A DNA stretch of 64,000 nt from Acidobacteriota bacterium (GTDB taxonomy: Bacteria > Acidobacteriota > Thermoanaerobaculia > Gp7-AA8). Position numbers and translations under genes: made by a program. The stretch spans positions 27,998-91,997 of the forward strand of contig JAJPHC010000051.1 in NCBI GenBank assembly GCA_021325515.1. The letters are read 5' to 3'. The notes beneath the pieces were generated by a model. It saw only the letters and a list, made by a program, of their open reading frames with translations. It did not search any database and had not been told where the DNA came from. Of the stretch, positions 1 through 64,000 are shown in pieces; the stretch's first letter is position 1, and every line of letters begins with the position of its first letter.

Positions 1-212
1 CAGACGCGATAGCCCGAGATCGCCATCAACACGTACAACGTGGTCCAAACCGGCGCGAACACGGCGTCAGGCGGATTGAACGAAGGCTTCTCGAGCTCGC
101 TGTACCACTGACGCGTCGTGCCGCGCCCGGGGTTGAAGAATCCACCGAGCATCGCGACGCCCGCCACGGCACCACCGAAGATTGCTGCGCCCAGGACATG
201 TTTTCTGTTCAT
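1..212 (-). CDS. TspO/MBR family tryptophan-rich sensory protein, N-terminal part only (gene continues past window start)
   Basis: Reverse-strand translation from ATG (rc of 210-212) gives [70 protein letters not shown]. The W/Y-rich pattern and KPxxxPP..VF..VWT.LY are typical of TspO. Confidence 0.6.
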
Positions 213-304
213 CGCCAGCGCTCGCTGCACATTGTGTGCTGACTTGCACGCCGATGTCATGACCCCGCTCGTACCGGCGAGCCCTTTTTGCTAAAGTCCG
301 CGCC

Positions 305-1669
305 ATGATTCACGAGAGCACGGACACCCTTTCGAACGCCAGCATCGACGAGCTTGTGTACACCGCCGTTTTCAGCGCGAACGCCGCGGCGAAATCGGAG
401 GCGCGCCGGCAGATTCACCTTCAGGCTCGCCACAAAGGTGCGATCTCCTCGTCGATCTATCCGCTGTACATGGCGTTCGGCCGCAATGAAGTGAAGCAGC
501 GCTTCACCGTTCCCGCGTTCAACATCCGCGCACTCACGTACGACTCCGCCCGCGCCGTCTTCCGCGCGGCGATGCGCCACAACGTCGGCGCGTTCATCTT
601 CGAGATCGCACGCTCCGAAATCGGCTACACCGAACAGCGCCCCGCCGAATACGCCGCCTGCATCCTCGCCGCAGCGATCAAGGAAGGCTACAAGGGTCCC
701 GTCTTCATCCAGGGCGATCACTTCCAGGCCAGCGCGAAGAAGTGGGTCACGGAAGAAGGAAAGGCCGCCGAGATGAAGGCGCTCGAATCGCTCATCGACG
801 AAGCCATCGCCGCCGAGTTCTACAACATCGACATCGACACCTCGACGCTCGTCGATCTCAAGTACGAGACCCGCGACGAGCAGCAGCGCGAGAACTACCT
901 CGGCACCGCACATCTGACGAAGTACATCCGCGCACGCGAGCCGAAAGGCATCACGATCTCCATCGGCGGAGAGATCGGCGAAGTCGGCAAGTACAACACG
1001 CAGCCCGACGAAGTCCGCGCCTACGTCGACGGCGTCATCCGCCACCTCGACGGCCGGACCGGCATCAGCAAGATCAGCGTGCAGACCGGAACCTCCCACG
1101 GCGGTGTCCCGCTGCCGGATGGAACGGTCGCCGAAGCGAAGATCGACTTCGATGTGCTGAAAGAAACCACGGAGATCTGCCGCCGCGAATACGGCATCGG
1201 CGGATCCGTGCAGCATGGCGCGTCCACGCTCCCCGAGTCTGTCTTCAACAAGTTCCCCGAGGCCGACGCCGTCGAGATCCATCTCGCGACCGGCTTCCAG
1301 AACATGATCCTCGACGCGAAGTCGCTGCCGCAGGAGATGAAGGACGCGATCCGCGATTTCTGCTTCGCGAACTGCCAGGACGAGCGCAAGGCCGGCGAGA
1401 CCGACGAGCAGTTCGTCTACAAGACGCGCAAGAAAGCGATCGGCCCGTTCAAGAAGCAGATGTGGGAGCTGGGCGCCGAGCACAAGGATCCGATCGTGAA
1501 GGACCTCGAGGCGAAGTTCGAGTTCCTGATGGAGAAGCTCGGCGTCTTCAACACGAAGGAGATCGTCGCGAAGTACGTCCCGGCGATCCCCGCCGATCTG
1601 CCGGAGTATCGCGAAGCCTCGGCGGAGCTGACGGCCGCGGCGACCGTCGACCCGAACGAAGGAGAATGA
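305..1669 (+). CDS. class II aldolase family protein (fructose/tagatose-bisphosphate aldolase-like, long form)
   Basis: 454 aa. TVPAFNIRALTYDSARAVFRAAM and IQGDHFQ resemble the class II FBP-aldolase PAFN and DH motifs. The 257..1738 minus ORF is antisense to it. Confidence 0.6.
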   Translation: MIHESTDTLSNASIDELVYTAVFSANAAAKSEARRQIHLQARHKGAISSSIYPLYMAFGRNEVKQRFTVPAFNIRALTYDSARAVFRAAMRHNVGAFIFEIARSEIGYTEQRPAEYAACILAAAIKEGYKGPVFIQGDHFQASAKKWVTEEGKAAEMKALESLIDEAIAAEFYNIDIDTSTLVDLKYETRDEQQRENYLGTAHLTKYIRAREPKGITISIGGEIGEVGKYNTQPDEVRAYVDGVIRHLDGRTGISKISVQTGTSHGGVPLPDGTVAEAKIDFDVLKETTEICRREYGIGGSVQHGASTLPESVFNKFPEADAVEIHLATGFQNMILDAKSLPQEMKDAIRDFCFANCQDERKAGETDEQFVYKTRKKAIGPFKKQMWELGAEHKDPIVKDLEAKFEFLMEKLGVFNTKEIVAKYVPAIPADLPEYREASAELTAAATVDPNEGE

Positions 1670-1677
1670 TGGGGAAA

Positions 1678-1765
1678 GCGAAATTGAAAATTGAAAATTG
1701 AAAATTGCGGTGGCGCTTCGCGCCACATTCATTTTCAATTTTCAATTTTCAATTTTCAATTTCGC
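1678..1765. repeat. long hairpin built from tandem AT-rich heptamers, arms about 39 bp, 3-nt loop
   Basis: gcgAAATTGAAAATTGAAAATTGAAAATTGcggtggcgc-ttc-gcgccacattCATTTTCAATTTTCAATTTTCAATTTcgc. The left arm is (AAAATTG)n and the right arm is its reverse complement, with a GC clamp at the loop. It ends 2 nt before the ATG at 1768. Confidence 0.9.
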
Positions 1766-1767
1766 AA

Positions 1768-2601
1768 ATGTCTCCTTTGACCCAGATCCTGGCGATATTC
1801 GCCATCGCCATCCTCGCCGGTTTTCTCGGCAGTCTTCTCGGCCTCGGCGGCGGGATCATCGTCGTTCCGGCGCTGACCCTGCTCTTCGGCATCGACATCC
1901 GGATGGCGATCGGCGCCTCGATCATCTCCGTCATCGCGACGTCGAGCGGCGCCGCCGCGGCGTATGTGAAGGAGCACCTCGCGAATCTGCGCGTCGCGAT
2001 GTTCCTCGAGATCGGCACGACGCTCGGCGCGATCAGCGGTGCGTACCTCGCCGGCGTGATTCACACCAGATTTCTCTTCATTCTGTTCGGTGGCCTGCTC
2101 GCCTGGTCCGCGATCGCAATGCTGAAGAAGCGCCACGAAGGTGAAGGCATCGCCAGCCCGAGCGCTCTCGCCGACCGGCTGAAGCTGCACGGCAGCTTCT
2201 ACGACGAGGCGATCGATCAACATGTTGACTATCGCGTCACGCGCCCCGGAACGGGCCTGGGCCTCATGTATCTCGCCGGCGCAGCCAGCGGGCTGCTGGG
2301 CATCGGCTCCGGCGCGCTCAAGGTCCCGGCGATGGATCTCGCGATGCGCCTGCCGATGAAGGTCTCGACGGCGACGAGCAACTTCATGATCGGCGTGACC
2401 GCCGCGGCCAGCGCGGGCCTCTACTTCGTGCGCGGCGAGATCGATCCCCTTCTCGCCGGTCCCGTCGCCACAGGCGTCCTCCTCGGTGCCACCGCCGGCT
2501 CGCGCTTCCTCGGCCGTGTGGAAAGCCGCGTCATCCGCACCGTCTTCGTCGTCGTCCTCATCGTCGTCTCTGTCGAGATGCTCGTGAAAGGACTGCGATG
2601 A
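1768..2601 (+). CDS. TauE/SafE family sulfite/anion exporter (membrane protein)
   Basis: Polytopic hydrophobic protein. Gly-rich GSLLGLGGGIIVVPAL motifs occur in both halves, as in TauE/SafE. True ATG at 1768; the ORF-track start at 1705 lies inside the hairpin. Confidence 0.75.
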   Translation: MSPLTQILAIFAIAILAGFLGSLLGLGGGIIVVPALTLLFGIDIRMAIGASIISVIATSSGAAAAYVKEHLANLRVAMFLEIGTTLGAISGAYLAGVIHTRFLFILFGGLLAWSAIAMLKKRHEGEGIASPSALADRLKLHGSFYDEAIDQHVDYRVTRPGTGLGLMYLAGAASGLLGIGSGALKVPAMDLAMRLPMKVSTATSNFMIGVTAAASAGLYFVRGEIDPLLAGPVATGVLLGATAGSRFLGRVESRVIRTVFVVVLIVVSVEMLVKGLR

Positions 2602-2939
2602 ACACCGATCTCCTCATCAGCCGGCTCCTGCGCAGCGGCGTGATCATCAGCGCGATCCTCGTCGTGATCGGGATGGGGATTGCGATCGTCCATCATCCGG
2701 CCAGCCTCATCGGCATGAAGATCCATTCGCCCCGGGAAGTCGTCCGCGCCATTCGCGATGGACACGGCCAGGGCATCGCCATGCTCGGCCTGCTGCTGCT
2801 GATCGCCACTCCGGTGATGCGCGTCGCCGTCTCGATCGCCATCTTCCTCCGCGAACGCGATTTCACATTCGTGGCGATCACCACAGCCGTCCTGCTCCTC
2901 CTGCTGCTCTCCTTCGTCCTCGGTGCAGCCAGCGGTTAG
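2598..2939 (+). CDS. DUF1634 family small membrane protein (usual partner of TauE)
   Basis: 113 aa, hydrophobic, overlaps the TauE stop by 4 nt (ATGA). TauE-DUF1634 pairs are a conserved arrangement. Confidence 0.6.
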   Translation: MNTDLLISRLLRSGVIISAILVVIGMGIAIVHHPASLIGMKIHSPREVVRAIRDGHGQGIAMLGLLLLIATPVMRVAVSIAIFLRERDFTFVAITTAVLLLLLLSFVLGAASG

Positions 2940-2971
2940 GAAAAGCAGTCCCTCGCTGCCTGTGAGAGTGA

Positions 2972-5027
<2,056 letters not shown>

Positions 5028-5110
5028 GGGCGATCTCCTTCGAGCGGAGATTCTACTTTGATCGCAACAATTGCGGGCGTATAAACGGAACCTCCAAGGG
5101 AGGCATTCGG

Positions 5111-7870
5111 ATGAAACGGGTCGTGCTCTTCTTCGCCCTCGCTGTCCTTCCGCTCACTACACGCGCAGAATTTCCCAACGGCGTCTTCAGCAAGGTGCCG
5201 GGCATGCAGATGCCGGGAATGATCACTCGCGAGTCGAATGGCATTCCTCACATCTATGCCTTCACGCGTCACGACGTCTACTTCCTCAACGGCTGGGTGC
5301 AGGCGCAGGACCGGCTCTTCCAGATGGACTTCAACCGCCGCGCCGCTTCCGGCACGCTCGCCGAGATCCTCGGCCCGGCCGCGCTCTCGCAGGATGTGAC
5401 GCTGCGAACATTCGGACTCCGCCGCATCTCCGCCGCTGCCCTCCCACTCTTGAGCGCTTCCACGCGCGACACGCTCGACGCATATGCGGCGGGCGTCAAC
5501 GCGTACGCATCCACACACACGCTGCCACCGGAGTACTCGCTCGTCGGCATCACGAAGTTCGAGCCGTGGACGGCGCTCGACTCCGTCGCCGTCGCAAAGC
5601 TGCTCGCGTTCCAGCTCTCGTTCGATTCCTCGGATACCGATCGAACCGTCGCCTATCTGTCCTACCAGGGCGCATGCAAAGCCATCGGTTGCGACGGCAC
5701 AAAGCTTTTTTTTGCTGACACGTTTCATCCCGGACCCTTCAGCCCGGCGGCAACGATTCCCGACGCGACCGGGAGCGGCCAGCCCGTTCCCGAACTCGCC
5801 ATTCCACGTGCCGACCTTTCGTTCGTGAAGCCGGAGACCGTTTCGCTACTTCGTCAACATCTTGACGAAGTGAGAGAGTCGGCGATCCTCGCACCATCGC
5901 TCGATTCCGAATCGCATGCCGGCTCGAACGAATGGGCCATCGCCGGAAAGAATTCGACGACGGGCAATCCGCTGCTGGCGAGCGATCCGCACCTCTCGCT
6001 CGGATTTCCTCCGAACTTCTATCCGATCTCGCTTCGCGGCGCGGGACTCAACGTCGCGGGAATGAGCTTCGCCGGTGTTCCCTCCGTCGTTCAAGGGCAG
6101 AACGAGCACCTCGCCTGGGGCTCCACCGTCTTTCCCACCGATGTCACCGATTACTACCAGGAGCAGCTCGTACCAGATGCCGCATCGCCGAGCGGTTTCT
6201 CCTCGATGTACAAAGGTGCGAAGGAACCGGTCATTCCGATCCCAGAGGTCTATCGCGTCAACGCCGGCGGAACGCTGACGACGGTGACCACGGGTGTGCC
6301 CGCCGCGACGCTGATGGTCACGCGCCACGGCCCGATCGTCAGCTTCGATGCGAAGACCGGTGTTGCGATCTCGGTGCAATACACCGGCTTCTATCCCACG
6401 CACGAGATCGAAGCCTTCCTCCTCATCAACGAGGCGAAGACCGTCGACGACTTCAAGGCGGCGCTTCAACTCTTCGATATCGGGTCGCAGAACTTCGCCG
6501 TGGCAACCGACAAGGGCGACATCGCCTACTTCACGAGCGCCGAGCTGCCGATCCGCGAAGATCTCGCCGCCGGCACCGTCAACGGCGCGCCGCCCTTCCT
6601 GATCCGTAACGGTCAGGGCGGCAACGAATGGTTAGCCGTGAAGAACGCGCAGCCGAGCCAGGCGGTTCCGTTCGAGATCCTCCCCTACGCGGAGATGCCG
6701 CAGGTGGTCAATCCTTCGAACGGCTGGTTCGTCAGCGCCAACAACGATCCACTCGGCCTCACGAACGACAACGATCCGCTCAACACGCCGCGCACCGGCA
6801 ACAACGGCATCCTCTATCTCTCGCCCGGCTACGACGGTGTGCGCGCCGGCCGCATCACGCAACTCATTCGTCAGAAGCTGGCCAACGGCGGAAAGATCTC
6901 GCCCGACGACATGAAGAGCTTCCAGGCCGACACCGTGCTGCTGGATGCCGAGGTGTTGGTGCCGTACATCAAGACGGCATTCGCGAATGGGCAGGCTTCG
7001 GGCGCGAATCCGGTGCTCGCTGCACTCGCCGCGAATCCCGCGGTCATCGCAGCGATGGGACGCCTGTCGAAGTGGGACTTCTCCACACCTACCGGCATCG
7101 ACACGGGCTACGACGCCTCTGATGTCAACGGCGCATTCTCGACGCCCTCGCAGGCGGAGATCGACAACAGCGTTGCCGCGACGATCTACTCGATGTGGCG
7201 CAGCCGCTTCCTCGCCAACACGATGGACGCGGTGCTGAACGCCATTCACATGCCGCTCGCCCCCTCCCAGAGTCAACTCGCGGCGCTCCGCTTCCAGCTC
7301 GATCACTTCGATCTGACGAAGGGCAAGGGCTTCTCCGGTCTCGATGTTTTCAATGTGCCCGGCGTGACGGATCCCGCCGCGCGGCGCGACATCGTCATTC
7401 TGAAGAGCCTTGCCGACGGCCTCACGCTGCTCGCCGGCGACGCATTTGCACCAGCGTTCAATCACTCCACGGATCTCGCGGACTATCGCTGGGGCAAGTT
7501 GCATCGCATTGTGTTCGCGCATCCGATCGGTGACATCTTCTCTGTCGGTTCAACCATCGGACAGCGGCCGATTCCATCCACGCCGGGGCTGACGGGTCTT
7601 GCAACGGACGGCGGACTTTGGACCGTCGACGTTGCCAATCACAACGCTCGCGCGGCGACAGTCGAGCAGTTCCGCTTTACGAACGGACCCAACCGCCGCT
7701 ACGTCGGAGAGGTCACTCCCACCGGCGTGAATGGACAGTCGTCGCTGCCCGGCGGCGTCAGCGGAATTCCCGGCGATCCTCTTTCCGTCAATCTCCTCAT
7801 GCTCTGGCTGACGAATGAAACGTTCCCGGTGGTCGCCGACACATATCCGCGGCTCCCGTTCATCAGGTGA
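5111..7870 (+). CDS. penicillin acylase (Ntn-hydrolase S45) family protein, possible acyl-homoserine-lactone acylase
   Basis: 919 aa with signal peptide. Internal GSNEWAIAGKNSTTGNPLLASDPH has the Ser nucleophile context of the S45 beta-subunit N-terminus. Confidence 0.8.
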   Translation: MKRVVLFFALAVLPLTTRAEFPNGVFSKVPGMQMPGMITRESNGIPHIYAFTRHDVYFLNGWVQAQDRLFQMDFNRRAASGTLAEILGPAALSQDVTLRTFGLRRISAAALPLLSASTRDTLDAYAAGVNAYASTHTLPPEYSLVGITKFEPWTALDSVAVAKLLAFQLSFDSSDTDRTVAYLSYQGACKAIGCDGTKLFFADTFHPGPFSPAATIPDATGSGQPVPELAIPRADLSFVKPETVSLLRQHLDEVRESAILAPSLDSESHAGSNEWAIAGKNSTTGNPLLASDPHLSLGFPPNFYPISLRGAGLNVAGMSFAGVPSVVQGQNEHLAWGSTVFPTDVTDYYQEQLVPDAASPSGFSSMYKGAKEPVIPIPEVYRVNAGGTLTTVTTGVPAATLMVTRHGPIVSFDAKTGVAISVQYTGFYPTHEIEAFLLINEAKTVDDFKAALQLFDIGSQNFAVATDKGDIAYFTSAELPIREDLAAGTVNGAPPFLIRNGQGGNEWLAVKNAQPSQAVPFEILPYAEMPQVVNPSNGWFVSANNDPLGLTNDNDPLNTPRTGNNGILYLSPGYDGVRAGRITQLIRQKLANGGKISPDDMKSFQADTVLLDAEVLVPYIKTAFANGQASGANPVLAALAANPAVIAAMGRLSKWDFSTPTGIDTGYDASDVNGAFSTPSQAEIDNSVAATIYSMWRSRFLANTMDAVLNAIHMPLAPSQSQLAALRFQLDHFDLTKGKGFSGLDVFNVPGVTDPAARRDIVILKSLADGLTLLAGDAFAPAFNHSTDLADYRWGKLHRIVFAHPIGDIFSVGSTIGQRPIPSTPGLTGLATDGGLWTVDVANHNARAATVEQFRFTNGPNRRYVGEVTPTGVNGQSSLPGGVSGIPGDPLSVNLLMLWLTNETFPVVADTYPRLPFIR

Positions 7871-8278
7871 ATGCGCAACTACGAAACTGGAGCTTCTTCC
7901 ACACTGCTCGTGTTCGACATCGGCGATGAAGTTCTGAGCGCTCTGCAGAGCTTCATCGCCGATCAGCGGATCCCATCCGCCTGGTTCCAGGCGATCGGCG
8001 CTTTCGAGAATGCGACGATCGCCTACTGGAATCGCGATACGAAGCAATACGAAGACATCGCGATCGACGAGCAGGTCGAAGTGATCGCCCTTTCCGGAAA
8101 CGCCCTCCCCTCGAAAGTGCACGGCCACGTCATCCTCGGCCGCCGCGACGGCTCGACGATCGGCGGACATCTCAAGCGCGGCATCGTCTATCCCACACTG
8201 GAGATGCATCTCACGCGATTCGAGAGCGGCATCTCGCGCCGGCGCGACGACGAAACGGGACTCGACCTCATCCGATGA
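7871..8278 (+). CDS. PPC (DUF296) domain protein
   Basis: 135 aa; ...KVHGHVILGRRDGSTIGGHL... matches the PPC/DUF296 fold signature. Confidence 0.55.
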   Translation: MRNYETGASSTLLVFDIGDEVLSALQSFIADQRIPSAWFQAIGAFENATIAYWNRDTKQYEDIAIDEQVEVIALSGNALPSKVHGHVILGRRDGSTIGGHLKRGIVYPTLEMHLTRFESGISRRRDDETGLDLIR

Positions 8279-8607
8279 TCAGCCCCGATCTCCGCGAGTT
8301 CGTCGCGCGCGAGCTGAAGATCGCGCCCGAGAAGCTGAAGGACACAGATCGCCTGCAGCACGATCTCGGACTCGACGGCAACGATGCCGCGCAGTTTCTT
8401 CAGAAATTCGCCGAGCGCTTCGACGTCGACATGAGCTCGTTCGAGTTCGAGAAGTACTTCGGCCGGGAGTCGCTGGGCTGCCTGCCGTTGTGGATCGTCT
8501 GGATCGTGATTCCGCCGCTGCGGCCGAAGGTGAAGCCGGTCACGCTTGCCGACCTGCAGAAATCGGTTCGCGCGAAGAAGTGGAAGCGGCCGCGGGCACG
8601 CGAGTAG
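8275..8607 (+). CDS. hypothetical protein (DUF1493-like)
   Basis: 110 aa ORF with a 4-nt overlap to the upstream gene. Weak resemblance to acyl-carrier-like DUF1493. Confidence 0.4.
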   Translation: MISPDLREFVARELKIAPEKLKDTDRLQHDLGLDGNDAAQFLQKFAERFDVDMSSFEFEKYFGRESLGCLPLWIVWIVIPPLRPKVKPVTLADLQKSVRAKKWKRPRARE

Positions 8608-8640
8608 CACTACCTCAGCTTTGAAAGGAATTTCAAAAGC

Positions 8641-8796
8641 ATGGGTAATCTGCTCTGGCTCATTATTGTGATCCTCGTCATCATGTGGCTGGGCGGCTTC
8701 GCGATGCATGTCGGCGGCGGTCTCATCCACCTCCTGCTCGTGATCGCGGTGATCGTTCTGATCTTTCAGCTCATCACCGGCCGCCGCGGCGTTTGA
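8641..8796 (+). CDS. small hydrophobic membrane protein (lmo0937-like), 51 aa
   Basis: Not in the ORF track (under 60 aa). ATG at 8641 preceded by gaaagga; MGNLLWLIIVILVIMWLGGFAMHVGGGLIHLLLVIAVIVLIFQLITGRRGV; stop TGA at 8794-8796. Confidence 0.45.
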   Translation: MGNLLWLIIVILVIMWLGGFAMHVGGGLIHLLLVIAVIVLIFQLITGRRGV

Positions 8797-9583
8797 ACGC
8801 GCGCACCAGCCGCTTCACTCGTTCCACATCGACAGGTTCTGCGACGCTGGCACCGCGCTTGATCGCGGTGCCGGCGATCGCTCCATCCGCCGCGGCGAAG
8901 CGGGGCGCGTTCTCTTCCGTCAGACCGCTGCCGATCAGCAGCGGCGCATCGACGGCCTGACGTACGCTCTCCAGCCGCTCCGCATCCGGCGCTGATCCCG
9001 TTTCCGCGCCGGTGATGATCATCGCATCCGCCAGACCGCGAAGGCGGAGATCCTTCGCCGACTGCAGCGGGTCGTACGCCGCGAGCGGCACCGCATGCTT
9101 CACGAGGTGATCGGCGAAGATCAGGACGTCCGGCGCACTCGCAGCGCGCACGCGCAGCGTCTCGCTCGCCTCCCCTTCGATGATCCCCTGATCGGTCAGC
9201 ATCGCGCCGGTGTGAATGTTGACGCGGACGAACGCCGCGCCGGTCGCTGACGCAATCGCCAATGCCGACTGCGGATCGTTGCGCAGAACATTCACGCCGA
9301 CCGGCAGCCTGCTCACGCGCGCGATCTCCGCGATGACGCGCGTCATCGCCGCGACGGTCTGCGCCGGCACGCGCCCGCGAAAGAACGGCTTGTCGCCGAA
9401 GTTCTCGACGACGATGCCGTCGCAGCCACCCTTCGCGATCGCACGCGCATCCGCGAGCGCGAATTCGACGACGTCAGCCATCGAGCCCTGGAAGAGCGGC
9501 GCTCCCGGTAACGGCTTGAGGTGCACCATCCCGAAAATGGCGCGAGGTCCGAAGCGCTTCGCAAACTCGTCACGACTCAACAT
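8774..9583 (-). CDS. BtpA/SgcQ family protein
   Basis: Starts MLSRDEFAKRFGPRAIFGMVHLKPLPGAP...; conserved VNVLRND and GAAFVRVN blocks of the BtpA TIM-barrel family. Start taken at the internal ATG (9581-9583). Confidence 0.65.
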   Translation of the reverse strand: MLSRDEFAKRFGPRAIFGMVHLKPLPGAPLFQGSMADVVEFALADARAIAKGGCDGIVVENFGDKPFFRGRVPAQTVAAMTRVIAEIARVSRLPVGVNVLRNDPQSALAIASATGAAFVRVNIHTGAMLTDQGIIEGEASETLRVRAASAPDVLIFADHLVKHAVPLAAYDPLQSAKDLRLRGLADAMIITGAETGSAPDAERLESVRQAVDAPLLIGSGLTEENAPRFAAADGAIAGTAIKRGASVAEPVDVERVKRLVRAFKRRGGR

Positions 9584-9593
9584 GCCGGCAATG

Positions 9594-9664
9594 TAGGACA
9601 GGCGCCCTCGCCTGTCCAACCGAACCGACAGGCGAGGCCGACAGGCGAGGGCGCCTGTCGTACA
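9594..9664. repeat. palindromic repeat element, family 2 (GTAGGACAGGCGCCCTCGCCTGTCC ... GACAGGCGAGGGCGCCTGTCGTAC), intergenic copy
   Basis: The two ends are reverse complements of each other and each end is itself a small hairpin. Other copies at 39309-39430 and 43115-43174. Confidence 0.85.
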
Positions 9665-9666
9665 CC

Positions 9667-9672
9667 TATAAT
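9667..9672 (+). promoter_or_regulatory. candidate -10 box (TATAAT) for cysS, possibly leaderless
   Basis: Perfect TATAAT ends 9 nt before the cysS ATG at 9682, with no room for a Shine-Dalgarno sequence. Confidence 0.3.
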
Positions 9673-9681
9673 GCGGGCCCA

Positions 9682-11091
9682 ATGTCCGAGCTTCGCCTTT
9701 TCAACACGCTGACCCGCGACAAAGACCTCTTCATTCCCCTTCACCCCGGCGAGGTGAAGATGTATTCCTGCGGGCCGACCGTCTACAACCACCCGCACAT
9801 CGGAAATCTGCGGACGTTCCTCTGGAGTGACGTCCTGCGCCGCTATCTCGAGTTCCGCGGCCTGCGCGTCACGCAGATCATGAACATCACCGATGTCGAG
9901 GACAAGATCATTCGCAACGCGAATGCGGCGGGACAGGACATCCACACCTACACCGCGCCGTACATCGAGGCGTTCCACACCGCGCTGCGCGAGCTGCGCG
10001 TGCGGCCTGCCGACTCCTATCCGCGCGCGACCGAATACATCCCGCAGATGCTCGCGCTCGTGAAGACTCTGGACGAGCGCGGCCACACCTATGTCGCCGA
10101 CGGCTCGACCTACTTCCGCGTCTCGACGCTCCCCGGCTACGGCAAGCTCTCGAAGATCGAGCTCGATGCCTCAACCGAATACGGCCGCATCGAGTCCGAC
10201 GAATACGAAAAAGAGTCGGCGCGCGATTTCGTCCTCTGGAAAGCGAAGAAAGAGGGCGAGCCGTCATGGCAGGCCGCGATCGGCGAAGGACGCCCCGGCT
10301 GGCACCTCGAGTGCTCCGCGATGTCGATGGACCTCCTCGGCGAGACCTTCGACATCCACACCGGCGCCGTCGATCTCATCTTCCCGCATCACGAGAACGA
10401 AATCGCGCAGAGCGAGGGGGCGACCGGCAAGCCGTTCGTCCGCTTCTGGATTCACGGCGAACATCTCAACATCGACCAGCAGAAGATGTCGAAGTCGCTC
10501 GGCAACATCTACACGCTCGCCGAGATCAAAGAGATGAACTACGAGCCGCTGGCGCTGCGCTATGCGCTGCTGTCGGTGCCGCACCGCACGAAGCTGAACT
10601 TCACGACGCAATCGCTCGACGATGCGAAGAGCGCACTGGCGCGCATCGACTCATTCCTCCTGCGCGTGAAGGAGCTCTCCGCTTCCGGGCCGCATGGCGC
10701 GAAGGAATCCGATGGCCACGCCGGAGAACTGATCGGCAGGTTCCTCATCGATTTCGAAGCGGCGATGGATGACGATCTGAATACCGCAGGCGCGCTCGGC
10801 GCCCTCTTCACGCTGATCCGCGACGGCAACATCGCGATGGACGCCGGACGCATCAGCGCTGCGGATGCGGAGGGAATTCACGCCGCGCTGATGAAAGTGG
10901 ATCCCGTGCTCGACATCTTCCCGAAGCGCGACGAGAACCTCGACGCCGAAATCGAAGAGCTGATCGCGCAGCGCAACGCCGCGCGCAAAGCGCGCAACTT
11001 CGCCGAGAGCGATCGCATCCGCGACCTCCTGCTGTCGAAGGACATCCTGCTCGAAGACACGCCGGGAGGGACGAGGTGGAGAAAGAAGTGA
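9682..11091 (+). CDS. cysS: cysteine--tRNA ligase
   Basis: 469 aa; CGPTVYNHPHIGN (HIGH motif) and KMSKSLGN (KMSKS motif); class I aaRS architecture of CysRS. Confidence 0.95.
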   Translation: MSELRLFNTLTRDKDLFIPLHPGEVKMYSCGPTVYNHPHIGNLRTFLWSDVLRRYLEFRGLRVTQIMNITDVEDKIIRNANAAGQDIHTYTAPYIEAFHTALRELRVRPADSYPRATEYIPQMLALVKTLDERGHTYVADGSTYFRVSTLPGYGKLSKIELDASTEYGRIESDEYEKESARDFVLWKAKKEGEPSWQAAIGEGRPGWHLECSAMSMDLLGETFDIHTGAVDLIFPHHENEIAQSEGATGKPFVRFWIHGEHLNIDQQKMSKSLGNIYTLAEIKEMNYEPLALRYALLSVPHRTKLNFTTQSLDDAKSALARIDSFLLRVKELSASGPHGAKESDGHAGELIGRFLIDFEAAMDDDLNTAGALGALFTLIRDGNIAMDAGRISAADAEGIHAALMKVDPVLDIFPKRDENLDAEIEELIAQRNAARKARNFAESDRIRDLLLSKDILLEDTPGGTRWRKK

Positions 11092-11182
11092 GGTTTCGCG
11101 GTTTCGAGGTCGCGCGGGCTCGCGGTCTCGTGGACCAAAGCCACCGCGAGCCCGCGAGCCCGCGTACCCGCGCCACCAAATC

Positions 11183-11773
11183 ATGATCGCCTATCTCCAC
11201 GGAACCCTCCGCCAGCTCGATGCCACGCGCGCGCTCCTCGTCTGCGCCGGCGTCGGATATGAAGTGCACATCTCGCTCGCGACGTACTACAAGCTCGAGG
11301 GGCGCAGTGAGGTCGAGCTCGAGATCTACACGCACGTTCGCGAAGACACGCTGTCGCTCTATGGCTTCGCCACGACGGAGGAGAAGTTCGCCTTCGAAAA
11401 ACTGATTTCGATCTCCGGCATCGGCCCGACGCTCGCGCAGAAGATTCTCTCCGGCATCGACGTCGCCGATCTCGCCGATGCGATCGCGCGCGACGACGTG
11501 CGCAAGCTCTCCTCCATCCCGGGAGTCGGCAAGAAGACGGCGGAGCGCGTCTGCCTCGAGTTGCGCGACAAACTGAAACTGACGGAAGGCACACAGGCAG
11601 CGCCGAGCACTTCCCGCCACGCGGTCGACGATGACGTTCACTCCGCCCTCGTCAACCTCGGCTACAAGCCGGCCGCGGCCGACGCCGCACTCGATGCCGC
11701 GCGCAAGCAGATCGGAAACGAGGCCGAGTTCTCAGCGCTCCTGAAAGCCGCATTGCGAACGCTGACGAAATAG
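11183..11773 (+). CDS. ruvA: Holliday junction branch-migration complex subunit RuvA
   Basis: 196 aa; MIAYLHGTL....GVGYEV N-terminal OB domain, tandem HhH (ISGIGPTLAQKIL / IPGVGKKTAERV), C-terminal domain III. Confidence 0.9.
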   Translation: MIAYLHGTLRQLDATRALLVCAGVGYEVHISLATYYKLEGRSEVELEIYTHVREDTLSLYGFATTEEKFAFEKLISISGIGPTLAQKILSGIDVADLADAIARDDVRKLSSIPGVGKKTAERVCLELRDKLKLTEGTQAAPSTSRHAVDDDVHSALVNLGYKPAAADAALDAARKQIGNEAEFSALLKAALRTLTK

Positions 11774-11884
11774 GCAACACGCAGCAGGCGGCTCATCCTG
11801 CTACCGGCGCCGCCGTGACTCTCCGCACGCACTCGCGTGCGATCCATCCTCGCCGCATTTCCCAAACAGATGCCTCTTATCGTC

Positions 11885-12658
11885 ATGAGCAGGATCTTCG
11901 AGCGCATTCTCGTTCCCACCGACATGAGCGATTTCGCTTCGCTGCCGATCGAGTACGCGCTCTGGTTCCAGCGGCGGCTCGGCTCACGCATCACCCTGCT
12001 GTACGCCGACGACGTGCGCATGCCGGTCGACTTCATGGAGTATCCGCTCGGCTACTACCTCGAGAACGCGCCCGATGCGAAGTCGCAGATTCAGCAGAAG
12101 CTGCGCGACCTGGCGCTGGAGAAATCGCCGGATGGCCGCATCGAAACGATCGTCGTCGACGATTCCGCCACGCGCGCGATCGTCGACGTCGCGCGGCGGA
12201 TGTGCGCCGATCTCATCATCATGGGCACGCACGGCCGGAGCGGTTTGCAGCGCGCACTCCTCGGTTCCGTCACCGAGAGCGTGCTGCGGAGCGCAGGTGG
12301 CCCGGTCCTCACGATCGCCCCGTCGCTCTTCGCCGGCAGCGAGGTCGGAATCGGTCGCGTGCTCGCCCCCGTGACGATGACCGCGCCCGCACAGGAGCTC
12401 GCCACGGCGCTCGGCGCGGAGCTCATGCTCATGGCAATCACCGACGACGACACGCCGGACCGGCTGCTGGCACTGGCCGGGCGGAGTGGAGCGGACCTCA
12501 TCATCACCGGCTCGATGAAACAGCTCTTGTCGCGGCGCGCGCCGTGCGCCGTGCTGACATTACCTCCGGCGTGGTCTTCCGTCACAACCGGAATCGTCGC
12601 GCATCACGGCATCAGTCATCAACGTTGGTCAGGATTCGGGCGTGGGAGGGTGCAATGA
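11885..12658 (+). CDS. universal stress protein (tandem UspA domains)
   Basis: Two Usp-like halves, each with the IIMGTHGRSG / LIITGS ATP-binding-like motif. Start could alternatively be 11837. Confidence 0.7.
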   Translation: MSRIFERILVPTDMSDFASLPIEYALWFQRRLGSRITLLYADDVRMPVDFMEYPLGYYLENAPDAKSQIQQKLRDLALEKSPDGRIETIVVDDSATRAIVDVARRMCADLIIMGTHGRSGLQRALLGSVTESVLRSAGGPVLTIAPSLFAGSEVGIGRVLAPVTMTAPAQELATALGAELMLMAITDDDTPDRLLALAGRSGADLIITGSMKQLLSRRAPCAVLTLPPAWSSVTTGIVAHHGISHQRWSGFGRGRVQ

Positions 12659-13308
12659 AGACTGACAAAGAACTGCAGCACGACGTCCTCGCCGAGCTCG
12701 AATGGGAACCAAGCCTCGACGCGTCGAAGATCGGCGTGACGGCGGATCATGGTGTGGTCGAGCTCACGGGAAGCGTGCGTACGTACTCCGAACGCTGGCA
12801 GGCCGAGTTCGTCGCGAAGCGCGTACTGGGCGTCGAAGCGGTCGCCAATGAAATCGAAGTGCGTGTGCCGGACCACATCACACCAGAGGATGCAGCGATT
12901 GCACAGCGCGCACTGAGCGCGCTCGACTGGAATGTCGCCGTCCCGAAAGGACGCGTGAAGCTGACGATCCAGCATGGCTGGATCACGCTCGAAGGCGAAG
13001 TCGAGTGGTATTACCAGAAGCGCGCCGCCGAAGACACCGTTCGCAATCTCCTCGGCGTCCGCGGAATCACGAACGCGATCGTCCTCCACCCGCGGCTGCG
13101 CGCCGGCGAGGTGAAGGAGAAGATCGAAGCGGCGCTTCGCCGCAACGCGGAGATCGATGCGAAGCACATCTCCGTCGAAGCGCGCGAGGGAACGATCGTG
13201 TTGCGCGGCGACGTCCGCTCATGGGCCGAGCATGAAGATGCGATCCATGCCGCATGGTCGGCGCCGGGTGTGATTCACGTCGAGGATCACATCTCGATCA
13301 GACCGTAG
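12655..13308 (+). CDS. BON-domain protein (OsmY-like, three BON repeats)
   Basis: ATG at 12655 after gggaggg. Repeats of the BON pattern (V.V....V.L.G.V.....K...A) occur three times. Confidence 0.7.
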   Translation: MKTDKELQHDVLAELEWEPSLDASKIGVTADHGVVELTGSVRTYSERWQAEFVAKRVLGVEAVANEIEVRVPDHITPEDAAIAQRALSALDWNVAVPKGRVKLTIQHGWITLEGEVEWYYQKRAAEDTVRNLLGVRGITNAIVLHPRLRAGEVKEKIEAALRRNAEIDAKHISVEAREGTIVLRGDVRSWAEHEDAIHAAWSAPGVIHVEDHISIRP

Positions 13309-13319
13309 GCGATCGCGGA

Positions 13320-13712
13320 CTACGCCTTCTTCCGCAGCGCGTTGTCGACGCTCCAGATTCCTCCGCCGTGTGCGGCAACGAACAGCCAGAGGAAGCAGTA
13401 GAGGACTGCCAGCTCTCCGCCGTTCGCAATCGGAAAAAATCCCTTCGGGAAATGCACCATGAAGTAGGCGACGGCCATCTCGCCGCTCGCCAGGAATGCG
13501 GCGATGCCCGTCATGAGACCGATTGCGATCAGACCGCCGCAGACGAGCTCGATGACTCCCCCGGCCCCCGGTAGCGATGCGATCGGCGGATGCATTTTGC
13601 CCGGAGGGAAATTCAACAACTTCTGAGTGCCGTGCATCGCGAAGAGCACGCCGCTGATGATCCGCAGAATCGCGAAGCACTGCGCTGCGTAGCGGCCGAT
13701 GAATGTCTGCAT
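13320..13712 (-). CDS. DoxX family membrane protein
   Basis: 130 aa, four predicted TM segments; N-terminal ...FAILRIISGVLFAMHGTQKLL is typical of DoxX. Confidence 0.75.
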   Translation of the reverse strand: MQTFIGRYAAQCFAILRIISGVLFAMHGTQKLLNFPPGKMHPPIASLPGAGGVIELVCGGLIAIGLMTGIAAFLASGEMAVAYFMVHFPKGFFPIANGGELAVLYCFLWLFVAAHGGGIWSVDNALRKKA

Positions 13713-13858
13713 ACAACCTCCAACGACAGAGGTCGATGCAAGAAATAGTCAACGTCATGGCGAGGTCAGCCGCGATTTCAGGTCTGGCTCTTGAATTACA
13801 GACTCGCCGCGGGAGGACAACTCCCTAAATGCAACCAGGAATCTTGGAGGAACTTTTC

Positions 13859-14392
13859 ATGAACGGAACGAGAAAATCGATTCTCTCCCTGTTCGCCGCG
13901 CTTTCGCTCGTATTCGGTCTTGCTGCCTGCAAGTCCAGCTCGACGGACACCACGACCACCACCTCGACCACAGTCGCCAGCGCACCCGTGCCGGCCGGCG
14001 GCGACAACATCGTTCGGCAGAACTCGAACGAAGACGGCGCGATGGCGACTAGCAACGCCCGCGTAGGCGGACGCGAGAACTATCAGCAGGCTGCACCCGA
14101 CACCAGCTATGCGGGCTCGGGCATGGCCACGGCGCGCCAGTCGACCACGACGACGACCACTTACACGACGCCGGTCAACACCGCTTCGACGTCGACGGTC
14201 GTTCAGCCGAACACCACGACGACCGTGACCACGCCGGCAGTCGTTGAGACGCCGTCGACCACGGCCGAAACGACGACTACGACGACCACGACGCCCATGA
14301 CCAGCTCCACGCAGGAAACGACGAGCACCACGACGACGGAAACACCGTCCACGACCACGACGACCTCGCACCGCCGCATGCACAAGGAGTAA
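13859..14392 (+). CDS. Thr-rich low-complexity lipoprotein (mucin-like)
   Basis: MNGTRKSILSLFAALSLVFGLAAC lipobox signal, then long poly-Thr/Ser tracts (TTTTTSTTV, TTTTTTTTPM...). Confidence 0.55.
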   Translation: MNGTRKSILSLFAALSLVFGLAACKSSSTDTTTTTSTTVASAPVPAGGDNIVRQNSNEDGAMATSNARVGGRENYQQAAPDTSYAGSGMATARQSTTTTTTYTTPVNTASTSTVVQPNTTTTVTTPAVVETPSTTAETTTTTTTTPMTSSTQETTSTTTTETPSTTTTTSHRRMHKE

Positions 14393-14410
14393 CAGCGCTC
14401 CTCATCCGAA

Positions 14411-14435
14411 CGAAGGGCCGGCAATCGGCCCTTCG
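14411..14435 (+). terminator. stem-loop downstream of lipoprotein gene (cgaagggccg-gcaat-cggcccttcg)
   Basis: Perfect 10-bp GC-rich stem with 5-nt loop directly after the stop at 14392; no strong T-tract. Confidence 0.4.
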
Positions 14436-14445
14436 TCACACTCTC

Positions 14446-15399
14446 ATGCGCCGCGTTCTTCTCCTCGCCTCGCTCTTCGTCGCGCTCGGATCGCAGGCGA
14501 TCACGCCGACGGAGTACCTCCTCGCGAAGGCCTGGCCCTTCGACGCGGCGGCGAAGGTGAATGACATCGGGCGCGGCGTCGCCGTCGTTTTCAGTCCCGA
14601 TCTCTCCGTCCCGGGCAATTGCCGTTTCTATCAATCGCTCGGCTTCGCCTGTTACGAAGAGACCGACTGGGATGTCGTCCTCGGCGGGATCCGCACGTAC
14701 AACATTCTCTACCCCGAGCGCGCGATCCGCACCGTCGTCCTCGAAACGCACGGCACCAACGGCAACGGACTGAAGCTGCAGGAAAGCTACGAGCCGGAGG
14801 CGGATCGGTCGTACATCTCCGTCGGCGCTCTGCAGGAGCGTCTGGAGCCCGACGGCGTGCGCTACATCATCATCAGCGCGTGCAACTCACGCCGTCTGCT
14901 GCGGCCGGCGATCTACAACAAGCTCGATCCCTTCAACGGCGACAAGCTCTTTCTTCCGGCGACGCTCGGCATCATCAACGCGAGCCCGTCGTTCGACCCG
15001 AGCCGCAGCCGGATCGTGGTCGCCACACCGTCGGCGAGCCACATCGAGTCGACGCTCGCCGCATCGGTGCGCGAACTGAGTCCGACCGCGCGGCGCGCGC
15101 TCACCGTCTCGGCCCGCGCGCTTTCGATCGAGCCTCCCCGCGATTTCGCCGTCTCCGAATTGTTCATGCAGATGATGCTGCGCTCTTCGTCGCTGCAACT
15201 CGTCACCGGAGAGTCCGTCGACGATCTCTCGCGCGACATGGCTCCCGAGGCGACGGGGGAAGCGCTTCTGCGCGCATTCATCAAACGCATCAATCAGCTC
15301 GCCTGGCGCGACTTCGCACCGAAGAAGAAGCAGGCCAAAGCGCCGGTCGTCGCCCGTCACGGCGGAGGCGGCGGAAGAGTTGCCGCGGCGTCACACTGA
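14446..15399 (+). CDS. hypothetical secreted protein
   Basis: 317 aa with signal peptide MRRVLLLASLFVALGSQA; no recognisable family motif. Confidence 0.5.
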   Translation: MRRVLLLASLFVALGSQAITPTEYLLAKAWPFDAAAKVNDIGRGVAVVFSPDLSVPGNCRFYQSLGFACYEETDWDVVLGGIRTYNILYPERAIRTVVLETHGTNGNGLKLQESYEPEADRSYISVGALQERLEPDGVRYIIISACNSRRLLRPAIYNKLDPFNGDKLFLPATLGIINASPSFDPSRSRIVVATPSASHIESTLAASVRELSPTARRALTVSARALSIEPPRDFAVSELFMQMMLRSSSLQLVTGESVDDLSRDMAPEATGEALLRAFIKRINQLAWRDFAPKKKQAKAPVVARHGGGGGRVAAASH

Positions 15400-15428
15400 C
15401 GGCCGCGAGTCGGGTTAGACTCCCGCGC

Positions 15429-15926
15429 ATGAAACTGGCCGATCTGCTCCTGACGGAACTCGACCGCGAGATGAAGACGACGCGCAGGCTCGTCGAGCGC
15501 ACACCCGAAGACAAGTGGGATTTCAAGCCGCACGCGAAATCGAATTCACTCGCATGGCTCGTCAATCACGTCGTCTCTCTCGTCCGCTTTCCGAAGTTCA
15601 TCGCCGAAGGCGACGGAGTCGATCTCACGAAGTTCCCTCGACCCGTGGAACTGCGCACGCGCCGCGAGCTCCTCGAACTGCTCGACTCCAACATCGCGCA
15701 GGCGCGCGAAGCGATCGCTGCCGTGTCAGACGAGGCGATGACGCAGACCTGGACCCTCAGGATGGGTGAGCACGTGATCTTTTCCGAACAGCGATTCATG
15801 GTCTTCCGCACCTTCTTCATGAATCACCACATCCACCACCGCGCGCAGCTCGCCGTCTACTTCCGCCTCAACGACATTCCGCTCCCCGCGATGTACGGCC
15901 CCACCGCCGACGAACCGTTAAGTTGA
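15429..15926 (+). CDS. DinB/YfiT-like (DinB_2 superfamily) protein
   Basis: 165 aa from the internal ATG. DinB-family four-helix-bundle pattern with conserved His (..NHHIHHRAQL..). The ORF-track frame 14619-15428 is an upstream artefact. Stop TGA lies inside the 42-bp repeat. Confidence 0.65.
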   Translation: MKLADLLLTELDREMKTTRRLVERTPEDKWDFKPHAKSNSLAWLVNHVVSLVRFPKFIAEGDGVDLTKFPRPVELRTRRELLELLDSNIAQAREAIAAVSDEAMTQTWTLRMGEHVIFSEQRFMVFRTFFMNHHIHHRAQLAVYFRLNDIPLPAMYGPTADEPLS

Positions 15927-15959
15927 GTTTCGGGGGTCACACCTGGAAAATCAACTTAA
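15918..15959. repeat. 42-bp palindromic element family 1, copy A (TTAAGTTGAGTTTCG-GGGGTCACACCT-GGAAAATCAACTTAA)
   Basis: 14-bp terminal inverted repeats TTAAGTTGRTTTTC / GAAAAYCAACTTAA around a 13-nt core. It supplies the TGA stop of the upstream gene and ends 3 nt before the ATG of the macro gene. Confidence 0.9.
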
Positions 15960-15962
15960 CGG

Positions 15963-16460
15963 ATGCGAGTCTCCATCTTCGTCGGCGACATCGCCGGTGC
16001 ACCGGCCGACGCGCTCTGCACATCGACGAATCCCCGGCTCTCGTTGATGATGGGCACCGGCGCGAGCATTCGCGAGAAAGGCGGGTGGGACGTTCTCCGC
16101 GCGTGCGAGGCGCACGTCAAACAGCAGCCGCTGCGCGCGGGATCGGCAGTGCGGACCACCGCCGGGGCGCTGCCCTGCAAGGCGATCATCCACTGCGTCG
16201 CGAGCAATGAAGCGCACCTGACATCGCCCGCGATCATTCAGGCCTGCGTGAAGAACGCGCTGCAGCTCGCGCGCGAAGCGGATTGCAGGAGCGTGGCGAT
16301 GCCTGTATTCGGCACCGGCCACGCTCGCTTCAAATTCGATCAGGCCCTGATCGCCATCCGTGACGCACTCTCCTCCGCTCCCGAAGGAATCGAGGAAGTG
16401 CTGGTCGTCATCTACGATCCCGCGCGGGCAGAAGAGGCCGAACGCCTCCTGTTAAGTTGA
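15963..16460 (+). CDS. macro domain protein (ADP-ribose-binding / ADP-ribosyl hydrolase-like)
   Basis: 165 aa. IFVGDIAGAPADALCTSTNPRLSLMMGTGASI, AGALPCKAIIHCV and SVAMPVFGTGHARF follow the macro-domain NAAN..GGG / G.P.K.VIH / S.A.P.I.TG..G pattern. Confidence 0.7.
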   Translation: MRVSIFVGDIAGAPADALCTSTNPRLSLMMGTGASIREKGGWDVLRACEAHVKQQPLRAGSAVRTTAGALPCKAIIHCVASNEAHLTSPAIIQACVKNALQLAREADCRSVAMPVFGTGHARFKFDQALIAIRDALSSAPEGIEEVLVVIYDPARAEEAERLLLS

Positions 16461-16493
16461 TTTTCCAGGTGTGACCCCCGAAAACCAACTTAA
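16452..16493. repeat. 42-bp palindromic element family 1, copy B (opposite core orientation to copy A)
   Basis: TTAAGTTGATTTTCC-AGGTGTGACCCCC-GAAAACCAACTTAA. It contains the TGA stop of the macro gene at its left end and the TAA stop (rc of 16490-16492) of the minus-strand DUF3011 gene at its right end. Confidence 0.9.
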
Positions 16494-17158
16494 GGGGTGC
16501 CGAGGGCGAACTCGGCGCGGCAGCCTTCGGTGACCCAGATGCCTCGGCTGTCAAAGCCCCACGTGCGGTTCATGATGCACGAGTCTTTGCTCAACTGGCG
16601 CGATACCTGGACGCCGAAACGCGTGTCGGCCTTACACCGGTGCCGCACGTTGTTGATCGACTCACAGACGACCGTGCCGTGATAGTTCGACGCGCTCGTC
16701 ATCGGACGCGCGCCGGTGATGAACTCCGCGCGGCAGCCGTTGTCGACCCACACTCCGCGGCTGTCATAGCCCCACGACTTTCCTTCCACGCAACTGCTCT
16801 TGCTCAACTGCCTGCTGATCTGCACGCCATAGCGGGTATCGGCATCGCAGTGATGCCGTTTGCCGCCCGACTCACAAACGACTGCACTCGTCATCGGCGC
16901 GGAGGATGCGTTGTAAGGCGAGACGAGAAAATCAGCGCGGCACCCGTTGTCGACCCAGATCGTGTTGCCGCTGGAGCCCCACGTCTTTCCCTGCACGCAG
17001 GCGCTCTTGCTGAGCTGGCGCAACAGCGTCACCGTGCCTGTTCCTGTAAACCCGCAGCGTTCGATTCTGCCGCCCGACTCGCAGCGGACGCTAACGTCCT
17101 CCGCGAACAGCGGCGCAGCACACAGCGCGACCGCCACAACCAGACAGAGCTTTTTCAT
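16490..17158 (-). CDS. secreted DUF3011-repeat protein (three Cys-containing repeats)
   Basis: Start MKKLCLVVAVALCAAPLFA (rc ATG at 17156-17158, GGAGG 5 nt upstream). Three repeats of CESGG..RH.C.....V..RQLSK..C..GKSWG....GVWVDNGCRAEF. The N-terminal 537-aa extension in the ORF track is an artefact. Confidence 0.65.
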   Translation of the reverse strand: MKKLCLVVAVALCAAPLFAEDVSVRCESGGRIERCGFTGTGTVTLLRQLSKSACVQGKTWGSSGNTIWVDNGCRADFLVSPYNASSAPMTSAVVCESGGKRHHCDADTRYGVQISRQLSKSSCVEGKSWGYDSRGVWVDNGCRAEFITGARPMTSASNYHGTVVCESINNVRHRCKADTRFGVQVSRQLSKDSCIMNRTWGFDSRGIWVTEGCRAEFALGTP

Positions 17159-17233
17159 TTGCAACCTCCGCCACACTGCGATGCTCAGAACTTGCCACAT
17201 CGCAGCGGGGGTCGAAGCTTTATCATCGCCACG

Positions 17234-19513
17234 ATGGACGAGCGCATCGGCCCCTACCGCATTCTCCGAAAGCTCGGCGAAGGCGGAATGGGCGTGGTCT
17301 ACGCGGCCGAGGACGAGAGGCTGCGCAGAACGGTCGCGATCAAGACGATTCGGGAAGCAGGCGATTCGACGGCGCGCGAGCGATTTTTTCGCGAGGCGCG
17401 CGCCGCCGCGAGCCTCACCCATCCGAACGTCTGCCAGATCTTCGATATCGGCGACGAAGCAGGCCGCCCTTTTCTCGTGATGGAGCTGCTCGACGGCGAG
17501 CCGCTCTCCTCCCGCATCAGCAGAGGCGCGCTTCCCCTCGGCGACTCCGTGCAGATCACGCTCGCGATTCTCACCGCTCTCGACGCGCTGCATGCGCGAG
17601 GCTTCATCCATCGCGATCTGAAACCGTCGAACGTCTTCCTCACCCCGGGCGGAGTGAAACTGCTCGACTTCGGCCTCGCGCGCGAGATGCATCCCGCGAC
17701 TCTCTCCGCGAACGACACGACGCTGCGTCCCGGCGAAGAGACTCCGCCGCTGACCCTGTCGGGGATGATCGTCGGCACGCCGCGCTACATGGCCCCCGAG
17801 CAACTGCTCAACACGCCGGTCGACGCGCGCACCGACCTCTTCGCCGCCGGCGCGCTGCTGTTCGAGATGCTCAGCGGCCACGCCGCATTCAACGAAGAAA
17901 ACACCATGCGGCTCTTTCACGCGATCTGCTACGAGGCGGCGCCGACGCTCGCCGGCTCGGCCGCGATCTCCGCCGTGAATCGCATCGTGCATCGCGCGCT
18001 GGCCAAGCGCAGCGACGAGCGCTATCAGTCGGCGCACGCCATGGCCAGCGATCTCCGCGAAGTGATGATGATCTCCGACGCCGCATCGCCGGTCGTCGCG
18101 CATCGCGTCACGCGCCTCATCGTCCTGCCGCTGCGCATGCTGCGCCCCGACCCGGAGATCGACTTTCTCGCGCAGGCGATCCCCGAGGGGGTGACGACGT
18201 CGCTGGCGGGAATCGGAACGCTGATCGTCCGTTCACCGATGACGGCATCGAAGATCGACACGAGCGACCTGAAGGCGCTGGCGACGCAGGCCGATGTCGA
18301 CGTCGCGCTCACCGGCACGCTGCTGCGCGCCAGTGAACAGATCCGGATGACGTCGCAGCTTCTCGAAGTTCCGGGCGGTACGGTGCTCTGGTCGCAGACG
18401 TCGCAGGCCACGATGTCGGACATCTTCGCGCTGCAGGACACGCTGACGCAGCGCATCGTCTCCTCGCTCGAGTTGCCGCTCACCGAGCGCGAGGCGCGGC
18501 TCGTGCGCGGCGATGTTCCAGCCAACTCGCGCGCGCACGAGTTCTATCTGCGCGCCGGGCAGCAGGGCGAATCGCCGGAGGGGTGGGCCATCGCGCGCGA
18601 TCTCTATCGCCGCGCGCTCGACGAAGATCCCCGCTACGCACTCGCCTGGGCGCGCGTCGCCCGCATTCATCTGCTGCTCGGAAAATACGCCGGCGACACG
18701 GCGAAGGAATACGAGCTCGCGGAATCGTCGGCGCGCCATGCGCTGGAGCTCAGTCCCGATCTGCCGCTCGGTCATCTCGCCGCGGCGATGATCGAGGTCT
18801 GCACCGGCCGCGCGCGCCAGGCGACGATGCGCCTGCTCGATCGCGTGCAGCGCGGCACGAATGATCCCGCCGTCTTCTCCGGCCTCGTGATGTCGCTCCG
18901 CTACTGCGGTCTGCTCGAGACGTCGATCACCGCCTACGAGCAGGCACACGAGCTCGACCCGAACATCTCGACCAGCGTGTCGCATTCGTACTGGATGGCG
19001 GGCCGCTACGAGGAAGCGTTGAAGACAGTTGATCGCGATCGCGACTTCGGCGCGGATGAAGCGCTCGTCCTCGATTCGATGGGACGCTATGAGGAGGCGC
19101 TGGCGATGTTCGCCGAGCGCAGAGAGCGGCTCGTGCGAAACGGCGCGCTGCCGACAAGTGCCGCGTTTCAGGTGCTGCAGGGCTTCGAGAGGTTTCTGCG
19201 CGGTGACCGGCGCGCGCTGGAGAGCCTCAGCACGTTCCGCAATTTCCCCGACCCCGAAGGGCGGTACTACATCGCCCGCGGCATGGTGCGAATTCAGGAG
19301 CTCGACATGGCGATCGAGATGCTCGAGGAAGCGGAGCGCGACGGCTTCTTCTGCTATCCGGTCTTCGCGCACGACCCCTGGCTCGATCCGCTGCGGCCCA
19401 ATCCCAGATTCATCGCGATGCTCAAGCGCGCCGAGGAGAAGATGCGTGAGGCGCAGCGCGCCTTCGATGCACATCCCGGAAGCAGAGTGCTCGTCGTAGG
19501 AGGAAGAAGTTGA
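17234..19513 (+). CDS. eukaryotic-like Ser/Thr protein kinase with C-terminal TPR-like domain
   Basis: ATG at 17234. GEGGMGVVY (G-loop), AIK (VAIK-like Lys), HRDLKPSN (catalytic loop), DFG, APE; C-terminal alpha-helical TPR-like region. The ORF-track start at 16640 is an upstream artefact. Confidence 0.8.
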   Translation: MDERIGPYRILRKLGEGGMGVVYAAEDERLRRTVAIKTIREAGDSTARERFFREARAAASLTHPNVCQIFDIGDEAGRPFLVMELLDGEPLSSRISRGALPLGDSVQITLAILTALDALHARGFIHRDLKPSNVFLTPGGVKLLDFGLAREMHPATLSANDTTLRPGEETPPLTLSGMIVGTPRYMAPEQLLNTPVDARTDLFAAGALLFEMLSGHAAFNEENTMRLFHAICYEAAPTLAGSAAISAVNRIVHRALAKRSDERYQSAHAMASDLREVMMISDAASPVVAHRVTRLIVLPLRMLRPDPEIDFLAQAIPEGVTTSLAGIGTLIVRSPMTASKIDTSDLKALATQADVDVALTGTLLRASEQIRMTSQLLEVPGGTVLWSQTSQATMSDIFALQDTLTQRIVSSLELPLTEREARLVRGDVPANSRAHEFYLRAGQQGESPEGWAIARDLYRRALDEDPRYALAWARVARIHLLLGKYAGDTAKEYELAESSARHALELSPDLPLGHLAAAMIEVCTGRARQATMRLLDRVQRGTNDPAVFSGLVMSLRYCGLLETSITAYEQAHELDPNISTSVSHSYWMAGRYEEALKTVDRDRDFGADEALVLDSMGRYEEALAMFAERRERLVRNGALPTSAAFQVLQGFERFLRGDRRALESLSTFRNFPDPEGRYYIARGMVRIQELDMAIEMLEEAERDGFFCYPVFAHDPWLDPLRPNPRFIAMLKRAEEKMREAQRAFDAHPGSRVLVVGGRS

Positions 19514-20226
19514 TCGAACGAAGTAAAGAACATGGAATCGTGACGCTGCGCCTCGCCCACGGCAAGGCGAGCGCGATGGACGTCGAATTGCTGGAGGCGA
19601 TGAATCGCGAGCTCGATGCCGCCGCCGTGAACGCGAAAGCGGTCATTCTCACGGGAACGGGATCGATTTTCTCCGCGGGCGTCGACCTCTTCCGACTCAC
19701 CAGCGAAGGAGTGCCGTACGTCGAACGATTCTTCCCTCTGCTCAGCGAGATGATCAGGAAGATCTATGAGCTGCCCGTGCCGGTGGTCGCCGCAGCGAAC
19801 GGCCACGCGATCGCCGGCGGGTGCATCCTCGTGTTAGCCTCCGACTATCGCCTGATGGCCGCGGGGAACGGGCGGATCGGAGTGGCGGAGCTGCTGGTCG
19901 GCGTGCCCTTCCCAGAATCGGCGCTGCGCGTCGTGCAGTTCGCCGTGCCGAATGCGCCGCGCTACGTGCTCACCGGAAAGACGCTGCTGCCTCAGGAGGC
20001 GCTGGCCGCCGGCATGATCGACGAGGTCGTCGAGCCTAACCAGTTGATGCAGCGGGCCGCGGAGATGGCCACGCAGCTCGGTGCGATTCCACGCGAGTCC
20101 TTCCGCTTGACCAAGCGCCAGCTTCGCGGCCTCGGAGCCGACGACAAGGCCGCGCTCGCGGTCTGGAGCGAGCCCGCGATCCACGATGGCATCCGGGCCT
20201 ACCTCGCAAAGACCGTGAAGAAATAG
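19510..20226 (+). CDS. enoyl-CoA hydratase/isomerase (crotonase) family protein
   Basis: 238 aa. VILTGTGSIFSAGVDL and AAANGHAIAGGCIL match the crotonase oxyanion-hole motifs. Confidence 0.8.
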   Translation: MIERSKEHGIVTLRLAHGKASAMDVELLEAMNRELDAAAVNAKAVILTGTGSIFSAGVDLFRLTSEGVPYVERFFPLLSEMIRKIYELPVPVVAAANGHAIAGGCILVLASDYRLMAAGNGRIGVAELLVGVPFPESALRVVQFAVPNAPRYVLTGKTLLPQEALAAGMIDEVVEPNQLMQRAAEMATQLGAIPRESFRLTKRQLRGLGADDKAALAVWSEPAIHDGIRAYLAKTVKK

Positions 20227-20232
20227 ACGTCC

Positions 20233-20259
20233 CCCTCGCCCCGCTCCGCGGGGAGAGGG
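20233..20259 (+). terminator. GC-rich stem-loop (CCCTCGCCCCGC-tcc-GCGGGGAGAGGG)
   Basis: 12-bp stem with one mismatch immediately after the stop at 20226. Related hairpins at 45913-45940 and about 25838-25866. Confidence 0.4.
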
Positions 20260-20278
20260 GCCATGGGCAAGGGACAAC

Positions 20279-21250
20279 ATGAAAGCGCTACTCGCAAAAA
20301 AACAGGACAAGGGCTACAAGGTCTCCCTCGAGGAGACCGAGCCGCAGTCAGGCGAAGTCCTCGTGGACATCGCCTACTCCTCCCTCAACTACAAGGACGC
20401 TCTCGCCGTCACCGCGAAAGGGAGGATCATCCGCACGTTCCCGATGGTGATCGGGATCGATCTCGCCGGCACGGTGATCGAGTCGAGCAGCGACGAATTC
20501 AGGAAGGGCGACAAGGTCATCGGCCTGGCGCAGGGACTTGGCGAGACGGAGTGGGGCGGCTACGCGCAGCAGCAGCGCGTGCTGGCGAAGACGCTCGTGC
20601 CGCTGCCTGCGTCGTTGAGTCTGGAGGATGCGATGCGAATCGGCACCGCGGGCTTCACCGCGATGCTGAGCGTGATGGCGCTCGATGCGTACGGCCTCGA
20701 GCCTTCGGAACGGGAGGTCGTCGTCACCGGCGCGGCGGGCGGCGTCGGCTCGCTCGCCGTGATGCTGCTCGCACGCCGCGGCCATCGCGTGGCGGCATCG
20801 ACCGGTCGCCCGGAGCTCGAGGAGTACTTCCGCAATCTCGGCGCTTCCTCGATCCTTCCCCGTGCGGAGCTGGCGCGCAAGCCTTCGCCTCTCGAGTCCG
20901 AGCGCTTCCTCGGCGGCATCGACACGGTCGGCGGCGACACGCTCGCAACGCTCTTCGCGCAGACGGTCTACGAAGGTGCGATCGCCTGCTGCGGAATGGC
21001 AGGCGGCCACGAGCTGAACACGACTGTGTGGCCTCTCATCCTCCGCAACGTCGCCCTCCTCGGCATCAGCTCGATCCACACGTCGAAGGAGAAGCGAAAG
21101 GAAGCATGGTCACGCCTCGCGGCGGAAGTGCCGCGCGACCGTCTGGAAGCGATCAGCAGAACCGAGCCGCTCTCCAACATCGTCGCGCTGAGCGAAGAAC
21201 TGCTGGCGGGAAAAGTCCTCGGCAGAATCGTGATCGACGTGAACCGCTAG
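20279..21250 (+). CDS. YhdH/AcuI-type MDR-family NADPH:quinone / acrylyl-CoA reductase
   Basis: 323 aa; MKALL..K.......L.E.E.P; YSSLNYKDALA; GAAGGVGS nucleotide fold. Typical YhdH subfamily. Confidence 0.8.
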   Translation: MKALLAKKQDKGYKVSLEETEPQSGEVLVDIAYSSLNYKDALAVTAKGRIIRTFPMVIGIDLAGTVIESSSDEFRKGDKVIGLAQGLGETEWGGYAQQQRVLAKTLVPLPASLSLEDAMRIGTAGFTAMLSVMALDAYGLEPSEREVVVTGAAGGVGSLAVMLLARRGHRVAASTGRPELEEYFRNLGASSILPRAELARKPSPLESERFLGGIDTVGGDTLATLFAQTVYEGAIACCGMAGGHELNTTVWPLILRNVALLGISSIHTSKEKRKEAWSRLAAEVPRDRLEAISRTEPLSNIVALSEELLAGKVLGRIVIDVNR

Positions 21251-21925
21251 CTACGGCCCGACTGCGGTAATCGCTTCTTCCAGAAACTTCCGCACGCTGC
21301 CGCGGGAAGAGACGAGCAGCACGGCGCCGAACCATCCCTGCGTGTTCCAGAATCCCGACGACAGCGACTTCGCGATCGTCGGCCCTTCTGCGAACACGGG
21401 GGGCGTCACATACCAGTAAGGCTCGGGATACTGCGCATCACCGGCGAGAAAACCGACGCCTGTCGTCAGCCCATCGCCGTTGTCGATGCGCACCGCGATG
21501 TCGAAATGATGCGGCCAGCAGCGCGGCTTGCCGAACCGCTGCAGCTCCTGGTTAGCCGCGTGATAGAGGTCGGAGATCTCCTGCTGATCGCCGAAGTCGG
21601 GCGCGAACGGCTCGCCATGCGCCACCGGATGATCCGGCAGGGAGCCCTCCGCGGGGCGCTCCAGTTTCTGTCCGACCTTCGACTCGAAGAAGTGAAACGC
21701 ATCCTCGAGGCTCCGTCCGGCCAGAGGAAACTCATCGTCGCCGTACAGCAGCGTCAGATCGTGAAAGCGGATGCCCGCGCGGTCGTCGCCCTGAATCAGA
21801 GCCGTGCGCTCCGGCGACCAGTAGAAACTCGTGTGCGAGTCGTCGGCCTGCTTCGGCAGAGTCGTGCGGCCGACGCCGGCGGCAGCCTGCGCCGCCCAGT
21901 GCAGTTGAAGTCGTGTATCGATCAT
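21251..21925 (-). CDS. hypothetical protein
   Basis: Start taken at the internal ATG (MIDTRLQLHWAAQ...), 225 aa; coding-like codon bias; no recognised motif. The upstream extension is probably artefact. Confidence 0.4.
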   Translation of the reverse strand: MIDTRLQLHWAAQAAAGVGRTTLPKQADDSHTSFYWSPERTALIQGDDRAGIRFHDLTLLYGDDEFPLAGRSLEDAFHFFESKVGQKLERPAEGSLPDHPVAHGEPFAPDFGDQQEISDLYHAANQELQRFGKPRCWPHHFDIAVRIDNGDGLTTGVGFLAGDAQYPEPYWYVTPPVFAEGPTIAKSLSSGFWNTQGWFGAVLLVSSRGSVRKFLEEAITAVGP

Positions 21926-22029
21926 GATGCTGTGCTGCCAAATATACGCGCGATTCGACAACGCTGCGGCAACATTGCAGAATGCATCAACACCGACAAC
22001 TCGACGGAATGGAATGGAGGTTCTGGCCA

Positions 22030-22526
22030 TGACGACGACACGTGTCTGTTTCGCGATCCTCACCGCCTTCGCCCTCGCCTCTCCGATCGCCTTTGGGCAA
22101 CCCTCTCCCGAACAGAAGAAGCTCGAGTCGATGACCGGCAAGTGGCAGACCGAGATTGAATTCAAGGGCACGACGCCGGGCAAGGCATCCGGCACCGAAG
22201 AGTGCGAGTGGTTCGCCAATCTTCACATCGTCTGCCACGCCGATCTCACCGGCGCCGCAGGCCTCTATCGCGCGATGCGCACCGTGAGCTGGGTGCCGGC
22301 GATGAAGCAGTACGCCGTCTATACGATCGACAGCATCGGCTATGCAGCGCTGACGATGGGAACCAGCAGCGGCAACACGTGGACGTTTACTTCCGCGGGG
22401 CCGGGTTGGAAGACACGCCTGACCATGAAGATCTCCGCGAACGAGATCACATCCACTTCCGAGTACGCCGGCGCGGACGGCAAGTGGATCACGACCGCGA
22501 GCTCGAGGTCGAAACGGTTGAAGTAG
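22030..22526 (+). CDS. DUF1579 family secreted protein
   Basis: GGAGG 9 nt before ATG 22030; signal peptide MTTTRVCFAILTAFALASPIAFG; ...MTGKWQTEIEFKG... is a DUF1579-like lipocalin-type pattern. Confidence 0.55.
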
Positions 22527-22584
22527 TAGAGGGGCGTTGGGGGCCTGCGTTAAATCCGGCGAGAGCCATCGCTACCGCGAGCTG

Positions 22585-23630
22585 TCACCGTCCCCAGATC
22601 TGCGCGAGGCGCGCGTCGCGGCCGCAACCGTGCCGGTAGTACTTGTACCGGATCGGATTCTTGATGTGGTACTGCTGGTGGTACTCCTCGGCCGGATAGA
22701 AGCGGCTGGCGGCGATGATGTCGGTCACCACGCGCTGCTTCGGAAAGCGCTTCTGCACCGCATCGCGCGATGCGATCGCCGCGCGATGCTGCTCCTCGCC
22801 GTGATAGTAGATCGCGCCCTTGTACTGCTCTCCCTTGTCGCAAAACTGTCCGTACTGATCGAACGGGTCGACGTTGTGCCAGAAGATGTCGAGCAGCTTC
22901 TCGTACGACACCTTCGCCGGATCGAACGTCACCTGCACCGCCTCGCGATGTCCTGTGCCGCCCGACGAGACCTGTTCGTACGACGGATCGTTCACATTGC
23001 CGCCCGTGTAGCCGGAAAGCACACCGATCACTCCCGGCACCGAATCGAACGCCGCCTCCGAGCACCAGAAGCAGCCGGCGGCGAACGTCGCTACCGCGCG
23101 TGGCGGAGGAGCCGCGTGCAGCGGGAGAGAAACGAAGAGAATCGCCAGCATTGCTGCAGCGGCGAGTTGGGGTGCCACCGCCGGTTTGAACTTCTTCCGG
23201 AGCAGCGCATCCAGCGAGAAGAGACCGGGGCCGAACGCCAGGACGATCAGCGCCACCATGAGATAGGGGAACGCCGCATCTCCCGTGAAGCCGTCGATCG
23301 ATCCCCAGTCCTTCTTATCGCCGCTGACGATCGCCACGAACATGTTCACCGCCAGCGGGATGGAGATCAGACGCGAGGCGAGCCCGATGAACAGCAGCAC
23401 GCCGCTGACCAGTTCCAATCCGCCGACGAAGCGCGCCGTCAATTCCGGCATCGGGATCTGGCGCGTCGCGAAGAACTTCGCCACGTTGTCCAGGTTGTGC
23501 AGCTTGCCCCAACCGTTCGTTGCCAGCTCGTATCCGAACAACAGCCGGATCACGAGGAGCAGCGGGTCGCGGAGACGATCGAGCACCTTCGTCGTCCCCC
23601 AGTCATAGAGAGCCTGTAGTCGCGTCACTC
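22585..23630 (-). CDS. msrA: DoxX-family membrane domain fused to peptide methionine sulfoxide reductase MsrA
   Basis: GTG start (rc of 23628-23630) 7 nt after GGAGG, overlapping the upstream gene stop. N-terminal about 150 aa is DoxX-like with four TM segments (..LLFGYELATNGWGKL..), followed by an extra hydrophobic segment. The MsrA domain has AGCFWCSEAAF.. active site and no intervening stop. Confidence 0.75.
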
Positions 23631-24323
23631 GATTCCTCCGAAGATCCCCGCCGCGCTCCAGTCGCGGAACCAGGCGAACAACTCTTCCTGAGTGGCGCCG
23701 GTGGACTCGATCGCTTCGACCAGCGTCGCTCCATCGCAAAGCGCGGAGAGGAATTCGTAAGCCCTCTCATCCAGCGTGAAGCGATAGACCGAGTAATCGC
23801 GGCGATGGAACACGACGAACGTCTTCTTCGGCTCCGGCTCGACCAGCTCTTCCTCATCGCGAAACTTCTGAAAGAAATCGGCGACCGGGTAGTCGAACGC
23901 CATCAGGCGAAACGCCGCGATCATCTTCAGACGCGAATCAGGACCGACGGCGGCGATCGCCTCGGGGCCCAGCGCAGGTGTCTCTTCTTCGTCGAACACC
24001 TGCGTCATCGCGAGCTCGAAGCGGGCAAGGTCGGAGAGGAACGGATCGTCCTTCAGAAACTCAGAAAACGAGTCGCCGAGCCGGTTCAGCGTGTAGCTCC
24101 GCGACGGATGGACTTCGGAATAGCGAGTGACGAGATCGTGGAACTTCTCTTCCCCGAGGAATTGCGCGATCGCCGGATAATCGACGGCCATCGCGTCGTA
24201 CATGCGGATCGGATACATGTCGCGATAGATCGCGATCCGCTCCGGATCGACGAGCCGCGACGTATCTTCCGGCCAGTGCGGCGACGTGATGGCGTCGTAC
24301 ATCCACTCCTGAAACTCACGCAC
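23625..24323 (-). CDS. DUF2063 domain protein (MNIO partner protein, MbnC/BufC-like)
   Basis: DUF2063 blocks ..[28 protein letters not shown]...[14 protein letters not shown]. Start is either GTG 24321-24323 (overlaps the DUF692 stop by 8 nt) or ATG 24300-24302. Confidence 0.75.
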
Positions 24324-25140
24324 AGACGGCCTCCAGATATCCGGCGGCCTTTTTCGCCTCGGCGTGCACGGTCTCGAAGTCGGGGATCTCCTGATCCCAC
24401 TCGACCATCGTCGACACATCGCCGAATCGCCGGCACGTGTAGTCGTACAGCGACCACACCTCGTCGATGACGTGCCCCATGTGCGTGTCGATGATGTGCG
24501 TGTCGTACTTCGTGTGGCCGGCGAGATGGATCTGCACCACGCGGCCCTTCGGGATGTTGTCGATGTACGTCTTCGGATCGAAGCCGTGGTTGAAGGCGCT
24601 GACGTAAACGTTGTTGACGTCGAGGAGCAGGTAGCAGTCCGAGCGCTCGGTGAGCTGCGCGAGAAAGTCCCACTCCGTCATCGTCGACTCTTTGAACGCC
24701 ACATAGGTCGACGGGTTCTCGAGCACGAGCGGCCGCTCCAGGAAGTCGCTGACGACACGCACGCGCTCGGCGATGTGCTCGAGTGCGCGCTCGTGTGTCG
24801 GCACCGGGAGAAGATCGTGCGTGTTCTTTCCCATCACCCCTGTCCAGCAGAGATGGTCCGAGACCCAGCGTGCATTCACGCGCTTCGCGAGCTTCTTCAA
24901 CTTGCGGAGGTAGTTCATGTCGAGCGGATCGGTTCCGCCGATGGACATCGAGACGCCGTGCAGGACGACCGGATAGCGCTCGGCAATCTTGTCGAGCACG
25001 TACGCCGGACGGCCGCCGCTGTCCATGTGATTTTCAGAGAGCGCTTCGAACCAGTCGATCTCCGGCTCCTGTCCGAGGATGTGGGAGAAGTGGACGGTGC
25101 GAAGGCCGATGCCGATGCCTAGATAGGGGAACTCGGTCAT
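24316..25140 (-). CDS. DUF692 / UPF0276 family protein (MNIO, multinuclear non-heme iron oxidase, MbnB-like)
   Basis: ATG (rc 25138-25140). [45 protein letters not shown] and HLAGH are the hallmark DUF692 TIM-barrel blocks. Confidence 0.85.
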
Positions 25141-25205
25141 TTGCGTAGTTGGATGCCGAATGCTGGCTGCCGGTTTCCGGCAGCCAGCAACAGGCGCATG
25201 ACTGA

Positions 25206-25583
25206 TTACGAAGCCTTCGGAGGAACGGCGCAGCCGCCCTTGCCCTTGCACTCGTTCTTGCCATCCGGGCCCTGGCCCTTGCAGGCGTTCTTACCCTTGC
25301 AGTCGTGCTTGACGTCGGACGAGGCGCAGCCGCCCTTGCCCTTGCAGGAGTTCTTGCCGGCGCAGCCCTTGTCGCCGCTCTTGCAGTTGCCTTTGCCCTT
25401 ACAACCGTTCATGCCTTTACAGGCATGCTTGTCGGCCGCCTTGTCAGCCTTCTTGCTGTCGGCCACCTGGACCTTGCCATTGTCGCTGAGCGAGAACGTA
25501 TTGGCGCGGGCCTGGGTACCAACGGTCAAACCTGCAACGACACCACCGAGAACGAGAACCTTTGCGAGATCACGTGAATTCAT
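25206..25583 (-). CDS. secreted Cys/Lys/Gly-rich small protein, candidate RiPP precursor (bufferin-like)
   Basis: AGGAGGG 6 nt before the ATG. Sec signal [27 protein letters not shown]. Mature part has 10 Cys in spaced C-x5-7-C pairs ([36 protein letters not shown]) in a K/G-rich background. First gene of the MNIO operon. Confidence 0.65.
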
Positions 25584-25760
25584 GGGAGTAACTCCCTCCT
25601 TTCAATCGACAAACTACGTGTGGAACTTCACGTCGGACTCATGCACTTCTCACTTTTCTGTCACGCGGGCGGGGGTCGTGAAGCAGACACAGTGGATGCC
25701 TCCTCTTGCCGTGGGACCGAGCTCCGATTGTTGATGGAGACGGAATGTTACGCCGCTAGC

Positions 25761-25780
25761 CGTCACATCGCAATGTGACG
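25761..25780. promoter_or_regulatory. perfect palindrome CGTCACAT-cgca-ATGTGACG upstream of the MNIO operon (candidate operator)
   Basis: 8-bp arms with 4-nt spacer, about 180 bp upstream of the precursor start codon, in the 300-bp intergenic region. Confidence 0.3.
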
Positions 25781-25790
25781 TTGACCCACC

Positions 25791-25847
25791 AACGTCCTCC
25801 CTCGCCCCCCAACGTCCTCCCTCGCCCCCCATCGTCTCCCTCGCCGC
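25791..25847. repeat. imperfect 20-bp tandem direct repeat x about 2.8 (AACGTCCTCCCTCGCCCCCC)
   Basis: aacgtcctccctcgcccccc / aacgtcctccctcgcccccc / atcgtctccctcgccgc. It sits between the histidine-kinase stop and the MNIO operon promoter region. Confidence 0.6.
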
Positions 25848-25886
25848 AAAGCGGGGATAGGGGCCAGGGGTGAGGGGCAAACCGTC

Positions 25887-27278
25887 CTACACGGCGAAGC
25901 TGAACGTCGTTCCGGCGTTCTTCCTGCTCTGCGCGACCAGCGACGCTCCGTGCAACTCCAGAATCCTCTTCGCGATCGCCAGTCCGAGGCCGGCGCCGCC
26001 GCGCGGCGTCGACTCCTCCCCCTGCCAGAATCGGTCGAAGATATAAGGCAGGCTCTCCTCGGAAATGCCGCACCCGGTGTCGGTGACCCGCACCGATAGT
26101 TTCTCCTGCTGTGGCATCAGCGACACCGTGACGCTTCCCCCTTCGGGGGTATAGCGGATCGCGTTCTCGATCAGATTCTCGAGCACGCGCTCCATCAGTG
26201 CGATGTCGCCTTTCACCAGCGGCAACGCCGGCTCGAGCTGCGCCGTCACAGACACCCTCGCCTGTTCCGCGCGCAACTGAAACTTCTGCACGACGTCCTG
26301 CACCAGCTCGGCCATCGAGAACGGCTCGATCTGGAGCGGCGTCATCTTCGAATCGAGCTTCGCCAGTTCGAACAGCTCATCGACGAGTTTTCCGAGCCGC
26401 TCGCTGTGCTTGCTCGCGATCTCGAGGAAGCGCCGCTGCTCGTCGGGAGTGAGCTGCCCCTCCTTTAATAACAGGGTCTGGATGTAGCCCTGCAGCGACG
26501 CGAGCGGCGTGCGGAGATCGTGCGATACGTTCGCGACGAGCTCGCGCCTGTGCAGATCGACTTCCTTGAGCATCTGCACCTGCCGCTCGAATGCGTGCGC
26601 GAGGCGATCGACTTCATCGCCCGAGCCATTCACCGGAAGCCGCACCTCCCCGCTCGACTCCACGGCACTCGCGAGATTGCGCAGCCTTCGCGTCATCGCG
26701 CCGAAGAGCACGAGCCCCGCGGCGAGCGCAAAGAGCAGCGCGGCGATCGCGAGCATCACGCTCTGCTGAAGAATCCAGCTATTGCGGATGTGCGCCATCG
26801 CCGAGTCCTGCTGCTCGCCGCCGAGGATGACGTAGAGGTAGCCGTCGTCGACCTGCGCCACGGAAAAGATCTTTCGCCGCGAAAGATCGCGCGGATCGTC
26901 TCCGTGAATCGGCAGACGATCGCCGCGCATGAACGCTTCGATCGGCACCAGCGAAACGCTCTTGCGCTTCACTTTTCCCGGAGGCGCGGAAAACGCCCGG
27001 ATGGCTCCCCTCGCATCGAGCAGATAGATCTCGATCGACGGATTGACGGCCATCAGCGCGTCGAAGACGTTATCGAGCATCTTCCAGTCGATCGTGCCGT
27101 CGTGAATGACAGGCTTCTGCCGCACGATCGTCGCAGCAAGCCCGCGATTCAACCGCTGCGTTGCCTCTTCGTCATACAAGCGCGACGTATGAATCGTCAG
27201 CGCGACATCGACCGCTGCCGCGATCAGAAAGAGTCCGAGGAGGACGACGGCGAGCTTGGCGTAGAGAGACTTCTTCAT
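25887..27278 (-). CDS. sensor histidine kinase (TM-HAMP-HisKA-HATPase)
   Basis: Start MKKSLYAKLAVVLLGLFLI (rc ATG 27276-27278). H-box VSHDLRTPL; N-box NLIENAIRYT; G-boxes DTGCGI and GGAGLGLAIA. Confidence 0.8.
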   Translation of the reverse strand: MKKSLYAKLAVVLLGLFLIAAAVDVALTIHTSRLYDEEATQRLNRGLAATIVRQKPVIHDGTIDWKMLDNVFDALMAVNPSIEIYLLDARGAIRAFSAPPGKVKRKSVSLVPIEAFMRGDRLPIHGDDPRDLSRRKIFSVAQVDDGYLYVILGGEQQDSAMAHIRNSWILQQSVMLAIAALLFALAAGLVLFGAMTRRLRNLASAVESSGEVRLPVNGSGDEVDRLAHAFERQVQMLKEVDLHRRELVANVSHDLRTPLASLQGYIQTLLLKEGQLTPDEQRRFLEIASKHSERLGKLVDELFELAKLDSKMTPLQIEPFSMAELVQDVVQKFQLRAEQARVSVTAQLEPALPLVKGDIALMERVLENLIENAIRYTPEGGSVTVSLMPQQEKLSVRVTDTGCGISEESLPYIFDRFWQGEESTPRGGAGLGLAIAKRILELHGASLVAQSRKNAGTTFSFAV

Positions 27279-27293
27279 AGGGAAAAGAAGCGA

Positions 27294-27363
27294 AACGCAG
27301 AACGCAGAACGCAGAATGAAGAATTGAGAAGAGCGCATCGCTTGAAGTCGGTTTTCATTCTGC
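27294..27363. repeat. degenerate tandem heptamers (ACGCAGA)x3-(ATGAAGA)... plus 11-bp inverted repeat CGCAGAATGAA / TTCATTCTGCG
   Basis: Fills the short intergenic gap between the response-regulator stop (27355-27357, inside the inverted repeat) and the kinase start. Same heptad flavour as the hairpins at 1678 and 57017. Confidence 0.6.
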
Positions 27364-28071
27364 GGCCATTGCCTCTGTGAACTTGTAGCCCACTCCCCAC
27401 ACGGTGAGGATCCACTTCGGATCGGACTGATCTTCTTCGATCTTCGAGCGCAGCCGGTTGATGTGCGAGTTCACGGTGTGCTCGTAGCCGTCGTGGCCAT
27501 AGCCCCAGACGGAATCGAGGAGTTGCGCACGCGTGTAGACGCGGCCGGGATTGCGCGCGAACTGCAGCAGGAGATCGAACTCCTTCGCCGTGAGCTCCAC
27601 TTCCTCGCCGCGCAGCGTCACCTTCCTCTTCTCGACTTCGATGAGGAGATCGCCATATTGCAGCCGCGACGCCGGCGCTTCTTCCTCCGGCTTCGCACTC
27701 AAGGCATCGACGCGCCGCAGGAGCGCCTTCACGCGCGCGATCAGTTCGCGGATGTTGAAGGGCTTCGTCAGATAGTCATCGGCCCCTAGCTCGAGACCGA
27801 CGATGCGATCGACATCCGCCGAGCGCGCGGTGAGCATGAGGATCGGCGTGTAATTCGTCCGCGCGCGGAGCCTGCGGCAGATCTCGAGCCCATCGATGCC
27901 CGGCAGCATCAGATCGAGAATGATGAGATCGAACGGCTTCTTCGCCGCCAGCTCCAGCGCCACGTTGCCATGGTGTGCGAGCGTCACCTCGGCACCGAGA
28001 TCCTTGAGATGCATCTCGACGAGCTGGGCAATATCACGGTCATCTTCGACTACAAGGATGCGGCGAGCCAT
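27355..28071 (-). CDS. OmpR-family response regulator (REC + winged-helix)
   Basis: MARRILVVEDDRDIAQLV.. receiver domain, D54 context ILDLMLPGIDG, C-terminal winged helix LTAKEFDLLLQFARNPGRVYTR. Confidence 0.85.
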   Translation of the reverse strand: MARRILVVEDDRDIAQLVEMHLKDLGAEVTLAHHGNVALELAAKKPFDLIILDLMLPGIDGLEICRRLRARTNYTPILMLTARSADVDRIVGLELGADDYLTKPFNIRELIARVKALLRRVDALSAKPEEEAPASRLQYGDLLIEVEKRKVTLRGEEVELTAKEFDLLLQFARNPGRVYTRAQLLDSVWGYGHDGYEHTVNSHINRLRSKIEEDQSDPKWILTVWGVGYKFTEAMAAE

Positions 28072-28163
28072 GCGAACATTCTGATGCCGGCGGACTGGAA
28101 ATGGTTTCGCCCGATTCCACCGCGCGCCCGCGAACCCGCGAGCCCGCGTAACCAGGAGGTCTC

Positions 28164-29138
28164 ATGCACCATCGCAAACTCGGCCAGCTCGAAGTCTCCG
28201 CCATCGGTCTCGGCTGCATGGGGATGTCGGAGTTCTACGGGACTCACAACGATGCGCAGTCGCTCGACACCATTCATCGCGCGCTCGATCTCGGCGTGAA
28301 CTTTCTCGACACGGCAGACATGTACGGGCCGTTCACGAACGAGAAGCTGGTGGGCCGCGCGATCAAAGGGCGCCGCGACTCCGTGATCCTTGCGACGAAG
28401 TTCGGCAACGAGCGGAGGGCGGACGGATCGTGGGTCGGCATCAACGGCCGGCCGGAGTACGTCCGCGCCGCGTGCGATGCCTCGCTGCTGCGGCTCGGCG
28501 TCGATCACATCGATCTCTACTATCAACATCGCGTCGATCCGAAGACGCCGATCGAAGAAACGGCCGGCGCGATGTCCGAGCTCGTTCGCGCGGGCAAGGT
28601 GCGATTCCTCGGTCTCTCCGAGGCGGCACCGAAGACGATCCGCCGCGCGCATGCGATTCATCCCATCACTGCGCTGCAGACTGAATATTCACTCTGGAGC
28701 CGCGAGCCGGAGGATGAGATTCTTCCGACGGTGCGCGAGCTCGGCATCGGGTTCGTCGCCTACAGTCCGATCGGCCGCGGATTTCTCTCCGGCCGCATCA
28801 AGAGCGTCGACGATCTCGAGCCGGATGACTATCGCCGCAACAACCCGCGATTCCAGGGAGAGAACTTCCAGAAGAATCTCGATCTCGTGAAGAAGATCGA
28901 ACAACTCGCGAAGAAGCGCGGCGTCACGCCCGCACAACTCGCGATCGCGTGGGTGCTGTCGCGCGGCGAAGACATCGTCCCGATTCCCGGCAGCCGCCGC
29001 ATCCCGCATCTCGAGGAGAACATCGCGGCGGTGAACATCACATTGACGCGCGAAGAGCTGAGGCAGATCGACGACGCGGCGCCCGCCGGCGCGGCGGTGG
29101 GAGATCGCTACCCCGACATGTCGCGCGTGAATCTCTAA
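28164..29138 (+). CDS. aldo/keto reductase family oxidoreductase
   Basis: 324 aa. [22 protein letters not shown] and KVRFLGLSE are canonical AKR motifs. Confidence 0.85.
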
Positions 29139-31831
29139 CGCGCAATCGGCTCTTCGAACGCGATCGGCGACGGCCGGTGCGTCTGCGCACTTTCTGCGAA
29201 GGCCTGCCGCATCTTCTCGTATTGCGGCAGCCAGAGATCACCGGCGCGCTTCGCCTGCTCCATGTGCGCCAGCGCCTCGGGGTACTGCTGTTCTGCGTAT
29301 AGCAATCGCGCACGGATGATCTCCGTGCGCGGCGCCTTCCGCAGCGCATCGGCCTGATCGAGCAGACGCTTTGCCTCCTGCAGCCTTCCGGCGCGAATCA
29401 TCGGGTAGGCAGCCCCGGCATAAACATCGGGGCCGAGATCGGGAACGTGAATCCTCCGGTCGATCGCGAGCGCCGCTTCCGCATTGTTCAGCGCTGCATC
29501 GAGCTCTCCGCGCCGCGCCCGCGCCTGCGCGAGATCGGAAAGGATCAGCTCCTCGATCGTCGTACCCTGATACGACCGAGCCTGGGCAAGCGCCTGCTCA
29601 AGCAGTGCGATCGCGCGCACTTCGTCGTTTCGTGCGTAGGCCCAGATCCCCTGCATCAGGATCGCCTGCGTCTCGGTGCCCTTGTCACCCACTTCGTGTG
29701 CAAGCTGTGCAGCCTGATTCGACATCTCCTCGGCGCGCGCCAGCTCTCCCTCGGCAGCATAGATCTGCGCCAGGTTTCCCATCACGATGCCGCTCGTCTC
29801 GCGATACCCGAGCTGCTTTCCGAGCTGCAGCGATTCTTCGAACCACTTCCTCGCGGCCTTGTTGTCATTGCGCCGCATCGCATTCGTCCCGAGGTTGTTG
29901 AGAGCTGCAATCTTGATATAGGGAACGTTCCGCTCCCGCGCGAGCCGCAAGGCCTTCAGTTCGGCAGCGTCGGCTTCGTCCAGGCGGTTCATCGACCGGA
30001 GAAAGACTCCGCGTGCGTTCAGCGCATAGACTTCGATCTCCACTCTTCCGAGCTGCTGCGCGAGCTTCAACGCTTCCTGCGTCGCGCTGTCTGCCACAGC
30101 GACATCGCCCCGAAGCTGGCGCGCGAATCCGTGATTGATCAGCGCCGACACCAGCACGCTCTTGTCGCCCCGCCGGCGGGCCTCGCGGATGACTTCTTCC
30201 ATCGCCGCATCCGCCTCCGCGGCTCGCCCTTGTCTGGCGTAGAGCTCAGCCAGCGCCTGCTTCGCATCCAGGAATTCCGGATCGCGATCAGCCGCAACCG
30301 CGAAGTACTTCTCCGCAAACTTGCCGCCGCGAGTGATCTCGACCTCGCGCCCGATGTCGAACGCCAGCGCAGCAAACGCGTCGCTCGTCCCGCGTCCAAC
30401 GCGCCGGACGAAATGGCGTGGATCGGCGCGCTTCGCGAGCTGATCGGCCATCTTGTTCGCCGCTTCGGTGAGAATCGTGGAACCGGCTTCCTGCGGCCGC
30501 TCCGTGTGACGCGCGTCGGAGATTGTGTAAGTGATGACGTATCGATCGTCGCGAAATGACACCGAGGAATCGACGATGGCGTCCGCGCCAACCGCTTCCA
30601 GCAGCCGCTTGCGATCGTCCGCGGTCTTCGGTCCGAACTTCGTCACCGCTTCCGGCGCTACGACATCGAGACTGGGCACCCGGTGGAGCGAGCGAATGAC
30701 GTGATCCATGAGACCGAGCTCGATCCATTTCATCCCCCGATCGCCGGTCGCGTTGCGGAAAGGAAGAATGATGATGCGGGGATTCGCTTTCCAGCCGATC
30801 AACTGCGAGCGCTCGCGAATGCGTTCCGCGAGAAAGATGCCGGCGACGGCGAACAGCGCGAGCGCGGCCGCCGATGCGATCCAGCGCAGTACCCTCCAGC
30901 GCCGCGCCGGCCGCTCCGCGATGCGGGCAAGAACATCGCCCACTTCACCGACCGAGGGGCGTTCCGACGGCGCGAGCGATGTCATTCGGCTAACCAGACG
31001 CTGCACCTCGCCGTCGCCGAGGTCCAGCGGCACCACTTGTGCGGCTCTCACCTTCTGCAGCAGCTCGGCGACCGATTCCACCTCGCCATAGGCCGGCGCG
31101 CCGCCGGACAGCATCTCCTGCAGCATCACGCCGAGGGAGTAGACGTCGCTCGCCGGCGTGAGCGGCAGGCCGCGAGCCTGCTCCGGCGACATGTAGTGCA
31201 GCGTTCCGACGAGGCTTCCAACGGACGTCTTGCTGTCGTCCGGCGCGGTCGATTCGACGCCGATGATCAGCGTCTTCTCCAGATCGATCGCCGCTGCCTC
31301 CACCATCGCGGGATCGGCGTATTCCGCCTCCACTGCGCGCGCCAGTCCGAAGTCCAGCACCTTCACATCGCCGGAGGAGGTCAGCATCACGTTCTCCGGC
31401 TTGAGGTCGCGATGAATGATGCCGCGGCCGTGCGCGACCGCCAGCACGCGCGCGATCTGCAGCGCGATCTCGACCGCCTCCTGCTTCGAAAGCCCGCTCT
31501 CGATCCGCTCGCGCAGCGTTGGTCCATCGATCAGCTCGAGGACCAGCCAGTCGCCGTCGACCAGCTCGAGGACGTCCCAGATGCGGCAGATGTTCGGGTG
31601 ATCGAGCTTCGACAGCACGCGCGCTTCGCGAAGAAACCGCGTGCGGAGCTGAGGATTCAGCCGGCGCTCGGTCGTAATCGACTTCAACGCGACCGCGCGC
31701 TCGAGCTTTTCGTCCCAACCGCGGTAGACCTCTCCCATCCCGCCCGCGCCGAGGAGAGCATCGACGCGGATGCGGCCGACGTAGGAGCCGGCGGGCAGAG
31801 GCATGGAAATAAGGTAACAGACGGCAGGCAC
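29135..31831 (-). CDS. Ser/Thr protein kinase with TM segment and large C-terminal TPR-repeat domain
   Basis: [24 protein letters not shown] and SPEQ kinase subdomains, then a hydrophobic segment and many TPR-like helical repeats (AxxxxxxAxxLxP.. periodicity). Start could be an internal Met. Confidence 0.75.
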
Positions 31832-31908
31832 CGAGAGGCAGAGGTGCGTCGTGCGAGCGCAGACGTGACCTCAGTCACATCGGCACGTAGCCGCCGTCAT
31901 CCCTCCTC

Positions 31909-33831
31909 GTGACACCCCCTGCGACACTCACCCTGGTGACAACCGAACCGCGTCCGCCGACGCTGACGATCCTTCTGCTGCTCTCGGCAGCACTGCTCGT
32001 CGCCTTCTTCAGCGGCTACGAGCTGCTGGATCGCGCCGTATTCGTCAACATGTTGACCGGTGAGGCTCGCGAGCTGCTGCACGGACTCAGCGGCATCACA
32101 GGCTCCGTCCTTCTCACGATCTTCATCGGCTGGTATCTCGTCGGCCATCCGGTCCACGCGCCGCACCGCAGCGACGGGATCACCTTCTTCGACACACACC
32201 ATCGCCGCATCGAGCAGCTCCGCTGGCTGGTGCAGATGCGCTGGATCGCCGCCGGCTTCAGCCTCGCGCTGATCGTCATCGCAGTACCGCTGATGCGCGT
32301 GCTCTCCGCCGATCACCTTCCCGCGCTGCTCTCCTGGCTCGGCGTGATGGTGGGCGGCAATCTCTACTTCGGCACCGCGATCCATCGCGACCGGAACTTC
32401 GATCGCCAGATCATCGTGCAGATGACGCTCGATACGATCGTCGTCACCGGGCTCCTCAACGCGTCGGGCGGCATCGACAACCCGCTGCTCATCGCCTATC
32501 TCTTCGGCGTCTTCACCGCCGCGGTTCTCCTGCCGAAGAGAACGGCGCTGACCATGACGGCGATGACGGCCGCGGCGCTCATCGCTCTCGTCATGGGCGA
32601 GCTCGTCGGCATCCTCCCCCACGCGAACGTGCGGCTGATGCCGTCGTCCGCGCACAACCCACTCTTCGTCGTCGCGCGGCTCGCGTCGATCCTCGCCGTC
32701 ATGTTCCTCACCTCGTACTTCACGACGATGGTGATGGACCGGCTGCGCGAGAGCGAGTCCGAACTGCGCAGCAACGCGCACACGGCGACGTTCGAGCGGC
32801 GCAGACTCGAGGCCGTGATCGAAGCCGCCGGCTTCGGCATTCTCGTCGTCGGCTCCGACCGCCGCATCGCATGGATCAATCACCGCCTCGGCTCCTGGAT
32901 GTCGTGGGACGAATCGATGATCGGCGGCGAGTGCCCGCACGATCATGAGCGCGACCACTTCTGCTTCGCCTGCACGGCAGCGGAGACGCTGGCCAGCGGC
33001 CGCGCGCAGGAGCGCGAGGTCACGACCGGCATCGTCGGCTCGCAGCGTCACTTTCGCTATGCGACGTTCCCGGTGCGCAGCTCGACGATCGATGTCGCGC
33101 AGGCCGTGCACGTGATCGAGGAGATCACGTCGCGTAAGGAGCTCGAAGCGCAGGCTCTCCACACGAGCGGCCTCGCCGTCCTCGGCCAGCTCGCTGCCGG
33201 GGTCGCGCACGAGATCGGCAATCCGCTGTCATCGCTGCATGCGCGCGTGCAGTTGATGCGCAGGCATCCCGATCCCGGCGCAATCGACGAGAGCCTCGAC
33301 GTGCTCGAGAAGCAGATCGACCGGATGGGACGCATCGTACGCGGCGTATCGCACCTCTCGCGCAATCGATTCGACAGCCGTGGACTCGTCGATGTCGATG
33401 CCGTGGTGCGGGAGGCCGTGGCGCTGGTGAAGATCGATCGCCGTGCGGCCCGCGTCGCGATTCATGACGAGCTGCAGACGCTCCCGCCCGTGCGTGGAAT
33501 CCGCGATGAGCTGCTGCAGGTCGTCCTGAATCTGCTCTTCAACGCGGTGGAAGCGATGCCCGGCGGCGGGACCATTCACGCCACGACGTTCGCGAACAAC
33601 GGGAGCATCTGCATCGGCGTCAAGGACAGCGGACCGGGCATCGATGCGGGCGTGCGCGAGCGGCTGTTCGAGCCGTTCTTCACCACCAAGCACAACGGCA
33701 CCGGCCTCGGTCTCTCCATCTGCCGGAGCCTCGTGCAGGCGAATGGCGGTTCGATCGAAGTCGAGAGCGAGCCGGGACGCGGCGCGCAGTTCACGATCGT
33801 GCTGCCCGCGATGAAGGAGGCCGTCGCATGA
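31909..33831 (+). CDS. membrane sensor histidine kinase (multi-TM N-terminus, HisKA, HATPase)
   Basis: H-box AHEIGNPLSSL; N-box LLFNAVEAM; G boxes DSGPGID and GTGLGLSI; about 8 N-terminal TM helices. Start codon uncertain (track start is GTG). Confidence 0.75.
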   Translation: MTPPATLTLVTTEPRPPTLTILLLLSAALLVAFFSGYELLDRAVFVNMLTGEARELLHGLSGITGSVLLTIFIGWYLVGHPVHAPHRSDGITFFDTHHRRIEQLRWLVQMRWIAAGFSLALIVIAVPLMRVLSADHLPALLSWLGVMVGGNLYFGTAIHRDRNFDRQIIVQMTLDTIVVTGLLNASGGIDNPLLIAYLFGVFTAAVLLPKRTALTMTAMTAAALIALVMGELVGILPHANVRLMPSSAHNPLFVVARLASILAVMFLTSYFTTMVMDRLRESESELRSNAHTATFERRRLEAVIEAAGFGILVVGSDRRIAWINHRLGSWMSWDESMIGGECPHDHERDHFCFACTAAETLASGRAQEREVTTGIVGSQRHFRYATFPVRSSTIDVAQAVHVIEEITSRKELEAQALHTSGLAVLGQLAAGVAHEIGNPLSSLHARVQLMRRHPDPGAIDESLDVLEKQIDRMGRIVRGVSHLSRNRFDSRGLVDVDAVVREAVALVKIDRRAARVAIHDELQTLPPVRGIRDELLQVVLNLLFNAVEAMPGGGTIHATTFANNGSICIGVKDSGPGIDAGVRERLFEPFFTTKHNGTGLGLSICRSLVQANGGSIEVESEPGRGAQFTIVLPAMKEAVA

Positions 33832-35171
33832 CCGGACGGATTCTGCTCGTCGACGACGAAGACGTTTTCCGCGAAGACATCGCGTCATTGCTGCGGCACG
33901 AAGGCTACGTGTGCGAGGCCGCGGCTTCCGGCGCCGAAGCGCTGCGCATTGCACAGAGCGAGGCACCCGACATCATCCTGTCCGACATGGTGATGCCCGG
34001 GATCTCCGGCGCGGAGCTCGTGCGCACACTCGCAGCGGCATGTCCGGAGACGCCGATCGTGGTGATCACCGCGCATGCGACAGTGGAGACGACCGTCGAG
34101 GCCTTTCGCGCCGGTGCGACCGACTATCTCCTCAAGCCGCTAGTCATCGACGATCTCATTCGCAAGGTCGAGCGCTGCCTCGAGCATCGCCGGCTGCAGG
34201 CCGAGCTGCGCTTTCTGCGCAAGCAGGTCTCGCTCGCCGGAGGAGGCACGACGATCGTCGGCACGAGCCGGCCGATCCAGGCCGTGCGCGACCTGATCGC
34301 GCGCGTCGGCCCGTCGAACAGCAGCGTGTTGATCACCGGAGAGAGCGGCACCGGGAAGGAGCTCGTCGCGCGGGCGCTGCATGCTGCCGGCAGCAACGAG
34401 CGCGCGCCGTTCATCGCGGTGAACTGCGCCGCATTGCCGCGAGATCTCATCGAGAGCGAGCTGTTCGGGCACATGCGCGGCGCATTCACCGGAGCGATGC
34501 GCGACAAGCGCGGACTGTTCGAGCTTGCCAACGGCGGCACGCTCTTTCTCGATGAGCTCTGCGAGCTGCCGGTCGAGCTGCAGCCCAAGCTGCTGCGCGC
34601 GATCGAACAGCAGGAGATCCTGCCCGTCGGCGGGACGCGCGTCATCCGGACGAACGTGCGCATCATCGCGGCGACGAATCGCGTCCTGCGCGATGAGATC
34701 GCAACACGGCGCTTCCGCGAGGATCTCTATTTCCGGATTGCGGTCGTGGAGATCGCACTGCCGCCGCTGCGCGACCGACGCGAAGACATCCCGATGCTCG
34801 CCGACTTCCTCATCGCGCGCTTGAATGACCGCCTGAAGCGCCGCGTGAACGGCGTCGCCCACTCCGCGCTCCGCGTGCTGATGAGTGCACCGTGGCGCGG
34901 CAACGTGCGCGAACTGGAGAACGTGCTCGAGCGCGCGATGCTGCTGACGAACAACGAGATCATCGGCATCGAGGATCTCCCCGCCGAGCTGGCCGGCACA
35001 CTCGCGACGAGCGACCCCTCCGACGATCTGCGCAACGCCGTCCGAGCCTACGAACGGGAACACATCCGCCACGTGCTCGCAACGACGAACGGCAATCGCG
35101 AGGAAGCATCCCGAAGGCTCGGCATCGACGCCTCAACCCTCTACCGAAGAATGCGCGACCTCGCCCTTTAA
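33828..35171 (+). CDS. sigma-54-dependent response regulator (NtrC family: REC, AAA+ sigma54-activator, Fis-type HTH)
   Basis: LLVDDE receiver; GESGTGKE Walker A; GAFTGA sigma54-contact motif; ELFGH; C-terminal HTH ..NGNREEASRRLGI..TLYRRM. The stop TAA overlaps the first T of repeat copy C. Confidence 0.9.
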   Translation: MTGRILLVDDEDVFREDIASLLRHEGYVCEAAASGAEALRIAQSEAPDIILSDMVMPGISGAELVRTLAAACPETPIVVITAHATVETTVEAFRAGATDYLLKPLVIDDLIRKVERCLEHRRLQAELRFLRKQVSLAGGGTTIVGTSRPIQAVRDLIARVGPSNSSVLITGESGTGKELVARALHAAGSNERAPFIAVNCAALPRDLIESELFGHMRGAFTGAMRDKRGLFELANGGTLFLDELCELPVELQPKLLRAIEQQEILPVGGTRVIRTNVRIIAATNRVLRDEIATRRFREDLYFRIAVVEIALPPLRDRREDIPMLADFLIARLNDRLKRRVNGVAHSALRVLMSAPWRGNVRELENVLERAMLLTNNEIIGIEDLPAELAGTLATSDPSDDLRNAVRAYEREHIRHVLATTNGNREEASRRLGIDASTLYRRMRDLAL

Positions 35172-35209
35172 GTTGGTTTTCGGGGGTCACACCTGGAAAA
35201 TCAACTTAA
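35168..35209. repeat. 42-bp palindromic element family 1, copy C
   Basis: TTAAGTTGGTTTTCG-GGGGTCACACCT-GGAAAATCAACTTAA; same orientation as copy A. Confidence 0.9.
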
Positions 35210-35241
35210 CGGCGGACAGACAGGCAGGCAGAAGGCACCCG

Positions 35242-35283
35242 TTAAGTTGATTTTCCAGGTGTGACCCCCGAAAACCAACTTAA
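35242..35283. repeat. 42-bp palindromic element family 1, copy D
   Basis: TTAAGTTGATTTTCC-AGGTGTGACCCCC-GAAAACCAACTTAA; identical to copy B. Copies C and D are separated by only a 32-bp spacer with no cargo. Confidence 0.9.
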
Positions 35284-35308
35284 CTTTGCACGATTGGGGG
35301 GGCGGGGG

Positions 35309-35328
35309 GTCTTGCAGAATTGCAAGAC
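35309..35328. promoter_or_regulatory. palindrome GTCTTGCA-gaat-TGCAAGAC (candidate enhancer/UAS for the adjacent NtrC-type activator)
   Basis: Perfect 8-bp arms with 4-nt spacer, about 45 bp upstream of a sigma-54-like -24/-12 element and about 70 bp upstream of the first ORF of the cytochrome operon. Confidence 0.35.
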
Positions 35329-35366
35329 CTTTGACCGTAAGTCGTTGATTCTTCTAGGGAGCGTTG

Positions 35367-35383
35367 GCGGCCCCGGCATTGCG
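35367..35383 (+). promoter_or_regulatory. weak sigma-54-type -24/-12 promoter candidate (cGGccccggcatTGCg)
   Basis: GG at 35369-70 and GC at 35381-82 have the canonical 12-nt GG..GC spacing and the -12 reads TTGC. The -24 half is a poor match to TGGCAC. Confidence 0.25.
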
Positions 35384-35397
35384 ATGGTCCGCTCGCA

Positions 35398-35679
35398 ATG
35401 GATGACGACCTCATGGCTCGCCAACTCGTGCGGGCGGTTCAGGAAGACCTTCGGCTCTGGCTGAACGTCCCTCGCCTCGAGCCTGAGCTCATCGCCAATC
35501 TCTATCTTCGGATCCGCGACATCCTCCGCCGCGATGGCGCACTCGACGAGCTCGCGCTCGCCGTCTACCTCACCGCCACCGCGTGGCAGCCCTCCGTTCC
35601 CGAATCCGCATCCGTCATTCCGACGCTTCGTCGAGATCTCGAAACAGTCATCAACGCAAAAGGAGAAAACAACCCATGA
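35398..35679 (+). CDS. hypothetical small protein (93 aa), first ORF of the cytochrome operon
   Basis: Strong GC3 codon bias. The stop overlaps the ATG of the cytochrome c gene (ATGA). No SD upstream; it could be leaderless if transcription starts at the predicted sigma-54 site. Confidence 0.4.
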   Translation: MDDDLMARQLVRAVQEDLRLWLNVPRLEPELIANLYLRIRDILRRDGALDELALAVYLTATAWQPSVPESASVIPTLRRDLETVINAKGENNP

Positions 35680-35978
35680 AGAAACTCATCGCAATCCTCG
35701 CGCTCGCCGCACTCCCCGTTCTCGCCGCTGAAGACGGCCCGGCTCTGTTCAAGGCGAAATGCGCCGGCTGCCACGGCGCGACCGGCGCCGGCGACACCTC
35801 GGTAGGCAAGAGCCTCAAGGTCGTACCACTCGGCAGCGCCGAAGTGCAGAAGATGAGCGACGCAGACATCACGAAGGTCATCCAGACCGGCAAGGGCAAG
35901 ATGCCCGCCGTCGGCAAGGCCTTCACGCCTGATCAGCTCAAGGCCCTCGTCGCCGTCATCCGCTCGTTCAAGAAGTGA
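35676..35978 (+). CDS. class I c-type monoheme cytochrome (c6/c553-like)
   Basis: AAAGGAG 7 nt before the ATG; signal peptide MKKLIAILALAALPVLA; single CAGCHG haem-binding site; Met ligand region ..GKGKMPA.. Confidence 0.8.
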   Translation: MKKLIAILALAALPVLAAEDGPALFKAKCAGCHGATGAGDTSVGKSLKVVPLGSAEVQKMSDADITKVIQTGKGKMPAVGKAFTPDQLKALVAVIRSFKK

Positions 35979-35989
35979 GGTCAGGTCCG

Positions 35990-36454
35990 ATGGAAGCCTT
36001 CGATCGCTCGATGAATCGCCGCACACTGCTCAACTGGTTTCTCGGCACGTCGTTCGGCGCGCTGATCGCGTCGGTGATCTACCCCGTGCTGCGGTACATG
36101 ACTCCACCGAAGATCGCCGAGGCGAGCACGAATCAGGTCGAAGCCGGCGAAGTGAATGATCCCGCGCTGCTCGACAAGGGCTACAAGATCATCCGCTTCG
36201 GCGCGGAGCCGGTGATTCTCGTCAAGGCCGCGGAAAACGATTTCCGCGCTTTCTCCGCGACGTGCACGCATCTCGACTGCATCGTCGGCTTCCAGAAGGA
36301 CCAGACGCGCATCTACTGCAACTGCCACGGCGGCTGCTACGACCTCACAGGCCGCAATGTCTCCGGTCCGCCGCCGCGGCCTCTCACTCCCTACAAAGTC
36401 AATGTCGTCTCGAAGGGCTCGGGTCCGGGCCTGATCGTCGTATCGAAGGCGTAA
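35990..36454 (+). CDS. Rieske [2Fe-2S] iron-sulfur protein (bc/b6f-type)
   Basis: GAGG 8 nt before the ATG; twin-arginine-like [13 protein letters not shown]; cluster boxes CTHLDC...CNCHGGCY. The track start at 35975 is a GTG overlapping the upstream stop. Confidence 0.85.
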
Positions 36455-36456
36455 TC

Positions 36457-39231
36457 ATGAGCGCAATCTTTGAGTGGCTCGATGACCGGCTCGGCGTCTC
36501 CGTCCTGCGCGAGGTCGCATCACACAAGACCGTACCCTCGCATCGCTACACCATCCTCTACTACCTCGGCGGCATGACGCTCTTCTTCTTCCTCGTCCAG
36601 GTCTGCACCGGCGTTCTGCTGATGCTCTATTACAGACCGTCGGCCGAAGAAGCCTTCGAGTCGGTGGAGTTCATCATGACCACAGTGCCGTTCGGATGGC
36701 TCATCCGCAGCGTGCACTCCTGGTCTGCCAATCTCATGGTGTTCTTCGCCTTCCTCCATCTCGTGAGCGTCTTCTTCATGAAGGCGTACCGGCCGCCGCG
36801 CGAAGTCACCTGGATCAGCGGCGTCATCGTGCTCTTCCTCGTCATGGGCTTCGGCTTCTCCGGCTATCTGCTGCCGTGGAATCAGCTCGCGTTCTTCGCG
36901 ACGAAAGTCGGCACGGACATCGCCGGCGTCGTCCCGCTCGTCGGCCCATGGATGGTGCGCTTCCTCCGCGGTGGTGATCGGGTGAGCGGCGCGACTCTTT
37001 CGCGCTTCTACGGCTGGCACGTCGCGATCCTTCCCGCGATCACGACCGTCATCCTCGGATTGCATCTCGCGATGGTGCAGCTCAAAGGGATGAGCGTGCC
37101 GAAGTCGATCGAGGACGATGCGAATTCGCGCAAGCCGATGAAGTTCTTCCCCCACTTCGCACTGCGCGATCTCACCGGATGGATCATCGCCCTCGGCTTC
37201 GTCGCCGCACTCGCCGCCCTCTTCCCCTGGGAGCTCGGCGACAAGGCTGATCTCTTCGCGCCCGCCTACGAGAACATCCGCCCCGAGTGGTACTTCGTCT
37301 TCATGTTCCAGACGCTGAAGCTCGTGCCCGGCGGCTCCATCGCCGGCATCGAGTACGAGGCGATTCCGATCATGCTGTTCAGCCTCGCCGGCGCTCTGCT
37401 GATGGCTGTCCCCTTCCTCGACCGCAGACTCAAGCGCGATGGAAAGAGCCCGCTCTTCACCACGATCGGCGTGCTCGCCATCCTCTTCATCGTCGGCATG
37501 ACGTGCTGGGGCTACGGCAACATCGTGCCGCTGCTGGTCATGGCGCTCGCCGCATCGCTGCTCGTCCTGCTCGGATGGATCACGAGGCCTCCGCGCGCGA
37601 TGATGATGATCGCGCTGCTGTTCCTCGCCGCACACGCCTGGGGCGCGACGCCGAAGACGTCGTGCACCACCTGCCACAACAGCGAACTATTCGATGCCGC
37701 CGGCAAAGCGAAGGTGACTTCGTTCCTCACGAAGGACGTGCATGCGCAGATCGGCCTCTCCTGTCACGATTGTCACGGCGGCAATCCCGATCCTGCACTG
37801 AGCACCGATCCGGCTGCCGCCATGGATCCCAATTACAAGAAGAACCCGTTCCGCGGAATGCCGGCGCGCAAGGACATTCCCGACTTCTGCGGCCGCTGCC
37901 ACTCCAGCGCGGCCTTCATGAAGCAGTACAACCCGGCCGCGCGCGTCGATCAGGTCAGTGAGTACTGGACGAGCCGCCACGGCCAGCTTCTCAAGCAGGG
38001 CGATACGAATGTCGCGGTCTGCATCGACTGCCATTCCGTGCACGACATCCGCCGCAGGATCTCACCCGACTCGCCCGTCTACAAGACGAAGGTTGCGGAG
38101 ACCTGCAGCCGCTGCCACTCCGACGCGAACAGGATGGCGAAGTACGGCATCCCCACCGATCAGTACGCGCGCTGGCGCGTGAGTGTGCACGCCAATGCGG
38201 TGCTCAACAAGGGCGACATCGCAGCGCCTAGCTGCAACGACTGTCACGGCAATCATGGAGCGACACCTCCCGGCGTCGAGTCGATCAGCTTCGTCTGCGG
38301 ACGCTGTCACGCGCGCGAAGCGGAACTGTTCCGCAAGAGCCCGAAGTACGACGCCTGGCAGAAGCACAACGAGATGATGAACGGGATGGCGTGCTCCACG
38401 TGTCATGCCGACGGCAAGCGCGCCAGCGTCACCGTGACGCACTTCAGCGAATGCCTCACCTGCCACGAGAATCACGGCGTCGTCCGTCCGACGATCGCCC
38501 TGCTCGGCAATCTGCCGGAAACACCCTGCGCGTTCTGTCATGAAGGCGTCGGCCCGCTCGCCGCACGCATCGCGGAGATGCCGGAAAAGGCCGAGCACTT
38601 CAAACAAGTGCGCGACAGCTTCCTCAAGGTTGCCGATGCCCAGCATCTGAAAGGCAATGACCGTTTCGACTGGCTGGTTGACCAGGCGCTGCACCTCCCC
38701 TTCCATCGCGTCGGCGACGCGAAGCAGAACGACAAACTGCGTCCCGAGTTCCTACGGCTCTTCGACAAGTTCCGCATCGGCAAGACGCACTACGTCTACA
38801 AGGATGTGAAAGGGAACGACGTCTCGGTACCGGTCCGCAGTTGTGGCGACTGTCATGAAGAAAAGGATTCCGCCGGCCTGGCGAATGCGCGCGCGTATCT
38901 CGATGCCACGCGCAGCGTGACCAGCATGGTCGGACGCGCCGATCGCATCCTGCTCTCCGCGCATCGCGGCGGTGTCGAAGTGCGCAAGGTACGCGCCGAG
39001 CTCGATGGAGCCATCGACTCCCAGATCGAGCTCGAGACGCTGGTGCACACGTTCAACGCGCCTGAGGTGCAGGCCAAACAGAAAGAAGGACTGCAGCACG
39101 CCGAGGCGGCGCTGGTCGCCGGACAATCGGCGCTCGACGAGTTGCTGTATCGCCGCAAAGGATTGTTGATCGCGCTCGGAATCATCCTTCTGGTTCTCGT
39201 CGCGCTGATCACGAAGATCAGGACGTTGTAG
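36457..39231 (+). CDS. cytochrome b (b6 plus subunit-IV-like, 8+ TM) fused to a C-terminal multiheme (11 x CxxCH) cytochrome c domain
   Basis: The N-terminal about 420 aa has the cytochrome b His ligands and the PEWY motif ([14 protein letters not shown]). The C-terminal about 500 aa carries CTTCH, CHDCH, CGRCH, CIDCH, CSRCH, CNDCH, CGRCH, CSTCH, CLTCH, CAFCH and CGDCH, plus a final TM anchor. The track start at 36262 is artefact; the ATG at 36457 follows the Rieske stop. Confidence 0.85.
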
Positions 39232-40848
39232 ATGAGCGAAGCCGAGCTCGAGCTGCGCGTTCAGCGCCTCGAGACCGCGCTGGCGGAGCTGACGCGCCGC
39301 GTAGACGGTGTAGGACAGGCGCCCTCGCCTGTCCACGCGCCCTCGCCTGTCCACGCGCCCTCGCCTGTCCAGGCGCCCTCGCTCCACTTCGACACGGATG
39401 CCGCGGGACAGGCGGAGGCGCCTGTCCTACAGGACTCCCCTGACTGGCTCACCCTGGCCGGCTTCTCCGTCCTCATCTTCGGCGGTGCGTATCTTCTCCG
39501 CGCCTTCACGGAGTCGGGCGTGCTGCCGCCGGTCGGCGGTGTCATCGCCGGTGCGGTGTACGCGCTCATCTGGATCTGGATCGCCGATCGCAAGCATGCG
39601 GTCTACCTCGCCGCGACCGCGGCCGCAATCGCGTTCCCGCTCGTGTGGGAGACGACGGCGCGCTTCCACTACGTGACGCCGGCGGCCGGCGGCTTCCTCG
39701 CGGCGATCATCGGCGTGATCCTCATCTTCGTCGCCTGGCACAACAGCAAGGAAGCGATCGCGTGGATTGCCAGCATCGGCTCGATCGCCGTCACGATCGC
39801 GATCGTCAAGCCGGACGCGATGCTGCCGCTCATGATCGCCGGCAGCGTCGTCGGCGCGGCAACGCTGCACGTCGCCATCCTGATGCGATGGAAGTTCGTC
39901 GCGCTCCCCGCCGCGGTCATGACCAACGCGCTTGCGTCGATGACCATCGGCATCCCGATTCTCCGCGGCGGCTTCGAGCGCCCCGGCGAAACGATCGCGG
40001 CGCTCATCGGCTTCGCCGCAGTCTGGCTCGCGACGATCTGCTATCGCCGCATTCATTACAACGAGCACCTCTCCTTCTTCGACATCATCGAGAGTGCGCT
40101 ACTGCTCTTCATCGGCGTCGGCGGCGCGGCCTTCGTCGCCGGACTGACGCATCGCTATGGCGTCATCGTCGCAACGATCTATGTGATCGCCGCGGTCGCC
40201 GCGTATCTCGAGGCGTCGAGAAAAGACGGCATGCGCACGTGGCTCACCTCGGTCGCGCTCTATCTGATCTGGCTGGCGATGCTGATCGCGCTCGAGCTGC
40301 GCGCGGCCGCCGTCATCGCTGCGATTCTCGGCGTCGCTTCGGCGGAATTCGGACGCCGCCTGCAATGGCCGGCACTCGCCGCGCAGAGCGTCCTCTGGAT
40401 CGCCGGCGCCTTCCTGATCGGCGGCTTCTCCGGCCCCGTCGCCATTCTGATCTCCGCCTGCATCCTGATCGCGTGCCTGCGTGTGCACCTGCCGCTCGCT
40501 CACACTCTGCTGCTCGCGCTCTTCGCCGTTTCGCTCTTCCTGCTTGCCGGACATGATCGCGGCGCACTCGTCCGCACGCTTCTGCTCGCCGCCTTCGCAG
40601 CAATCCTCGGATTCGGCTCGAAATACACGCATGCGGCGATTCCGGTCGCTCGCCTCCTGCTCGTCGCAGGTGGATTGAAATTACTCGCAGAGGATGTCCG
40701 CACCGAGCGCGCGGCCATCCTCGTTATCTCCTTTGCTGCCTATGGGTTCGCCATGCTCGCCGTCGCGAGATGTGCGCGCCGTCACACCACTTCGCCACTT
40801 GAGTCACAAAGAACCCCCCTCACTGACACATTAAGTAGCAATCGCTAA
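39232..40848 (+). CDS. DUF2339-like polytopic membrane protein with N-terminal coiled-coil
   Basis: MSEAELELRVQRLETALAELTRR coiled coil, then about 14 TM helices. Contains an in-frame copy of palindromic element family 2 in the linker. Confidence 0.55.
   Translation: MSEAELELRVQRLETALAELTRRVDGVGQAPSPVHAPSPVHAPSPVQAPSLHFDTDAAGQAEAPVLQDSPDWLTLAGFSVLIFGGAYLLRAFTESGVLPPVGGVIAGAVYALIWIWIADRKHAVYLAATAAAIAFPLVWETTARFHYVTPAAGGFLAAIIGVILIFVAWHNSKEAIAWIASIGSIAVTIAIVKPDAMLPLMIAGSVVGAATLHVAILMRWKFVALPAAVMTNALASMTIGIPILRGGFERPGETIAALIGFAAVWLATICYRRIHYNEHLSFFDIIESALLLFIGVGGAAFVAGLTHRYGVIVATIYVIAAVAAYLEASRKDGMRTWLTSVALYLIWLAMLIALELRAAAVIAAILGVASAEFGRRLQWPALAAQSVLWIAGAFLIGGFSGPVAILISACILIACLRVHLPLAHTLLLALFAVSLFLLAGHDRGALVRTLLLAAFAAILGFGSKYTHAAIPVARLLLVAGGLKLLAEDVRTERAAILVISFAAYGFAMLAVARCARRHTTSPLESQRTPLTDTLSSNR
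39309..39430. repeat. palindromic repeat element family 2, expanded copy (internal 18-bp unit ACGCGCCCTCGCCTGTCC x3) inside a CDS
   Basis: It translates in frame as VGQAPSPVHAPSPVHAPSPVQAPSLHFDTDAAGQAEAPVLQ. The ends are GTAGGACAGGCG... and ...GCCTGTCCTAC. Confidence 0.8.
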
Positions 40849-40898
40849 CTCCAGACTGTGACCGCTGAAATGGGATTTGAACTCGAAGGAGACAAGCA

Positions 40899-43049
40899 AT
40901 GACACGACTTCACCGCGGCCTGATCCTCATCGCGCTTATGGCCGTCATCTCGCTGCCGATGTTCGCGGCGACGCGCGGACGCGCCGCCGGTTCGCCTGCG
41001 AATCCGGCCACGCCAACGGCAGCGGCATTCCCGCCGACTGCGAAAGAGGCATACCTCACCGATGACACGCTCGCGTATATCCGTCCCGGCCTCAAGGTGA
41101 AGCTCAACTCCGTCGCGGTCGGCACGGACGGCAAGGTCAACGTCGATCTCTCGATCACCGACGACTTCGATCAGCCGATCGATCGCCTCGGGAAAACGAC
41201 GCCGGGCGCAGTCTCCATCAGCTACATCCTCGCCTGGTACAGCCCCACGACCCGCCAGTACACCGCGTACACCACGCGTGTACAAACGACTCCCGCCACG
41301 AGTCCGCATCCCGGCGTCAGCGCAACTCAGGCAGGAACCGATTCCGGCGGCACCACCACCGATCTCGAAACCGGCCATGTGAAGTACCTCTTCAAGACGG
41401 TGCTTCCCACCGGCTTCGACGGCACCAGGACGCACACACTCGGCATCTATGCCTCGCGCAACATGACCGATACGATCGGCAAGATCTATTACGCGAACGT
41501 CGAGTACGACTTCCGTCCCGATGGCAACAAGGTCACGGACGTATGGGACAAGGTCAATCTCGCCACGAGCTGCAACAACTGCCACGATCCCCTTTCCGCA
41601 CATGGCGGTGCGCGCCGCGATCCGAAACTGTGCGCGCTCTGCCACTCTCCGCAGACCATCGATCCCGACACCGGCAACACGGTCGATTTCAAGGTGATGA
41701 TCCACAAGATCCATCAGGGCGCGACTCTGCCGAGCGTGAAGGCCGGAACGCCGTATCAGATCATCGGCTTCGGCCAGAACGTCCTGGACTTCTCCAAGGT
41801 CGCGCTTCCGCCGGGACAGGACACTCGCAATTGCGCCTTCTGCCATGTCGGCAGCGATCCGACGAAGAAGCCCGCACAGAACGACGTCTGGCTGACCAAG
41901 CCGTCGCGCGATGCATGCGGTTCCTGCCACGACGACATCGACTGGGCCACAGGCAAGAATCACGTCGGCGGCCTTCAGAAGGATGACAGCGCGTGCGCCA
42001 GTTGCCACGTTCCGGACAGCGGGAAGGAATTCGACGCGTCCATCAAGGGCGGCCACGTTCTTCCGGTTGCCTCCAAGCAGCTCAAGGGCATCACCGCCAC
42101 GATCACCAAGGTCGTGAATGCGGCACCCGGCAAGAAACCGACGGTGACCATCGCCGTCAAGAACGGCGACGGCACGCCGGTCGACGGCAGCAAGCTGACG
42201 ACCTTCGCGCCGATCATGGCCGGCCCAACCACGAGCTACACCAAGTACTTCCGCGAGAGCGGCATCGCATCCGCCACGAACACGAACGTCGCGACCTACG
42301 ACGCGGCCACCGGCCTCACCTCGTTCACGTTCGCCAACGCGATCCCCGCCGATCAGACCGGCACATGGGCCTTCACTGCAGACATCTATCGCAACGTCAC
42401 ACTGAAGCAGAACAATGACAAGGCCGATCTGACGCAGCGCGAAGCGGCGTTCAACAACATCGTCTACATCCCGATCACCGGCACGACGGCGACGCCGCGC
42501 CGCACCTCGGTCATCCTGTCCCAGTGCAACAGCTGCCACAATGCGCTCGCACTGCACGGCGGCCAGCGCCAGAACACGCAGGAATGCGCCATCTGCCACA
42601 ACCCCACGAACAATGACGTTGCACAGCGCCCGGCGAGCGAAGGGCAGCCGGAGTCGATCTCCTTCCAGCGTCTCATCCATCGCATCCACAAGGGCGGAGA
42701 GTTGACGCAGGACTTCACCGTCTACGGCAATAACAAGTCCCGCCACAACTACAACGACGTGGAGTATCCGGGAGACATCAACCATTGCGCGAAGTGCCAC
42801 ACGTCGACCTCGTACCAGCTGCCGCTGGCGACGGGCATCGACTCCGTGACGACACTCCGCGATTACTATTCGCCGCAAGGCCCCGCGACCGCTGCGTGCC
42901 TTGGCTGCCACGACAATCGTGACGCCGCGGCGCACGCGTTCCTCAATACGGCAACGTTCCCCGGCCAGCCCACTACCCCGGCCGAAGCGTGCGCAACGTG
43001 CCACGGTGCTGGTAAGGACTGGGCGGTCGACAAGGTGCACGCCCAGTAA
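40899..43049 (+). CDS. MtrC/OmcA-like outer-surface decaheme c-type cytochrome (10 x CxxCH, beta-rich inserts)
   Basis: GGAG before the ATG; signal peptide; CNNCH, CALCH, CAFCH, CGSCH, CASCH, CNSCH, CAICH, CAKCH, CLGCH, CATCH in 716 aa. Thr/Gly-rich beta-type segments lie between the haem clusters. The antisense ORF 40845-43229 is artefact. Confidence 0.7.
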   Translation: MTRLHRGLILIALMAVISLPMFAATRGRAAGSPANPATPTAAAFPPTAKEAYLTDDTLAYIRPGLKVKLNSVAVGTDGKVNVDLSITDDFDQPIDRLGKTTPGAVSISYILAWYSPTTRQYTAYTTRVQTTPATSPHPGVSATQAGTDSGGTTTDLETGHVKYLFKTVLPTGFDGTRTHTLGIYASRNMTDTIGKIYYANVEYDFRPDGNKVTDVWDKVNLATSCNNCHDPLSAHGGARRDPKLCALCHSPQTIDPDTGNTVDFKVMIHKIHQGATLPSVKAGTPYQIIGFGQNVLDFSKVALPPGQDTRNCAFCHVGSDPTKKPAQNDVWLTKPSRDACGSCHDDIDWATGKNHVGGLQKDDSACASCHVPDSGKEFDASIKGGHVLPVASKQLKGITATITKVVNAAPGKKPTVTIAVKNGDGTPVDGSKLTTFAPIMAGPTTSYTKYFRESGIASATNTNVATYDAATGLTSFTFANAIPADQTGTWAFTADIYRNVTLKQNNDKADLTQREAAFNNIVYIPITGTTATPRRTSVILSQCNSCHNALALHGGQRQNTQECAICHNPTNNDVAQRPASEGQPESISFQRLIHRIHKGGELTQDFTVYGNNKSRHNYNDVEYPGDINHCAKCHTSTSYQLPLATGIDSVTTLRDYYSPQGPATAACLGCHDNRDAAAHAFLNTATFPGQPTTPAEACATCHGAGKDWAVDKVHAQ

Positions 43050-43060
43050 GGGAGGCGGCG

Positions 43061-44026
43061 ATGCGAATCGAATTTGCTTGGGTCCGCGGGCTCGAGGGCC
43101 CGCGGGCTCCCGGTGTAGGACAGGCGCCCTCGCCTGTCCAATCCGCCAGTGGCAGGCGGGGGCGCCTGTCGTACACATTGCTCTTCCTGATCGTTCTGAG
43201 TGTTCCGTTGCTTGCCCAGGAGGCGGCAACGGTTCCCTCCTGCGGCGATTGTCACGACGAACAGGCCAAGGCCTTCATCACCAATCCCCACGGTCACGGC
43301 AAAGCTGTCAATGGTGTGATTCCCAATGCCGTCTGCGAAAAGTGCCATGGCGACGGCAAGGGCCACATCGAAGGCGGCGGCGACAAGAGTCTCATCTACA
43401 AACCGGCCGGAATGGCAGGCTCGAACAAGACCTGCCTTACCTGCCACGACCTCAATAACGATCGCGTGTCGCGTCATGCCGGCACTCATGCGAACTCTCC
43501 GGCGGTGAACTGCCTCACCTGTCATTCGGTTCACTCCGCGAAAGCATCACCGCTGCTCGTCAAGAAGCAGCTCGAGCTCTGTGCGAACTGCCACGCGACT
43601 CAGGTCGCCTCCTTCCGCGACAAGCCCTACGCGCATCGCCTCGGCCGCGGCGGCATGGAGTGCAGTTCCTGTCACGAGCCGCACGGACGTCCGCAGCGCG
43701 AGATGCTGCGCAAGACCACGGCGGGCGAGCTCCCCTGCGTTGGCTGCCACGTGCAGCAGCGCGGGCCATTCGTCTTCCAGCACGGCTCCGCGGCGATCGG
43801 CGACTGCATGACGTGCCATGAGCCGCACGGCTCTGCGAATCCGAAGCGCCTCATTCGCGCGACGGTCACGCAGCTCTGCATCGAGTGCCATTCGCCCATC
43901 GAAGGCAACACACTCGGCTCACAGCCGCCGGCGTTCCACAACCTCTCTCTGTCGCGCTACCAGAGCTGCACGACCTGCCATACCGCGGTCCACGGCTCCA
44001 ATCGCGACCCGCAGTTGTTCAAATGA
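43061..44026 (+). CDS. MtrA/DmsE-like periplasmic decaheme c-type cytochrome (10 x CxxCH in 321 aa)
   Basis: GGAGG 6 nt before the ATG. CGDCH, CEKCH, CLTCH, CLTCH, CANCH, CSSCH, CVGCH, CMTCH, CIECH, CTTCH. The size and haem density match MtrA. The signal-peptide n-region is interrupted by a family-2 palindromic element. Confidence 0.75.
   Translation: MRIEFAWVRGLEGPRAPGVGQAPSPVQSASGRRGRLSYTLLFLIVLSVPLLAQEAATVPSCGDCHDEQAKAFITNPHGHGKAVNGVIPNAVCEKCHGDGKGHIEGGGDKSLIYKPAGMAGSNKTCLTCHDLNNDRVSRHAGTHANSPAVNCLTCHSVHSAKASPLLVKKQLELCANCHATQVASFRDKPYAHRLGRGGMECSSCHEPHGRPQREMLRKTTAGELPCVGCHVQQRGPFVFQHGSAAIGDCMTCHEPHGSANPKRLIRATVTQLCIECHSPIEGNTLGSQPPAFHNLSLSRYQSCTTCHTAVHGSNRDPQLFK
43115..43174. repeat. 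palindromic repeat element family 2, short copy, in-frame inside the MtrA-like signal peptide
   Basis: GTAGGACAGGCGCCCTCGCCTGTCCAATCCGCCAGTGGCAGGCGGGGGCGCCTGTCGTAC, translated VGQAPSPVQSASGRRGRLSYT immediately before the hydrophobic core LLFLIVLSVPLLA. Confidence 0.8.
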
Positions 44027-44038
44027 AGGAGTGAGACG

Positions 44039-45901
44039 ATGACCATCAGAAGAATCTTCGCGCTCCTCCTCTTCACCGCTGCAACGGCCGGTCAGGCACA
44101 AGTGGCGCCCTGGGACTTCGAAGCCGGCTATCGCTGGCTCAATCTCAAAGGCAGCCCCGGGATGTATCGCACGCAGGTCAACGAGCGCGAGGGATTTCTC
44201 ATCCGTAGTTTCAACCTCGCGACCACCGGACCCAACATGGACCGGCTCGTCGTTCACGTCAGCGATTTCGGCACGAGTCCCGCCGGCTCGCTCCGCCTCG
44301 AGGCCTGCAAGCAGGATCTCTATCGCTTCACTCTCGGCTACCGCTCCGCGGATCAGTACTCCATCTTCTTCGGCCAGCATTACTACAACCGTGCACGGCG
44401 CACCCTCGACGCGGATCTCGAGCTCTTCCCCGAGTCGCGCATCGCGCCCTACGTCGGCTACTCCTTCAACCGCTTTGCAGGTCCCGGCGAAACCACGTAT
44501 CACTTCGGCCAGGATGAATTTCTGCTGCAGCAGAAGCAGAAGGATATCGATCAGGAAGTGCGCGTCGGTGCGAGCTTCAAGTACGACTGGGTGTACGGCA
44601 GCTTCACACAAGGGTGGCGGCGTGCACACAGCACGATCGACTCCTCGCTCTTCCCCGGTGCCGGCAACGGCAACAACAACGATCCCATCCTCGGCCAGCC
44701 GGTCAACGCGACCTCGATCACGCGCCACGACACGGAAAAGACGAAGACTCCCTTCACCAATCTCTACGTCACGCTGCAACCGCTCTCGCGCGGCCGCGTG
44801 ATCGCGAATTACGTTCATCTCTCCGCAGACTCGGATGGCAATGAGAGCGAGGCGGCCTACGGCAGCTTCGCCTCGTTCGCCATCAGCCGCTTCTTCACAG
44901 GCGCGACGGAAACCGCGACATCGCACGCGAAAAACACCACGTGGCGCAGCGGCGTTCGCGGTGAGTACACCATCGCCGAGGGTGTGGATGCCTTCGCCGG
45001 ATATCAGAAGGACCATCGCGATCTCAACGGCAGCGCGCTGATCGATACGCTGTATCTGCAGAGCATCACGTTCGGCGGCGTCGACCAGCGCGACTTCCGC
45101 GACATCCTCGCCTCCGAGAACTCGATTGAGCGCGAGGAGACGACGACCAGTGCCGGCGTTTCCGTCCGCAATCTCGGCAACCTCGCAGTGCGCGCCGAAT
45201 TCCGCCAGGCGAAAGTCGAAGCGGATGTCGCACCCGATCTCTCCGAGATCGTCGTCCCCGGAAATCAGGAAGGCTCGTTCGAGCGGCGCATCAACACACT
45301 CGACACCAACGCGCAGTACGCAACGCACGGCTGGCTCCTCGGCGCTGCCTGGCGCAGCGACAGTGCGAATCAGCCGATCTTCCGCACTGATTACAAGGAC
45401 CGCGACCGCTATCGCCTGCGCGCGCAATGGTCGCAGTTCAAGTGGGCGAAGATCACCTCCGTCTACGAGCGCACGACGATGTCGAATGACACCTCGTTCG
45501 AAAGCCGCGTCCGCAACTACACGACCGACGCCGCGATCATGCCCACGGAAGGCATTACGCTGCACGCCTCGGTGTCATCCTTCAAGAGCGACAGTACGAT
45601 CTCGTATCGCCGCCCGCAGACCTTCGTCGTCACGACCTCCGTCCACAGCGAGAACGGTCACACGCGCGAAGGCGGCATCGGCTTCGCGCTGCCGCACTCC
45701 ATCTACTTCGATGCGAACATCGCACGGCTGCACAATGACGGCACGTACCCGTTCAAGCTCAACCGCTACAACGGCCGGATGACGTTCCCCTTGAAGTCGC
45801 ATTACGGCCTCGCCGTCGAATACAACAAGGACCGCTACGTGGAGTCGAGCTCACTCGATTACGACGCCACGCGCTGGGGCCTCTTCCTTCGGATTCAGTA
45901 G
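44039..45901 (+). CDS. large outer-membrane beta-barrel protein, MtrB/PioB-like porin partner of the decaheme pair
   Basis: GGAGTGAG before the ATG; signal peptide MTIRRIFALLLFTAATAGQAQ; 620 aa of alternating Y/F/W-rich amphipathic strands; positioned directly after the MtrA-like gene, as in mtrCAB. Confidence 0.55.
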   Translation: MTIRRIFALLLFTAATAGQAQVAPWDFEAGYRWLNLKGSPGMYRTQVNEREGFLIRSFNLATTGPNMDRLVVHVSDFGTSPAGSLRLEACKQDLYRFTLGYRSADQYSIFFGQHYYNRARRTLDADLELFPESRIAPYVGYSFNRFAGPGETTYHFGQDEFLLQQKQKDIDQEVRVGASFKYDWVYGSFTQGWRRAHSTIDSSLFPGAGNGNNNDPILGQPVNATSITRHDTEKTKTPFTNLYVTLQPLSRGRVIANYVHLSADSDGNESEAAYGSFASFAISRFFTGATETATSHAKNTTWRSGVRGEYTIAEGVDAFAGYQKDHRDLNGSALIDTLYLQSITFGGVDQRDFRDILASENSIEREETTTSAGVSVRNLGNLAVRAEFRQAKVEADVAPDLSEIVVPGNQEGSFERRINTLDTNAQYATHGWLLGAAWRSDSANQPIFRTDYKDRDRYRLRAQWSQFKWAKITSVYERTTMSNDTSFESRVRNYTTDAAIMPTEGITLHASVSSFKSDSTISYRRPQTFVVTTSVHSENGHTREGGIGFALPHSIYFDANIARLHNDGTYPFKLNRYNGRMTFPLKSHYGLAVEYNKDRYVESSSLDYDATRWGLFLRIQ

Positions 45902-45912
45902 ATCCCTCTCCC

Positions 45913-45940
45913 CTTCTCCCCCGCCCTCGCGGGGGAGAAG
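45913..45940 (+). terminator. GC-rich stem-loop CTTCTCCCCCGC-cctc-GCGGGGGAGAAG after the operon
   Basis: Perfect 12-bp stem, 12 nt after the stop of the beta-barrel gene. Confidence 0.45.
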
Positions 45941-45980
45941 GTGCGGAGGCGGACGTCGATGTTCCCCCTACAATGGATGC

Positions 45981-47411
45981 ATGCCTACTGTGCGGCCGCT
46001 CCTCGCGGCGGTCCTGTTTCTCGTCACCATTGGCGCCGCGGCTCAGCAGCGCGTCGCGATCGTTGACGTCACCGTCATCGATGTGGATGCCGCCGACGCC
46101 GCGCATGCGGTCGCGGCACACCAGTCCGTCGTCATCACCGGCTCTCGCATCTCCGCGCGAGGGCCCGCCGCCAAAATCCGAATTCCCCGAGATGCGACGG
46201 TCATCGACGGCTCGGGCAGGTTTCTGATCCCGGGACTCTGGGACATGCATGTGCACACGCTGCCGGAAGTGCGACGGCCGAAAGCCGTCGAGATCTGGTT
46301 GCCGCTGTTCGTGGCCAACGGCGTTACTTCCGTGCGCGACATGGGCGGATCCGATGACGCGTTGACGAACACGCGATTGCGCATCGCCCGGGAGCGCCTG
46401 CTCTCGCCCCGCTTGATCGCTGCCGGGTCGGCGATCGACGGCTTTCCACCTCAGTTCGGCACCGGAGTCCGCTCGCCCGCGGAGGCACGGCAGGTTGTCG
46501 ATGCACATCAGAAATCGGGAGCCGATTTCATCAAGCCCTACAACCTCCTTACGCGCGAGGAGTACTTCGCGATCATCGACGAGGCGAAGAAAGTGGGCTT
46601 GCCGGTCGCGGGTCATGTCCCCCTGAGTCTCACCGTGCTGGAAGTTTCCGATGCCGGCCAGCGCAGCGTCGAGCACCTGACTGACATTCCCGCTTCGTGC
46701 TCCACGATCGAGGCCGAGCTTCGCCAGGAACGGCTGCGCACGCCGCTGTCGGATTTCCGCGCGTGGCAGCGGGCGCGCTGGACCGAAGAGACGCGCGCCG
46801 CAGCATCACATTCGCCCGCGCGCTGCCGCGCACTGTTTGAACATCTGACGCGCAACGGAACATGGATCGTCCCGACGCTCGTCAATAAGAAGTCGGCACT
46901 CGACGTCGCATCGCGGCTGCGCGATCCGGTCCTGCTTCAATACATGGAGCCGGCCACGCGCGCAGCGTGGGAAAAGAGCGCAGCGATGAGCCCCGCCACG
47001 CCGGACGAAGTTGCGAGCCGCACGGCGAGATACGAGTCGATGCTAAGGCTCACCGGCGAAGCAAATGATGCGCATGCCCTTCTGCTGGCGGGAACCGATA
47101 CCGGCAGTCCGTTTCCTCTCGTCCCCGGATTCAGCCTTCATGAAGAGCTGGCCATCCTTGTCGAATCCGGACTGGCGCCGCTGCAGGCACTCCGCAGCGC
47201 CACGCTCTCGCCGGCGCGCTACCTTCACCGCGAGCGCGACCTGGGAACGGTCGCGCGGCGCAGGATCGCCGATCTCGTCCTCCTCGACAAGAATCCGCTG
47301 GAGGATATTCGCAATACGCAATCGATCGCCGCTGTGATCCTCGGCGGCCGCCCTCTGATGCGCGACGCATTGGACAAGATCCTCGCTGATGCAGCGATGG
47401 CTGCGAAATAA
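45981..47411 (+). CDS. amidohydrolase family metallo-hydrolase (secreted)
   Basis: Signal peptide; GLWDMHVHT metal-binding His-x-His; downstream GTD..S; family-typical length 476 aa. Confidence 0.75.
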   Translation: MPTVRPLLAAVLFLVTIGAAAQQRVAIVDVTVIDVDAADAAHAVAAHQSVVITGSRISARGPAAKIRIPRDATVIDGSGRFLIPGLWDMHVHTLPEVRRPKAVEIWLPLFVANGVTSVRDMGGSDDALTNTRLRIARERLLSPRLIAAGSAIDGFPPQFGTGVRSPAEARQVVDAHQKSGADFIKPYNLLTREEYFAIIDEAKKVGLPVAGHVPLSLTVLEVSDAGQRSVEHLTDIPASCSTIEAELRQERLRTPLSDFRAWQRARWTEETRAAASHSPARCRALFEHLTRNGTWIVPTLVNKKSALDVASRLRDPVLLQYMEPATRAAWEKSAAMSPATPDEVASRTARYESMLRLTGEANDAHALLLAGTDTGSPFPLVPGFSLHEELAILVESGLAPLQALRSATLSPARYLHRERDLGTVARRRIADLVLLDKNPLEDIRNTQSIAAVILGGRPLMRDALDKILADAAMAAK

Positions 47412-47426
47412 TTTCGGCTGCTGCGA

Positions 47427-48038
47427 CTATGCGCCAACCGTACCCAGAGGAATGTCTCCCGCCGGAACGTACGTAGTCATCAGGACGCCGCTCTTCGATG
47501 TCGTGGACGCGGTGAGCCGCAGAGCGCCCGGCTTCGCACCCATCTCGAACAATCGCTTTCCGCGCCCCAATACCACCGGGTAGATCCACACGTGATAGGT
47601 GTCGATGAGCGAAGCGGCCTGCAGAGTCTGAATCAGATTGCCACTGCCGATGATCTGCAGATCCAGTCCCGGCTGCGCCTTCAATGCGGTGATCGCTGAT
47701 ACCACGTCTTCACCGAGGAGTGTCGAGTTGTTCCAATGCAGCGCCTTCAGGGTGCGGGACGCTACATGCTTCCTCGCGGCATTGAAGATTCTCGCAATCG
47801 GATTGTCGTCCGATTGTTGCGGCCAGTAGGCCGCGAAGATCTCATAAGTCTTGCGGCCGAGGACGAGCTCGCGGCCGTTCCCATCGAAACCGGCCGCCGA
47901 CAGATCCACATCCTCGTCCCAGTAGGCAGCGGTCCAGCCGCCAAGGTCGAAGTTCCCGGCCGGATCTTCGTCGGGACCACCCGGCGCCTGCATGACGCCG
48001 TCGAGCGATGTGAACGTAGATGCGATCAATTTCCTCAA
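47427..48038 (-). CDS. dihydrofolate-reductase-like (RibD C-terminal domain) family protein
   Basis: MRKLIASTFTSLDGVMQAPGGPDED...; YyaP/RibD_C pattern. Confidence 0.7.
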   Translation of the reverse strand: MRKLIASTFTSLDGVMQAPGGPDEDPAGNFDLGGWTAAYWDEDVDLSAAGFDGNGRELVLGRKTYEIFAAYWPQQSDDNPIARIFNAARKHVASRTLKALHWNNSTLLGEDVVSAITALKAQPGLDLQIIGSGNLIQTLQAASLIDTYHVWIYPVVLGRGKRLFEMGAKPGALRLTASTTSKSGVLMTTYVPAGDIPLGTVGA

Positions 48039-48165
48039 TGAAGTCCTCCCGGCACGAAACGTCCGGCAGAATAACCGAGGTCCACTCGCGAAAGGAAACG
48101 GTTAGAAGTTCTTATCCGAACCAGGGATCGCGGATTGCACCACAGGCCTTTCAGGAGAGTGAACG

Positions 48166-48573
48166 ATGAAGCTTTACACGCACCTCAACTTTGGCGGCAA
48201 CTGCGAAGAAGCATTCCGCTTTTACGAAGAGCATCTCGGTGGAACGATCACGATGATGATGAAGGCGAGTGAGCTGCCGCCCGGCATGAAACCACCGGGC
48301 CCCACGAATGCCGTCATTCATGCCCGCATGCAGATCGCCGGAGTGGAGTTGATCGGAAACGACGTGCCACCCGAGCATTTCAAACCGGTGCGAAGCTCCT
48401 ATCTCTATCTCGCCGCCGGCTCATCCGAAGAAGCCAGCAGGATCTACGAGATCCTCGAGGAAGGAGGAACCGTAAGCATGCCGATCTCCGAGACGTTCTT
48501 CGCCACGAAGTTCGGCCAGCTGCGCGACCGTTTCGGAACGTTGTGGACCATCATTCACGAGCGGCCACGATGA
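48166..48573 (+). CDS. VOC/glyoxalase-family protein (PhnB-like)
   Basis: 135 aa. ..NFGGNCEEAFRFYEEHLGG...GTLWTI matches the PhnB/3-demethylubiquinone-9 methyltransferase-like VOC fold. Confidence 0.7.
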   Translation: MKLYTHLNFGGNCEEAFRFYEEHLGGTITMMMKASELPPGMKPPGPTNAVIHARMQIAGVELIGNDVPPEHFKPVRSSYLYLAAGSSEEASRIYEILEEGGTVSMPISETFFATKFGQLRDRFGTLWTIIHERPR

Positions 48574-49034
48574 ACGGCTGCCGATGACGGCTGCTCGACA
48601 ACGGCCTTGAGATCGTTGAGATCCTGCAGAATCGCTTTCTTCACCACACCCTTGAAGAACACCATGGGGAGCGCCTTGAGGGATGCGAGGAGCCCTTGAG
48701 GCTTCGTCTCATGAGCGCTCGTCACTGTAATTCCATCGGCGCTCTCGGACAGCCGCATCGTCGTGAGAAACAGGAATCCGTCGCTCTCGGCTTTCGTCCT
48801 GTAGAACTCATTTTCGACGGCATCGGTGATTTTCTTTTCCACGGTCGCCGGCTCGCCGAACAGAATCCGCGTCTCGCGCCATCTCAGTCCCACAATACCG
48901 GCCAGGGGCTTTTCGACGATGTCGATGCGCTCGACTCCGCTCAGCGCCGCGGCGGCATTCTCGATATCGGTGATCGCCGCCCAGGCCGCGGCTCTCGATC
49001 CCTTCATGGTCACCGAAGCTTCGACAATCATGCA
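48555..49034 (-). CDS. SRPBCC (START/Bet v1-like) family protein
   Basis: Start taken at MIVEASVTMKG..; size and alternating pattern are SRPBCC-like. The convergent 19-nt overlap with the VOC gene is tolerable. Confidence 0.55.
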   Translation of the reverse strand, partial: CMIVEASVTMKGSRAAAWAAITDIENAAAALSGVERIDIVEKPLAGIVGLRWRETRILFGEPATVEKKITDAVENEFYRTKAESDGFLFLTTMRLSESADGITVTSAHETKPQGLLASLKALPMVFFKGVVKKAILQDLNDLKAVVEQPSSAAVHRGRS

Positions 49035-49145
49035 GCTCCTCCCGTCGCGAACGCGCTGTCGGAACACATCGCGCGCACACGGCCGCAATCATAATGAACC
49101 TGAACGGCGGCATCAGCACCGCTGCACTGCGTTAATACGCCGCTC

Positions 49146-50198
49146 TTATGCGACGGCCGGTTGGCGCAGGAGCACGATCTTGCCCGTCACACCGCCTGTC
49201 CCGAGCAGCTGGTGGGCGTGCCTCGCTTCCACTAGAGGAAAACGCTGCGCGATGAGCGGCTTGATCTTCTCCTCACGAAGGAGATCGAACAGAGTGATCA
49301 GGTCCTGTCGGAACAGTGCAGGTCTCAGCCGTTTGAGCCACTGGATACTGTAAGTCACCACGCGCTTCCGTTGTGGCAGAAGCCAACTGCCGGCGGTGTA
49401 GAAGGCGAACATGGCGATTGCACGAAAGCGATGGCGGCCACCCGATTGACTTGAAGGCAATCGCCCGCCGCGCAGTGAGCCGGTGAGGCCGTAGGCGACG
49501 ACCCTGCCGCCCGGACGAAGCGCATTGCGTGCGCGCCAGATCTCGCTGCCGCCCAGGCCGTCGAAAACGACGTCGACCCCGTCGCCGGTGAACCGGCGGA
49601 TTTCCGACACGTAATCCTGAGAGTGATAATCGATCGGCATGGCGCCCATGGCGGAAACAGCCGCCGCGGCTCGCGCCGAACAGGTGCCGTACATCTCGAG
49701 CCCGGCGAGGCGGCCGAGCTGCAACAGTGCCGTGCCGACGCCTCCTGCGGCGCCCTGGATCAACACGCGCTGCCCGGGCCGGACGTTGGCAGCCCGATGC
49801 AGCATCTGATAAGCGGTGATGTAATTCAGGATGAGGCTCACGGCCTCTGCCGGATCGAGCCCGGCAGGCACCGGAACGAGCTCGCGTTGCGGCAGGCAGA
49901 CGAGCTCCGCATACGCGCCGCTGATCGGGAGCGCGGCGACCATCTGTCCCGGCTCGAGTCCAGAGACGCCGTCGCCGAGCTGGTCCACGAGGCCGACAAG
50001 ATCCCAACCTGGCGTGAATGGCAGCCGGGGCGTCTCAGGGTGAATGCCCTCGCGCATCATCACATCGGGTAGTGAGACGCCGGCGGCCAATACCCTTACC
50101 CGCACTTCACCGCGCTTCGGCTCCACGCACGCTTCTTCGACCACCTGAAGCGCATCGGGCCCGCCGTACTGAGTGACAAGGATGCGCGTGTATTTCAT
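49146..50198 (-). CDS. zinc-independent MDR-family quinone oxidoreductase / alcohol dehydrogenase
   Basis: 350 aa; MKYTRILVTQYGGPDALQVVE..; GAAGGVGTALLQL Rossmann motif. Confidence 0.8.
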   Translation of the reverse strand: MKYTRILVTQYGGPDALQVVEEACVEPKRGEVRVRVLAAGVSLPDVMMREGIHPETPRLPFTPGWDLVGLVDQLGDGVSGLEPGQMVAALPISGAYAELVCLPQRELVPVPAGLDPAEAVSLILNYITAYQMLHRAANVRPGQRVLIQGAAGGVGTALLQLGRLAGLEMYGTCSARAAAAVSAMGAMPIDYHSQDYVSEIRRFTGDGVDVVFDGLGGSEIWRARNALRPGGRVVAYGLTGSLRGGRLPSSQSGGRHRFRAIAMFAFYTAGSWLLPQRKRVVTYSIQWLKRLRPALFRQDLITLFDLLREEKIKPLIAQRFPLVEARHAHQLLGTGGVTGKIVLLRQPAVA

Positions 50199-50345
50199 CG
50201 ACGGTCGTCGTCCAAAATGCGTTGCGGCGTTTACCGAATTCGTAGTGCGTCACCTGCCGGGCGATCAGTGCCGCAGCTCACAAGAGGCTGTGACGCCGCA
50301 GGGCGCGCCGCGGCCGCGCGCTGGGGCAGCGACCAACAGGAGCCG

Positions 50346-50576
50346 TCAGTTAGGCGCGCCTGCCTTTGCGCACGACGCGATTGGCTTGCTTTCGTCGGTG
50401 CACTGGCAAACCGCGATGAAGCCGGCCTTGCACGTAACACTCGCCGTTGTCGCAACAGCGGTTCTCGCAGGATACTTGATTTCACACTTGTTGCTGCCGG
50501 AGAGTGACACGGGCGGTCGCCAACTGCCGCACGAGAGAAGCAGGCAGCCGGCGAACGGTACGATCTGTCGATACAT
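50346..50576 (-). CDS. possible small Cys-rich lipoprotein
   Basis: MYRQIVPFAGCLLLSCGS... (lipobox-like LLSC) followed by a 58-aa region with 6 Cys. No strong RBS; weak call. Confidence 0.25.
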   Translation of the reverse strand: MYRQIVPFAGCLLLSCGSWRPPVSLSGSNKCEIKYPARTAVATTASVTCKAGFIAVCQCTDESKPIASCAKAGAPN

Positions 50577-50671
50577 CATTCGCATGTTCAGTTCTGCCGC
50601 GGAAGCGGTCGCCGGCTGCGGGCCGTGAAAATAGTCTAGCACGCGGTGTCGCAATCCGCTGCAGCGGCTGG

Positions 50672-51232
50672 TTAGTCTCGCTCGCGCCGGAAGTGCATGG
50701 CGACCGCGCCATTGCGGAGCGGCCTCGCCGAGATCAACTCGAGCCGGCGCGTGCCGGGAAGCCCGCTCTGGTATAGCGTCGGGCCGTGGCCAGCGATCCT
50801 CGGGTGGACGAGGAACTTGTACTCGTCGATCAGTTCCAGCCGATCCAACTCCGTCGCGAGCTTGCCGCTGCCGAGGAGCACGCCGGCCGGGGTCTCGTCC
50901 TTCAGCTTCTTCACTGCAGTGCTGAGGTCACCCTCGATGTGGTGACTGTTGGTCCACGGGAAGTCCCTTCGGGTCGACGACACCACGTATTTCGGCTTGG
51001 CCTCCAGTTTGATCGCCCACTCGCGAATTGCTGGCGGCGCATCCTCGTCGCCGCGGGCGACCGCGGGCCAGTAGCTCTCCATCATCTCGTAGGTGACTCG
51101 GCCCCACAGCATCGCCCCACCCTCGTCTATGAGGCGAGTGAAGAAAGCATGCGTCTCTTCGTCGGCGATTCCCTCGCGGTGATCGACACAACCATCCAAA
51201 GTAACGTTGATACTGAAGGTCAGCAGTCCCAT
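50672..51232 (-). CDS. dihydrofolate-reductase-like (RibD C-terminal domain) family protein, paralogue of 47427-48038
   Basis: Start at MGLLTFSINVTLDGCVDH...; same fold pattern and a similar C-terminal ..GT.RLEL...R....V as the other copy. Confidence 0.7.
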   Translation of the reverse strand: MGLLTFSINVTLDGCVDHREGIADEETHAFFTRLIDEGGAMLWGRVTYEMMESYWPAVARGDEDAPPAIREWAIKLEAKPKYVVSSTRRDFPWTNSHHIEGDLSTAVKKLKDETPAGVLLGSGKLATELDRLELIDEYKFLVHPRIAGHGPTLYQSGLPGTRRLELISARPLRNGAVAMHFRRERD

Positions 51233-51405
51233 GGCGGCGAGTGTACTCGGGGTTGGGCGGGCCGCTCGACTGTCACTTGCCAACTCGCAGCGCTTAACAG
51301 ACCGGGGTCAGCAACAGCCACACGGCACATCTTCACCAACCACGTCGCGACGACGCCGAGACATTTTTCTCTACCGCGAGATGGGACAGGAACGCGTGTT
51401 AGAAA

Positions 51406-52047
51406 TCAGATGAACCCGTGATCGATCGCCTTCAAGACTGCGCGCGTACGGTCTCTCACTCCCAGCTTCGACAGCACGCTCGAGATGTGATTCTTCACGG
51501 TCCCTTCACTGATCGCGAGCAACTGCGCGATCTCCGCATTCGAGTATCCGCCGGCCAGCAGCCTCAGGATCGTCTTCTCGCGATCCGTCAGCGCCTCGGG
51601 CAGCTCCGCCGACTCGAAGGCGACATTGCTCCGCTCCAGCGCACGCATGATCCGCTCCGTGATCACCGGCTCGATGCATGTGCCGCCCGCCGCGACCGTG
51701 CGAATCGCCGCCGTCAACCGCTCGAGCGACACATCCTTCAACAGCCAGCCCTTCGCGCCGGCACGCACGGCCTCGAACAACATTGCGTCGTCGTCGAATG
51801 TCGTGAGAATGAGCGTGGGACGCGAAGTCCCGCGCTCGCGCAGCCGCCGAAGAACGCCGAGGCCGTCGAGCCGCGGCATGCGGAGATCGAGGAGCACGAC
51901 ATCCGGCTTCTCGCGCTCGATCACATCCACGGCCTCTTCACCATCCGCGGCTTCCGCCACCACGCTCACGTCGCTGTTGAGCCCGAGGAGGGAGCGAAGG
52001 CCCTGGCGCACGATCGTCTGATCTTCGACGAGGCAGACGCGAATCAT
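51406..52047 (-). CDS. NarL/LuxR-family response regulator
   Basis: MIRVCLVEDQTIVRQGL.. receiver domain, D-L-R-M-P; C-terminal LuxR HTH LTDREKTILRLLAGGYSNAEIAQLLAISEGTVKNHISSVLSKLGV. Confidence 0.9.
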   Translation of the reverse strand: MIRVCLVEDQTIVRQGLRSLLGLNSDVSVVAEAADGEEAVDVIEREKPDVVLLDLRMPRLDGLGVLRRLRERGTSRPTLILTTFDDDAMLFEAVRAGAKGWLLKDVSLERLTAAIRTVAAGGTCIEPVITERIMRALERSNVAFESAELPEALTDREKTILRLLAGGYSNAEIAQLLAISEGTVKNHISSVLSKLGVRDRTRAVLKAIDHGFI

Positions 52048-53114
52048 GCGGGGAGCCTCACGAGCACATGGAAGCCGTGGCCGCGCATCGACGAGACCTC
52101 GATCGAGCCGCGCGCCTCCTCGACGCGCTCGCGCATGCCGCGCAGGCCGTTGCCGAAGCGCACGTCATCGGTCCCGCAGCCATCATCGCGCGACTCGATC
52201 GTGAGCCCGGCATCCGTGGGCGTCAGCGTGAGCCAGAGGTTCCTCGCACCCGAATGCCTTACGGAGTTCGTGACGATCTCCTGAATCGCGCGCAGCGCAA
52301 CCTGCGCCAGCGCGGGGTCGCGTAGCCCGAGGTCGGGAGGCATCTCGAGATGGAGGGCCGGCTTGTGAATCACATTGCCGAGGGAGCGGATGGCCGACGC
52401 GAGGTCGACCGGCTCGTCTTCGCGCAGTCTGCTGACGACTTCGCGCACATCGCTCAGCAGCTCCTTCGTGATCGCCTGGCTCTTCTCGATCTGCGCCTTC
52501 GCCTCCCCCTCGGTCTGATGCCGCGCGACTTCGAGATTGATGCTGAGCGCCGCGAGGTGATGCCCGAGAAGATCGTGCAGATCGCGCGCGATGCGCAGCC
52601 GCTCCGCGCTGCGGCTGTTCATCTCCAGCAGTTCGGTCGCGAGGTGCAGCTCCGCGTTAGCCCGCGCCAGCTCCTGCCGCGCCTGCGCCTCGTTGTTCGC
52701 GATGCGCGACATCAGGAAACCGAAGAGCTGAAAGGAAAAGTAGGTCACGACGAGCGCCAGCTCCGGCTTCGGGAAGGTGATTCCCATCACGATGGTCTGC
52801 ACCACGATCCAGGGAAGGGCGAACGAGATCGCATAGCGCCCGAGCTGACCGGCGACGATCACGAACAGGACCGGCTGGAGCCCTGACGGCTGGAACGCAC
52901 AGCAGGAGAGTGCAGCGATCGTCTGTGCCGCGATGCTCGCCAGCGGCGCGCGTTCGTGGATCGCGTAACAGACGATGAACAGCAGATACGAGACGGCCCA
53001 CGCGATGCCTTTCGGCGCCGTCAGCTGCTCGCGCTGCATTTCCCAGGCGATGCTCGGAATCGCCACCGAGATCCAGGTGAGCCAGGCGACGAGATTGATG
53101 GCGCGAATTTCCAT
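52044..53114 (-). CDS. sensor histidine kinase (HisKA_3 / NarX-DesK type) with N-terminal TM domain
   Basis: IARDLHDLLGHHLAAL H-box typical of HisKA_3; HATPase_c C-terminus; 4-nt overlap with the regulator gene. Confidence 0.8.
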   Translation of the reverse strand: MEIRAINLVAWLTWISVAIPSIAWEMQREQLTAPKGIAWAVSYLLFIVCYAIHERAPLASIAAQTIAALSCCAFQPSGLQPVLFVIVAGQLGRYAISFALPWIVVQTIVMGITFPKPELALVVTYFSFQLFGFLMSRIANNEAQARQELARANAELHLATELLEMNSRSAERLRIARDLHDLLGHHLAALSINLEVARHQTEGEAKAQIEKSQAITKELLSDVREVVSRLREDEPVDLASAIRSLGNVIHKPALHLEMPPDLGLRDPALAQVALRAIQEIVTNSVRHSGARNLWLTLTPTDAGLTIESRDDGCGTDDVRFGNGLRGMRERVEEARGSIEVSSMRGHGFHVLVRLPA

Positions 53115-53179
53115 GCCGTGTGTTTCGATGATTCTAGTGCTCTACGAAGCAACCGCGGACGCGACGTCCGCGCTCCACT

Positions 53180-54271
53180 TCAGAAGTAGAGGCGGGCTCC
53201 GGCGGTTACGGCCCGCTTGATCTGCACGTACGACAACTCACTGCCGCTGCCTCCGAGGAATTCCGTGTCGATGAGATACGCGCTCACATTCGAAAGAAGT
53301 TTCCGCGTCAGCGTAAGGCGCAGGATCGACGACGCATCGCGCAGATTCGTGATGGCGATCGTCTCGACGTCGTACTTCGCAAACGGCACGTCGAGACGCA
53401 CGAACGCATAATTGCGGGCCATCTGCAGCGGCGCGAACCGCCGGTTGGCTTCCCGTAGATCGCGCTGCGCGAGCTGCCGCACCTCCTCCCACCCGCTCCT
53501 CGTCAATCCCTCCCCGCTCCGATACACCTCGGCCACCACATTCACGTTGTGCCGGAACGTGTACTGCACGCCGGCGAGCGCATGACGCCGGGAGACCTCC
53601 CCATGAATCTCGAGCGCATCGCCGATCACGCGCGCCAGACTCACTCCCTGGCGCATGCCGTCGCGATCGCGATAGAGGTGCAGCGAAACGTCAGTCCCGA
53701 GGATGAGGCGGTAGACGCGCGCGGCGAACCTCTGATGCTGCATCGCATAGAGCGACACGCTCGTGCCGGAGAAGAAGAGATCCGCCTTCAACGCGTCCGT
53801 CCCGCGATACGCGGAGCGCCGGTCGTTGGGATCCGCCGGATTCTTCGGCGGCGAAACGAACGCCGCCGGATTCCACGCGTATCCCGTCCCCCACTTCTCG
53901 ATGATGCGTCCCGCGGTGATGTCCAGCCACGGCCGCGGGCTCAGTTGCAGAAAGGCCTCGCTCGCGCGCAGCCTGTCTGCGGCGCGATCCGACGAATCGG
54001 CGCGCAGCTTGAGGTGAATCTTCCACGCGCGATCGTTGCCCGTGGCATCGATGAAGGCCGCCGCATCGCCGGTGTTCGCCGTACGCGGAATCGATGCGAT
54101 ATTGCGCGGATTCAGCGGTGACGAACAATTCGCCGGCGTGAAGAGCGACTCCGCGCCGGCCGATCCGAACACGCGCAGAGTCGCAGCATCGAGGTGAGTT
54201 GCGACAACGCAGCCCAACAACAACCACGCGCCCCAGCGCCCCAGCGTCCCAGCGCCCCGAAAGCTCACCAT
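53180..54271 (-). CDS. outer-membrane beta-barrel protein (last gene of ABC / LolA-like operon)
   Basis: Start MVSFRGAGTLGRWGAWLLLGCVVA (rc ATG 54269-54271) overlaps the upstream stop (ATGGTGA). Ends ...GARLYF, an OMP signature. The upstream 137 aa of the track ORF are artefact. Confidence 0.55.
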   Translation of the reverse strand: MVSFRGAGTLGRWGAWLLLGCVVATHLDAATLRVFGSAGAESLFTPANCSSPLNPRNIASIPRTANTGDAAAFIDATGNDRAWKIHLKLRADSSDRAADRLRASEAFLQLSPRPWLDITAGRIIEKWGTGYAWNPAAFVSPPKNPADPNDRRSAYRGTDALKADLFFSGTSVSLYAMQHQRFAARVYRLILGTDVSLHLYRDRDGMRQGVSLARVIGDALEIHGEVSRRHALAGVQYTFRHNVNVVAEVYRSGEGLTRSGWEEVRQLAQRDLREANRRFAPLQMARNYAFVRLDVPFAKYDVETIAITNLRDASSILRLTLTRKLLSNVSAYLIDTEFLGGSGSELSYVQIKRAVTAGARLYF

Positions 54272-54942
54272 TTGCCCAACGCATCCTTCGTAAACATCCG
54301 GTCGGGGTTCTCGTGCGGCGCGAGATGCGCGTACTGCATCACCGTCGTGTTGCCGGGCCGCAGCAGATCCTCGATCTCGATGCGCAGACCATGCTCGCTG
54401 TAATGCGCGCGCTTGATCAGCTTGCCGCTGACCACGTAGAAATCGGCGCGCGAAGGCTCGCTCGTCTTTCTGTCGACCCAGAGGCGCACGCGCGCATACG
54501 CGATCGACGGATCCTTCGCCGCGAGGTCGAGCACCCACGAGTCGCCTTCGGCCGTGACACCGGCCGCGTTGTAGTCGATCGCGAAGTTCGTCCGCGCGAC
54601 ATCGCCATTCGATGCCTGCCCCATCAGCCGCTGCAGCGGCGAGATGCGAATCGGCCGGCTCGCCGACGGCAGGTAGATCCACATCGCGTCGCGCAGCATC
54701 AGCAGGTATTTCCCCTTGTCCGATGCAGGCGCAACAAACTCGACGACACTGCGATCGCTCCCCTTGCCGTAGACGCGGAACTTCGACGACTCCGAGGCCG
54801 TGCCGCTGATCGAAGTCAGCGAGACATCGACGGAAAAACTCGGAAGCGGATTGCGAGCCGCATCAACTCTGGCCAGGATCGCCGCGCCATCCTCTGCAAA
54901 CAGAGGAAGCGCAAGAAGGACAATACAAAGTAGCCGTTTCAT
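54265..54942 (-). CDS. LolA-like outer-membrane lipoprotein-sorting / periplasmic carrier family protein
   Basis: Signal peptide MKRLLCIVLLALPLFA; about 200 aa beta-rich; family commonly encoded with FtsX-type ABC transporters. Confidence 0.55.
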   Translation of the reverse strand: MKRLLCIVLLALPLFAEDGAAILARVDAARNPLPSFSVDVSLTSISGTASESSKFRVYGKGSDRSVVEFVAPASDKGKYLLMLRDAMWIYLPSASRPIRISPLQRLMGQASNGDVARTNFAIDYNAAGVTAEGDSWVLDLAAKDPSIAYARVRLWVDRKTSEPSRADFYVVSGKLIKRAHYSEHGLRIEIEDLLRPGNTTVMQYAHLAPHENPDRMFTKDALGKW

Positions 54943-54963
54943 GAAAGGTCTCCTCCCTGCCGC

Positions 54964-56166
54964 TTAGATGTGTCCCAGCGCATCGACGATCTTCATCCGC
55001 GAGGCCTTCATCGCCGGCACGATCGACGAGATCGTCGCGGTGACGAATGAGACGAGGAATGCGGTGATCAGCACCGGCGGCTGCAGCATGATCTCGAGGC
55101 GATAGCCGAGCGTGTATCCCGGCGGCGGCGGGAGCATCACGTGTCCGTGATTGATGATCGTCGCCAGGAGCCAACCGGCGCTGACACCGAGGAGGCCGCC
55201 GATGATGCCGATCCCGATGCCTTCACCGACAAACATCGCGCGCAGGCGTCCGCGCGTCGTCCCCATCGCCATCAGCGTTCCGATCTCGCGCGTCCGCTCG
55301 AGCACCGACATCAGAATCGTGTTCGCGACGCTGAAGACGACGATGGCGAAGACCACGATGCCGAGGAAGCCGAAGATGCCGTTATAGAGGGCGACGACCT
55401 GGTGGTAGAACGGCGCGAGCTCCGACCATTCCCTGATCTCGATGCCGTGCACGCGCGCCGCGATCGCGCTGTGCGCCGCGGCCGTCTCGTCCGTGTTCTG
55501 CAGAAAGACGAGCAGCTTCTCGATTTTCTTCGTCTGCAGGAGTTGCTGCGCGCCCGCGATCGGCATTTTCACCGCGCGCTCGTCGTACTCCTTGACCCCG
55601 GTCATGAAGATGCCGGCGACGCGCACGTCCATCGCGTTGAGCGAGCCGCTCGTCGTAGTGGTCATGATCGTGAGGTAGTCGCCCGGCTTCGCGTGCATCG
55701 ACTTCGCGAGCCCGGCGCCGACGAGCACGGCATCGCTCTCGCCGTCGGGAAGATCGGTGCCGGCCGTGAGCCGCTGATTGTTCATCGCGCGGTCCTTCGG
55801 CGGCTCGACCGCGGTGGCGAGGAATGTCTCGGACTTCTCGCCATTGGAGACGAGTCCCATCAGCGTGATCTGCGCGGCGGTCATCTTCACGCGCGGATCG
55901 CGCTCGATCTCCTTCCGGATCGCCGTCGGATCCTCGATTCCGTATTCCAGCGGCTTGTGCGACTGCGCTTTCGAATAGCCGTCGCGGAAGATCTGCAGAT
56001 GCCCGATGCGGCCGCGGATGGTGCTCTCGCGCAGGGCGTAGAACGTGCGCGCTTTGTAGCCGCCGAAGAGGATGAGTCCGACGGCGCCGAAGACGATGAC
56101 GGTGAGTGTGATCGCCGAGCGGCGGCGGTTGCGGAGGATGTTGCGCAGTGCGAGTTTGATGATCAT
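54964..56166 (-). CDS. ABC transporter permease, FtsX/LolCE/MacB-type (4 TM, large periplasmic loop)
   Basis: 400 aa; N-terminal TM, about 200-aa periplasmic domain, then three C-terminal TM helices with the FtsX signature ..ILMSVLERTREIGTLMAMG.. Confidence 0.8.
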   Translation of the reverse strand: MIIKLALRNILRNRRRSAITLTVIVFGAVGLILFGGYKARTFYALRESTIRGRIGHLQIFRDGYSKAQSHKPLEYGIEDPTAIRKEIERDPRVKMTAAQITLMGLVSNGEKSETFLATAVEPPKDRAMNNQRLTAGTDLPDGESDAVLVGAGLAKSMHAKPGDYLTIMTTTTSGSLNAMDVRVAGIFMTGVKEYDERAVKMPIAGAQQLLQTKKIEKLLVFLQNTDETAAAHSAIAARVHGIEIREWSELAPFYHQVVALYNGIFGFLGIVVFAIVVFSVANTILMSVLERTREIGTLMAMGTTRGRLRAMFVGEGIGIGIIGGLLGVSAGWLLATIINHGHVMLPPPPGYTLGYRLEIMLQPPVLITAFLVSFVTATISSIVPAMKASRMKIVDALGHI

Positions 56167-56177
56167 GGAAGACGCTC

Positions 56178-56906
56178 CTAAGCGGTGAGCAGCTCTGCCT
56201 GCTGCCTGCTGGCTGTTGCCGGCTGTCTGTCGTCCAGGCGGCCGTCGCGAATGCGGACGACGCGCTCGGCGCGCGCGATCAGCGACGGGTCGTGGGTCGA
56301 AAAGACGAACGTGCAGTTCGTCGCGGTGTTGATCTCCGCGAGCAGATCGAGAATGTGCGCGGCGGTTTCCGAATCGAGATTCGCCGTCGGCTCGTCGGCG
56401 AGGACGAGCTTCGGCTCGGTCACCATCGCGCGGGCGATCGCGACGCGCTGGCGCTGTCCGCCGGAAAGCTGATCAGGGCGCTGCTTCGCCTGATCCGCGA
56501 GCCCCACCTGCGCAAGCCAGCGGCGGACGCGCAGGTCGCGGTCGCGGCGCGGCATGTTCTGCAACAGCAGCGGGTACTCGACATTCTCATAGGCGGTGAG
56601 AACCGGAATGAGGTTGAAGGTCTGGAAGATGAAGCCGAGCGTGTCGCGGCGAAGCGATGCGAGGCGGTGCAGCGGAATCGCGGTCACGTCGGCGTCGTCG
56701 ATGACGATGCGCCCCTGATCCGGCTTGTCGATGCAGCCGATGAGATTGAGCAGCGTGGTCTTGCCGCTGCCCGAGGGACCGGCCAGCGCGATGAGCTCGC
56801 CGCGCGCGATCGTCAGATCGATCGCGTGCAGCGCCTGCACCCGCAGCCGCCCCAGCGGGTAACTCTTGCTCACGCTCTTCAGCGTGATGACGTCGTTGGA
56901 AGGCAT
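56178..56906 (-). CDS. ABC transporter ATP-binding protein (LolD/MacB-NBD-like)
   Basis: Start MPSNDVITLKSV; Walker A GPSGSGKTT; Q-loop; signature LSGGQRQRVAIARA; Walker B LVLADEPT. Confidence 0.9.
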   Translation of the reverse strand: MPSNDVITLKSVSKSYPLGRLRVQALHAIDLTIARGELIALAGPSGSGKTTLLNLIGCIDKPDQGRIVIDDADVTAIPLHRLASLRRDTLGFIFQTFNLIPVLTAYENVEYPLLLQNMPRRDRDLRVRRWLAQVGLADQAKQRPDQLSGGQRQRVAIARAMVTEPKLVLADEPTANLDSETAAHILDLLAEINTATNCTFVFSTHDPSLIARAERVVRIRDGRLDDRQPATASRQQAELLTA

Positions 56907-57016
56907 GTGTCGTCTCCTTGCACGCGTAATGTAAGGACGCGAGGGCGGCAGCACATGTGCGGAAAGGAGGGCGAAGGAACCATGACTTCTGGCAGGGGTG
57001 TTTCTACTCAGCGAGT

Positions 57017-57147
57017 CAAAAGCGAAATGCAGAATTCAGAATCACAGAATTCAGAATGAAGAATGGAAGCTCGAACAGTGCAGCGGGCGTGTCATTCCAT
57101 TCTTCATTCTGAATTCTGTGATTCTGAATTCTGAATTTTGCTTTTCG
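57017..57147. repeat. long perfect hairpin of tandem heptamers (CAGAATN)n: arms 57030-57068 and 57095-57133 are exact reverse complements (39 bp), 26-nt loop
   Basis: cagaattcagaatcacagaattcagaatgaagaatggaa ... ttccattcttcattctgaattctgtgattctgaattctg. It lies in the 300-bp divergent intergenic region between the ABC ATPase gene and ppk2. Confidence 0.9.
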
Positions 57148-57207
57148 TATCCCCTCTGAACGTTCGAAAACTGAGACCCGTTCGAGTTCCGGGGATAGAC
57201 TCCCGGC

Positions 57208-58005
57208 ATGAAAGCCTTTCGCGTCCGGCCTCACACGCGTGTCTCTCTCCACGATTTCGATCCGAACGACACGTCGGCGTTCGACGGTGGGAAGAGCGAG
57301 GCGGTCGAGGAGAGCAGGACGCTGATGAAGCAGCTCGGCGAACTGCAGGAGCTGCTCTACGCGGGTCATGAGCACAAGGTCCTCATCGTGCTGCAGGGCA
57401 TGGACACGTCGGGAAAAGACGGCACGATCCGGCACGTCATGACCGAGTGCAGCCCGCAGGGCATGCGCGTGAAATCATTCAAGCGGCCGACGGAGCCGGA
57501 GCTCGCGCACGACTACCTCTGGCGCGCGCACGAGGCAGTGCCGGAAAACGGCGAGATCTGCATCTTCAATCGCAGCCACTACGAGGACGTGCTGGTCGTA
57601 CGCGTGCACAGCGACCATGACGACAAGTTCTGGAAGAAGCGCTTCCGCCAGATCAACGATTTCGAGCAGATGCTCGCGGAGAACGGCACGCTGATCCTGA
57701 AGTTCTTCCTCCACATCGATCCCGCCGAACAGAAGGAACGGCTGCAGGAACGGATCGACGACCCGACGAAGCACTGGAAGTTCCAGCACGGCGACCTCGA
57801 AGAGCGGAAGCTCTGGAAGAACTACATGCACGCCTACGAGGACGCGATCAACGCGACGTCAACGGAGTGGGCGCCCTGGATCATCGTCCCAGCAAACAAG
57901 AAATGGTTCCGCAACTGGGTCACCGGCCGGTGCATCGTGAAGGCGATGGAAAAGCTGGAGATGGAGTGGCCTGTGATCGACCTGAGTGGGGAGAGGATCG
58001 AGTGA
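57208..58005 (+). CDS. ppk2: polyphosphate kinase 2 (PPK2, polyphosphate:nucleotide phosphotransferase)
   Basis: 265 aa; Walker A GMDTSGKDG; lid/Walker-B region; PPK2 length and motifs. Confidence 0.85.
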   Translation: MKAFRVRPHTRVSLHDFDPNDTSAFDGGKSEAVEESRTLMKQLGELQELLYAGHEHKVLIVLQGMDTSGKDGTIRHVMTECSPQGMRVKSFKRPTEPELAHDYLWRAHEAVPENGEICIFNRSHYEDVLVVRVHSDHDDKFWKKRFRQINDFEQMLAENGTLILKFFLHIDPAEQKERLQERIDDPTKHWKFQHGDLEERKLWKNYMHAYEDAINATSTEWAPWIIVPANKKWFRNWVTGRCIVKAMEKLEMEWPVIDLSGERIE

Positions 58006-58090
58006 CCTGCTGCAATGACTTGTTAGCCTCAGCTGCCAGCCGCCTGCCCTGCGCCTAGACGCCCCGCCCACGGCGAACGTACTGACCTCG

Positions 58091-59131
58091 ATGCCCCTCT
58101 CGCGCGTTCGCGCACTCGCCGGTTATGCAGCGCTCCCGTGGGGCATCGACATGCTCCTCACCGACGCGTGCAATCTGCGCTGCTCCTATTGCCCGATCAC
58201 GACGGACATGGTGACGAAGCGTCCGAGTGCGCTGATGAATACCGAGCGCGCGATTCGCTTCATCGACTCGATTGCCTCGTTCAAACCGATGATCCGCTTC
58301 TTCGGAGGTGAGCCGTTTCTCCATCCCGAGTGGCCGCGCATCTTCGCCGCGGCCGTCGCCCGCGGTCTGCCGATCACCGTCGTCACGAACGGCACGCGCC
58401 TCGTGGGCAAAGCGGAGGAACTGGTGCGCAGCGGACTGCTGGCAGCCGGCATCTCCATCGATCCGCCTTCGGTGAACGACGCCTATCGGGGAGAAGGCGT
58501 GTTCGAGACATGCGAGCGCGTCGTGCGCGAGATCCGCGAAGCGCGCCAACGCCTCGGATCGCCGACGCCGCTCATCGAGATCTACACGACGGTCTATGAA
58601 GGAACCTACTCGCTGCTGACGGAGTGGGCCGCGCGCCTCGCGGAGTGGAACATCGACACGCTGCGGCTGCAGCATCAGATCTGGCTGCGGACGGCGCAGC
58701 GGCCGGTGTCGGAGGAGCTGATCGCGAACGCGATCGGAGAGTCGAAGTTCTTCCGGGCGGATGTCGACACCTATTGCAGCGACATCATGCCGCCGATCGA
58801 CATCCAATTGCTCGAATCGCAGTTGCGCGCACTGCAGACGTTGCGCGTTCCATACAAGATCGAAATGCATCCGCCGCTGCCGATCGAGGAAATGCTCGCC
58901 TTCTATCGCGACCCCGATTTCAAGCGGCAGAGCGGCCGCGCGTGTACGTTGATCTCCAACTACGCGTTCGTCGATCCGCGCGGCCGGCTCTATCCATGCC
59001 TCACGCTCGACATGGGCAATGTGTTCGAGAAACCGTTCGAGAGTGTCTGGAACGGAAAGAAGTTCCGCGCCTTCCGGAGGCTGCTGCGGCGCGAACAGCG
59101 ATTGCCATTGTGCGAGAGATGTCCGGCGTGA
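58091..59131 (+). CDS. radical SAM protein with C-terminal Cys-rich (SPASM/twitch-like) region
   Basis: CNLRCSYC (CxxxCxxC) at residues 27-34; GGEP motif; C-terminal ..CTLISNYAF...YPC......CERC suggests an auxiliary cluster domain. Confidence 0.75.
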   Translation: MPLSRVRALAGYAALPWGIDMLLTDACNLRCSYCPITTDMVTKRPSALMNTERAIRFIDSIASFKPMIRFFGGEPFLHPEWPRIFAAAVARGLPITVVTNGTRLVGKAEELVRSGLLAAGISIDPPSVNDAYRGEGVFETCERVVREIREARQRLGSPTPLIEIYTTVYEGTYSLLTEWAARLAEWNIDTLRLQHQIWLRTAQRPVSEELIANAIGESKFFRADVDTYCSDIMPPIDIQLLESQLRALQTLRVPYKIEMHPPLPIEEMLAFYRDPDFKRQSGRACTLISNYAFVDPRGRLYPCLTLDMGNVFEKPFESVWNGKKFRAFRRLLRREQRLPLCERCPA

Positions 59132-59216
59132 GCCGTGCGCTGTACGACGCAACCTCTTCCAACTTCGTATCATTCCCGTGGTGCTGCTCCTCTTCCTCGC
59201 GTTCCGCATCCGGCCG

Positions 59217-59894
59217 ATGCAGCCCGCTGCCCTGCCGCAGCCGTCGTCGGTGCTCTGGATCGCGGCGCATCCCGACGACGAATCGCTCGTGGCTCCCCTG
59301 CTCGAGCTCTGGTGCAACGAACGGTTAGCGCGCTGCACGTTCCTGATCGCGACGCGCGGCGAGGCGGGGCCGTGCCTCTTGCCGGAGGGATGCCGGCCGG
59401 ATCTCGCGACGGTGCGCAGCGGTGAGGCACGCGCGGCGGCTGCCTACTTTCATGCCGCTCTGTTGCAGTGGACGCTGCAGGACGGCGGAGATTGGCCGCC
59501 GATCACGAACGAGCTCGTGGCGGCCATCGAGAGCGTGCATCCGGATCTCATCCTCACCTTCGATCCCCGCCACGGAACCACCTGCCATCCGGATCACCGC
59601 GCCATCTGCGCCTCGACGCTCGAGGCCATCCCGCTGCTCACCTACAAGCCGCAGGTGTGGCTGCTCGAGACCCGCTTCGAGCCATTCATCTTCAGCAGTG
59701 CAACGGGGCTGACCGTGCGGTTCGACGCCCAGTCGCGCTGGTATGCAGTGCTGGACGACATGCGCCTCCACCCGAGCCAGTTCGACCAGACCTGGACCGC
59801 CGGCGTCGAGGGCGTTCCGCCAATCCAGCGGGCGGTGTACATCTCGCCGGCAGAGATGGTGATGCAGCGAACTGTTAGAGACTGCGGGCCTTAA
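59217..59894 (+). CDS. PIG-L / LmbE family N-acetylglucosaminyl deacetylase
   Basis: VLWIAAHPDDE (AHPDDE zinc-binding motif) plus downstream HPDH. The track start at 59019 overlaps the rSAM gene; the ATG at 59217 gives the family-typical N-terminus. Confidence 0.7.
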   Translation: MQPAALPQPSSVLWIAAHPDDESLVAPLLELWCNERLARCTFLIATRGEAGPCLLPEGCRPDLATVRSGEARAAAAYFHAALLQWTLQDGGDWPPITNELVAAIESVHPDLILTFDPRHGTTCHPDHRAICASTLEAIPLLTYKPQVWLLETRFEPFIFSSATGLTVRFDAQSRWYAVLDDMRLHPSQFDQTWTAGVEGVPPIQRAVYISPAEMVMQRTVRDCGP

Positions 59895-61523
59895 TTACCC
59901 CAGCGCCGCCGTCACCAGCGCCTGCGCCTCTTCCTGAATCCGCCCGAGGTGCTCCTCGCTGACGAAGCTCTCCGCGTAGATCTTGTAGATGTTCTCCGTC
60001 CCCGACGGCCGCGCGGCGAACCAGCCGTTCTTCGTCGTCACCTTCAATCCGCCGATCGGATTTCCGTCTCCCGGCGCGTTGGTCAGGATGTTGACGATCG
60101 GATCGCCGGCCAGCGTCTTCGCCGTCACCTGCGACGGCGACAGCTTGCCGAGCAGCGCCTTCTCCTCGGGAGTCGCCGCCGCATCCGTCCGCGCATAGAA
60201 CGGCGCGCCATGCTGCTCCGTCAGCTCGCGGTACAGCTCACCCGGATCGCGCCCGCTGCGTGCGGTGATCTCCGCGGCGAGCAGCCCGAGAATGATGCCG
60301 TCCTTGTCGGTGGTCCACACGCTCCCATCGCGCCGCAGGAACGACGCGCCGGCGCTCTCCTCCCCGCCGAATCCCAGCGAGCCGTCGAGCAGGCCGTTGA
60401 CGAACCACTTGAAGCCGACCGGCACTTCATACAGACGCCGCCCCAGGCTCGCGGCCACGCGATCGATCATGCTGCTACTGACCACCGTCTTCCCCACCGC
60501 CGCCTCGCCGCTCCAACCGGTCCGATTGCGGAACAGATAGTCGATGGCCACCGCCAGATAGTGATTCGGATTCATGAGGCCCACGCTCGGCGTCACGATG
60601 CCGTGGCGATCATTGTCCGTGTCGTTTCCGAACGCGATGTCGAAACGCTCGCGCAGCGCGATGAGCCCCGCCATCGCATGCGGCGAGGAGCAGTCCATCC
60701 GGATCTTCCCGTCCCAGTCGAGCGTCATGAAGCGGAACGTCGGATCGATCACCTCGTTCACGATCTCGATGTTGAGATCGAAGCGCTCGCGAATCACGCT
60801 CCAGTAGGCGGTGCCCGCGCCGCCCAGCGGATCGACGCCGATGTGCAGCCCCGACGCGCGCACGATCTCGAGATCGACCACCGCACCGAGATCGTTCACA
60901 TACGCGCTCACGTAATCGTGCCGATGCGTCGTCTCGGCCGCCATCGCCTTCCCGAACGCGATCCGCCTGATCTTCGACGGATCATTCATCAGCTCATTCG
61001 CCGCGTTCTCGATCGCCTTCGTCGCCGCGGTATCGGATGGGCCGCCGCTCGGCGGGTTGTACTTGAACCCTCCGTCCTCCGGCGGATTGTGCGAAGGCGT
61101 GACGACGATGCCGTCCGCCGGATGCCCGCTCCTGCCGCGGTTGTACGTGAGGATCGCGTGTGAGATCACCGGCGTCGGCGTGTAGCCCCGGCTCGTATCG
61201 ATCATCACGTTCACGCCGTTCGCCGCGAGCACTTCCATCGCCGAAGCGAACGCCGGCTCGGAGAGCGCATGCGTGTCGATGCCGAGGAAGAGAGGACCGT
61301 CGATGCCCTGCTCGCGGCGGTAATTGCAGATCGCCTGCGTCGTCGCCAGGATGTGCAATTCATTGAACGCAGTCTTGAGAGATGAGCCGCGATGGCCCGA
61401 CGTGCCGAAGGCGACGCGCTGATCGCGAATCGATGGATCAGGCCGCTCCGCGTAATACGCGGTGATGAGTCGCGGCACGTTGATCAGCATCTCTTCGGAA
61501 GGGCGGCTGCCGGGTTTCGTCAT
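59895..61523 (-). CDS. pgm: phosphoglucomutase (alpha-D-glucose phosphate-specific)
   Basis: Start [24 protein letters not shown]; active-site GTSGHRG; Mg loop; sugar-binding GEESAG; about 540 aa, typical of Pgm. Confidence 0.9.
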
Positions 61524-61604
61524 GAGCCGAAGTTTATCGCCGTCAGCCCCGGCCGAGTCCGCCTGCCCTAGCGGACGGAACCTCTTTTGCACAACAGTCC
61601 AACC

Positions 61605-61802
61605 ATGAAATGGACTGGCATCTATCTCGTGGGCTACATCATCATGCTGGCGGGGATCATCGCCGCGCTCTGGAAGGGCGGCGTGATCGATCGGATCGGA
61701 ACGACGTGGACGATCATCGGAATCGTGATCGCGATCGGAATCGGCATCATGATCGCCGTCGCCAACAGCGGCAAGAAAGAGACGATCAACATCGATCGCT
61801 GA
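61605..61802 (+). CDS. small hydrophobic membrane protein
   Basis: [56 protein letters not shown]..: two TM helices. Confidence 0.35.
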
Positions 61803-61804
61803 GG

Positions 61805-64000
61805 CTACAGCCCTCCGACCTTCCGCGCGAGCTGCAGGCTCGGATCCTGTGAGATGTTGTCCGTCGTCGAGCCATAGACGATCACGCTGCCGGAGTTCAC
61901 GGTGAACGTGATCGTGTCGTTCTCGAGCAGAGTGATGCCGGTGAGCACGTTCGCATTCACCTGTTCGAAGTAATTGGGAACGGTGTAACTCTTCGAGACC
62001 GTCGTGCGCTGGACGCCATCCTTGTCGCGCACGGTGATCAGCATCGATGCTCCTCCGAAACCGAGAACGCGAATTCCGATATTGAAGCGCGCCAGAGCCG
62101 GCACAGGAGGGGCGATGACGACGGCGCTCTCCCCCACTCCGATCGCCGCTCCGCTCCTCACCGGCTCCTCGGTCATTCCACTCGTGCCCTTATTGCCGGC
62201 ATCATTGAAGATCCGGACGACGGTGACGGGATAGCCGCCTGTGAACGCGGCATCGACGCTCCCGAGTCCCGACAACCCGATCTCCGGCAGAAAATCAGAA
62301 AAGACCCGCACAGTGCCGGGAGCGATATTGAAGCCGGTCGCCGTACATGCGCCGGTTCCTGCGGGGCAATAGTTGAGGTTCGCGGCAATGGAGGCCGGCC
62401 ATGGGTTGTAGAACTGGATCGCCGTTCGGAAGAACGAGCCGAGCGCGCCGGCGATCGAGCCGACGACGGGAATGACGCGCGTCTCGCTGCCGGCGAATGG
62501 CGACGAAGGAAGCGCGCGCGCGATCTGCAGGCTGGGGTCCTGCGTCGTATTATCGGTCGTCGCGCCATAGACGATCGCGCTGCCGGAGTCGACGCGAATC
62601 GTGATCACGTCGGAGCCGGCGAGCGTGAGACCGAGAAAATCCGCCGACGTGCGCTGCTCGAAATAGCTCGGTGCATAGCTCTTCGTGAGCGAGGTGCGCG
62701 GTGATCCGTTCTTATCGGCGACCGTAATCGTCATCGAAGCGCCGTTCTCCAGCGATCGCACGCCGATATTGAACCGCGCCTTCGATGCATCAGGCGGCGC
62801 AATGAGCACACCGCGTGCGCCGCTCTGCAATGCGTCGCTCCGCTTGAAGAGATCCTCGGTCATCCCCGCGGTGCCCGCGCTTCCCGCGTCATTGAAGATG
62901 CGCGCAACGGTCAGCGGTGCGCCGCCGTAATCGGCAAACAGATCCGCGCTGCCAAGACCGCCGGCGCCGATCACCGGCAGAAAATCGGCGTAATAGATCG
63001 TCTGTCCCGGCGCCAGCACATAGCTGGCACTCGGATCCGCATTACTTCCCGGCGTACTGCCATTGTGATAGACGATCTTTCCTGCCTGCGTTCCGGACGT
63101 CGGATTGTGTAATTGAAACGCGGTCTTGAAGAAGGAGCCGAAGCTGCCCGGCGTCGAACCGACCGCCGGCAGTACGCGCAGGTCCGCCGCGGGCGCATAG
63201 ACCGTGACGGTGATCGACGCGGAGGAGCTGTTGCCGTTCCTGTCGCGCGCGGTCACAGTAATGCGATGCGTGCCTGTGGAGAGATTGGACGCGACGAGCG
63301 AGCGCCCCGTCCCGAGTGCGCCCTGCAGACTCGACGAGTACGACAATGCAGTGCCGGGCAACTCACCGTCTTCCGTGTCGTACGCAAATCCTTCGAACGT
63401 CACAGGCGAGCCGGCCGGCGACGCGTAGCCGTCGATCGGTGCGATGAACGTCACGAGCGGCGCCTTCGCCGCGACCGTAAACGGCGCATCGGAAGTGTCG
63501 CTCGAGGATAGAACGCCGTCGCTGGCCGTCACCATGATGCGGGCGTTTGCGCTCCCCGCGCCCAGCGTCGTGTTCCAGTCCCACGATGTCGCGGTGAGAT
63601 CCGCCGCCAGAGTGGTCCATTGATTGCCATCCGGTGAATAGAGAACGGCATAAGTCAGCGCGTCGCCGTCGGGATCCGAACCGCTCCAGCGAATCGTCGT
63701 CGTGGCGCCGATCGACTCGCCGCCATTGGGAAAGATCACCTTCACCACCGGCGCATTGGCGGAAATCGTTCGCGATGCGAGCACGCGCGAGCCGTGCTTC
63801 ATCACGACCTTCTTTCCCGCCGCCGGGAACACCACAGGCACATTGAAGGGCACGCGTGCCGCGGCCGCGCTGCCATGCGGCACTTTGAACGCGATGGGGA
63901 ACGTCCGCGAGGCCACCGCGTTGCCGCTCGCATCCTGGATCTCGACGCTGTACTCCCCCGTGTCGAGCGCGCTCAGCGCGTCGTGGCCGTCATACGTGTC
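61805..64000 (-). CDS. large secreted repeat protein (Ig-like domains plus two about 230-aa tandem C-terminal repeats); N-terminus lies beyond the window end
   Basis: Open frame continues past position 64000. The two C-terminal modules are about 60% identical ([22 protein letters not shown].../[22 protein letters not shown]... ending ...[19 protein letters not shown] / [19 protein letters not shown]). Confidence 0.6.

Follow-up and report, generated by a model that had tools for sequence, protein, structure and literature searches.

The window analysed here (the whole 64,000-nt stretch of DNA) carries on its plus strand a run of three genes, which encode a class II fructose-bisphosphate aldolase-like protein, a TauE/SafE-family membrane protein (TauE) and a DUF1634 protein (Table 1). 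The same aldolase-TauE-DUF1634 order is present at loci L003, L006, L007 and L168. The whole gap between the first two genes, from the aldolase stop (1669) to the TauE ATG (1768), is occupied by an 88-nt hairpin, hereafter E1; the ATG is also the start called in an identical 277-aa database protein (P0001). An exact database look-up of the aldolase protein returned no match, and look-ups of DUF1634 and of PPK2, which is encoded farther along the window, returned only short Logan contigs (SRR5581483) that end at or near hairpins. Among the matches listed, the named proteins most similar to TauE and PPK2 belong to Thermoanaerobaculia or Acidobacteriota MAGs.

Table 1. Genes and repeat elements of the window, with the parts of hairpin E1 (positions are those of the window).
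Feature	Position	Strand	Evidence or remark
Class II fructose-bisphosphate aldolase-like protein, 454 aa	305-1669	+	Pfam PF01116, E = 1.3e-15
CGAAGGAGA, includes SD-like AAGGAG (1659-1664)	1657-1665	+	predicted outer helix with 1771-1779
E1, hairpin	1678-1765		
E1, family head motif AAAGCGAAAT	1675-1684	+	mirrored as ATTTCGC at 1759-1765
E1, 5' arm, GCG + (AAATTGA) x 3.9	1678-1707	+	TRF, inverted repeat, fold
E1, central GC clamp hairpin GTGGCGC-TTC-GCGCCAC (GTGGCGCTTCGCGCCAC)	1710-1726	+	terminator-like with tail 1727-1736
E1, extra 3'-side heptad ATTCATTTT, unpaired	1727-1735	+	fold
E1, 3' arm, (CAATTTT) x 4 + CGC	1736-1765	+	TRF, inverted repeat, fold; ends 2 nt before TauE ATG
TauE/SafE-family membrane protein, 277 aa	1768-2601	+	Pfam PF01925, E = 7.8e-52
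DUF1634 gene	2598-2939	+	overlaps TauE stop; third gene of the run
Sister-class hairpin, 8-base periodic arms, GGGCTCGC units	11097-11172		fills cysS-to-ruvA spacer; orthologous to L003 13480-13557
E2, AAGCGAAAC + GCAGAAC x 3, GAAGAAT and more	27288-27363		partner arm 10 nt only
E3, 51-nt arms, AAAAGCGAAAT + GCAGAAT/TCAGAAT/GAAGAAT heptads	57018-57145		divergent spacer, ABC ATPase (-) / PPK2 (+)

E1 and its immediate flanks (window 1670-1770) read tggggaaaGCGAAATTGAAAATTGAAAATTGAAAATTGcgGTGGCGCttcGCGCCACattcattttCAATTTTCAATTTTCAATTTTCAATTTCGCaaATG. TRF reports two period-7 arrays, both with 100 per cent match (3.9 copies at 1681-1707 and 4.6 copies at 1731-1762), and a repeat finder delimits an inverted repeat with arms of 30 nt each that are 100 per cent complementary. 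In the predicted RNA fold, a 30-bp stem of (AAATTGA)n and (ATTTTCA)n heptads is followed by an asymmetric internal loop (2 nt against 9 nt) and by a 7-bp GC clamp that is closed by a UUC loop. The minimum free energy (MFE) of this fold is -56.6 kcal/mol, compared to -28.0 +/- 3.6 kcal/mol in 200 dinucleotide-shuffled sequences (z = -7.97), none of which folded as well. The sequence-only reading of this DNA had described a non-random 88-nt palindrome that abuts a start codon, and the perfect 30-nt arms and the z-score confirm that description. The continuous arm of about 39 bp that it proposed resolves into 37 paired positions interrupted by the internal loop, and its estimate of 65-70 per cent for genomic GC content lies above the 63.5 per cent measured in the window. 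Only seven stretches of the window fall to 34 per cent GC or less, and the arms of E1 and of a second hairpin, E3, account for four of these. The 3' arm of E1 has one heptad more than the 5' arm, and two registers of the helix are predicted by folding; because the arms are unequal by about one unit, the helix should be able to slip its register by 7 nt.

E1 had been proposed to form a small family of heptad-repeat hairpins together with two other sites, E2 and E3. Both sites are real, and E3 is a strong hairpin (arms 96 per cent complementary; MFE -104 kcal/mol; z = -11.8), but the fold of E2 is not significant (z = -1.1). E2, which lies between a response-regulator stop (27355) and a histidine-kinase ATG (27283) of two minus-strand genes, is therefore better called a one-armed copy than a hairpin. 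All three elements start with AAGCGAAA(T/C), which is followed by NNAGAAT-type heptads (TGAAAAT in E1; GCAGAAT, TCAGAAT and GAAGAAT in E3; GCAGAAC and GAAGAAT in E2). The common head and heptads thus uphold the proposed relationship, whereas the word "small" does not hold, since the family is far larger and more varied.

The head 9-mer occurs on the plus strand of the window only three times, in E1, E2 and E3, and within 2.2 Mb of other loci it is followed by heptads in the sister genome only. Besides E1, the head AAAGCGAAAT is found at window positions 27288 and 57020, at L171 1288 and at L172 2923 and 4330, and heptads always follow it. E1 is therefore a real element with sequence-homologous copies at other loci, and E1-like copies are present at four or more such loci, counted over this genome and its sister. 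The sister-genome copy at L171 1287-1395 lies in the spacer between PPK2 and a radical SAM gene, and the same spacer is empty in the window. In the sister genome, other DNA interrupts the orthologue of E3, whose centre, TGTGGCGCTTCGCGCGTC, is the same as that of E1. Inverted ends of the form AAAGCGAAAT...ATTTCGCTTT are present in E1, in E3 and in L171 1287-1395, and are partial in E2 and in the L172 copies. The relatives also carry a second family, with AGACAGC units, at three junctions (L006 2661, L172 1777 and L174 8576), as well as arrays of other units such as AACGATG and TGAGTGC, all of which lie in spacers or gene ends. A search of the whole window against Rfam yielded no match that reached the gathering threshold of any family. 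Relaxing the cut-off to E <= 1 brought up no bacterial family and only eukaryotic miRNA-precursor models, which scored 22-33 bits against thresholds of 64-184.

To follow E1 through its relatives, we retrieved aldolase-TauE junctions through homologues of TauE. At L003/L004 (TauE identity 91 per cent), the AAAATTG unit is the same as in the window and is present in five copies instead of four. At L007 (84 per cent), the junction holds a GC-rich hairpin of GAGTGGTC 8-mers (-74 kcal/mol) that ends 1 nt before the ATG, and at L170 (84 per cent) it holds a hairpin of ATAGAGN 7-mers (-58 kcal/mol) that ends at the ATG. At L006 and L168 (84 and 83 per cent), there is no spacer, and the stop of aldolase merges with the GTG start of TauE in a GTGA overlap. 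Each of the four junction hairpins has a fold z-score between -7.4 and -8.6. A TauE alignment search of genome contigs (matches listed at <=71 per cent identity) and an aldolase search of metagenomes (matches listed at <=80 per cent identity) added no new aldolase-TauE junction among those matches, which supplied about 2 Mb of background sequence for comparison.

The hairpins of this junction differ in their units and have bases in common at the foot of the spacer (GAGTAGTCG in L003 and L007; TCGA(A)TGAC in L003, L007 and L170). The common foot is probably better accounted for by one old element with replaced units than by three separate insertions, and it suggests that the junction hairpins descend from a single element whose repeat units have turned over. 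The turnover can be followed at short evolutionary distances. The DNA of L170 and L006 is 94-95 per cent identical, yet the hairpin at the E1 site is wholly present in one and absent from the other. Two further differences separate these loci: the DUF1493-DUF5670 junction has a 114-nt hairpin of 8-nt periodic arms in only one of them, and the hairpin of the BtpA/cysS junction is one 7-nt unit longer in one than in the other. At the latter junction the unit is AACGATG in L006 and AAGGATG in L007, with the change made in both arms together. Copy number differs between relatives by single units (4 vs 5; 5 vs 6). The filled and empty sites of L170 and L006 show TGA...TGA at one junction and 2-4 nt of microhomology at the other; a deletion in L170 with its ends in the stop TGA and in the TGA of A-TGA-C would give GAGTGAC, which is the spacer-less state and has the GTG start in frame.

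The centre of E1 has opposite orientations in the window, where it reads GGTGGCGC-TTC-GCGCCACAT, and in L003 of the sister genome, where it reads ATGACGCGC-GAA-GCGCCACC (with flanking bases, GTGGCGC-TTC-GCGCCAC-AT vs ATGACGCGC-GAA-GCGCCAC). Over 19 nt, the L003 centre is the reverse complement of the centre of the L172 copy, which belongs to the same genome as L003. Despite all this variation, both arms stay perfectly complementary among the relatives. E1 is not a conserved riboregulator: its unit, copy number, loop orientation and presence all vary among close relatives.

We estimate at about 60 per cent the probability that E1 is a copy of a lineage-specific family of dispersed palindromic heptanucleotide-repeat elements, the acidobacterial counterpart of the cyanobacterial STRR hairpins. 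The arms of such an element would expand and contract in 7-nt steps through slipped-strand mispairing, and exchange between the inverted arms, through recombination or template switching, would keep them identical. Loop inversion is the expected product of such exchange, and the flipped centres may have arisen in this way. Whole elements would be lost through deletion between flanking short direct repeats (TGA...TGA).

The copies could also have been spread by a transposase. In this case E1 would be an element of the MITE or REPIN type, moved in trans by a transposase that reads the AAAGCGAAAT ends or the hairpin, and the heptads would be secondary. The conserved inverted ends, the centre common to one other copy, the copies in both orientations and the occurrence at four or more loci across the two sister genomes, one of them a spacer that is occupied in only one of the two, are all consistent with mobility, and a Y1 transposase gene (Y1_Tnp) is present in a relative's locus (L174 3109-3555). 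However, the palindrome that flanks this gene is a different one and is not periodic, no parent element with such ends was found among the loci examined, and there is no clear target-site duplication at the L170/L006 or the L171/window filled and empty sites. Moreover, the junction hairpins of more distant relatives have unrelated units on a common base, which fits turnover in place better than repeated insertion. We therefore consider mobilization in trans possible but doubtful. It overlaps with the reading of E1 as a dispersed heptad-repeat palindrome and differs from it in the spread of copies alone.

E1 itself is not a REP or REPIN sequence, as it has no GTAG or CGTC tetranucleotide head. 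GTAG-headed REP doublets do occur elsewhere in the window (at 9592, 39309 and 43113). One such doublet occupies the BtpA/cysS spacer of the window; in L003 that spacer holds a different palindrome, and in L006 and L007 it holds heptad hairpins.

We scanned 2.13 Mb for hairpins with periodic arms of at least 20 nt and loops of at most 60 nt. Period 7 was the most frequent (22 hairpins), followed by period 8 (6 hairpins), with one hairpin each at periods 6, 9 and 10. The densities of hairpins with 7- or 8-base periodicity, estimated roughly by hand from the number of hairpins and the length of the loci, are about one per 9 kb among close relatives of the window (~190 kb), about one per 30 kb in other loci labelled as Acidobacteriota or Thermoanaerobaculia, and about one per 500 kb in other phyla (two hairpins in ~1 Mb). 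The hairpin-rich clade is probably Thermoanaerobaculia. In a hand-curated, noisy scan of flanks, twelve hairpins fill stop-to-start spacers with no more than ~10 nt on each side (17 nt in one case), and hairpin ends often lie 0-11 nt from a start codon. Other periodic hairpins lie in divergent or convergent spacers.

The arms also have a polarity. The 5' arm contains more G than C in 28 hairpins, less in two and equal amounts in three (binomial p ~1e-6, for 30 informative hairpins of which some are related and fewer are independent). As a palindrome reads alike on both strands, the excess of G in the 5' arm is a true rule of strand polarity. Together with the closeness of hairpin ends to start codons, it hints at selection or at a directional mechanism, neither of which a purely passive model explains. 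The polarity might reflect selection during transcription, in which a C-rich first arm would be a loading site for Rho and a C-rich second arm would pair as it emerges. A more far-reaching proposal would treat these hairpins as a self-homogenising class of elements, in which units are rewritten in both arms, loops flip and the first arm is almost always G-rich and C-poor, and which would be used lineage-wide as reinitiation spacers at stop/start junctions, with downstream genes that lack a Shine-Dalgarno sequence (SD) being reinitiated across the hairpin base. As a whole, we regard this proposal as speculative and unlikely.

The polarity of the 5' arm is also in line with a reading of the elements as arrays of binding sites for a reader of 7-nt units, which could be a cold-shock-domain or S1-like protein acting on RNA or a DNA-binding regulator. 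The units have a GAR core in common every 7 nt (NNNGAAN or NNNGAGT), one-armed pyrimidine-rich arrays lie directly upstream of start codons (E2; L003 2265-2295), and a ratio of one cold-shock protein (CSP) to each heptamer has been pointed out for TAACTGA repeats. A role of this kind is nevertheless very unlikely, given that the units are wholly different between loci and even between orthologous sites, are base-paired in the hairpin form, and have no candidate protein to read them among those we found.

The sequence-only reading also suggested that E1 is a Rho-independent-like terminator. The centre does fit a simple terminator pattern, with a 7-bp stem of which six pairs are GC, a 3-nt loop and the tail ATTCATTTTC, and on the reverse strand the clamp is followed by a T-rich heptad tract. 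An intrinsic terminator would thus be formed by the GC clamp and its U-rich tail and would end the aldolase transcript, with the heptads serving as A/U tracts in both directions. However, the tail has only 5-6 U in 10 nt, and this interrupted tract is fully paired with the 5' arm. Terminator-like matches are fewer than expected (two in the region vs 4.1 in shuffled sequences). The centre is weak or absent in the orthologous hairpins: it shrinks to 4 bp in L003, and L007 and L170 have neither clamp nor U tract. Furthermore, the 4-nt overlap of aldolase and TauE in L006 and L168 and the conserved order of aldolase, TauE and DUF1634 lead us to expect that these genes are co-transcribed as one operon. 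A dedicated terminator is therefore improbable, and termination is possible as a side effect only. The only promoter match inside the repeats is weak, lies on the minus strand in the direction of aldolase and is explained by the repeat unit; a promoter within E1 was accordingly rejected.

If the three genes are read from one transcript, E1 stands in front of the TauE start as a very stable stem-loop. That the hairpin covers the ribosome-binding region of TauE, as had been proposed, is upheld in silico: freeing positions -12 to +12 around the AUG costs about +16 kcal/mol in the fold. TauE has no SD in the linear sequence, and there is none inside the 3' arm of E1. The claim that no SD is visible outside the hairpin does not hold, since the SD-like AAGGAG lies just 5' of E1, within the last codons of aldolase (AAC GAA GGA GAA TGA, with the stop TGA at 1667-1669). 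In the fold of the 1650-1800 RNA (MFE -62.5 kcal/mol at 37 C), the TauE ATG (1768-1770) falls in a small internal loop flanked by the main stem and an outer helix. The duplex of the outer helix has an energy of -13.2 kcal/mol, and 2 per cent of shuffles are as good in the window. Its counterparts in L003, L007 and L170 are not better than shuffles (12-32 per cent), and similar helices are predicted in relatives that have no hairpin. We hence regard the outer helix as mostly compositional. A spread of the palindrome into the flanking coding sequence (the 3' end of aldolase and the first TauE codons) was considered and rejected, as the helix is significant in the window only.

An occluded start region and AU-rich arms had led to the proposal that E1 is an RNA thermometer or translational switch, whose stem would melt and free the start of TauE. 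Known RNA thermometers are short imperfect helices of a few kcal/mol. The stem of E1, with 30 perfect pairs and a clamp, is unlike these helices. The main stem is predicted to stay paired from 15 to 85 C, and the unpaired probability of positions 1756-1770 (0.48-0.53) does not change over this range. The SD is not paired within the helix, as it is in ROSE and fourU elements, for the sole SD-like sequence (1659-1664) lies 5' of E1. Finally, the AU-richness is not kept among relatives, in which the element is gained, lost or replaced: the orthologous hairpin is GC-rich in L007 and there is none in L006 and L168. By these predictions and comparisons, a thermosensing role for E1 is extremely unlikely, and we reject it.

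The same folding calculations point to a different effect on TauE. The AAGGAG lies 13 nt before the foot of the stem and the TauE AUG 2 nt after it, and when the stop-codon region is masked as by a terminating ribosome, the unpaired probability of the AUG region rises to 0.7-0.8. As TauE has no linear SD, translational coupling is expected. In the proposed mechanism, independent binding of a 30S subunit at the TauE AUG would be very unfavourable, and the stem-loop would keep the aldolase stop codon and the AAGGAG at a distance of ~10-15 nt, through space, from the AUG. A ribosome that terminates on aldolase would unwind the outer helix together with the lowest part of the stem, so that TauE would be translated by coupling. 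TauE is thus most likely made mainly by coupling to the translation of aldolase, as far as modelled folds can tell. In addition, the stem-loop may act as a 3' stabiliser or a partial terminator for the aldolase segment. In genes 38 and 25 of phage T4, a short hairpin bridges a split ribosome-binding site. The resemblance to E1 is one of mechanism only, as E1 bridges 88 nt and leaves a residual SD-to-AUG path of ~15 nt.

Coupling might in turn be the purpose of these elements. Self-folding spacers could part overlapping genes and keep the stop and start codons adjacent in space. The twelve periodic hairpins that fill stop-to-start spacers, the downstream genes without an SD in the linear sequence and the ribosome-masking calculation are in line with such an adaptive role, and coupling has been proposed for STRR hairpins as well (PMC2670836). 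On the other hand, the same elements are also found in divergent and convergent spacers, relatives do well with a plain GTGA overlap, and any insertion into a short spacer of a compact genome would give the same picture. An adaptive spacer is therefore an unlikely explanation. Under the reading of E1 as a dispersed heptad-repeat element, we infer that its effects on expression would be by-products tolerated by selection, and not the output of a dedicated sensor.

E1 matches the known heptamer-repeat or STRR kind of element in all but its host. The STRR sequences of filamentous cyanobacteria, which are built of 7-bp units, can fold into hairpins, as they do between hupS and hupL; they have no known function, although roles in transcript stability or translational coupling have been proposed (PMC2670836). 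Like them, the heptad elements described here consist of tandem 7-bp units, with many different units in one genome, lie in intergenic positions and can form a hairpin between cistrons of one operon. Unlike them, it resides in Acidobacteriota-like MAGs (probably Thermoanaerobaculia) instead of filamentous heterocystous cyanobacteria, the palindromic form is the rule, and the copies have a conserved head and sometimes a common centre. The turnover of units, the flipping of loops and the presence or absence of the element at orthologous sites are further features shown here.

Heptameric repeats, which are over-represented in the intergenic DNA of bacteria, are also known from Xanthomonas (GGGAATC) and Nostoc (GGGGA(T/C)T), where their length and sequence vary between close relatives and some are inverted repeats (PMC4692102). 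Over-representation of heptamer simple sequence repeats (SSRs) and the idea of polymerase slippage go back to a 2007 survey, here taken as cited in that paper. E1-type elements resemble these SSRs in being intergenic and variable at the same gene pairs, and L034 has CGGGGTT and CGGGATT units of their type. They differ in that the E1 unit is AT-rich, so that no G-quadruplex is possible, and in that hairpins are dominant and not occasional. Direct repeats of the heptamer TAACTGA in Beggiatoaceae, cyanobacteria and Bacteroidetes end a few nt from SD-less start codons and show 7-nt indels between strains; their function is unexplained, and one CSP per heptamer was noted (PMC4679880). E1-type arrays likewise end near start codons of genes without an SD and vary by 7-nt indels, but TAACTGA arrays are direct and unstructured with one fixed unit, whereas E1-type units vary and pair into long hairpins.

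REP elements are known for their effects on the 3' stability of mRNA. As described in the available parts of two papers on REP, BIME and REPIN sequences (PMC3733652, PMC3116915), these are abundant multi-copy intergenic palindromes that form hairpins of ~100 nt and occur in both orientations, as do the copies of E1. By the same partial accounts, REP sequences carry a GTAG or CGTC head and are not internally periodic, whereas E1 has the head AAAGCGAAAT and is heptad-periodic. In operons with selective RNA processing and stabilisation, intercistronic stem-loops protect the upstream segment, according to the portions available of PMC4423207 and PMC8219983. E1, a stable stem-loop just past the upstream stop, would similarly be expected to shield the segment before it and to determine the product ratio; unlike the gene-specific stem-loops of the operons described there, E1 is a repeat copy that is replaceable and dispensable in relatives. 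Our literature search found no such elements described in Thermoanaerobaculia, and this absence is not proof of novelty.

The assignment of E1 to a dispersed repeat family removes a tempting wrong annotation, that of a thermosensor or a dedicated terminator. For the genomes of this uncultured acidobacterial lineage, it means that a large share of intergenic DNA consists of palindromic heptad repeats whose turnover outpaces that of the adjacent genes. The palindromes break short-read assemblies and may be mistaken for riboregulators, and they can mislead the calling of start codons and small ORFs, because ORFs cross the elements and some elements have been absorbed into gene ends. Since a given site is empty, filled or filled with another unit in different relatives, the set of orthologous junctions offers a natural series for the persistence of palindromes, the identity of their arms and translation behind a 30-bp stem. 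What is of evolutionary interest in these elements is that their arms stay perfect despite the turnover of units, that their loops flip, that they are present or absent at 95 per cent identity, and that their first arm is nearly always the G-rich one.

Among all the periodic hairpins compared, G exceeds C in the 5' arm of 28 of the 30 informative cases, and a GAR core frequently recurs in their units at 7-nt intervals. Our guess is that the G-rich 5' arm reflects avoidance of a C-rich first arm, which would load Rho. Two heptad arrays, TTTCTGG in the sister genome (L003) and CTGCGTT in the window, are one-armed, with the inverted partner absent at both sites. Both are pyrimidine-rich on the strand of the gene and lie immediately 5' of start codons, an arrangement that resembles that of the TAACTGA direct repeats.

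An 8-nt-periodic hairpin occupies the spacer from cysS to ruvA in the window and in the sister genome, and two homologous loci from relatives (L006 and L170) have an unrelated palindrome there instead (TTAGTTCATCCCGAGCGTAGCGAGGGATC...). On the other side of cysS, in the window and in these relatives, a TATAAT hexamer follows immediately after an intergenic palindrome. The hexamer sits 8-10 nt before the cysS ATG, a placement that suggests that the cysS mRNA is leaderless or has a very short leader.

The GTAG-headed palindromes of the window are a classical REP-type element in doublets and constitute a family distinct from the heptad hairpins. At L174, a locus from a relative, a Y1 transposase gene adjoins a non-periodic hairpin; the gene may be a RAYT and the hairpin its REP-type partner. 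Each arm of the perfect inverted repeat in the window is a small palindrome by itself, and its 26-nt loop contains heptads of the AGACAGC/CAGGCAG type (GACAGACAGGCAGGCAGAAGG). A motif related to this repeat occurs at window positions 15913-15964. The tandem 20-mer has a histidine kinase gene immediately upstream.

Repeats of the window and its relatives
Feature	Sequence	Position	Remark
Hairpin, 8-nt periodic arms	GGGCTCGC	window 11097-11172; L003 13480-13557	
Hexamer 5' of cysS	TATAAT	window 9650-9685; L006 13533-13552; L170 3787-3806	
One-armed array	TTTCTGG x 4	L003 2265-2295	
One-armed array	CTGCGTT x 3	window 27294-27316	
GTAG-headed palindrome	(T)GTAGGACAGGCGCCCTCGCCTGTCC	window 9592-9664, 39309-39431, 43113-43176	inverted pairs
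Tandem 18-mers		window 39319-39382	same GTAG-headed set
Inverted repeat	TTAAGTTGGTTTTCGGGGGTCACACCTGGAAAATCAACTTAACGG	window 35168-35283	45 nt, perfect
Tandem 20-mer	CCCCCCAACGTCCTCCCTCG x 3.1	window 25785-25845	TRF score 101
Degenerate heptads	CTGCCTG type	window 56195-56229	in gene 56178-56954 (-)
Y1 transposase gene		L174 3109-3555	PF01797
Non-periodic hairpin		L174 3604-3735	54-nt arms

The ends of three Logan short-read contigs (L002, L005 and L173) fall within or beside heptad hairpins: L002 starts at window position 57104, and L005 starts within the 3' arm of the L003-type hairpin. Heptad hairpins therefore break short-read assemblies.

The final codons of the ABC ATPase gene contain degenerate heptads (tail ...RQPATASRQQAELLTA). 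The orthologous site in L174 (8576-8657) is a complete AGACAGC hairpin through which the gene call passes. From this comparison of sequences, coding ends appear to take in repeat arms.

Follow-up and report, generated by a model that had tools for sequence, protein, structure and literature searches.

A bufferin-type gene cluster with a DoxX-MsrA fusion in a probable two-component-controlled methionine-repair operon of an Acidobacteriota bacterium

Introduction

Bufferins (captophorins) are a recently recognized and very widespread class of copper-handling peptides, the core of whose clusters consists of genes for a precursor, an MNIO enzyme, a DUF2063 protein, and DoxX (PMC12452194; PMC11626156). 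The clusters with an MNIO and a DUF2063 protein characterized so far all install 5-thiooxazoles, and their products bind copper (PMC13097082). The DoxX of Caulobacter is dispensable for both peptide modification and copper tolerance (PMC11626156), and because modification itself proceeds without it, its role lies elsewhere. Here we ask what a bufferin-type cluster does, and what controls it, when its DoxX is fused to a methionine sulfoxide reductase and genes for a two-component system adjoin it. Such regulators were set aside as irrelevant in a published survey of MNIO clusters (Table S1 of that survey). The locus bears both on the role of DoxX and on the regulation of clusters without SigF/NrsF, through its natural DoxX-MsrA fusion and through a delimited sequence that is a candidate for the operator of its own two-component system.

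Results

Four genes of a bufferin-type cluster

The analyzed window comprises 64,000 nt of contig JAJPHC010000051.1 (GCA_021325515.1), from an uncultured soil Acidobacterium (Acidobacteriota; Thermoanaerobaculia; Gp7-AA8). An earlier note, made from the sequence, had described four co-directional, overlapping minus-strand genes as a bufferin-like operon. The four open reading frames were borne out, and a second, independent gene caller run on the source contig agreed:

25206..25583, minus strand: bufferin-2-like precursor, 125 aa (NCBIfam BufA2 NF050166, E 4.8e-11)
24316..25140, minus strand: MNIO (DUF692) maturase of the BufB clade, 274 aa (PF05114, 365 bits)
23625..24323, minus strand: DUF2063 partner (BufC/PME1-type), 232 aa (PF09836, 67.7 bits vs 27.2)
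22585..23628, minus strand: DoxX-MsrA fusion (Pfam: DoxX aa 23-102, PMSR aa 180-329)

The first three sets of coordinates match those given before, but the fusion starts with a GTG at 23628 rather than at 23630, which is out of frame. Overlaps are present between the MNIO and DUF2063 genes (8 nt) and between the DUF2063 and fusion genes (4 nt, in which the GTG start overlaps the stop codon as GTGA), so that the DUF2063 gene is translationally coupled to both neighbors; a gap of 65 nt, not an overlap, separates the precursor and MNIO genes.

The MNIO scored 369.5 bits against the equivalog model NF050167 ('MNIO family bufferin maturase', MNIO_BufB; cut-off 310) and fell under the cut-offs of the HvfB, ApyH, ChrH, and MbnB models, the last with 39.7 against 325. 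Among solved structures, 3BWW is the nearest (E 6e-49), and the alignment shows conservation of the motifs HG.S, SDHL, EN, DVNN, H.AGH, DTH, and E.D. The DUF2063 protein failed the HvfC model (60.6, cut-off 142) and had no useful hit in a PDB sequence search. The earlier note had proposed profile searches and had counted placement of the DUF692 protein in a non-RiPP clade with a different partner against its reading. In these searches PF05114 and PF09836 matched, the precursor resembled BufA2 without a match to DUF2282, and the MNIO fell within the BufB equivalog with its DUF2063 partner retained. With DoxX, a common though optional member of such clusters, also present, as the note had stated for bufferin operons and as the literature has it for the core (PMC12452194; PMC11626156), the bufferin-type architecture is upheld. 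HMM E-values down to 1e-109 and the same gene order on >25 independent contigs put the cluster far outside what chance would give. Together these data support a genuine bufferin-type cluster whose product, by analogy, would be a copper-binding modified peptide. What sets the cluster apart is its place within a methionine-repair operon, probably under the control of a sensor, and the fusion of its DoxX to an exported-type MsrA.

A tandem precursor with ten cysteines

The precursor ATG is preceded by AAGGAGG. A Sec-type signal, one of the criteria for such clusters, is predicted for aa 1-27: by inspection, an MNSRDLAK N-terminus is followed by a hydrophobic stretch and a cleavage motif ARA/N (TQARA/NT, the slash marking the cleavage site). 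The earlier note had described a Cys-, Lys-, and Gly-rich precursor with ten Cys; the ten Cys are confirmed, and K+G+C make up 50% of the 98-residue core. Repeat 1 holds six Cys (55, 61, 67, 74, 80, 86) and repeat 2 four (95, 101, 112, 118). When aligned with 12-Cys forms, repeat 2 shows an 8-residue deletion (GCKxGDxGCA) that takes away Cys III and IV. Alignment with the 12-Cys and 8-Cys relatives shows that the ten Cys, in a 6+4 arrangement, derive from the 12-Cys Buf2 form. Sister members of this large family have 12 or 8 Cys; with the ten Cys found here they make up a natural deletion series in which the choice of Cys by the MNIO could be studied.

The precursor is the sole protein at this locus to match the BufA2 model, but with 42.7 bits (repeat 1 alone 38.2, repeat 2 19.1) it stays under the curated cut-off of 60, as do its 12-Cys relatives (51-55 bits), and it has ten Cys where the Buf_6/12Cys family is defined by six or twelve. 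On these scores it is a divergent tandem relative of BufA2 and not an equivalog. No DUF2282 match was found in the Pfam search, and a PDB sequence search returned nothing useful. The AF2 model, built on a 41-sequence alignment, was disordered (pLDDT 45) and carried no fold or disulfide information. Since the model is uninformative and the score lies below the cut-off, the two-domain fold and disulfide pairs proposed below are drawn entirely by analogy. We also considered a Met-rich scavenger peptide recycled by MsrA. This candidate was rejected because the mature peptide contains a single Met, whose position is not conserved among aligned relatives.

DoxX is joined to an exported-type MsrA

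The earlier claim that DoxX is fused to a methionine sulfoxide reductase holds, with both domains in one reading frame:

23179..23628, minus strand: DoxX domain, aa 1-150, four predicted TM helices (PF07681, 61.7 bits vs 23.6)
22585..23178, minus strand: fifth TM segment (aa 154-172) and MsrA domain (aa 176-347; TIGR00401)

The DoxX domain contains no Cys and can be aligned over its full length to a stand-alone DoxX (165 aa) encoded in a sister 8-Cys cluster. The MsrA domain passed TIGR00401 (180.2 bits, cut-off 108.1) and was modeled by AF2 with pLDDT >90. Its active-site motif GCFWC, with the catalytic Cys, is invariant in all 40 fusion sequences. Foldseek comparison of this domain gave TM-scores of 0.70-0.77 with E. 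coli MsrA (43-45% identity) and ~0.87 with the MsrA domain of PilB (3bqe).

All 79 of the nearest single-domain MsrAs carry signal peptides. In the junction alignment, an entire DoxX is followed by an LPLHA signal segment (SLPLHA/APPP) and then by mature MsrA. The fifth TM segment thus appears to be the one-time signal peptide of an exported MsrA, which would place the MsrA domain in the periplasm. The fusion stays intact in ~40 clusters defined at 90% identity, with identities as low as 51%, and among 1.84 billion representatives it occurs in a single 50%-identity cluster. No independent DoxX-MsrA fusion was present among long MsrA-containing matches, which were MsrA-MsrA, MsrB-MsrA, DUF4174-, PqqD-, NUDIX-, or BacA-MsrA fusions or had no other recognized domain.

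A two-component system and a conserved promoter box

The earlier note had missed the 6+4 origin of the Cys residues, the signal peptide at the DoxX/MsrA junction, the two-component system, the promoter box, and a seventh gene. The regulatory features lie upstream of the precursor gene and directly after it:

27355..28071, minus strand: OmpR/PhoB-type response regulator, 238 aa (Pfam Response_reg and Trans_reg_C)
25887..27338, minus strand: sensor histidine kinase, 483-aa ORF (HAMP, HisKA, and HATPase_c domains)
25628..25664, minus strand: conserved 37-bp box, putative activator-dependent promoter with a site for the response regulator (one exact match in the window)
25155..25195, minus strand: intercistronic stem-loop, 13-bp perfect GC-rich stem (-33.7 kcal/mol, z = -4.9)

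The true start of the kinase is probably MKKSLY at 27278. Regulator orthologues from fusion-type and bufferin-less syntenic loci are 80-84% identical, and kinase orthologues 65-69%. The searches gave no support for assigning the kinase as a copper sensor. Its one full-length NCBIfam alignment, to TIGR01386 (heavy-metal sensor kinase subfamily), reached 175.6 against a cut-off of 292.6, the regulator likewise scored 184.8 against a threshold of 279.2 when compared with the heavy-metal two-component models (TIGR01386/TIGR01387), and the highly conserved periplasmic domain of the kinase has one invariant Met but no invariant His or Cys.

The box (consensus GTGAY-N6-GTGAGAA-N6-GANTCC-N3-GTGA) carries GTGA as a direct repeat (offsets 0, 11, and 33), and 44 nt separate its end from the ATG of the precursor gene downstream; a possible -10 element, TAGTTT, lies at 25611-25616. 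The box occurs exactly once per locus in four fusion-type loci, and a search of the 64-kb window for a second copy, as a check for autoregulation, gave no further exact match, the four matches with two mismatches not exceeding chance expectation. In a metagenome scan, 24 of 26 matches lay upstream of a precursor homologue, with the start codon placeable at a distance of 39-44 nt in 22 of the 26; the other two of the 24 lay upstream of a precursor truncated at the contig end. One locus (L006) has a copy of the box upstream of its kinase gene, with the regulator gene elsewhere. A sigma-70 promoter scan of 22400-28300 gave zero hits, a scan that is blind to activator-dependent or non-canonical promoters. 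The operon is probably under two-component control, with the regulator as the presumptive ligand of the box.

The stem-loop, with the core GCUGGCUGCCGG-AAA-CCGGCAGCCAGC, occupies the spacer between the precursor and MNIO genes. It lacks a U tract and is therefore not a canonical terminator, and a simple terminator scan did not report it. Hairpins of differing sequence occupy the equivalent position in three relatives (L005, L007, L002; z -4.75 to -8.8). Such a structure could serve in attenuation or mRNA stabilization.

Relatives with and without the bufferin genes

The layout of the unit, including regulator, kinase, box, hairpin, and a DUF5996-like gene, is common to the >25 metagenomic contigs. 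The order regulator-kinase-precursor-MNIO-DUF2063-DoxX_MsrA is kept at 51-100% identity in the loci examined, apart from the displaced regulator of L006. The DUF5996-like gene is the seventh member of the module in relatives:

21251..21925, minus strand: conserved DUF5996-like cytoplasmic protein, 224 aa

It directly follows DoxX-MsrA in L005, L091-L093, L095, L096, and L117, and comes after a gap of ~1.2 kb in L098 and L111. The L005 homologue passes Pfam DUF5996 (26.3 vs 25). Of 720 homologues found, every one with a source name is called 'hypothetical protein', and a PDB sequence search gave nothing useful.

Two syntenic loci, L114 and L116, have no bufferin genes. Both contain the same two-component system (in L114 the regulator is 84% and the kinase 65% identical), the box core upstream of a stand-alone msrA whose exported product is 78-81% identical, and the DUF5996-like gene after msrA. 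Since the promoter stands directly before msrA in these relatives, the cassette of the present locus sits between promoter and msrA. Sister clusters carry DoxX alone, without MsrA. These comparisons support the view that the in-frame junction of DoxX with the MsrA signal peptide came about within an msrA operon that was already there; as to direction, we infer that the cassette entered this operon.

Orphan precursor genes without a nearby MNIO also occur (L118), as noted in published work (PMC12452194). Among 20 large ORFs scanned in the window, none was a copper-resistance (cop, cus) or reductant gene.

Discussion

We consider it probable that the operon is an envelope-stress unit in which a bufferin-type (captophorin) copper-binding RiPP is combined with periplasmic repair of methionine sulfoxide, the cassette standing between promoter and msrA. 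In this model, the kinase and regulator would switch on the promoter with its three GTGA direct repeats, and the hairpin after the precursor gene would help to provide the 125-aa precursor in excess over the enzymes. The cytoplasmic BufB-type MNIO and its DUF2063 partner would then convert the inner Cys in both repeats into 5-thiooxazoles by oxidation, predicted at 61, 67, 74, and 80 in repeat 1 and at 101 and 112 in repeat 2. This assignment follows Caulobacter Buf2, in which the -4.03 Da change falls on the four central Cys, with Cys I and VI left free of modification and probably joined in a disulfide (PMC11626156). After Sec export and cleavage behind Ala27, the outer pairs 55-86 and 95-118 would form disulfides. 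The resulting periplasmic metallophore, made of two domains, would buffer copper, and its mass is predicted to change by ~-28 Da (-24 Da if reduced). The former signal peptide, as a fifth TM helix or a cleavable internal signal, would put MsrA in the periplasm, where it would repair methionine sulfoxide in envelope proteins under a shared stress. The arrangement probably arose when a precursor-MNIO-DUF2063-DoxX cassette came to stand in front of msrA, parting that gene from the two-component-controlled promoter of which it was the original target.

A bufferin cassette within a methionine-repair operon that is older than it speaks for a link, seen repeatedly, between the buffering of copper and the repair of methionine sulfoxide in the periplasm. 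The periplasmic enzyme MsrP is also known as YedY. In E. coli, CusSR induces the periplasmic MsrPQ under copper, and MsrPQ is needed for copper tolerance (PMC9302797). ECF regulons of Neisseria and Haemophilus contain msrAB together with the DoxX/DUF692/DUF2063 cluster (PMC7907618), and the Caulobacter sigmaF regulon contains buf1 and buf2 together with YedY (PMC3511200).

In our reading, copper is the presumed ligand and signal. Because the two-component system and box drive msrA without bufferin genes in L114 and L116, the signal points at least as much to oxidative stress. It is possible, though in our judgment unlikely, that oxidative or chlorine stress is the main trigger, with MsrA as primary effector, an oxidant-sensing two-component system like E. 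coli HprSR for msrPQ, and a Cys-derived peptide that serves as periplasmic redox buffer or scavenger or guards against oxidant-mobilized metals. The kinase sensor domain, without conserved metal-type ligands, fits this explanation, as does the HOCl induction of the H. influenzae DoxX/MNIO cluster via RpoE2 along with msrAB (PMC7907618); the title of PMC4436054 points to a precedent for a periplasmic sacrificial peptide with a methionine sulfoxide reductase. Against it stand the single, unconserved Met of the mature peptide, the copper binding of all characterized MNIO and DUF2063 products (PMC13097082), and the response of the Caulobacter buf genes, which Cu induces but Fe, Zn, and Mn do not (PMC11626156). 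The peptide might instead be an unmodified, metallothionein-like secreted protein, the MNIO having another substrate. Orphan precursor genes (L118; PMC12452194) and the disordered AF2 model would agree with this, but the precursor is homologous to BufA2 and linked to the BufB-clade MNIO and DUF2063 genes on >25 contigs, and the operon encodes no alternative candidate substrate, which makes such a protein very improbable. We also regard as improbable that the MNIO forms oxazolone-thioamide pairs, as in methanobactin. The two structures are isomeric and hard to distinguish, and the first assignment made for oxazolin, a product of the related Hvf system, was oxazolone-thioamide (PMC11252979; PMC13097082). 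However, the MNIO fails the MbnB model and passes BufB, and the products of DUF2063-dependent MNIOs were later reassigned to 5-thiooxazoles (PMC13097082; preprints of 2025-2026).

A further proposal concerns DoxX itself. DoxX and MsrA could form one functional unit in which DoxX is a quinone-linked membrane redox partner of periplasmic MsrA, comparable to MsrQ with MsrP; more generally, DoxX of bufferin, oxazolin, and Hvf clusters could be a membrane redox module that serves sulfoxide or thiol repair in the periplasm, with electrons exchanged between quinones and an exported enzyme of MsrA type. We think both forms of this idea rather doubtful. Conservation of the fusion down to 51% identity, the co-regulation with periplasmic Msr in Neisseria and Haemophilus (PMC7907618), the YedY gene of the Caulobacter regulon (PMC3511200), the MsrPQ-like oxidored_molybd and ferric-reductase genes of some oxazolin clusters (PMC12452194), and the dispensability of DoxX for peptide modification (PMC11626156) favor it. 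If correct, it would explain why DoxX is dispensable in maturation yet co-inherited and co-regulated with Msr in several phyla, and the fusion would be a 'Rosetta stone' for DoxX in all three cluster types. However, the DoxX domain has no Cys, and reduction of the MsrA disulfide by quinol is thermodynamically unfavorable on general redox chemistry. The fusion is also restricted to a single 50%-identity cluster, sister clusters work with DoxX alone, and insertion of the cassette beside msrA explains the fusion simply.

The cluster has counterparts among several known systems. Like Caulobacter vibrioides buf2ABC (CCNA_02999-03001; Buf_6/12Cys family), it encodes, in this order, a Sec-signal precursor with repeated C-K-G-x-N-x-C, an MNIO of the BufB clade, and a DUF2063 partner. 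It differs in its phylum (Acidobacteriota), in its tandem 6+4 precursor below the BufA2 cut-off, in having a DoxX, which buf2 lacks, fused to MsrA, and in its putative control by an adjacent two-component system rather than SigF/NrsF. With Caulobacter buf1ABCD (DUF2282 bufferin 1) it shares the four-gene core with DoxX (BufD1 there) last, and repeat 2 has four Cys, as does Buf1, which bears two modified Cys and one disulfide; in contrast to buf1, there is no DUF2282 match, DoxX is fused to MsrA, and no ECF sigma/anti-sigma pair is present here. The Haemophilus/Neisseria Hvf clusters (oxazolin/gonophorin) likewise combine MNIO, DUF2063, DoxX, and a secreted Cys/Lys/Gly-rich precursor with an exported Msr. 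There the coupling is regulatory, given by one ECF envelope-stress regulator acting on separate loci (RpoE2/SigE regulons, msrAB included), whereas here it is a gene fusion within one operon beside a two-component system; the Hvf precursor has EGKCG repeats, and the HvfB, HvfC, and HvfX models were not passed here.

The HprSR/CusSR-controlled msrPQ of E. coli, which is copper- and HOCl-induced (PMC9302797), also sets a two-component system beside periplasmic methionine sulfoxide repair with a membrane component. It employs the molybdoenzyme MsrP and the haem protein MsrQ in place of thiol-based MsrA and DoxX, its operator sequence differs, and the present kinase fails the heavy-metal sensor model. 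Finally, Neisseria PilB (Trx-MsrA-MsrB) is likewise an exported MsrA fused to another redox-related module, with a structurally close MsrA domain, but in PilB that module is a soluble thioredoxin domain, which DsbD feeds, whereas in the present fusion it is DoxX, a membrane protein with four helices and no Cys.

Core genes and bufferin identity

The four minus-strand genes described in the earlier note as a bufferin-like cluster were present in the ORF listing and in concordant gene calls on a public contig carrying the exact window sequence (ENA ERZ27279688 k141_1653134, 262,976 bp). The genes relevant to the locus are as follows.

27355-28071, minus: OmpR-type regulator, upstream of the precursor
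25887-27338 (probable start 27278), minus: histidine kinase, upstream of the precursor
25206-25583, minus: precursor, 125 aa with 10 Cys; AAGGAGG ahead of the start
24316-25140, minus: MNIO (DUF692 maturase; Pfam and NCBIfam)
23625-24323, minus: DUF2063 protein (Pfam and NCBIfam)
GTG start at 23628, minus: DoxX-MsrA fusion, DoxX at aa 23-102 and MsrA at aa 180-329 (Pfam, NCBIfam)
21251-21925, minus: DUF5996-like gene, 224 aa, downstream of the fusion

Only the start of the fusion gene required correction: the proposed position, 23630, is out of frame, and the GTG at 23628 gives a GTGA overlap with the DUF2063 stop. Overlaps had been proposed; they exist between MNIO and DUF2063 (8 nt) and between DUF2063 and the fusion (4 nt), but the precursor and MNIO genes are separated by 65 nt. 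The description of the precursor as a Lys/Gly-rich peptide with ten Cys was borne out, with 21 Lys, 18 Gly, and 10 Cys making up half of the 98-residue core, and Pfam and NCBIfam place DoxX and the methionine sulfoxide reductase in one protein, as had been claimed.

Profile searches upheld the bufferin-type assignment. The MNIO scored above the cut-off of the NCBIfam bufferin-maturase equivalog NF050167 (369.5 versus 310) and failed the NCBIfam models for HvfB, ApyH, ChrH, and MbnB, and the DUF2063 and DoxX domains are present. Alignment of the MNIO to the solved DUF692 protein 3BWW shows conservation of its His, Asp, and Glu motifs, the probable iron ligands by analogy with the MbnB and TglH structures. 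The proposal that bufferin operons also carry DoxX agrees with the literature, in which precursor, MNIO, DUF2063, and DoxX are the core genes (PMC12452194). Signal peptides of bufferin precursors are of the Sec type (PMC11626156). In every MNIO plus DUF2063 cluster characterised to date, 5-thiooxazoles are installed and copper is bound; ‘captophorins’ has been proposed as a class name, with ‘multiple Cys-Lys motifs’ as one precursor category (PMC13097082). Since Lys directly follows 8 of its 10 Cys, the window precursor fits this category.

This kind of cluster is already known. To judge by the literature searched, three features are new: the 6+4 tandem precursor within a 12/10/8-Cys deletion series, a dedicated two-component system for which a candidate operator is defined, and the DoxX-MsrA fusion with its proposed origin by cassette capture. 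In a published survey of MNIO clusters, 17 precursors with 10 Cys are left unclassified, and Response_reg and HATPase_c neighbours are explicitly excluded as not relevant.

Precursor anatomy and predicted modification

Among NCBIfam models, the precursor matches BufA2 (bufferin precursor) only, with an E value of 4.8e-11 and 42.7 bits, under the curated cut-off of 60; genuine 12-Cys relatives also fall slightly under this cut-off (51-55 bits). Repeat 1 alone scores 38 bits and repeat 2 scores 19. Its relatives in a database search number in the thousands, those with names coming from Thermoanaerobaculia and Acidobacteriota MAGs, and the best 120 include 64 proteins with 10 Cys, 28 with 8, and 18 with 12. 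In the alignment, most 12-Cys forms contain two copies of one H-initial repeat. The 10-Cys forms, the window precursor among them, have lost Cys III and IV from repeat 2 through an 8-residue deletion, and the 8-Cys forms show this deletion in each of their two repeats. Judged from this alignment, the window precursor derives from the 12-Cys Buf2 form as a 6+4 tandem. In Caulobacter Buf2, the four central Cys show a loss of 4 Da, and Cys I and VI are probably paired; by analogy, we predict that six Cys of the window precursor become thiooxazoles and that two disulfides form. Its AF2 model (pLDDT 45) was too poor to inform this prediction.

On one contig, L004 (2511-8202), a Buf1-type set (MNIO, DUF2063, and a weak DUF2282 match) is followed ~1.5 kb downstream by a 12-Cys Buf2-type precursor gene and then by an MNIO called at only 109 aa, DUF2063, and a TonB-dependent receptor gene. 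The arrangement may reflect decay of a cluster or a frameshift in the assembly.

A two-component system and a conserved box ahead of the precursor

The unit extends beyond the four genes first described, with the regulator and kinase genes upstream on the same strand. All fusion-type loci examined share the order kinase-precursor-MNIO-DUF2063-DoxX_MsrA. Wherever the sequence reaches, the regulator gene lies immediately before the kinase gene, except at L006, where two other genes intervene. Across these loci the regulator (~80% identity) and kinase (65-69%) are better conserved than the DUF2063 protein (~47%) or the fusion (~54%).

A conserved box, GTGAY-N6-GTGAGAA-N6-GANTCC-N3-GTGA, emerged from alignment of the DNA ahead of the precursor. 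Its GTGA direct repeats have offsets of 0, 11, and 33, and a TAGnnT element follows it. Each fusion locus has one copy, and the single exact match in the window is at 25628-25664. A metagenome scan with the box returned 26 contigs, 24 of which carry it ahead of a precursor homologue; the distance from box end to ATG is 39-44 nt in the 22 contigs whose start codon was located, and gene order was unchanged wherever sequence sufficed. OmpR/PhoB-family regulators bind direct repeats at helical spacing, and we infer that the box is a putative binding site for the regulator.

In the window and three relatives, the stop of the precursor gene is followed by a strong GC hairpin that lacks a U tract (z -4.75 to -8.8). 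Its sequence differs among the four, and we read it as a feature that may raise the precursor-to-enzyme ratio. The spacer between kinase stop and box also holds a 20-bp tandem repeat (25785-25845, 3.1 copies, plus-strand unit CCCCCCAACGTCCTCCCTCG) and an 18-bp palindrome (GTCACATTGCGATGTGAC, 25762-25779). Neither is conserved in L005 or L006, related loci in which the spacer is only ~80 nt.

Distribution, junction, and proposed origin of the DoxX-MsrA fusion

DoxX and MsrA occur in one protein in ~40 clusters at 90% identity, 51-100% identical to the window fusion, and in just two of the GTDB species representatives. Searched exhaustively with HMMER, 1.84 billion 50%-identity representatives yielded a single full-length DoxX-MsrA protein, and none of the ten longer MsrA-containing matches checked has a DoxX domain. 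Other MsrA fusions among the representatives included BacA-MsrA, PqqD-MsrA, DUF4174-MsrA, and NUDIX-MsrA (P0405, P0436, P0391, and P0410).

In the junction alignment, the fusion begins with an entire stand-alone DoxX, basic C-terminal tail included, and continues with the hydrophobic core of an MsrA signal peptide, an ‘LPLHA’ cleavage region, and mature MsrA. Export of the MsrA domain is also suggested by the 79 nearest single-domain MsrAs, all of which have an N-terminal signal peptide and a GCFWC motif. Because RKKFK, the most basic loop of the fusion, precedes its fifth hydrophobic segment, the MsrA domain should face the periplasm, either tethered or released by signal peptidase. This domain is modelled at pLDDT >90 (AF2), with E. 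coli and PilB MsrA as Foldseek matches; the DoxX domain contains no Cys.

Two syntenic loci without bufferin genes, L114 and L116, bear on the origin of the fusion. L114 has the order ABM-regulator-kinase-exported MsrA-Rieske/FMN reductase-224-aa homologue, with identities of 84% for the regulator, 65% for the kinase, 81% for MsrA against the fusion's MsrA domain, and 56% for the 224-aa homologue, and is adjoined by genes homologous to ADH and ECH of the window. L116 resembles it with a different insert. In both, msrA is preceded by the box core GTGAY-N6-GTGAG, and thus the two-component system and promoter serve msrA in the absence of bufferin. At window-type loci, a precursor-MNIO-DUF2063-DoxX cassette lies between this promoter and msrA. 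Given that stand-alone exported MsrAs occur in many phyla and that only a single narrow lineage has the fusion, we take the fusion to be the probable derived state and propose that it arose when an msrA operon captured a bufferin cassette. Its main value lies in what the joining may reveal about DoxX.

Each syntenic locus has features of its own. The Rieske/FMN-reductase fusion of L114 (4814-6004), between msrA and the 224-aa homologue, and a VKOR homologue (8031-8426), between ADH and ECH, are possible redox partners for periplasmic MsrA. In L116 (6840-6990), several copies of a ~16-bp repeat (GACAGGCAGGATTGCC and variants, in both orientations) lie between the box and the msrA start codon.

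A proposed pairing of copper buffering with methionine repair, and the inducing signal

The operon would pair copper buffering with periplasmic methionine-sulfoxide repair. Such pairings have independent precedents, among them one involving YedY, which is MsrP. In E. coli, copper induces MsrPQ via CusSR, and MsrPQ is required for functional CusF (PMC9302797). The Caulobacter sigmaF regulon contains buf1, buf2, and YedY (PMC3511200), and Neisseria and Haemophilus ECF regulons unite msrAB with a DoxX/DUF692/DUF2063 cluster (PMC7907618). Some oxazolin clusters include molybdoenzyme and ferric-reductase genes. An oxidant, rather than copper, is a serious rival as the inducing signal, since the kinase failed the heavy-metal sensor model and has no conserved metal-type ligands.

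Surroundings of the locus

The 224-aa DUF5996-like gene is also part of the unit: it immediately follows the fusion in at least seven relatives, with a gap of ~1.2 kb in two more. In the window, a DUF1579 gene with a signal-peptide-like N-terminus (22029-22526, plus) lies between them. In the closest relative, L095, whose proteins are 92-97% identical, they are ~80 nt apart; the DUF1579 gene therefore looks like a recent insertion breaking the operon. Two genes for large proteins that combine a Ser/Thr protein kinase with TPR flank the locus at 16640-19513 (plus) and 29135-31831 (minus), and a comparable pair surrounds a 224-aa homologue at L115.

Farther away, the products of a plus-strand cluster (36262-45901) are a cytochrome b joined to multihaem cytochrome c domains (989 aa), an MtrC/MtrF-like multihaem cytochrome (716 aa), a multihaem cytochrome with paired CXXCH motifs (321 aa), and two large proteins (538 and 620 aa) with no Pfam matches. 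The cluster resembles a module for extracellular or periplasmic electron transfer.

Follow-up and report, generated by a model that had tools for sequence, protein, structure and literature searches.

Introduction

Bufferin clusters of the bufABCD type, described in Caulobacter vibrioides (PMC11626156, PMC12452194), encode in this order a Sec-exported Cys-rich precursor, the MNIO BufB, a DUF2063/RRE partner and, in fourth place, a DoxX protein, with translational coupling between the genes. Bufferin and related MNIO clusters have DoxX among their core genes, yet in Caulobacter, the only system tested, bufD proved dispensable for bufferin function, peptide modification and the copper phenotype included (PMC11626156). 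Buf1 clusters come with a sigma/anti-sigma pair. Oxidored_molybd and ferric-reductase genes are present in some oxazolin clusters (PMC12452194).

In E. coli, periplasmic repair of methionine sulfoxide is tied to a membrane partner in MsrPQ (YedYZ), which is induced by copper or chlorine stress via two-component systems and which repairs CusF (PMC9302797). All characterised extracytoplasmic thiol Msrs depend instead on a thioredoxin together with DsbD or CcdA (PMC13488963). Neisseria PilB (Trx-MsrAB with DsbD), H. influenzae MsrAB (Trx, CcdA) and S. pneumoniae TM-MsrAB2 (Etrx, CcdA) are exported or anchored enzymes of this kind that protect the envelope. The Neisseria and Haemophilus enzymes share their regulation with a DoxX–MNIO cluster (PMC7907618, PMC13488963), msrAB and that cluster answering to SigE in Neisseria and to RpoE2 in H. 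influenzae (PMC7907618). The Caulobacter sigma-F regulon is made up of the two buf operons and yedY/msrP (PMC3511200). In M. tuberculosis, as cited in PMC7907618, DoxX joins the antioxidant enzymes SseA and SodA at the membrane.

Here we describe an acidobacterial locus in which a DoxX protein and a methionine sulfoxide reductase are encoded as a single polypeptide. A search of the literature turned up no described DoxX–MsrA fusion, and MsrA or PMSR is mentioned neither in the MNIO landscape paper (PMC12452194) nor in three of its supplementary files.

The operon and its fusion gene

The stretch of DNA analysed, 64 kb in length, is referred to below as the window. Its relevant genes, listed from upstream to downstream, are as follows.

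27355..28071, minus strand: OmpR/PhoB-type response regulator, matching NCBIfam models only below their cut-offs
25887..27338, minus strand: sensor histidine kinase (HAMP, HisKA, HATPase_c), upstream of the operon and present in 8/8 contexts
25206..25583, minus strand: BufA2-like precursor peptide of 125 aa, with a putative Sec signal peptide (signal-like hydrophobic N-terminus), 10 invariant Cys and CKGxxxC-type repeats
24316..25251, minus strand: MNIO (BufB) maturase (NF050167 MNIO_BufB, Pfam MbnB_TglH_ChrH), its likely true start being the ATG at 25140 (MTEFPYLG…)
23625..24419, minus strand: DUF2063/HvfC-type RiPP partner gene (BufC-like; Pfam DUF2063, E=1e-18), its true start probably downstream of 24419
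22585..23628, minus strand: DoxX–MsrA fusion gene of 347 codons, GTG start, TGA stop, a continuous ORF with Pfam DoxX and PMSR domains and 40 homologue clusters
21251..21925, minus strand: conserved gene, weakly DUF5996-like, found after MsrA in related loci as well

Both the BufB-type MNIO and the DUF2063-RRE partner that characterise a bufferin cluster are present. For the MNIO protein the score is 368.9 bits, above the MNIO_BufB equivalog cut-off of 310 (Pfam MbnB_TglH_ChrH, E=4e-109), and the DUF2063 match reaches 67.7 bits against 27.2 in Pfam, with 60 bits against NCBIfam HvfC, below the cut-off of 142. HvfC homologues of 232-271 aa overlap the MNIO stop by a few bases. The precursor, at 42.7 bits, stays below the NCBIfam BufA2 cut-off of 60 and differs from those of bufABCD clusters in having 10 Cys rather than 4, 6 or 12; its eight orthologues (125-128 aa) keep all 10. 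The fusion is, as the preliminary description had it, the last gene of an MNIO operon, and the order response regulator, kinase, 10-Cys precursor, MNIO (BufB), HvfC, DoxX-MsrA recurs in 8/8 contexts while the other flanks vary. The operon departs from bufABCD in having a secreted MsrA at the C-terminal end of its DoxX.

In contrast to the Buf1 clusters, regulation here appears to be two-component, with Response_reg and Trans_reg_C genes upstream in 7/7 related fused loci. The kinase matches the heavy-metal sensor kinase subfamily over its full length at a sub-threshold 175 bits against 292, and we rejected a copper-sensing family as the home of the two-component system, every match being below the curated cut-offs. 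A promoter and terminator scan gave sites no more frequent than in shuffled sequence. Beyond the operon, the product of 21251..21925 is 47-62% identical (tblastn) to that of the gene downstream of MsrA in four related loci (L001, L088, L003, L091), and DUF5996 is matched only by the L003 copy (E=5e-6).

The fusion gene ends in a TGA at 22585-22587 and begins with a GTG at 23628-23626, so that its start is 23628 and not 23630 as earlier given. The strand, on which the preliminary description was silent, is the minus strand. A GGAGG motif stands 6 nt upstream, and the TGA of the DUF2063/HvfC gene (23627-23625) overlaps the GTG as GTGA, an overlap already remarked upon that supports translational coupling to the DUF2063 gene. 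There are no internal stops across the 347 aa, and the single-ORF arrangement first proposed, in which a four-TM DoxX module leads through one more hydrophobic stretch into a whole MsrA domain, is borne out by the Pfam domains and the continuous frame. An identical public protein exists (P0001), and a search of relatives for the same fusion yielded 39 more clusters of full-length proteins that carry the two Pfam domains (51-76% identity, 338-357 aa), or 40 clusters in all at 51–100% identity, drawn from independent metagenomes and MAGs. Reading frame and linker are preserved in every one, which excludes a frameshift or stop between the domains and an assembly artefact. The DoxX–MsrA fusion is a conserved but narrow acidobacterial variant; in a scan of the genome collection for more fusions, all of the matches listed (at least 600) were MsrA-only loci, and the scan is uninformative on the fusion's taxonomic range.

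The DoxX half

23185..23628, minus strand: DoxX (BufD/HvfX-like) domain, residues 1-148 (Pfam PF07681), with four TM helices, both ends predicted cytoplasmic, and no Cys

The Pfam DoxX match covers residues 23-102 (E=1e-16, 61.7 bits against a cut-off of 23.6), alongside a weak match to DoxD (23.2 bits). Against the HvfX model of the Cu-binding RiPP maturation family (NF050144) the score is 62.4 bits, below the cut-off of 80 and confined to profile positions 4-86 of 165; in position, the gene does behave as HvfX, standing directly after MNIO and DUF2063/HvfC in the window and in 7 related loci. AlphaFold2 (AF2) models this part with a pLDDT of 90 as four long helices, in agreement with the hydropathy and charge pattern. 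A sequence-profile search of the PDB for a DoxX homologue of solved structure found nothing. By fold, the best match is NACHO/TMEM35A (PDB 9h9e chain C, 13% identity), a eukaryotic ER assembly chaperone with no known redox role, so that the DoxX fold need not be that of an oxidoreductase.

All 40 fused DoxX halves together hold only 3 Cys, none of them in the window protein, and no haem-ligand residue is found among their invariant columns. The sole DoxX position invariant only in fused proteins is N95 in helix 3; no fused-specific residues were found in the periplasmic loops.

The MsrA half

22588..23103, minus strand: MsrA domain of the secreted 4-Cys subfamily, residues 176-347 (PMSR, TIGR00401), with four conserved Cys

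This half matches Pfam PMSR (PF01625) over residues 180-329 (E=7e-58, 195.6 bits against 23.7, profile 2-152 of 153) and NCBIfam msrA TIGR00401 at 180.2 bits against 108.1. The full-length match above the cut-off is joined by the catalytic Cys in GCFW and a resolving Cys, as expected of an MsrA. The four cysteines, C186 and C189 in GCFWC (residues 185-189, window 23062-23076), C263 in QFCD and C335 in CGRD, are invariant in the 40 fused proteins; a second Cys at +3 is likewise found in the B. subtilis and Deinococcus enzymes (PMC8945050). Its pLDDT in the full-length model exceeds 90, and of the PDB entries E. coli MsrA 2iem comes nearest (1.5e-37).

The 79 nearest stand-alone MsrAs are proteins of 190-243 aa, every one with an N-terminal signal peptide. 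The MsrA half of the fusion is 60-79% identical to this secreted subfamily and shares its four Cys, its CGRD…LW tail and its signal-peptide features, with the difference that in the fusion the signal peptide lies inside the polypeptide, after four DoxX helices. The motifs GCFWC, QFCD and CGRD run through all 79, a single CGRE for CGRD, with the Cys kept, being the sole exception. Since all four subfamily Cys are retained in the fusion, the thiol mechanism appears unchanged. Our searches found neither a paper on this subfamily nor a solved structure from it.

Clustering of ORFs within ±3 kb of 80 genome loci with stand-alone secreted msrA, meant to point to a reductant, revealed no recurrent neighbour beyond shadow ORFs, and 78/80 are without DoxX nearby; the other two (L082, L057) form a same-strand cluster with a Buf1–MNIO–DUF2063–DoxX operon. 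The same MsrA subfamily also occurs fused behind UppP/BacA, a non-redox membrane protein (P0296), and a fusion of CcdA (DsbD_TM) to a CFWC MsrA exists as well (P0382).

The two halves can be found apart. Separate orthologues of DoxX and MsrA, which the preliminary description had named as evidence against its reading, occur both ways: two sister operons of the same type (L089, L090) have DoxX alone, without MsrA, and the syntenic locus L091 has a stand-alone MsrA, 78% identical, without precursor, MNIO, HvfC or DoxX. In neighbour-joining trees of either half, fused forms are intermixed with unfused ones. The full-length AF2 model (pTM 0.54, linker pLDDT <50) is reasonable for each domain individually and shows no confident packing or placement at the DoxX–MsrA interface. 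The persistence of the fusion in homologues as distant as 51% identity could point to something beyond co-expression.

The segment between the domains

23110..23199, minus strand: signal-peptide-like segment, residues 144-173, with n-region RKKFK, h-region LAAAAMLAILFVSL and c-region PLHA/A (the slash marking the would-be cleavage site)

Between the DoxX helices and MsrA lies a fifth hydrophobic segment (residues 155-168), which we predict to be a relic Sec signal peptide. Its h-region measures 10-16 aa in the 40 fused proteins (median 14), against a median of 15 in the N-terminal signal peptides of the 79 stand-alone relatives, and the c-region is of the same type in both, with Pro at -4/-5 and small residues at -3/-1 (LHA/A, LGA, GAA/A). 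The segment has a pLDDT of 48-59 in the full-length model. The preliminary description had the MsrA tethered to the membrane; the extra segment is there, and the tether is uncertain, for what lies between the domains resembles a cleavable signal peptide and not a full-length anchor.

Loop charges averaged over the 40 homologues place 4.0 K+R at the N-terminus and 3.6 in loop 4-5, with loop 2-3 also rich in K+R and loops 1-2 and 3-4 acidic. By the positive-inside rule, and from the signal peptide on every close stand-alone relative, the MsrA domain is strongly predicted to be periplasmic, which answers the question of side left by the preliminary description. Internal signal peptide and loop charges together thus make this, by prediction, an exported Msr domain.

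Discussion

We suggest that a DoxX membrane protein of the BufD/HvfX type has acquired a secreted msrA gene together with its signal peptide, and that the product is a periplasmic repair module co-expressed with the bufferin operon; taken as a whole, we consider this account rather probable. The four DoxX helices would insert with both ends in the cytoplasm, and the K/R-rich loop and short hydrophobic stretch (residues 144-173) would then serve as an internal Sec-type signal sequence, exporting the 4-Cys MsrA domain to the periplasm, where it would stay attached or, about equally likely, be cut by signal peptidase I after ...PLHA172. The fusion would be made from the same transcript as a 10-Cys bufferin-like metallophore and its maturases, translationally coupled and probably under the control of the adjacent two-component system. 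Given this shared transcript and coupling, we infer that repair of Met-S-sulfoxide in envelope proteins would be induced together with the response to metal or oxidative stress. The chemistry would be that of a normal thiol MsrA, C186 attacking and C189 resolving within CFWC, with C263 and C335 probably structural or a second resolving pair. By analogy with characterised enzymes, re-reduction would most likely follow a generic periplasmic thiol route (CcdA/DsbD plus a thioredoxin-fold protein) and not DoxX; the CcdA–MsrA fusion P0382 also speaks for such a route.

Like MsrPQ, the fusion would couple periplasmic methionine-sulfoxide repair to a membrane partner, but neither it nor the operon genes contain oxidored_molybd or haem-b ferric-reductase-type domains, its chemistry is thiol-based, and electron flow from DoxX is disfavoured. 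It differs from PilB, MsrAB and TM-MsrAB2 in lacking MsrB, a Trx domain and linked ccdA or dsbD (the operon has no thioredoxin-like or CcdA/DsbD gene, and no WCxxC ORF came up in a motif search of the 64-kb window), and its anchor, if retained, would be a DoxX protein in place of a lipid or single helix. The M. tuberculosis complex, to judge from what is cited of it, also puts DoxX beside antioxidant enzymes, but non-covalently, with other partners in other contexts and with an only distantly related DoxX. The co-regulation reported in Neisseria, Haemophilus and Caulobacter fits the repair-module account, as do the msrA loci beside a Buf1 operon (L082, L057), the oxidored_molybd and ferric-reductase genes of some oxazolin clusters and the copper induction of E. 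coli MsrPQ. As a clue of the Rosetta-stone type that agrees with these three independent regulons, the fusion suggests a single response to envelope stress that takes in both DoxX–MNIO operons and the periplasmic repair of methionine sulfoxide. The most likely reading of this locus is a metal/oxidative-stress bufferin operon that has captured a module for repairing Met-sulfoxide in the periplasm.

A variant of this account, rather than a contradiction of it, would have the fusion serve only as a device for co-expression and co-insertion, with signal peptidase I releasing MsrA as a soluble protein of the periplasm and each product then acting by itself; we give it not quite an even chance. An h-region no longer than those of genuine signal peptides in stand-alone relatives is too short for a stable anchor, the helix-breaking Pro and the small residues before the would-be cut are conserved, the low pLDDT of the segment agrees, and each half is found alone in close relatives. 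There is a precedent in FbcH, the cytochrome b/c1 polyprotein of Bradyrhizobium, whose processing takes place at a signal peptide within the chain. Against this, several members have Pro at the would-be +1 of the most obvious site, which would force use of a less ideal one. If DoxX is merely co-expressed, we are looking at a lineage-specific gene arrangement of modest importance. As a single polypeptide, the fusion offers a handle on the choice between a redox and a purely scaffolding role for DoxX proteins.

The preliminary description went further and raised the possibility of a quinol-driven reductase analogous to MsrPQ. In such an enzyme DoxX would bind menaquinol or ubiquinol and pass electrons directly to the tethered MsrA, giving a thiol-type counterpart independent of cytoplasmic thioredoxin. 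Several points speak for it. Reduction of methionine sulfoxide by quinol is thermodynamically feasible overall, the relatives of DoxX include the DoxD subunit of thiosulfate:quinone oxidoreductase, the CcdA fusion sets an electron-transfer membrane domain ahead of a CFWC MsrA in a parallel architecture, the operon encodes no other reductant, and the fusion has been kept over considerable divergence. The findings on the two halves do not sustain it, however. With neither Cys nor an invariant haem ligand in the DoxX half, there is no known relay to the disulfide; the MsrA keeps the full Cys set of secreted relatives that nearly always stand without DoxX or any other conserved neighbour; MsrA occurs without DoxX in the syntenic relative and DoxX without MsrA in the sister operons; the modelled interface is not confident; and the same subfamily sits behind the non-redox UppP/BacA. 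We consider the proposal unlikely, and its specific form, a quinol:peptide-methionine-sulfoxide oxidoreductase in which the CFWC pair would meet (mena)quinol directly on a Cys-free DoxX, if anything a shade more so. Were it true, it would provide the first defined biochemical role for the BufD/HvfX DoxX of thousands of MNIO operons, and a thioredoxin-independent drive for thiol-type Msr enzymes outside the cytoplasm.

It might also be supposed that MsrA acts on the bufferin itself, whether to repair an oxidised Met or to reduce oxidised sulfur in the modified peptide, since the fusion is encoded with the precursor in all eight contexts and the core of the window precursor holds one Met. A conserved precursor Met as substrate was considered and rejected: the core Met is unconserved, numbering 0-3 at non-homologous positions in the eight orthologues. 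The operon of the sister lineages works without MsrA, and MsrA is specific for methyl sulfoxides. Such dedicated maintenance of the RiPP is, in our view, very improbable.

That the fusion is an artefact or neutral accident, born of a sequencing or assembly frameshift or of a recent unselected stop-codon loss, is hardly credible: one-off fusions of the same MsrA subfamily with NUDIX, PqqD and UppP indicate that read-through fusions do arise, but 40 clusters from independent metagenomes and MAGs with frame and linker intact, and the same four-gene operon in 8 different genomic neighbourhoods, speak against both and already refute the artefact. High-GC DNA yields long shadow ORFs, one of which, of 360 aa, lies on the opposite strand at 22537..23619; the fusion ORF is set apart from such chance frames by its identical public protein and its 39 other clusters.

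The fusion gene and its distribution

The preliminary description correctly recognized a single ORF in which a DoxX domain and an MsrA domain with a GCFWC site follow one another without a stop. The strand, which it left unstated, is minus, and the start is not at 23630 but at a GTG at 23628-23626.

22585..23628, minus: DoxX-MsrA fusion ORF, 347 aa, zero internal stops

In the sequence GTGA this start codon shares bases with the TGA (23627-23625) that ends the DUF2063 gene upstream, and a GGAGG motif precedes it by 6 nt. The Pfam DoxX domain covers residues 23-102 (1e-16) and PMSR residues 180-329 (7e-58); the product scores 180 bits with the NCBIfam msrA model (cut-off 108) and 62 bits, below the cut-off of 80, with the NCBIfam HvfX-family model for DoxX proteins of Cu-RiPP operons. 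Its cysteines are, in full, C186 and C189 (GCFWC), C263 (QFCD) and C335 (CGRD); inspection of the translated ORF found none in the DoxX half. Opposite the gene runs a 360-aa shadow ORF (22537-23619, plus), typical of high-GC DNA and not expected to match a family.

A word-indexed search returned 40 full-length clusters with both domains (51-100% identity, 338-357 aa) from JGI, ENA, NCBI and Logan assemblies, the named members being Thermoanaerobaculia (Acidobacteriota). Frame and linker are kept throughout their alignment, with 89 invariant columns that include all four MsrA cysteines; on these grounds the reading of the fusion as an artefact was dropped. When 1.84 billion representatives of 50% identity clusters were searched exhaustively with HMMER, a single full-length match emerged, the remaining top matches covering the MsrA half alone. 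Judged from these sequences, the fusion is real and conserved, yet restricted to one narrow family.

Operon context

The window and seven other loci share the order response regulator (RR), histidine kinase (HK), precursor, MNIO, DUF2063/HvfC, DoxX-MsrA. The compared fused loci represent five subclades, their outer flanks vary, and three of them carry a toxin-antitoxin pair.

window 25206-25583, minus: precursor, conserved 125-128-aa protein
L001 6030-6413, L003 5916-6302, L004 6087-6473, L085 3821-4204: precursor orthologues
L086 4911-5294, L087 4864-5250, L088 5033-5419: precursor orthologues
L001 4810-5810, L002 1-860, L088 3772-4760, opposite strand: Zeta-toxin/AAA_33 and PhdYeFM antitoxin pair, inserted between the HK and precursor genes

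The window MNIO protein scores above the equivalog cut-off for BufB, and the precursor has a signal peptide, 10 invariant cysteines and a BufA2 model match below cut-off. The cluster is bufferin-type, with an unusual 10-Cys precursor. We note that the cysteines are laid out as 6 + 4 in CKGxxxC-type repeats before a VPP C-terminal end, outside both Buf2 classes of the literature (6-Cys and 12-Cys). Longest-ORF starts make the HvfC gene overlap its upstream neighbor by 104 bp (24316-24419) and the MNIO gene by 46 bp (25206-25251); homologues indicate that both true products are shorter, the MNIO start likely being the ATG at 25140.

The two halves and their independence

The MsrA half falls in a large subfamily of secreted MsrAs that, among the matches listed, spans Proteobacteria, Nitrospirota, Binatia, Gemmatimonadota, Cyanobacteria and others. 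Its nearest stand-alone relatives (79/79) are 190-243 aa long with an N-terminal signal peptide, and all share the GCFWC, QFCD and CGRD motifs, except that in one CGRE replaces CGRD without loss of the Cys. The fifth hydrophobic segment of the fusion has an RKKFK n-region and an h-region of 10-16 residues (median 14; stand-alone proteins, median 15), followed by a helix-breaking Pro and small residues (…SLPLHA/APPP); by these features it reads as the MsrA signal peptide made internal. Across the 40 homologues the N-terminus and loops 2-3 and 4-5 are K/R-rich and loops 1-2 and 3-4 acidic, a charge pattern that predicts cytoplasmic DoxX ends and an exported MsrA domain. Signal peptidase would be about equally likely to release MsrA or to leave it tethered.

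The DoxX half groups with 155-190-aa Acidobacteriota DoxX proteins (42-57% identity) and, modelled alone, forms a confident four-helix bundle (pLDDT 90); a sequence-profile search of the PDB found no solved structure of any sequence relative. Such a predicted fold would not by itself prove an oxidoreductase, and according to a published report neither Buf1 modification nor copper tolerance requires bufD (doxX) (PMC11626156). N95 is the only fused-specific invariant DoxX column. A Cys directly following the invariant membrane-embedded Glu (E72) occurs in 57 of 109 unfused relatives and 1 of 40 fused ones (L73 in the window protein), and may be a functional thiol in part of the DoxX family.

Do the halves depend on each other functionally? 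Several results say no. The closest unfused DoxX proteins, P0134 and P0147, belong to operons (L089, L090) of RR/HK, a 127-128-aa precursor, MNIO, HvfC and DoxX, near which no msrA was found. P0042, a secreted MsrA that stands alone and shares 78% identity with the MsrA half in the window, lies on a metagenome contig (L091 1-9993) syntenic with window 16640-28071 (RR 85% identity, HK 77%, alcohol dehydrogenase 75%, enoyl-CoA hydratase 66%, protein kinase 64%). On this contig the two-component system and the downstream genes are retained and MsrA stands free; precursor, MNIO, HvfC and DoxX are absent, their place being taken by two genes with CLIPPER domains and one PilZ gene. Neighbor-joining trees gather the fused DoxX halves into a single clade inside which 9 unfused sequences nest, 109 others falling outside; 20 stand-alone MsrAs interleave with the fused MsrA halves. 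Between them, fusion and separation appear to have happened more than once, separation being easy because the MsrA part brings its own signal peptide. The AlphaFold model of the whole protein (pTM 0.54; pLDDT above 90 for MsrA, 60-80 for DoxX, below 50 for the linker) predicts no confident docking of DoxX on MsrA. The HMMER pass also yielded other partners: P0296 (454 aa) joins UppP/BacA, a non-redox membrane protein, to a 4-Cys MsrA of the secreted subfamily through a signal-peptide-like segment, and P0382 (446 aa) joins a CcdA-type DsbD_TM domain with both CcdA cysteines to a CFWC MsrA that lacks the other two cysteines.

A link to periplasmic methionine sulfoxide repair

Despite the independence of the halves, their association looks meaningful. 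A single ECF sigma factor governs periplasmic msrAB and the DoxX–MNIO–DUF2063 cluster in H. influenzae and Neisseria (PMC7907618), and the Caulobacter sigma-F regulon comprises two buf operons and yedY (msrP) (PMC3511200). Some oxazolin clusters contain oxidored_molybd and ferric-reductase genes, with MsrPQ-like domains (PMC12452194), and MsrPQ of E. coli is copper-induced and repairs CusF, a Met-rich copper chaperone (PMC9302797). Two of 80 stand-alone secreted msrA loci share a same-strand cluster with a Buf1–MNIO–DUF2063–DoxX operon.

L082 6480-11120, plus: secreted MsrA with Buf1 (DUF2282) precursor, MNIO, DUF2063, DoxX; Rhodocyclaceae MAG
L057 2990-7567, plus: the same genes; Competibacteraceae MAG

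The former also encodes an exported MsrB 5' of the cluster's MsrA, with stop/start overlap. This linkage exceeds a chance figure well under one, itself a rough, uncomputed estimate, and is suggestive only. Of the forms that this recurring link takes, the fusion in Acidobacteriota is the tightest.

The best-supported hypothesis is that an exported thiol-type MsrA would be made together with the bufferin metallophore, both controlled by the adjacent two-component system, and would repair Met-S-sulfoxide in envelope proteins under metal or oxidant stress. We posit that the generic CcdA/DsbD–thioredoxin route most likely re-reduces it, because every characterised thiol Msr outside the cytoplasm uses it (PMC13488963) and it is consistent with the CcdA–MsrA fusion P0382; the operon itself has no linked CcdA/DsbD or thioredoxin-type gene, and a motif search of the 64-kb window turned up no WCxxC ORF. 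The quinol-driven MsrA, analogous to MsrPQ, of the preliminary description has nothing specific in its favor, and we consider it improbable.

Our literature search found no paper on a DoxX–MsrA fusion or on MsrA in MNIO clusters. The finding is one of known parts in a new arrangement, and a moderately useful clue to DoxX function and convenient experimental object.

Neighboring genes

window 21251-21925, minus: unknown gene 3' of MsrA, 47-62% identity among related loci
L003 9059-9796, L091 6738-7382, L001 10228-10902, L088 9208-10053: the same gene
L001 9044-10231, L002 4094-5281: Rieske + FMN_red (NADPH-dependent FMN reductase) fusion gene, closest subclade

The unknown gene follows both fused and free-standing MsrA. 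In L003 it overlaps the fusion stop by 4 bp and weakly matches DUF5996; in the window an opposite-strand DUF1579 gene stands between it and the fusion. In L001 and L002 the start of the Rieske + FMN_red gene lies 4 bp ahead of the DoxX-MsrA stop, a shorter FMN_red-like gene occupies its position in L088 (8627-9208), and no such gene is found at that operon position in the window; in some relatives it may serve the operon as a redox accessory. Elsewhere in the window, three long plus-strand ORFs (36160-39231, 40881-43049 and 43016-44026) with several CxxCH motifs probably encode multihaem c-type cytochromes.

Follow-up and report, generated by a model that had tools for sequence, protein, structure and literature searches.

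What does a short, cysteine-rich reading frame encode in the genome of an uncultured Thermoanaerobaculia-like acidobacterium, and does it belong with the genes around it? We analysed a stretch of 64,000 nucleotides (the window), in which this frame occupies positions 25206..25583 of the minus strand, from an ATG to a TAA, and specifies 125 aa; unless stated otherwise, all features below lie on the same strand (-). A strong Shine-Dalgarno sequence can be read ahead of it (AAAGGAGGG, 25594..25602), with a GGAGG core ending 11 nt before the ATG and a GGAG that is invariant in the six upstream regions that could be aligned (6/6). A database search yielded 6,723 homologues at E<=1e-3, and comparison with the orthologue of locus L002 gave 30, 24 and 53 differences at codon positions 1, 2 and 3, third-position changes dominating against orthologues. 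GC-rich DNA can carry spurious frames, and two opposite-strand ORFs (25141-25734 and 25305-25577) do overlap this one. Yet the thousands of homologues, their invariant cysteines, the third-position bias, the Shine-Dalgarno sequence and the conserved operon context refute such an origin, which can virtually be discounted, and the initial annotation was right to treat the frame as a real gene.

The product starts with an export signal peptide, conserved among homologues, that we read as residues 1-27 (25503..25583) with a predicted cleavage at ARA|NTF, as had been proposed. It comprises a basic n-region (MNSRDLAK), a hydrophobic h-region of 14 residues and a c-region TQ-ARA followed by NTF, and is probably of the Sec type. 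The n-region is similar to that of relatives with a twin-arginine motif (MNRRDFGK), with SR, or SK in sister sequences, replacing RR; a Tat signal was rejected for the window precursor because of this substitution. The twin-arginine signals of relatives bear on the question of how the family avoids premature export of unmodified precursor. The mature part (98 aa, monoisotopic mass 9728.58 Da) is basic, with a pI of ~9.4, and rich in Lys and Gly. The composition announced for it was borne out by our counts: 21 Lys, 18 Gly, ten Cys, two His and a single Phe, with no Trp or Tyr. The cysteines stand at residues 55, 61, 67, 74, 80, 86, 95, 101, 112 and 118 (spacings 5,5,6,5,5,8,5,10,5), and seven of the ten are directly followed by Lys, six times as C-K-G and once as C-K-S, so that multiple Cys-Lys motifs are present, in agreement with the published Cys-Lys group (PMC13097082).

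The initial annotation had stated that this is not a known structural-protein pattern. The pattern is known, however: it is that of the Buf2 or Cys-Lys captophorin family (PMC11626156, PMC12452194, PMC13097082). The only family match of the precursor is the NCBIfam model of BufA2 (NF050166; 42.7 bits, E 4.8e-11, in two stretches), a score that falls below the curated cut-off of 60 bits. The similarity is nonetheless significant. Relatives from the same phyla stay under the cut-off as well (51 bits for a 12-Cys form, 33.9-46.4 for single-module forms and 27.7 for an 8-Cys form), while a planctomycete form with three modules exceeds it at 82.7 bits; the model appears to be tuned to other lineages. 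No Pfam match was found for the precursor at E<=0.01, including DUF2282 (PF10048), and hence it is not a DUF2282 protein. Thus, of the two families named beforehand for alignment, BUF_6/12Cys was matched, if below its cut-off, and DUF2282 was not. The precursor sequence also lacks the EGKCG repeats of oxazolin and other Lys-Cys precursors.

The genes that follow support the assignment. The precursor gene is followed after 65 nt, on the same strand, by a gene for a MNIO (DUF692) maturase of the BufB type (24316..25140, 274 aa), which passes the NF050167 MNIO_BufB model with 368.9 bits (cut-off 310). It also matches Pfam MbnB_TglH_ChrH (E 4e-109) and the PDB entry 3BWW (E 6e-49), and stays below the cut-offs for HvfB (259 bits against 360) and MbnB (39.1 bits against 325). 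Its active-site motif, E247-W-D249-Q250-E251, has a residue other than Phe after the catalytic Asp and an acidic residue one position further. In the MNIOs of its relatives, too, the residue behind EWD is A, E, D, Q or G, usually with an acidic residue next, and never Phe; in the Cys-Lys group the residue after the catalytic Asp is reported to be Asp (Asp251 of BufB2) and not Phe (PMC13097082). The stop of the MNIO gene is overlapped by 8 nt by the gene for a DUF2063 partner of the BufC/PME1 type (23625..24323, 232 aa), in which, of the DUF2063 and C-terminal RRE-like domains expected of such a partner, the N-terminal DUF2063 domain was recognized (Pfam, 67.7 bits, cut-off 27.2); this protein reaches 60 bits with the NCBIfam HvfC model, below its cut-off of 142, and a PDB sequence search with it gave no match. 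The order precursor-MNIO-DUF2063 is kept in most of the 93 loci compared, across Acidobacteriota, Planctomycetota and Gammaproteobacteria. Together with the sole BufA2 match and the adjacent MNIO above the BufB cut-off, this supports the view, taken from the start, that the peptide is an MNIO substrate, its cysteines presumably being converted (for instance, to thiooxazoles) to yield a periplasmic metal binder.

Could the peptide instead be a secreted, unmodified, metallothionein-like protein that merely happens to lie beside an MNIO gene? Thiolates alone are able to bind copper, and some members of the family are orphans with no adjacent MNIO (L091; PMC12452194). Against an incidental neighbourhood, synteny with MNIO and DUF2063 genes persists from phylum to phylum, the spacers are short and the downstream genes overlap, and arrays of free cysteines would form disulfides in the oxidizing periplasm; we regard this explanation as highly improbable. 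With good confidence, we assign the ORF to the precursors (BufA) of BufA2-type bufferins or Cys-Lys captophorins, that is, ribosomally synthesized peptides modified in the cytoplasm and exported to act as periplasmic copper chelators.

In Caulobacter vibrioides, too, the precursor of Bufferin 2 (BufA2; Buf_6/12Cys, NF050166; PMC11626156) has a signal peptide ahead of a six-Cys core with Cys-Lys-Gly motifs, and genes for a BufB-type MNIO and a DUF2063 protein follow. Unlike BufA2, the window peptide has two modules, the second with four cysteines, and scores below the curated cut-off; the C. vibrioides buf2 cluster has no DoxX, whereas the window operon has one, fused to MsrA; the adjacent two-component system (TCS) of the window contrasts with SigF/NrsF acting at a distance in C. 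vibrioides; and the hosts differ, the acidobacterium being uncultured. The Lys-Cys captophorins oxazolin (HvfA), fontiphorin and gonophorin (PMC13097082, PMC11252979) would be similar in using a MNIO and a DUF2063/PME1 protein to convert many cysteines to 5-thiooxazoles in an exported repeat peptide and in being associated with copper and DoxX. In their EGKCG repeat, however, Lys precedes Cys, while it follows Cys in the window peptide, and in their MNIOs the catalytic Asp is followed by Phe (ERDF in 3BWW) where the window enzyme reads EWDQE. Bufferin 1 (BufA1; DUF2282, PF10048) comes with the same set of enzymes and with DoxX, but the window peptide has no DUF2282 match and differs from it in spacing and sequence. 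In the methanobactin system (MbnA/MbnBC) a MNIO likewise turns Cys into a heterocycle and a sulfur ligand for copper, a parallel that would hold for the window by analogy; its precursor is unrelated in form, starts with a leader instead of a signal peptide, and gives rise to an oxazolone-thioamide, a secreted chalkophore for copper uptake.

We then asked how ten cysteines fit a family for which 6 or 12 conserved cysteines are reported and 10 or 8 are not mentioned (PMC12452194). The peptide had been described as five C-x5-7-C pairs. All five listed motifs are indeed present, but parsing them as pairs is arbitrary because five residues likewise separate each of the first three pairs from the next, which makes the first six cysteines one continuous array. 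Based on the spacings and on the alignment of homologues, we therefore rejected the pair as repeat unit in favour of a 6+4 layout. Module 1 (residues 53-86; 25326..25427) is a complete six-Cys BufA2 core, H-x-C-x5-C-x5-C-x6-C-x5-C-x5-C; the best stretch of the NF050166 match covers residues 38-84, and the module's spacing of 5,5,6,5,5 recurs unchanged in single-module relatives (L063, L079, L082 and L084). Module 2 (residues 93-118; 25230..25307) reads H-x-C-x5-C-x10-C-x5-C and corresponds to the BufA2 core without Cys III and IV, with an exact gap of eight columns against the 12-Cys relatives: the segment KGQGG-C-KSGDAG-C-AGKNS is shortened in the window, with loss of both cysteines. The total of ten (six in module 1 and four in module 2) is hence neither 6 nor 12. 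The closest relatives in sequence are duplicated 12-Cys forms (for example, P0036, P0043 and P0116), sister sequences have either 12 or 8 cysteines, and what separates the 12-, 10- and 8-Cys forms are exact indels of eight residues that take out Cys III and IV. Across the 31-sequence alignment, eight of the ten cysteines and both module-leading His residues are invariant, which answers the question of whether the Cys positions are conserved in orthologues. With the number of homologues and the codon-position bias, this takes the pattern well outside what chance would give.

Duplicated domains are known from the 12-Cys Buf2 bufferins, about 10% of Buf2 (PMC12452194), in which the six-Cys domain is repeated in tandem as in the window; the latter differs in that its second domain lacks Cys III and IV. 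As read from the alignment, the ten-Cys layout arose when a six-Cys module was duplicated in tandem and the second copy then lost two cysteines in a net deletion of eight residues. The proposal of modular expansion from a shorter core needs correction in that the unit is the six-Cys module and not a two-Cys one. A 6+4-Cys form of bufferin has not been described before. Bufferins and captophorins are currently seen as the largest group of peptides that MNIOs produce, yet the experiments on them come nearly all from Pseudomonadota. The natural 12-/10-/8-Cys series, with its clean eight-residue indels, offers a ready test of which cysteines the enzyme needs and of the number of copper sites per module. 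The basic picture of the family is unchanged by this locus.

The fate of the individual cysteines can be proposed by analogy. In BufA2, CysI and CysVI are unmodified and the four central cysteines each lose 4 Da, and the peptide is induced by copper, against which it protects (PMC11626156). From the chemistry of characterized relatives, the BufB-type MNIO and its DUF2063 partner would bind the precursor and oxidize selected cysteines to 5-thiooxazoles: C61, C67, C74 and C80 in module 1, and C101 and C112 in module 2. The outer cysteines of each module would be disulfide-bonded, C55 to C86 and C95 to C118, as in C. vibrioides BufA2. Four-Cys logic of this kind, an outer disulfide around two inner thiooxazoles, is that of BufA1, and the shortened module 2 may imitate it. 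An AlphaFold2 model of the precursor computed from the 31-sequence alignment (mean pLDDT 44.6, pTM 0.15) was too poor for disulfide inference, so the pairing is proposed by analogy. For the mature peptide we predict six thiooxazoles and two disulfides, a shift of -28.2 Da. After cleavage behind ARA, the 98-aa peptide would stay in the periplasm and sequester Cu(I)/Cu(II).

On the other hand, only module 1 might be matured, in which case the four-Cys module would be a copy in decay, confined to disulfide formation or to the part of a spacer or tail. Module 2 does lack two of the four cysteines that are modified in BufA2, the NCBIfam alignment is best on module 1, and the substrate specificity of MNIOs depends on local sequence (PMC13097082). 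But the four remaining cysteines, the leading His and the CKG motifs of module 2 are invariant across the 10-Cys and 8-Cys sequences. Furthermore, in the 8-Cys clade both modules have four cysteines and the MNIO-DUF2063-DoxX operon is nevertheless intact, which argues that four-Cys modules are functional substrates. Maturation of module 1 alone is, in our judgement, improbable, if less so than the absence of any modification.

How is the operon controlled? Upstream of the precursor lie the genes for a sensor histidine kinase (25887..27338; Pfam HAMP-HisKA-HATPase domains) and for an OmpR/PhoB-family response regulator (27355..28071; Response_reg and Trans_reg_C pass in Pfam), the candidate regulator of the operon. 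The kinase has transmembrane (TM) helices at residues 29-47 and 194-212, separated by a periplasmic loop of ~140 aa. Both proteins show weak, sub-threshold similarity to heavy-metal two-component models: the kinase aligns over its full length with TIGR01386 at 175.6 bits, below the cut-off of 292.55, and the best NCBIfam matches of the regulator are all below their cut-offs. Since many unrelated kinase models score equally or higher, we did not adopt the label of heavy-metal sensor. Every 10-Cys lineage with a full operon (4/4) has such a pair ahead of the precursor and in the same orientation. As evidence against the copper-chelator reading, the kinase reaches the cut-off of no metal-sensor model, and there are no other copper genes within ~6 kb of the locus.

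Between the kinase and the precursor, a conserved 38-nt promoter block (CGTGAcagaaaaGTGAGAAgtgcaTGAGTCCgaCGTGA, 25628..25665; aligned in L001, L002, L087 and L089) contains four GTGA-like repeats spaced ~11 bp apart. It is found once in the window (0 expected by chance). Among the loci it is confined to the seven of the 10-Cys/TCS/MsrA type, where it invariably lies directly ahead of the precursor, even in L087, where a toxin-antitoxin pair parts the TCS from the precursor. The block is hence a candidate binding site for the response regulator, and the conserved synteny and the motif together suggest that the OmpR-type TCS would activate this promoter. A scan for consensus sigma-70 promoters found no full promoter upstream of the precursor, so that the -10-like hexamer TAGTTT (25611..25616), its TAnnnT being kept in all four aligned lineages, is no more than a candidate. 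Published surveys found no sigma/anti-sigma genes beside Buf2 clusters, and the locus provides candidates for both a regulator and an operator dedicated to a cluster of the Buf2 type.

The 65-nt spacer between the precursor and MNIO genes contains a perfect 13-bp GC-rich hairpin (25161..25189) that folds with -37.9 kcal/mol (z = -3.97; none of 200 shuffled sequences folds as well). No U-tract follows it, and a terminator scan gave terminator-like sites at background level, none of them at the hairpin. Strong hairpins of unrelated sequence occupy the same place in six other loci (L002, L087, L089, L004, L092 and L007). A search of Rfam with positions 22400-28300 returned no match at E<=1, and hence neither the hairpin nor the leader belongs to a known RNA family. 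The hairpin may act as a partial terminator or mRNA stabilizer, which would keep the precursor mRNA in excess over that of the enzymes.

The next gene, which overlaps the DUF2063 stop by 4 nt, encodes a fusion of DoxX to the methionine-sulfoxide reductase MsrA (22585..23628, 347 aa; Pfam DoxX 61.5 bits, PMSR 195.3 bits), in which the DoxX membrane domain is followed by a fifth TM helix and then by an MsrA domain with the active site GCFWC. From the RKKFKP loop, the MsrA domain would lie on the periplasmic face. We found ~40 clusters of such fusions, all of them metagenomic or from Thermoanaerobaculia. Each of the four 10-Cys operon lineages has the fusion (4/4), and none of the 8-Cys and 12-Cys loci examined does; the 12-Cys loci mostly have no adjacent DoxX and none has MsrA, whereas the window operon has both. 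With the co-oriented OmpR-type TCS and the 38-nt GTGA-repeat block, it is a feature of the 10-Cys clade's own. DoxX is dispensable and unexplained in published bufferin work, and the fusion provides a testable hypothesis for its function in bufferin clusters.

Does this reductase point to a role other than copper buffering? The same chemistry could chiefly serve as a defence against a different stress, be it oxidative, from chlorine or from another soft metal (Au, Hg or Ag). The fusion is fixed in the 10-Cys clade, the kinase has no specific copper-sensor signature, and both MerC-Buf2 fusions and gold-induced clusters have been reported (PMC12452194). In Haemophilus influenzae and Neisseria meningitidis, moreover, the homologous DoxX-MNIO-DUF2063 cluster and periplasmic msrAB belong to one and the same HOCl/oxidative-stress sigma regulon (PMC7907618). 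These RpoE2/SigE regulons (PMC7907618, PMC2893595) likewise link periplasmic methionine sulfoxide reductase to DoxX-MNIO-DUF2063, but through separate loci co-regulated by an ECF sigma factor, where the window has MsrA fused to DoxX within the operon. Against such a role, every characterized member (Buf1, Buf2, oxazolin and fontiphorin) is copper-binding or copper-protective (PMC11626156, PMC13097082), and copper stress itself oxidizes the periplasm, so that MsrA fits a copper role equally well. A principal function outside copper is thus rather unlikely, and the periplasmic copper chelator is our preferred reading.

For this chelator, DoxX::MsrA would put a methionine-sulfoxide reductase on the periplasmic face and could thereby couple copper buffering to the repair of oxidized sulfur in the periplasm. 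More speculatively, and with only about a one-in-five sense of conviction on our part, the acidobacterial operon would be a self-contained envelope-stress module run by its TCS, with DoxX as a membrane electron conduit feeding the periplasm-facing reductase and the four-Cys module as a functional, minimized copper site rather than a decayed one. If this is true, DoxX gains an assigned role. As to what the reductase would repair under this proposal, Met sulfoxide in envelope proteins and the oxidized thiooxazole sulfur of the bufferin are both conceivable. The bufferin itself is unlikely to be a dedicated MsrA substrate, since the single Met of the peptide is not conserved (M, L or Q among homologues).

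A 224-aa, weakly DUF5996-like protein (21251..21925) is encoded further downstream, separated from DoxX::MsrA in the window by a DUF1579 gene on the opposite strand. Elsewhere its homologues overlap the DoxX::MsrA stop codon, with 47% identity in L002/3 and 58% in L087/88, making it a possible fifth gene of the operon.

The ORF at 25206-25583 on the minus strand runs from an ATG to a TAA codon, encodes a protein of 125 aa and is preceded by AAAGGAGGG, with the ATG lying 11 nt after the end of the GGAGG core. At its N terminus the product carries a typical export signal (MNSRDLAK, a 14-residue stretch and TQARA), and cleavage after ARA would release a mature peptide of 98 residues containing 21 Lys, 18 Gly, 10 Cys and a single Phe, with no Trp or Tyr. 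The initial annotation had described a Cys-rich, Lys/Gly-rich exported ORF, which is accurate with regard to composition and to the Cys spacings (5,5,6,5,5,8,5,10,5); its parsing of the Cys into pairs was an arbitrary cut, the first six Cys forming a single continuous array. A search of 5.8 billion proteins yielded 6,723 homologues (E<=1e-3), and the best 120 of these are 50-100% identical to the precursor and of comparable length. Named relatives are metagenome-assembled genomes (MAGs) of Thermoanaerobaculia and other Acidobacteriota. Eight Cys positions and two His positions do not vary across a 31-sequence alignment, and differences from four orthologous genes fall mostly at third codon positions. 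Together, the homologues, the invariant Cys and His and the third-position bias demonstrate that the ORF is a real gene. The window sequence is also identical to a stretch of a 263-kb metagenome contig (ENA ERZ27279688).

Comparison of the precursor with NCBIfam matched a sole family, the BufA2 periplasmic bufferin-type metallophores (E 4.8e-11, two stretches), with 42.7 bits against a curated cut-off of 60 bits, below which its relatives from the same phyla fall likewise. A Pfam profile search of the precursor gave no match, and it is therefore not a DUF2282/BufA1 protein; the NCBIfam and Pfam searches led us to reject the DUF2282, EGKCG and methanobactin types. Thus, of the affiliations initially suggested, DUF2282 and BUF_6/12Cys, only the latter stands, as a BufA2 match below cut-off. 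The maturase gene (MNIO) lies 65 nt downstream on the same strand and passes the BufB equivalog (368.9 bits, cut-off 310). It is followed on that strand by a DUF2063 protein gene overlapping it by 8 nt, and by a DoxX protein gene that has a 4-nt overlap with the DUF2063 gene. This gene set is that of the published core bufferin cluster, namely precursor, MNIO, DUF2063 and DoxX (PMC11626156, PMC12452194), and the precursor-MNIO-DUF2063 order is kept in most of the 93 related loci retrieved. With a BufA2 match and an adjacent BufB-type MNIO, the earlier interpretation of the peptide as an MNIO-linked precursor was essentially right, and the locus is a Buf2-family relative, predicted to work like the Buf2 bufferin system. 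It departs from the Buf2 description in its HMM score, under the curated cut-off, and in its 10 Cys, as against the 6 (90%) or 12 conserved Cys of described Buf2 precursors, among which forms with 10 or 8 Cys are not mentioned (PMC12452194). What is new here is the 6+4 module layout, a two-component system of its own with a candidate operator, and a DoxX::MsrA fusion.

Cys spacing classes were counted among the closest 120 of the 6,723 homologues. The 12-Cys class is spaced 5,5,6,5,5 / 8 / 5,5,6,5,5; the 10-Cys class, with 64 sequences including the window peptide, 5,5,6,5,5 / 8 / 5,10,5; and the 8-Cys class (28 sequences) 5,10,5 / 8 / 5,10,5. Single-module relatives (loci L063, L079, L082 and L084) show the spacing 5,5,6,5,5, and the first module of the window peptide (residues 53-86) is nearly identical to the core of L079. 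In the alignment the classes are separated by an exact 8-column gap, which turns KGQGG-C-KSGDAG-C-AGKNS into KGQG(P/A)(D/G)GKN(D/E). Judging from this gap, the peptide is a tandem duplicate of a six-Cys BufA2 domain whose second copy (residues 93-118) is without Cys III and IV. Since an MNS(R/K)DLAR signal peptide is common to sequences of all three Cys states, and every more distant lineage is in the 12-Cys or 6-Cys state, deletion would be the parsimonious direction. Module number varies widely, as some members of the family have at least three modules and hold 16-21 Cys (L068, 7749-8360; L073, 7932-8570; L045; L057). Tandem pairs of precursor genes occur in L032, L041, L046, L050 and L069.

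The MNIO aligns to the DUF692 structure 3BWW (E 6e-49) and has an E-W-D motif with the proposed catalytic Asp, followed by Gln and Glu. In 3BWW the residue after this Asp is Phe, which is described as characteristic of enzymes that modify Lys-Cys repeats (PMC13097082); the relatives compared here carry A, E, D, Q or G at this site, and never Phe. Lys directly follows 7 of the 10 precursor Cys, and BufA2 belongs to the 'Cys-Lys' captophorin group (PMC13097082), with which the absence of Phe and the Cys-Lys motifs are consistent. The Buf2 of C. vibrioides is copper-induced, protects against copper and accumulates in a form lacking the signal peptide. Its Cys I and Cys VI carry no modification and probably pair in a disulfide, and each of the four central Cys shows a change of -4 Da assigned to thiooxazoles (PMC11626156). 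Furthermore, there is support for MNIO-DUF2063 pairs having 5-thiooxazole as their shared product (PMC13097082). Transferred to the window peptide, these rules would predict disulfides C55-C86 and C95-C118 and thiooxazoles at C61, C67, C74, C80, C101 and C112, and, for the mature peptide (9728.58 Da), a mass change of -28.2 Da. An intact MNIO-DUF2063-DoxX operon is retained even in the 8-Cys clade, whose precursors carry two four-Cys modules. This and the invariance of the remaining Cys speak for four-Cys modules being genuine substrates rather than debris. AlphaFold2 gave no usable model of the precursor (pLDDT 44.6).

A canonical twin-arginine start (MDRREFTK, MNRRDFGK, MKRRDFTK) is found in at least 35 of the 95 BufA2-type precursors of the retrieved loci (L009, L010, L017, L025, L028, L031-L034, L036, L038-L041, L044-L046, L051, L052, L054, L058, L059, L062, L065, L067, L071, L074, L075, L079, L081, L085, L086), suggesting that these are exported by Tat and not by Sec. 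Other family precursors have lipoboxes, and the MNSRDLAK of the window peptide looks like a decayed twin-arginine motif. The bufferin literature gives export as Sec-dependent, and one paper raises premature Sec export as a problem; the words Tat and twin-arginine are absent from PMC11626156, PMC12452194, PMC13097082 and PMC8692599. Export through Tat once the peptide has been modified would address this problem.

The 65-nt precursor-MNIO spacer contains a perfect 13-bp hairpin (25161-25189; -37.9 kcal/mol, z = -3.97). The corresponding spacer of L002, L004, L007, L087, L089 and L092 likewise contains a strong, long, perfect GC-rich hairpin, each unrelated in sequence, and no U-tract follows the hairpin in the window or in these six loci. 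In L007 the spacer reaches 184 nt with a very long hairpin (whole-spacer fold about -127 kcal/mol). The hairpin could plausibly tune the ratio of precursor to enzyme transcript, or affect mRNA stability. Upstream, all four 10-Cys lineages with a full operon have a co-oriented sensor kinase and OmpR-type response regulator; the kinase matches a heavy-metal sensor model along its entire length, well under cut-off. A 38-nt block, CGTGA-N7-GTGAGAA-N6-GARTCC-N2-CGTGA, lies 45-82 nt before the ATG only in these 10-Cys two-component-system loci and in none other among the 93, this absence being the informative part, as the pattern was derived from the same sequences. The GTGA-like repeats within it have a period of about 11 bp, resembling OmpR/PhoB-type sites, and are followed by a TAnnnT hexamer. 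In L087 the block stays beside the precursor although a zeta-toxin/PhdYeFM antitoxin pair (L087/L088, 3780-4762) parts the precursor gene from the two-component system.

The fourth operon gene (22585-23628, minus strand) encodes DoxX joined via an extra TM helix to a complete MsrA domain (PMSR 195 bits, GCFWC active site). A Lys/Arg-rich loop, RKKFKP, precedes the fifth hydrophobic helix and, by the positive-inside rule, would place MsrA on the periplasmic side. The fusion forms about 40 sequence clusters, all metagenomic or from Thermoanaerobaculia MAGs, the next-best matches being stand-alone MsrA proteins. Each of the four 10-Cys operon lineages has it, and it is found only in operons with a 10-Cys precursor; among the retrieved loci, neither the 8-Cys loci, where DoxX occurs unfused, nor the 12-Cys loci contain it. 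MsrA goes unmentioned in three bufferin papers. Periplasmic msrAB is, though, co-regulated with a DoxX-MNIO-DUF2063 cluster by H. influenzae RpoE2 and N. meningitidis SigE (PMC7907618), so that the fusion builds into one protein a link previously observed in regulation. The sole Met of the precursor peptide is not conserved, and the bufferin is therefore unlikely to be a dedicated MsrA substrate. A gene for a 224-aa, weakly DUF5996-like protein may be a fifth operon gene: it overlaps the DoxX::MsrA stop codon in both lineages L002 (9144-9884) and L087 (8021-8692), and in the window (21251-21925, minus strand) it is parted from the operon by a DUF1579 gene (21924-22526, plus strand) inserted after DoxX::MsrA.

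Copper efflux and oxidase genes are absent within about 6 kb of the operon, whose neighbourhood is bordered by large TPR-repeat Ser/Thr protein kinases (29135-31831, minus strand, and the region left of 19510). An aldo-keto reductase gene (28164-29138, plus strand) adjoins the response regulator, as it does in L087. Elsewhere, L066 (CAMAXZ010000004.1), labelled as a Klebsiella pneumoniae MAG, has a 12/13-Cys family precursor with no MNIO or DUF2063 match nearby, and its taxonomic label or binning looks doubtful. Two bufferin clusters lie within a few kb of each other on the Thermoanaerobaculia contig L006 (2511-4532 and 6001-8202): one is MNIO-DUF2063-BufA1 (DUF2282), and the other a 12-Cys BufA2 gene, a 608-nt gap and an MNIO called as 109 aa, probably a frameshift or pseudogene, followed by a TonB-dependent receptor.
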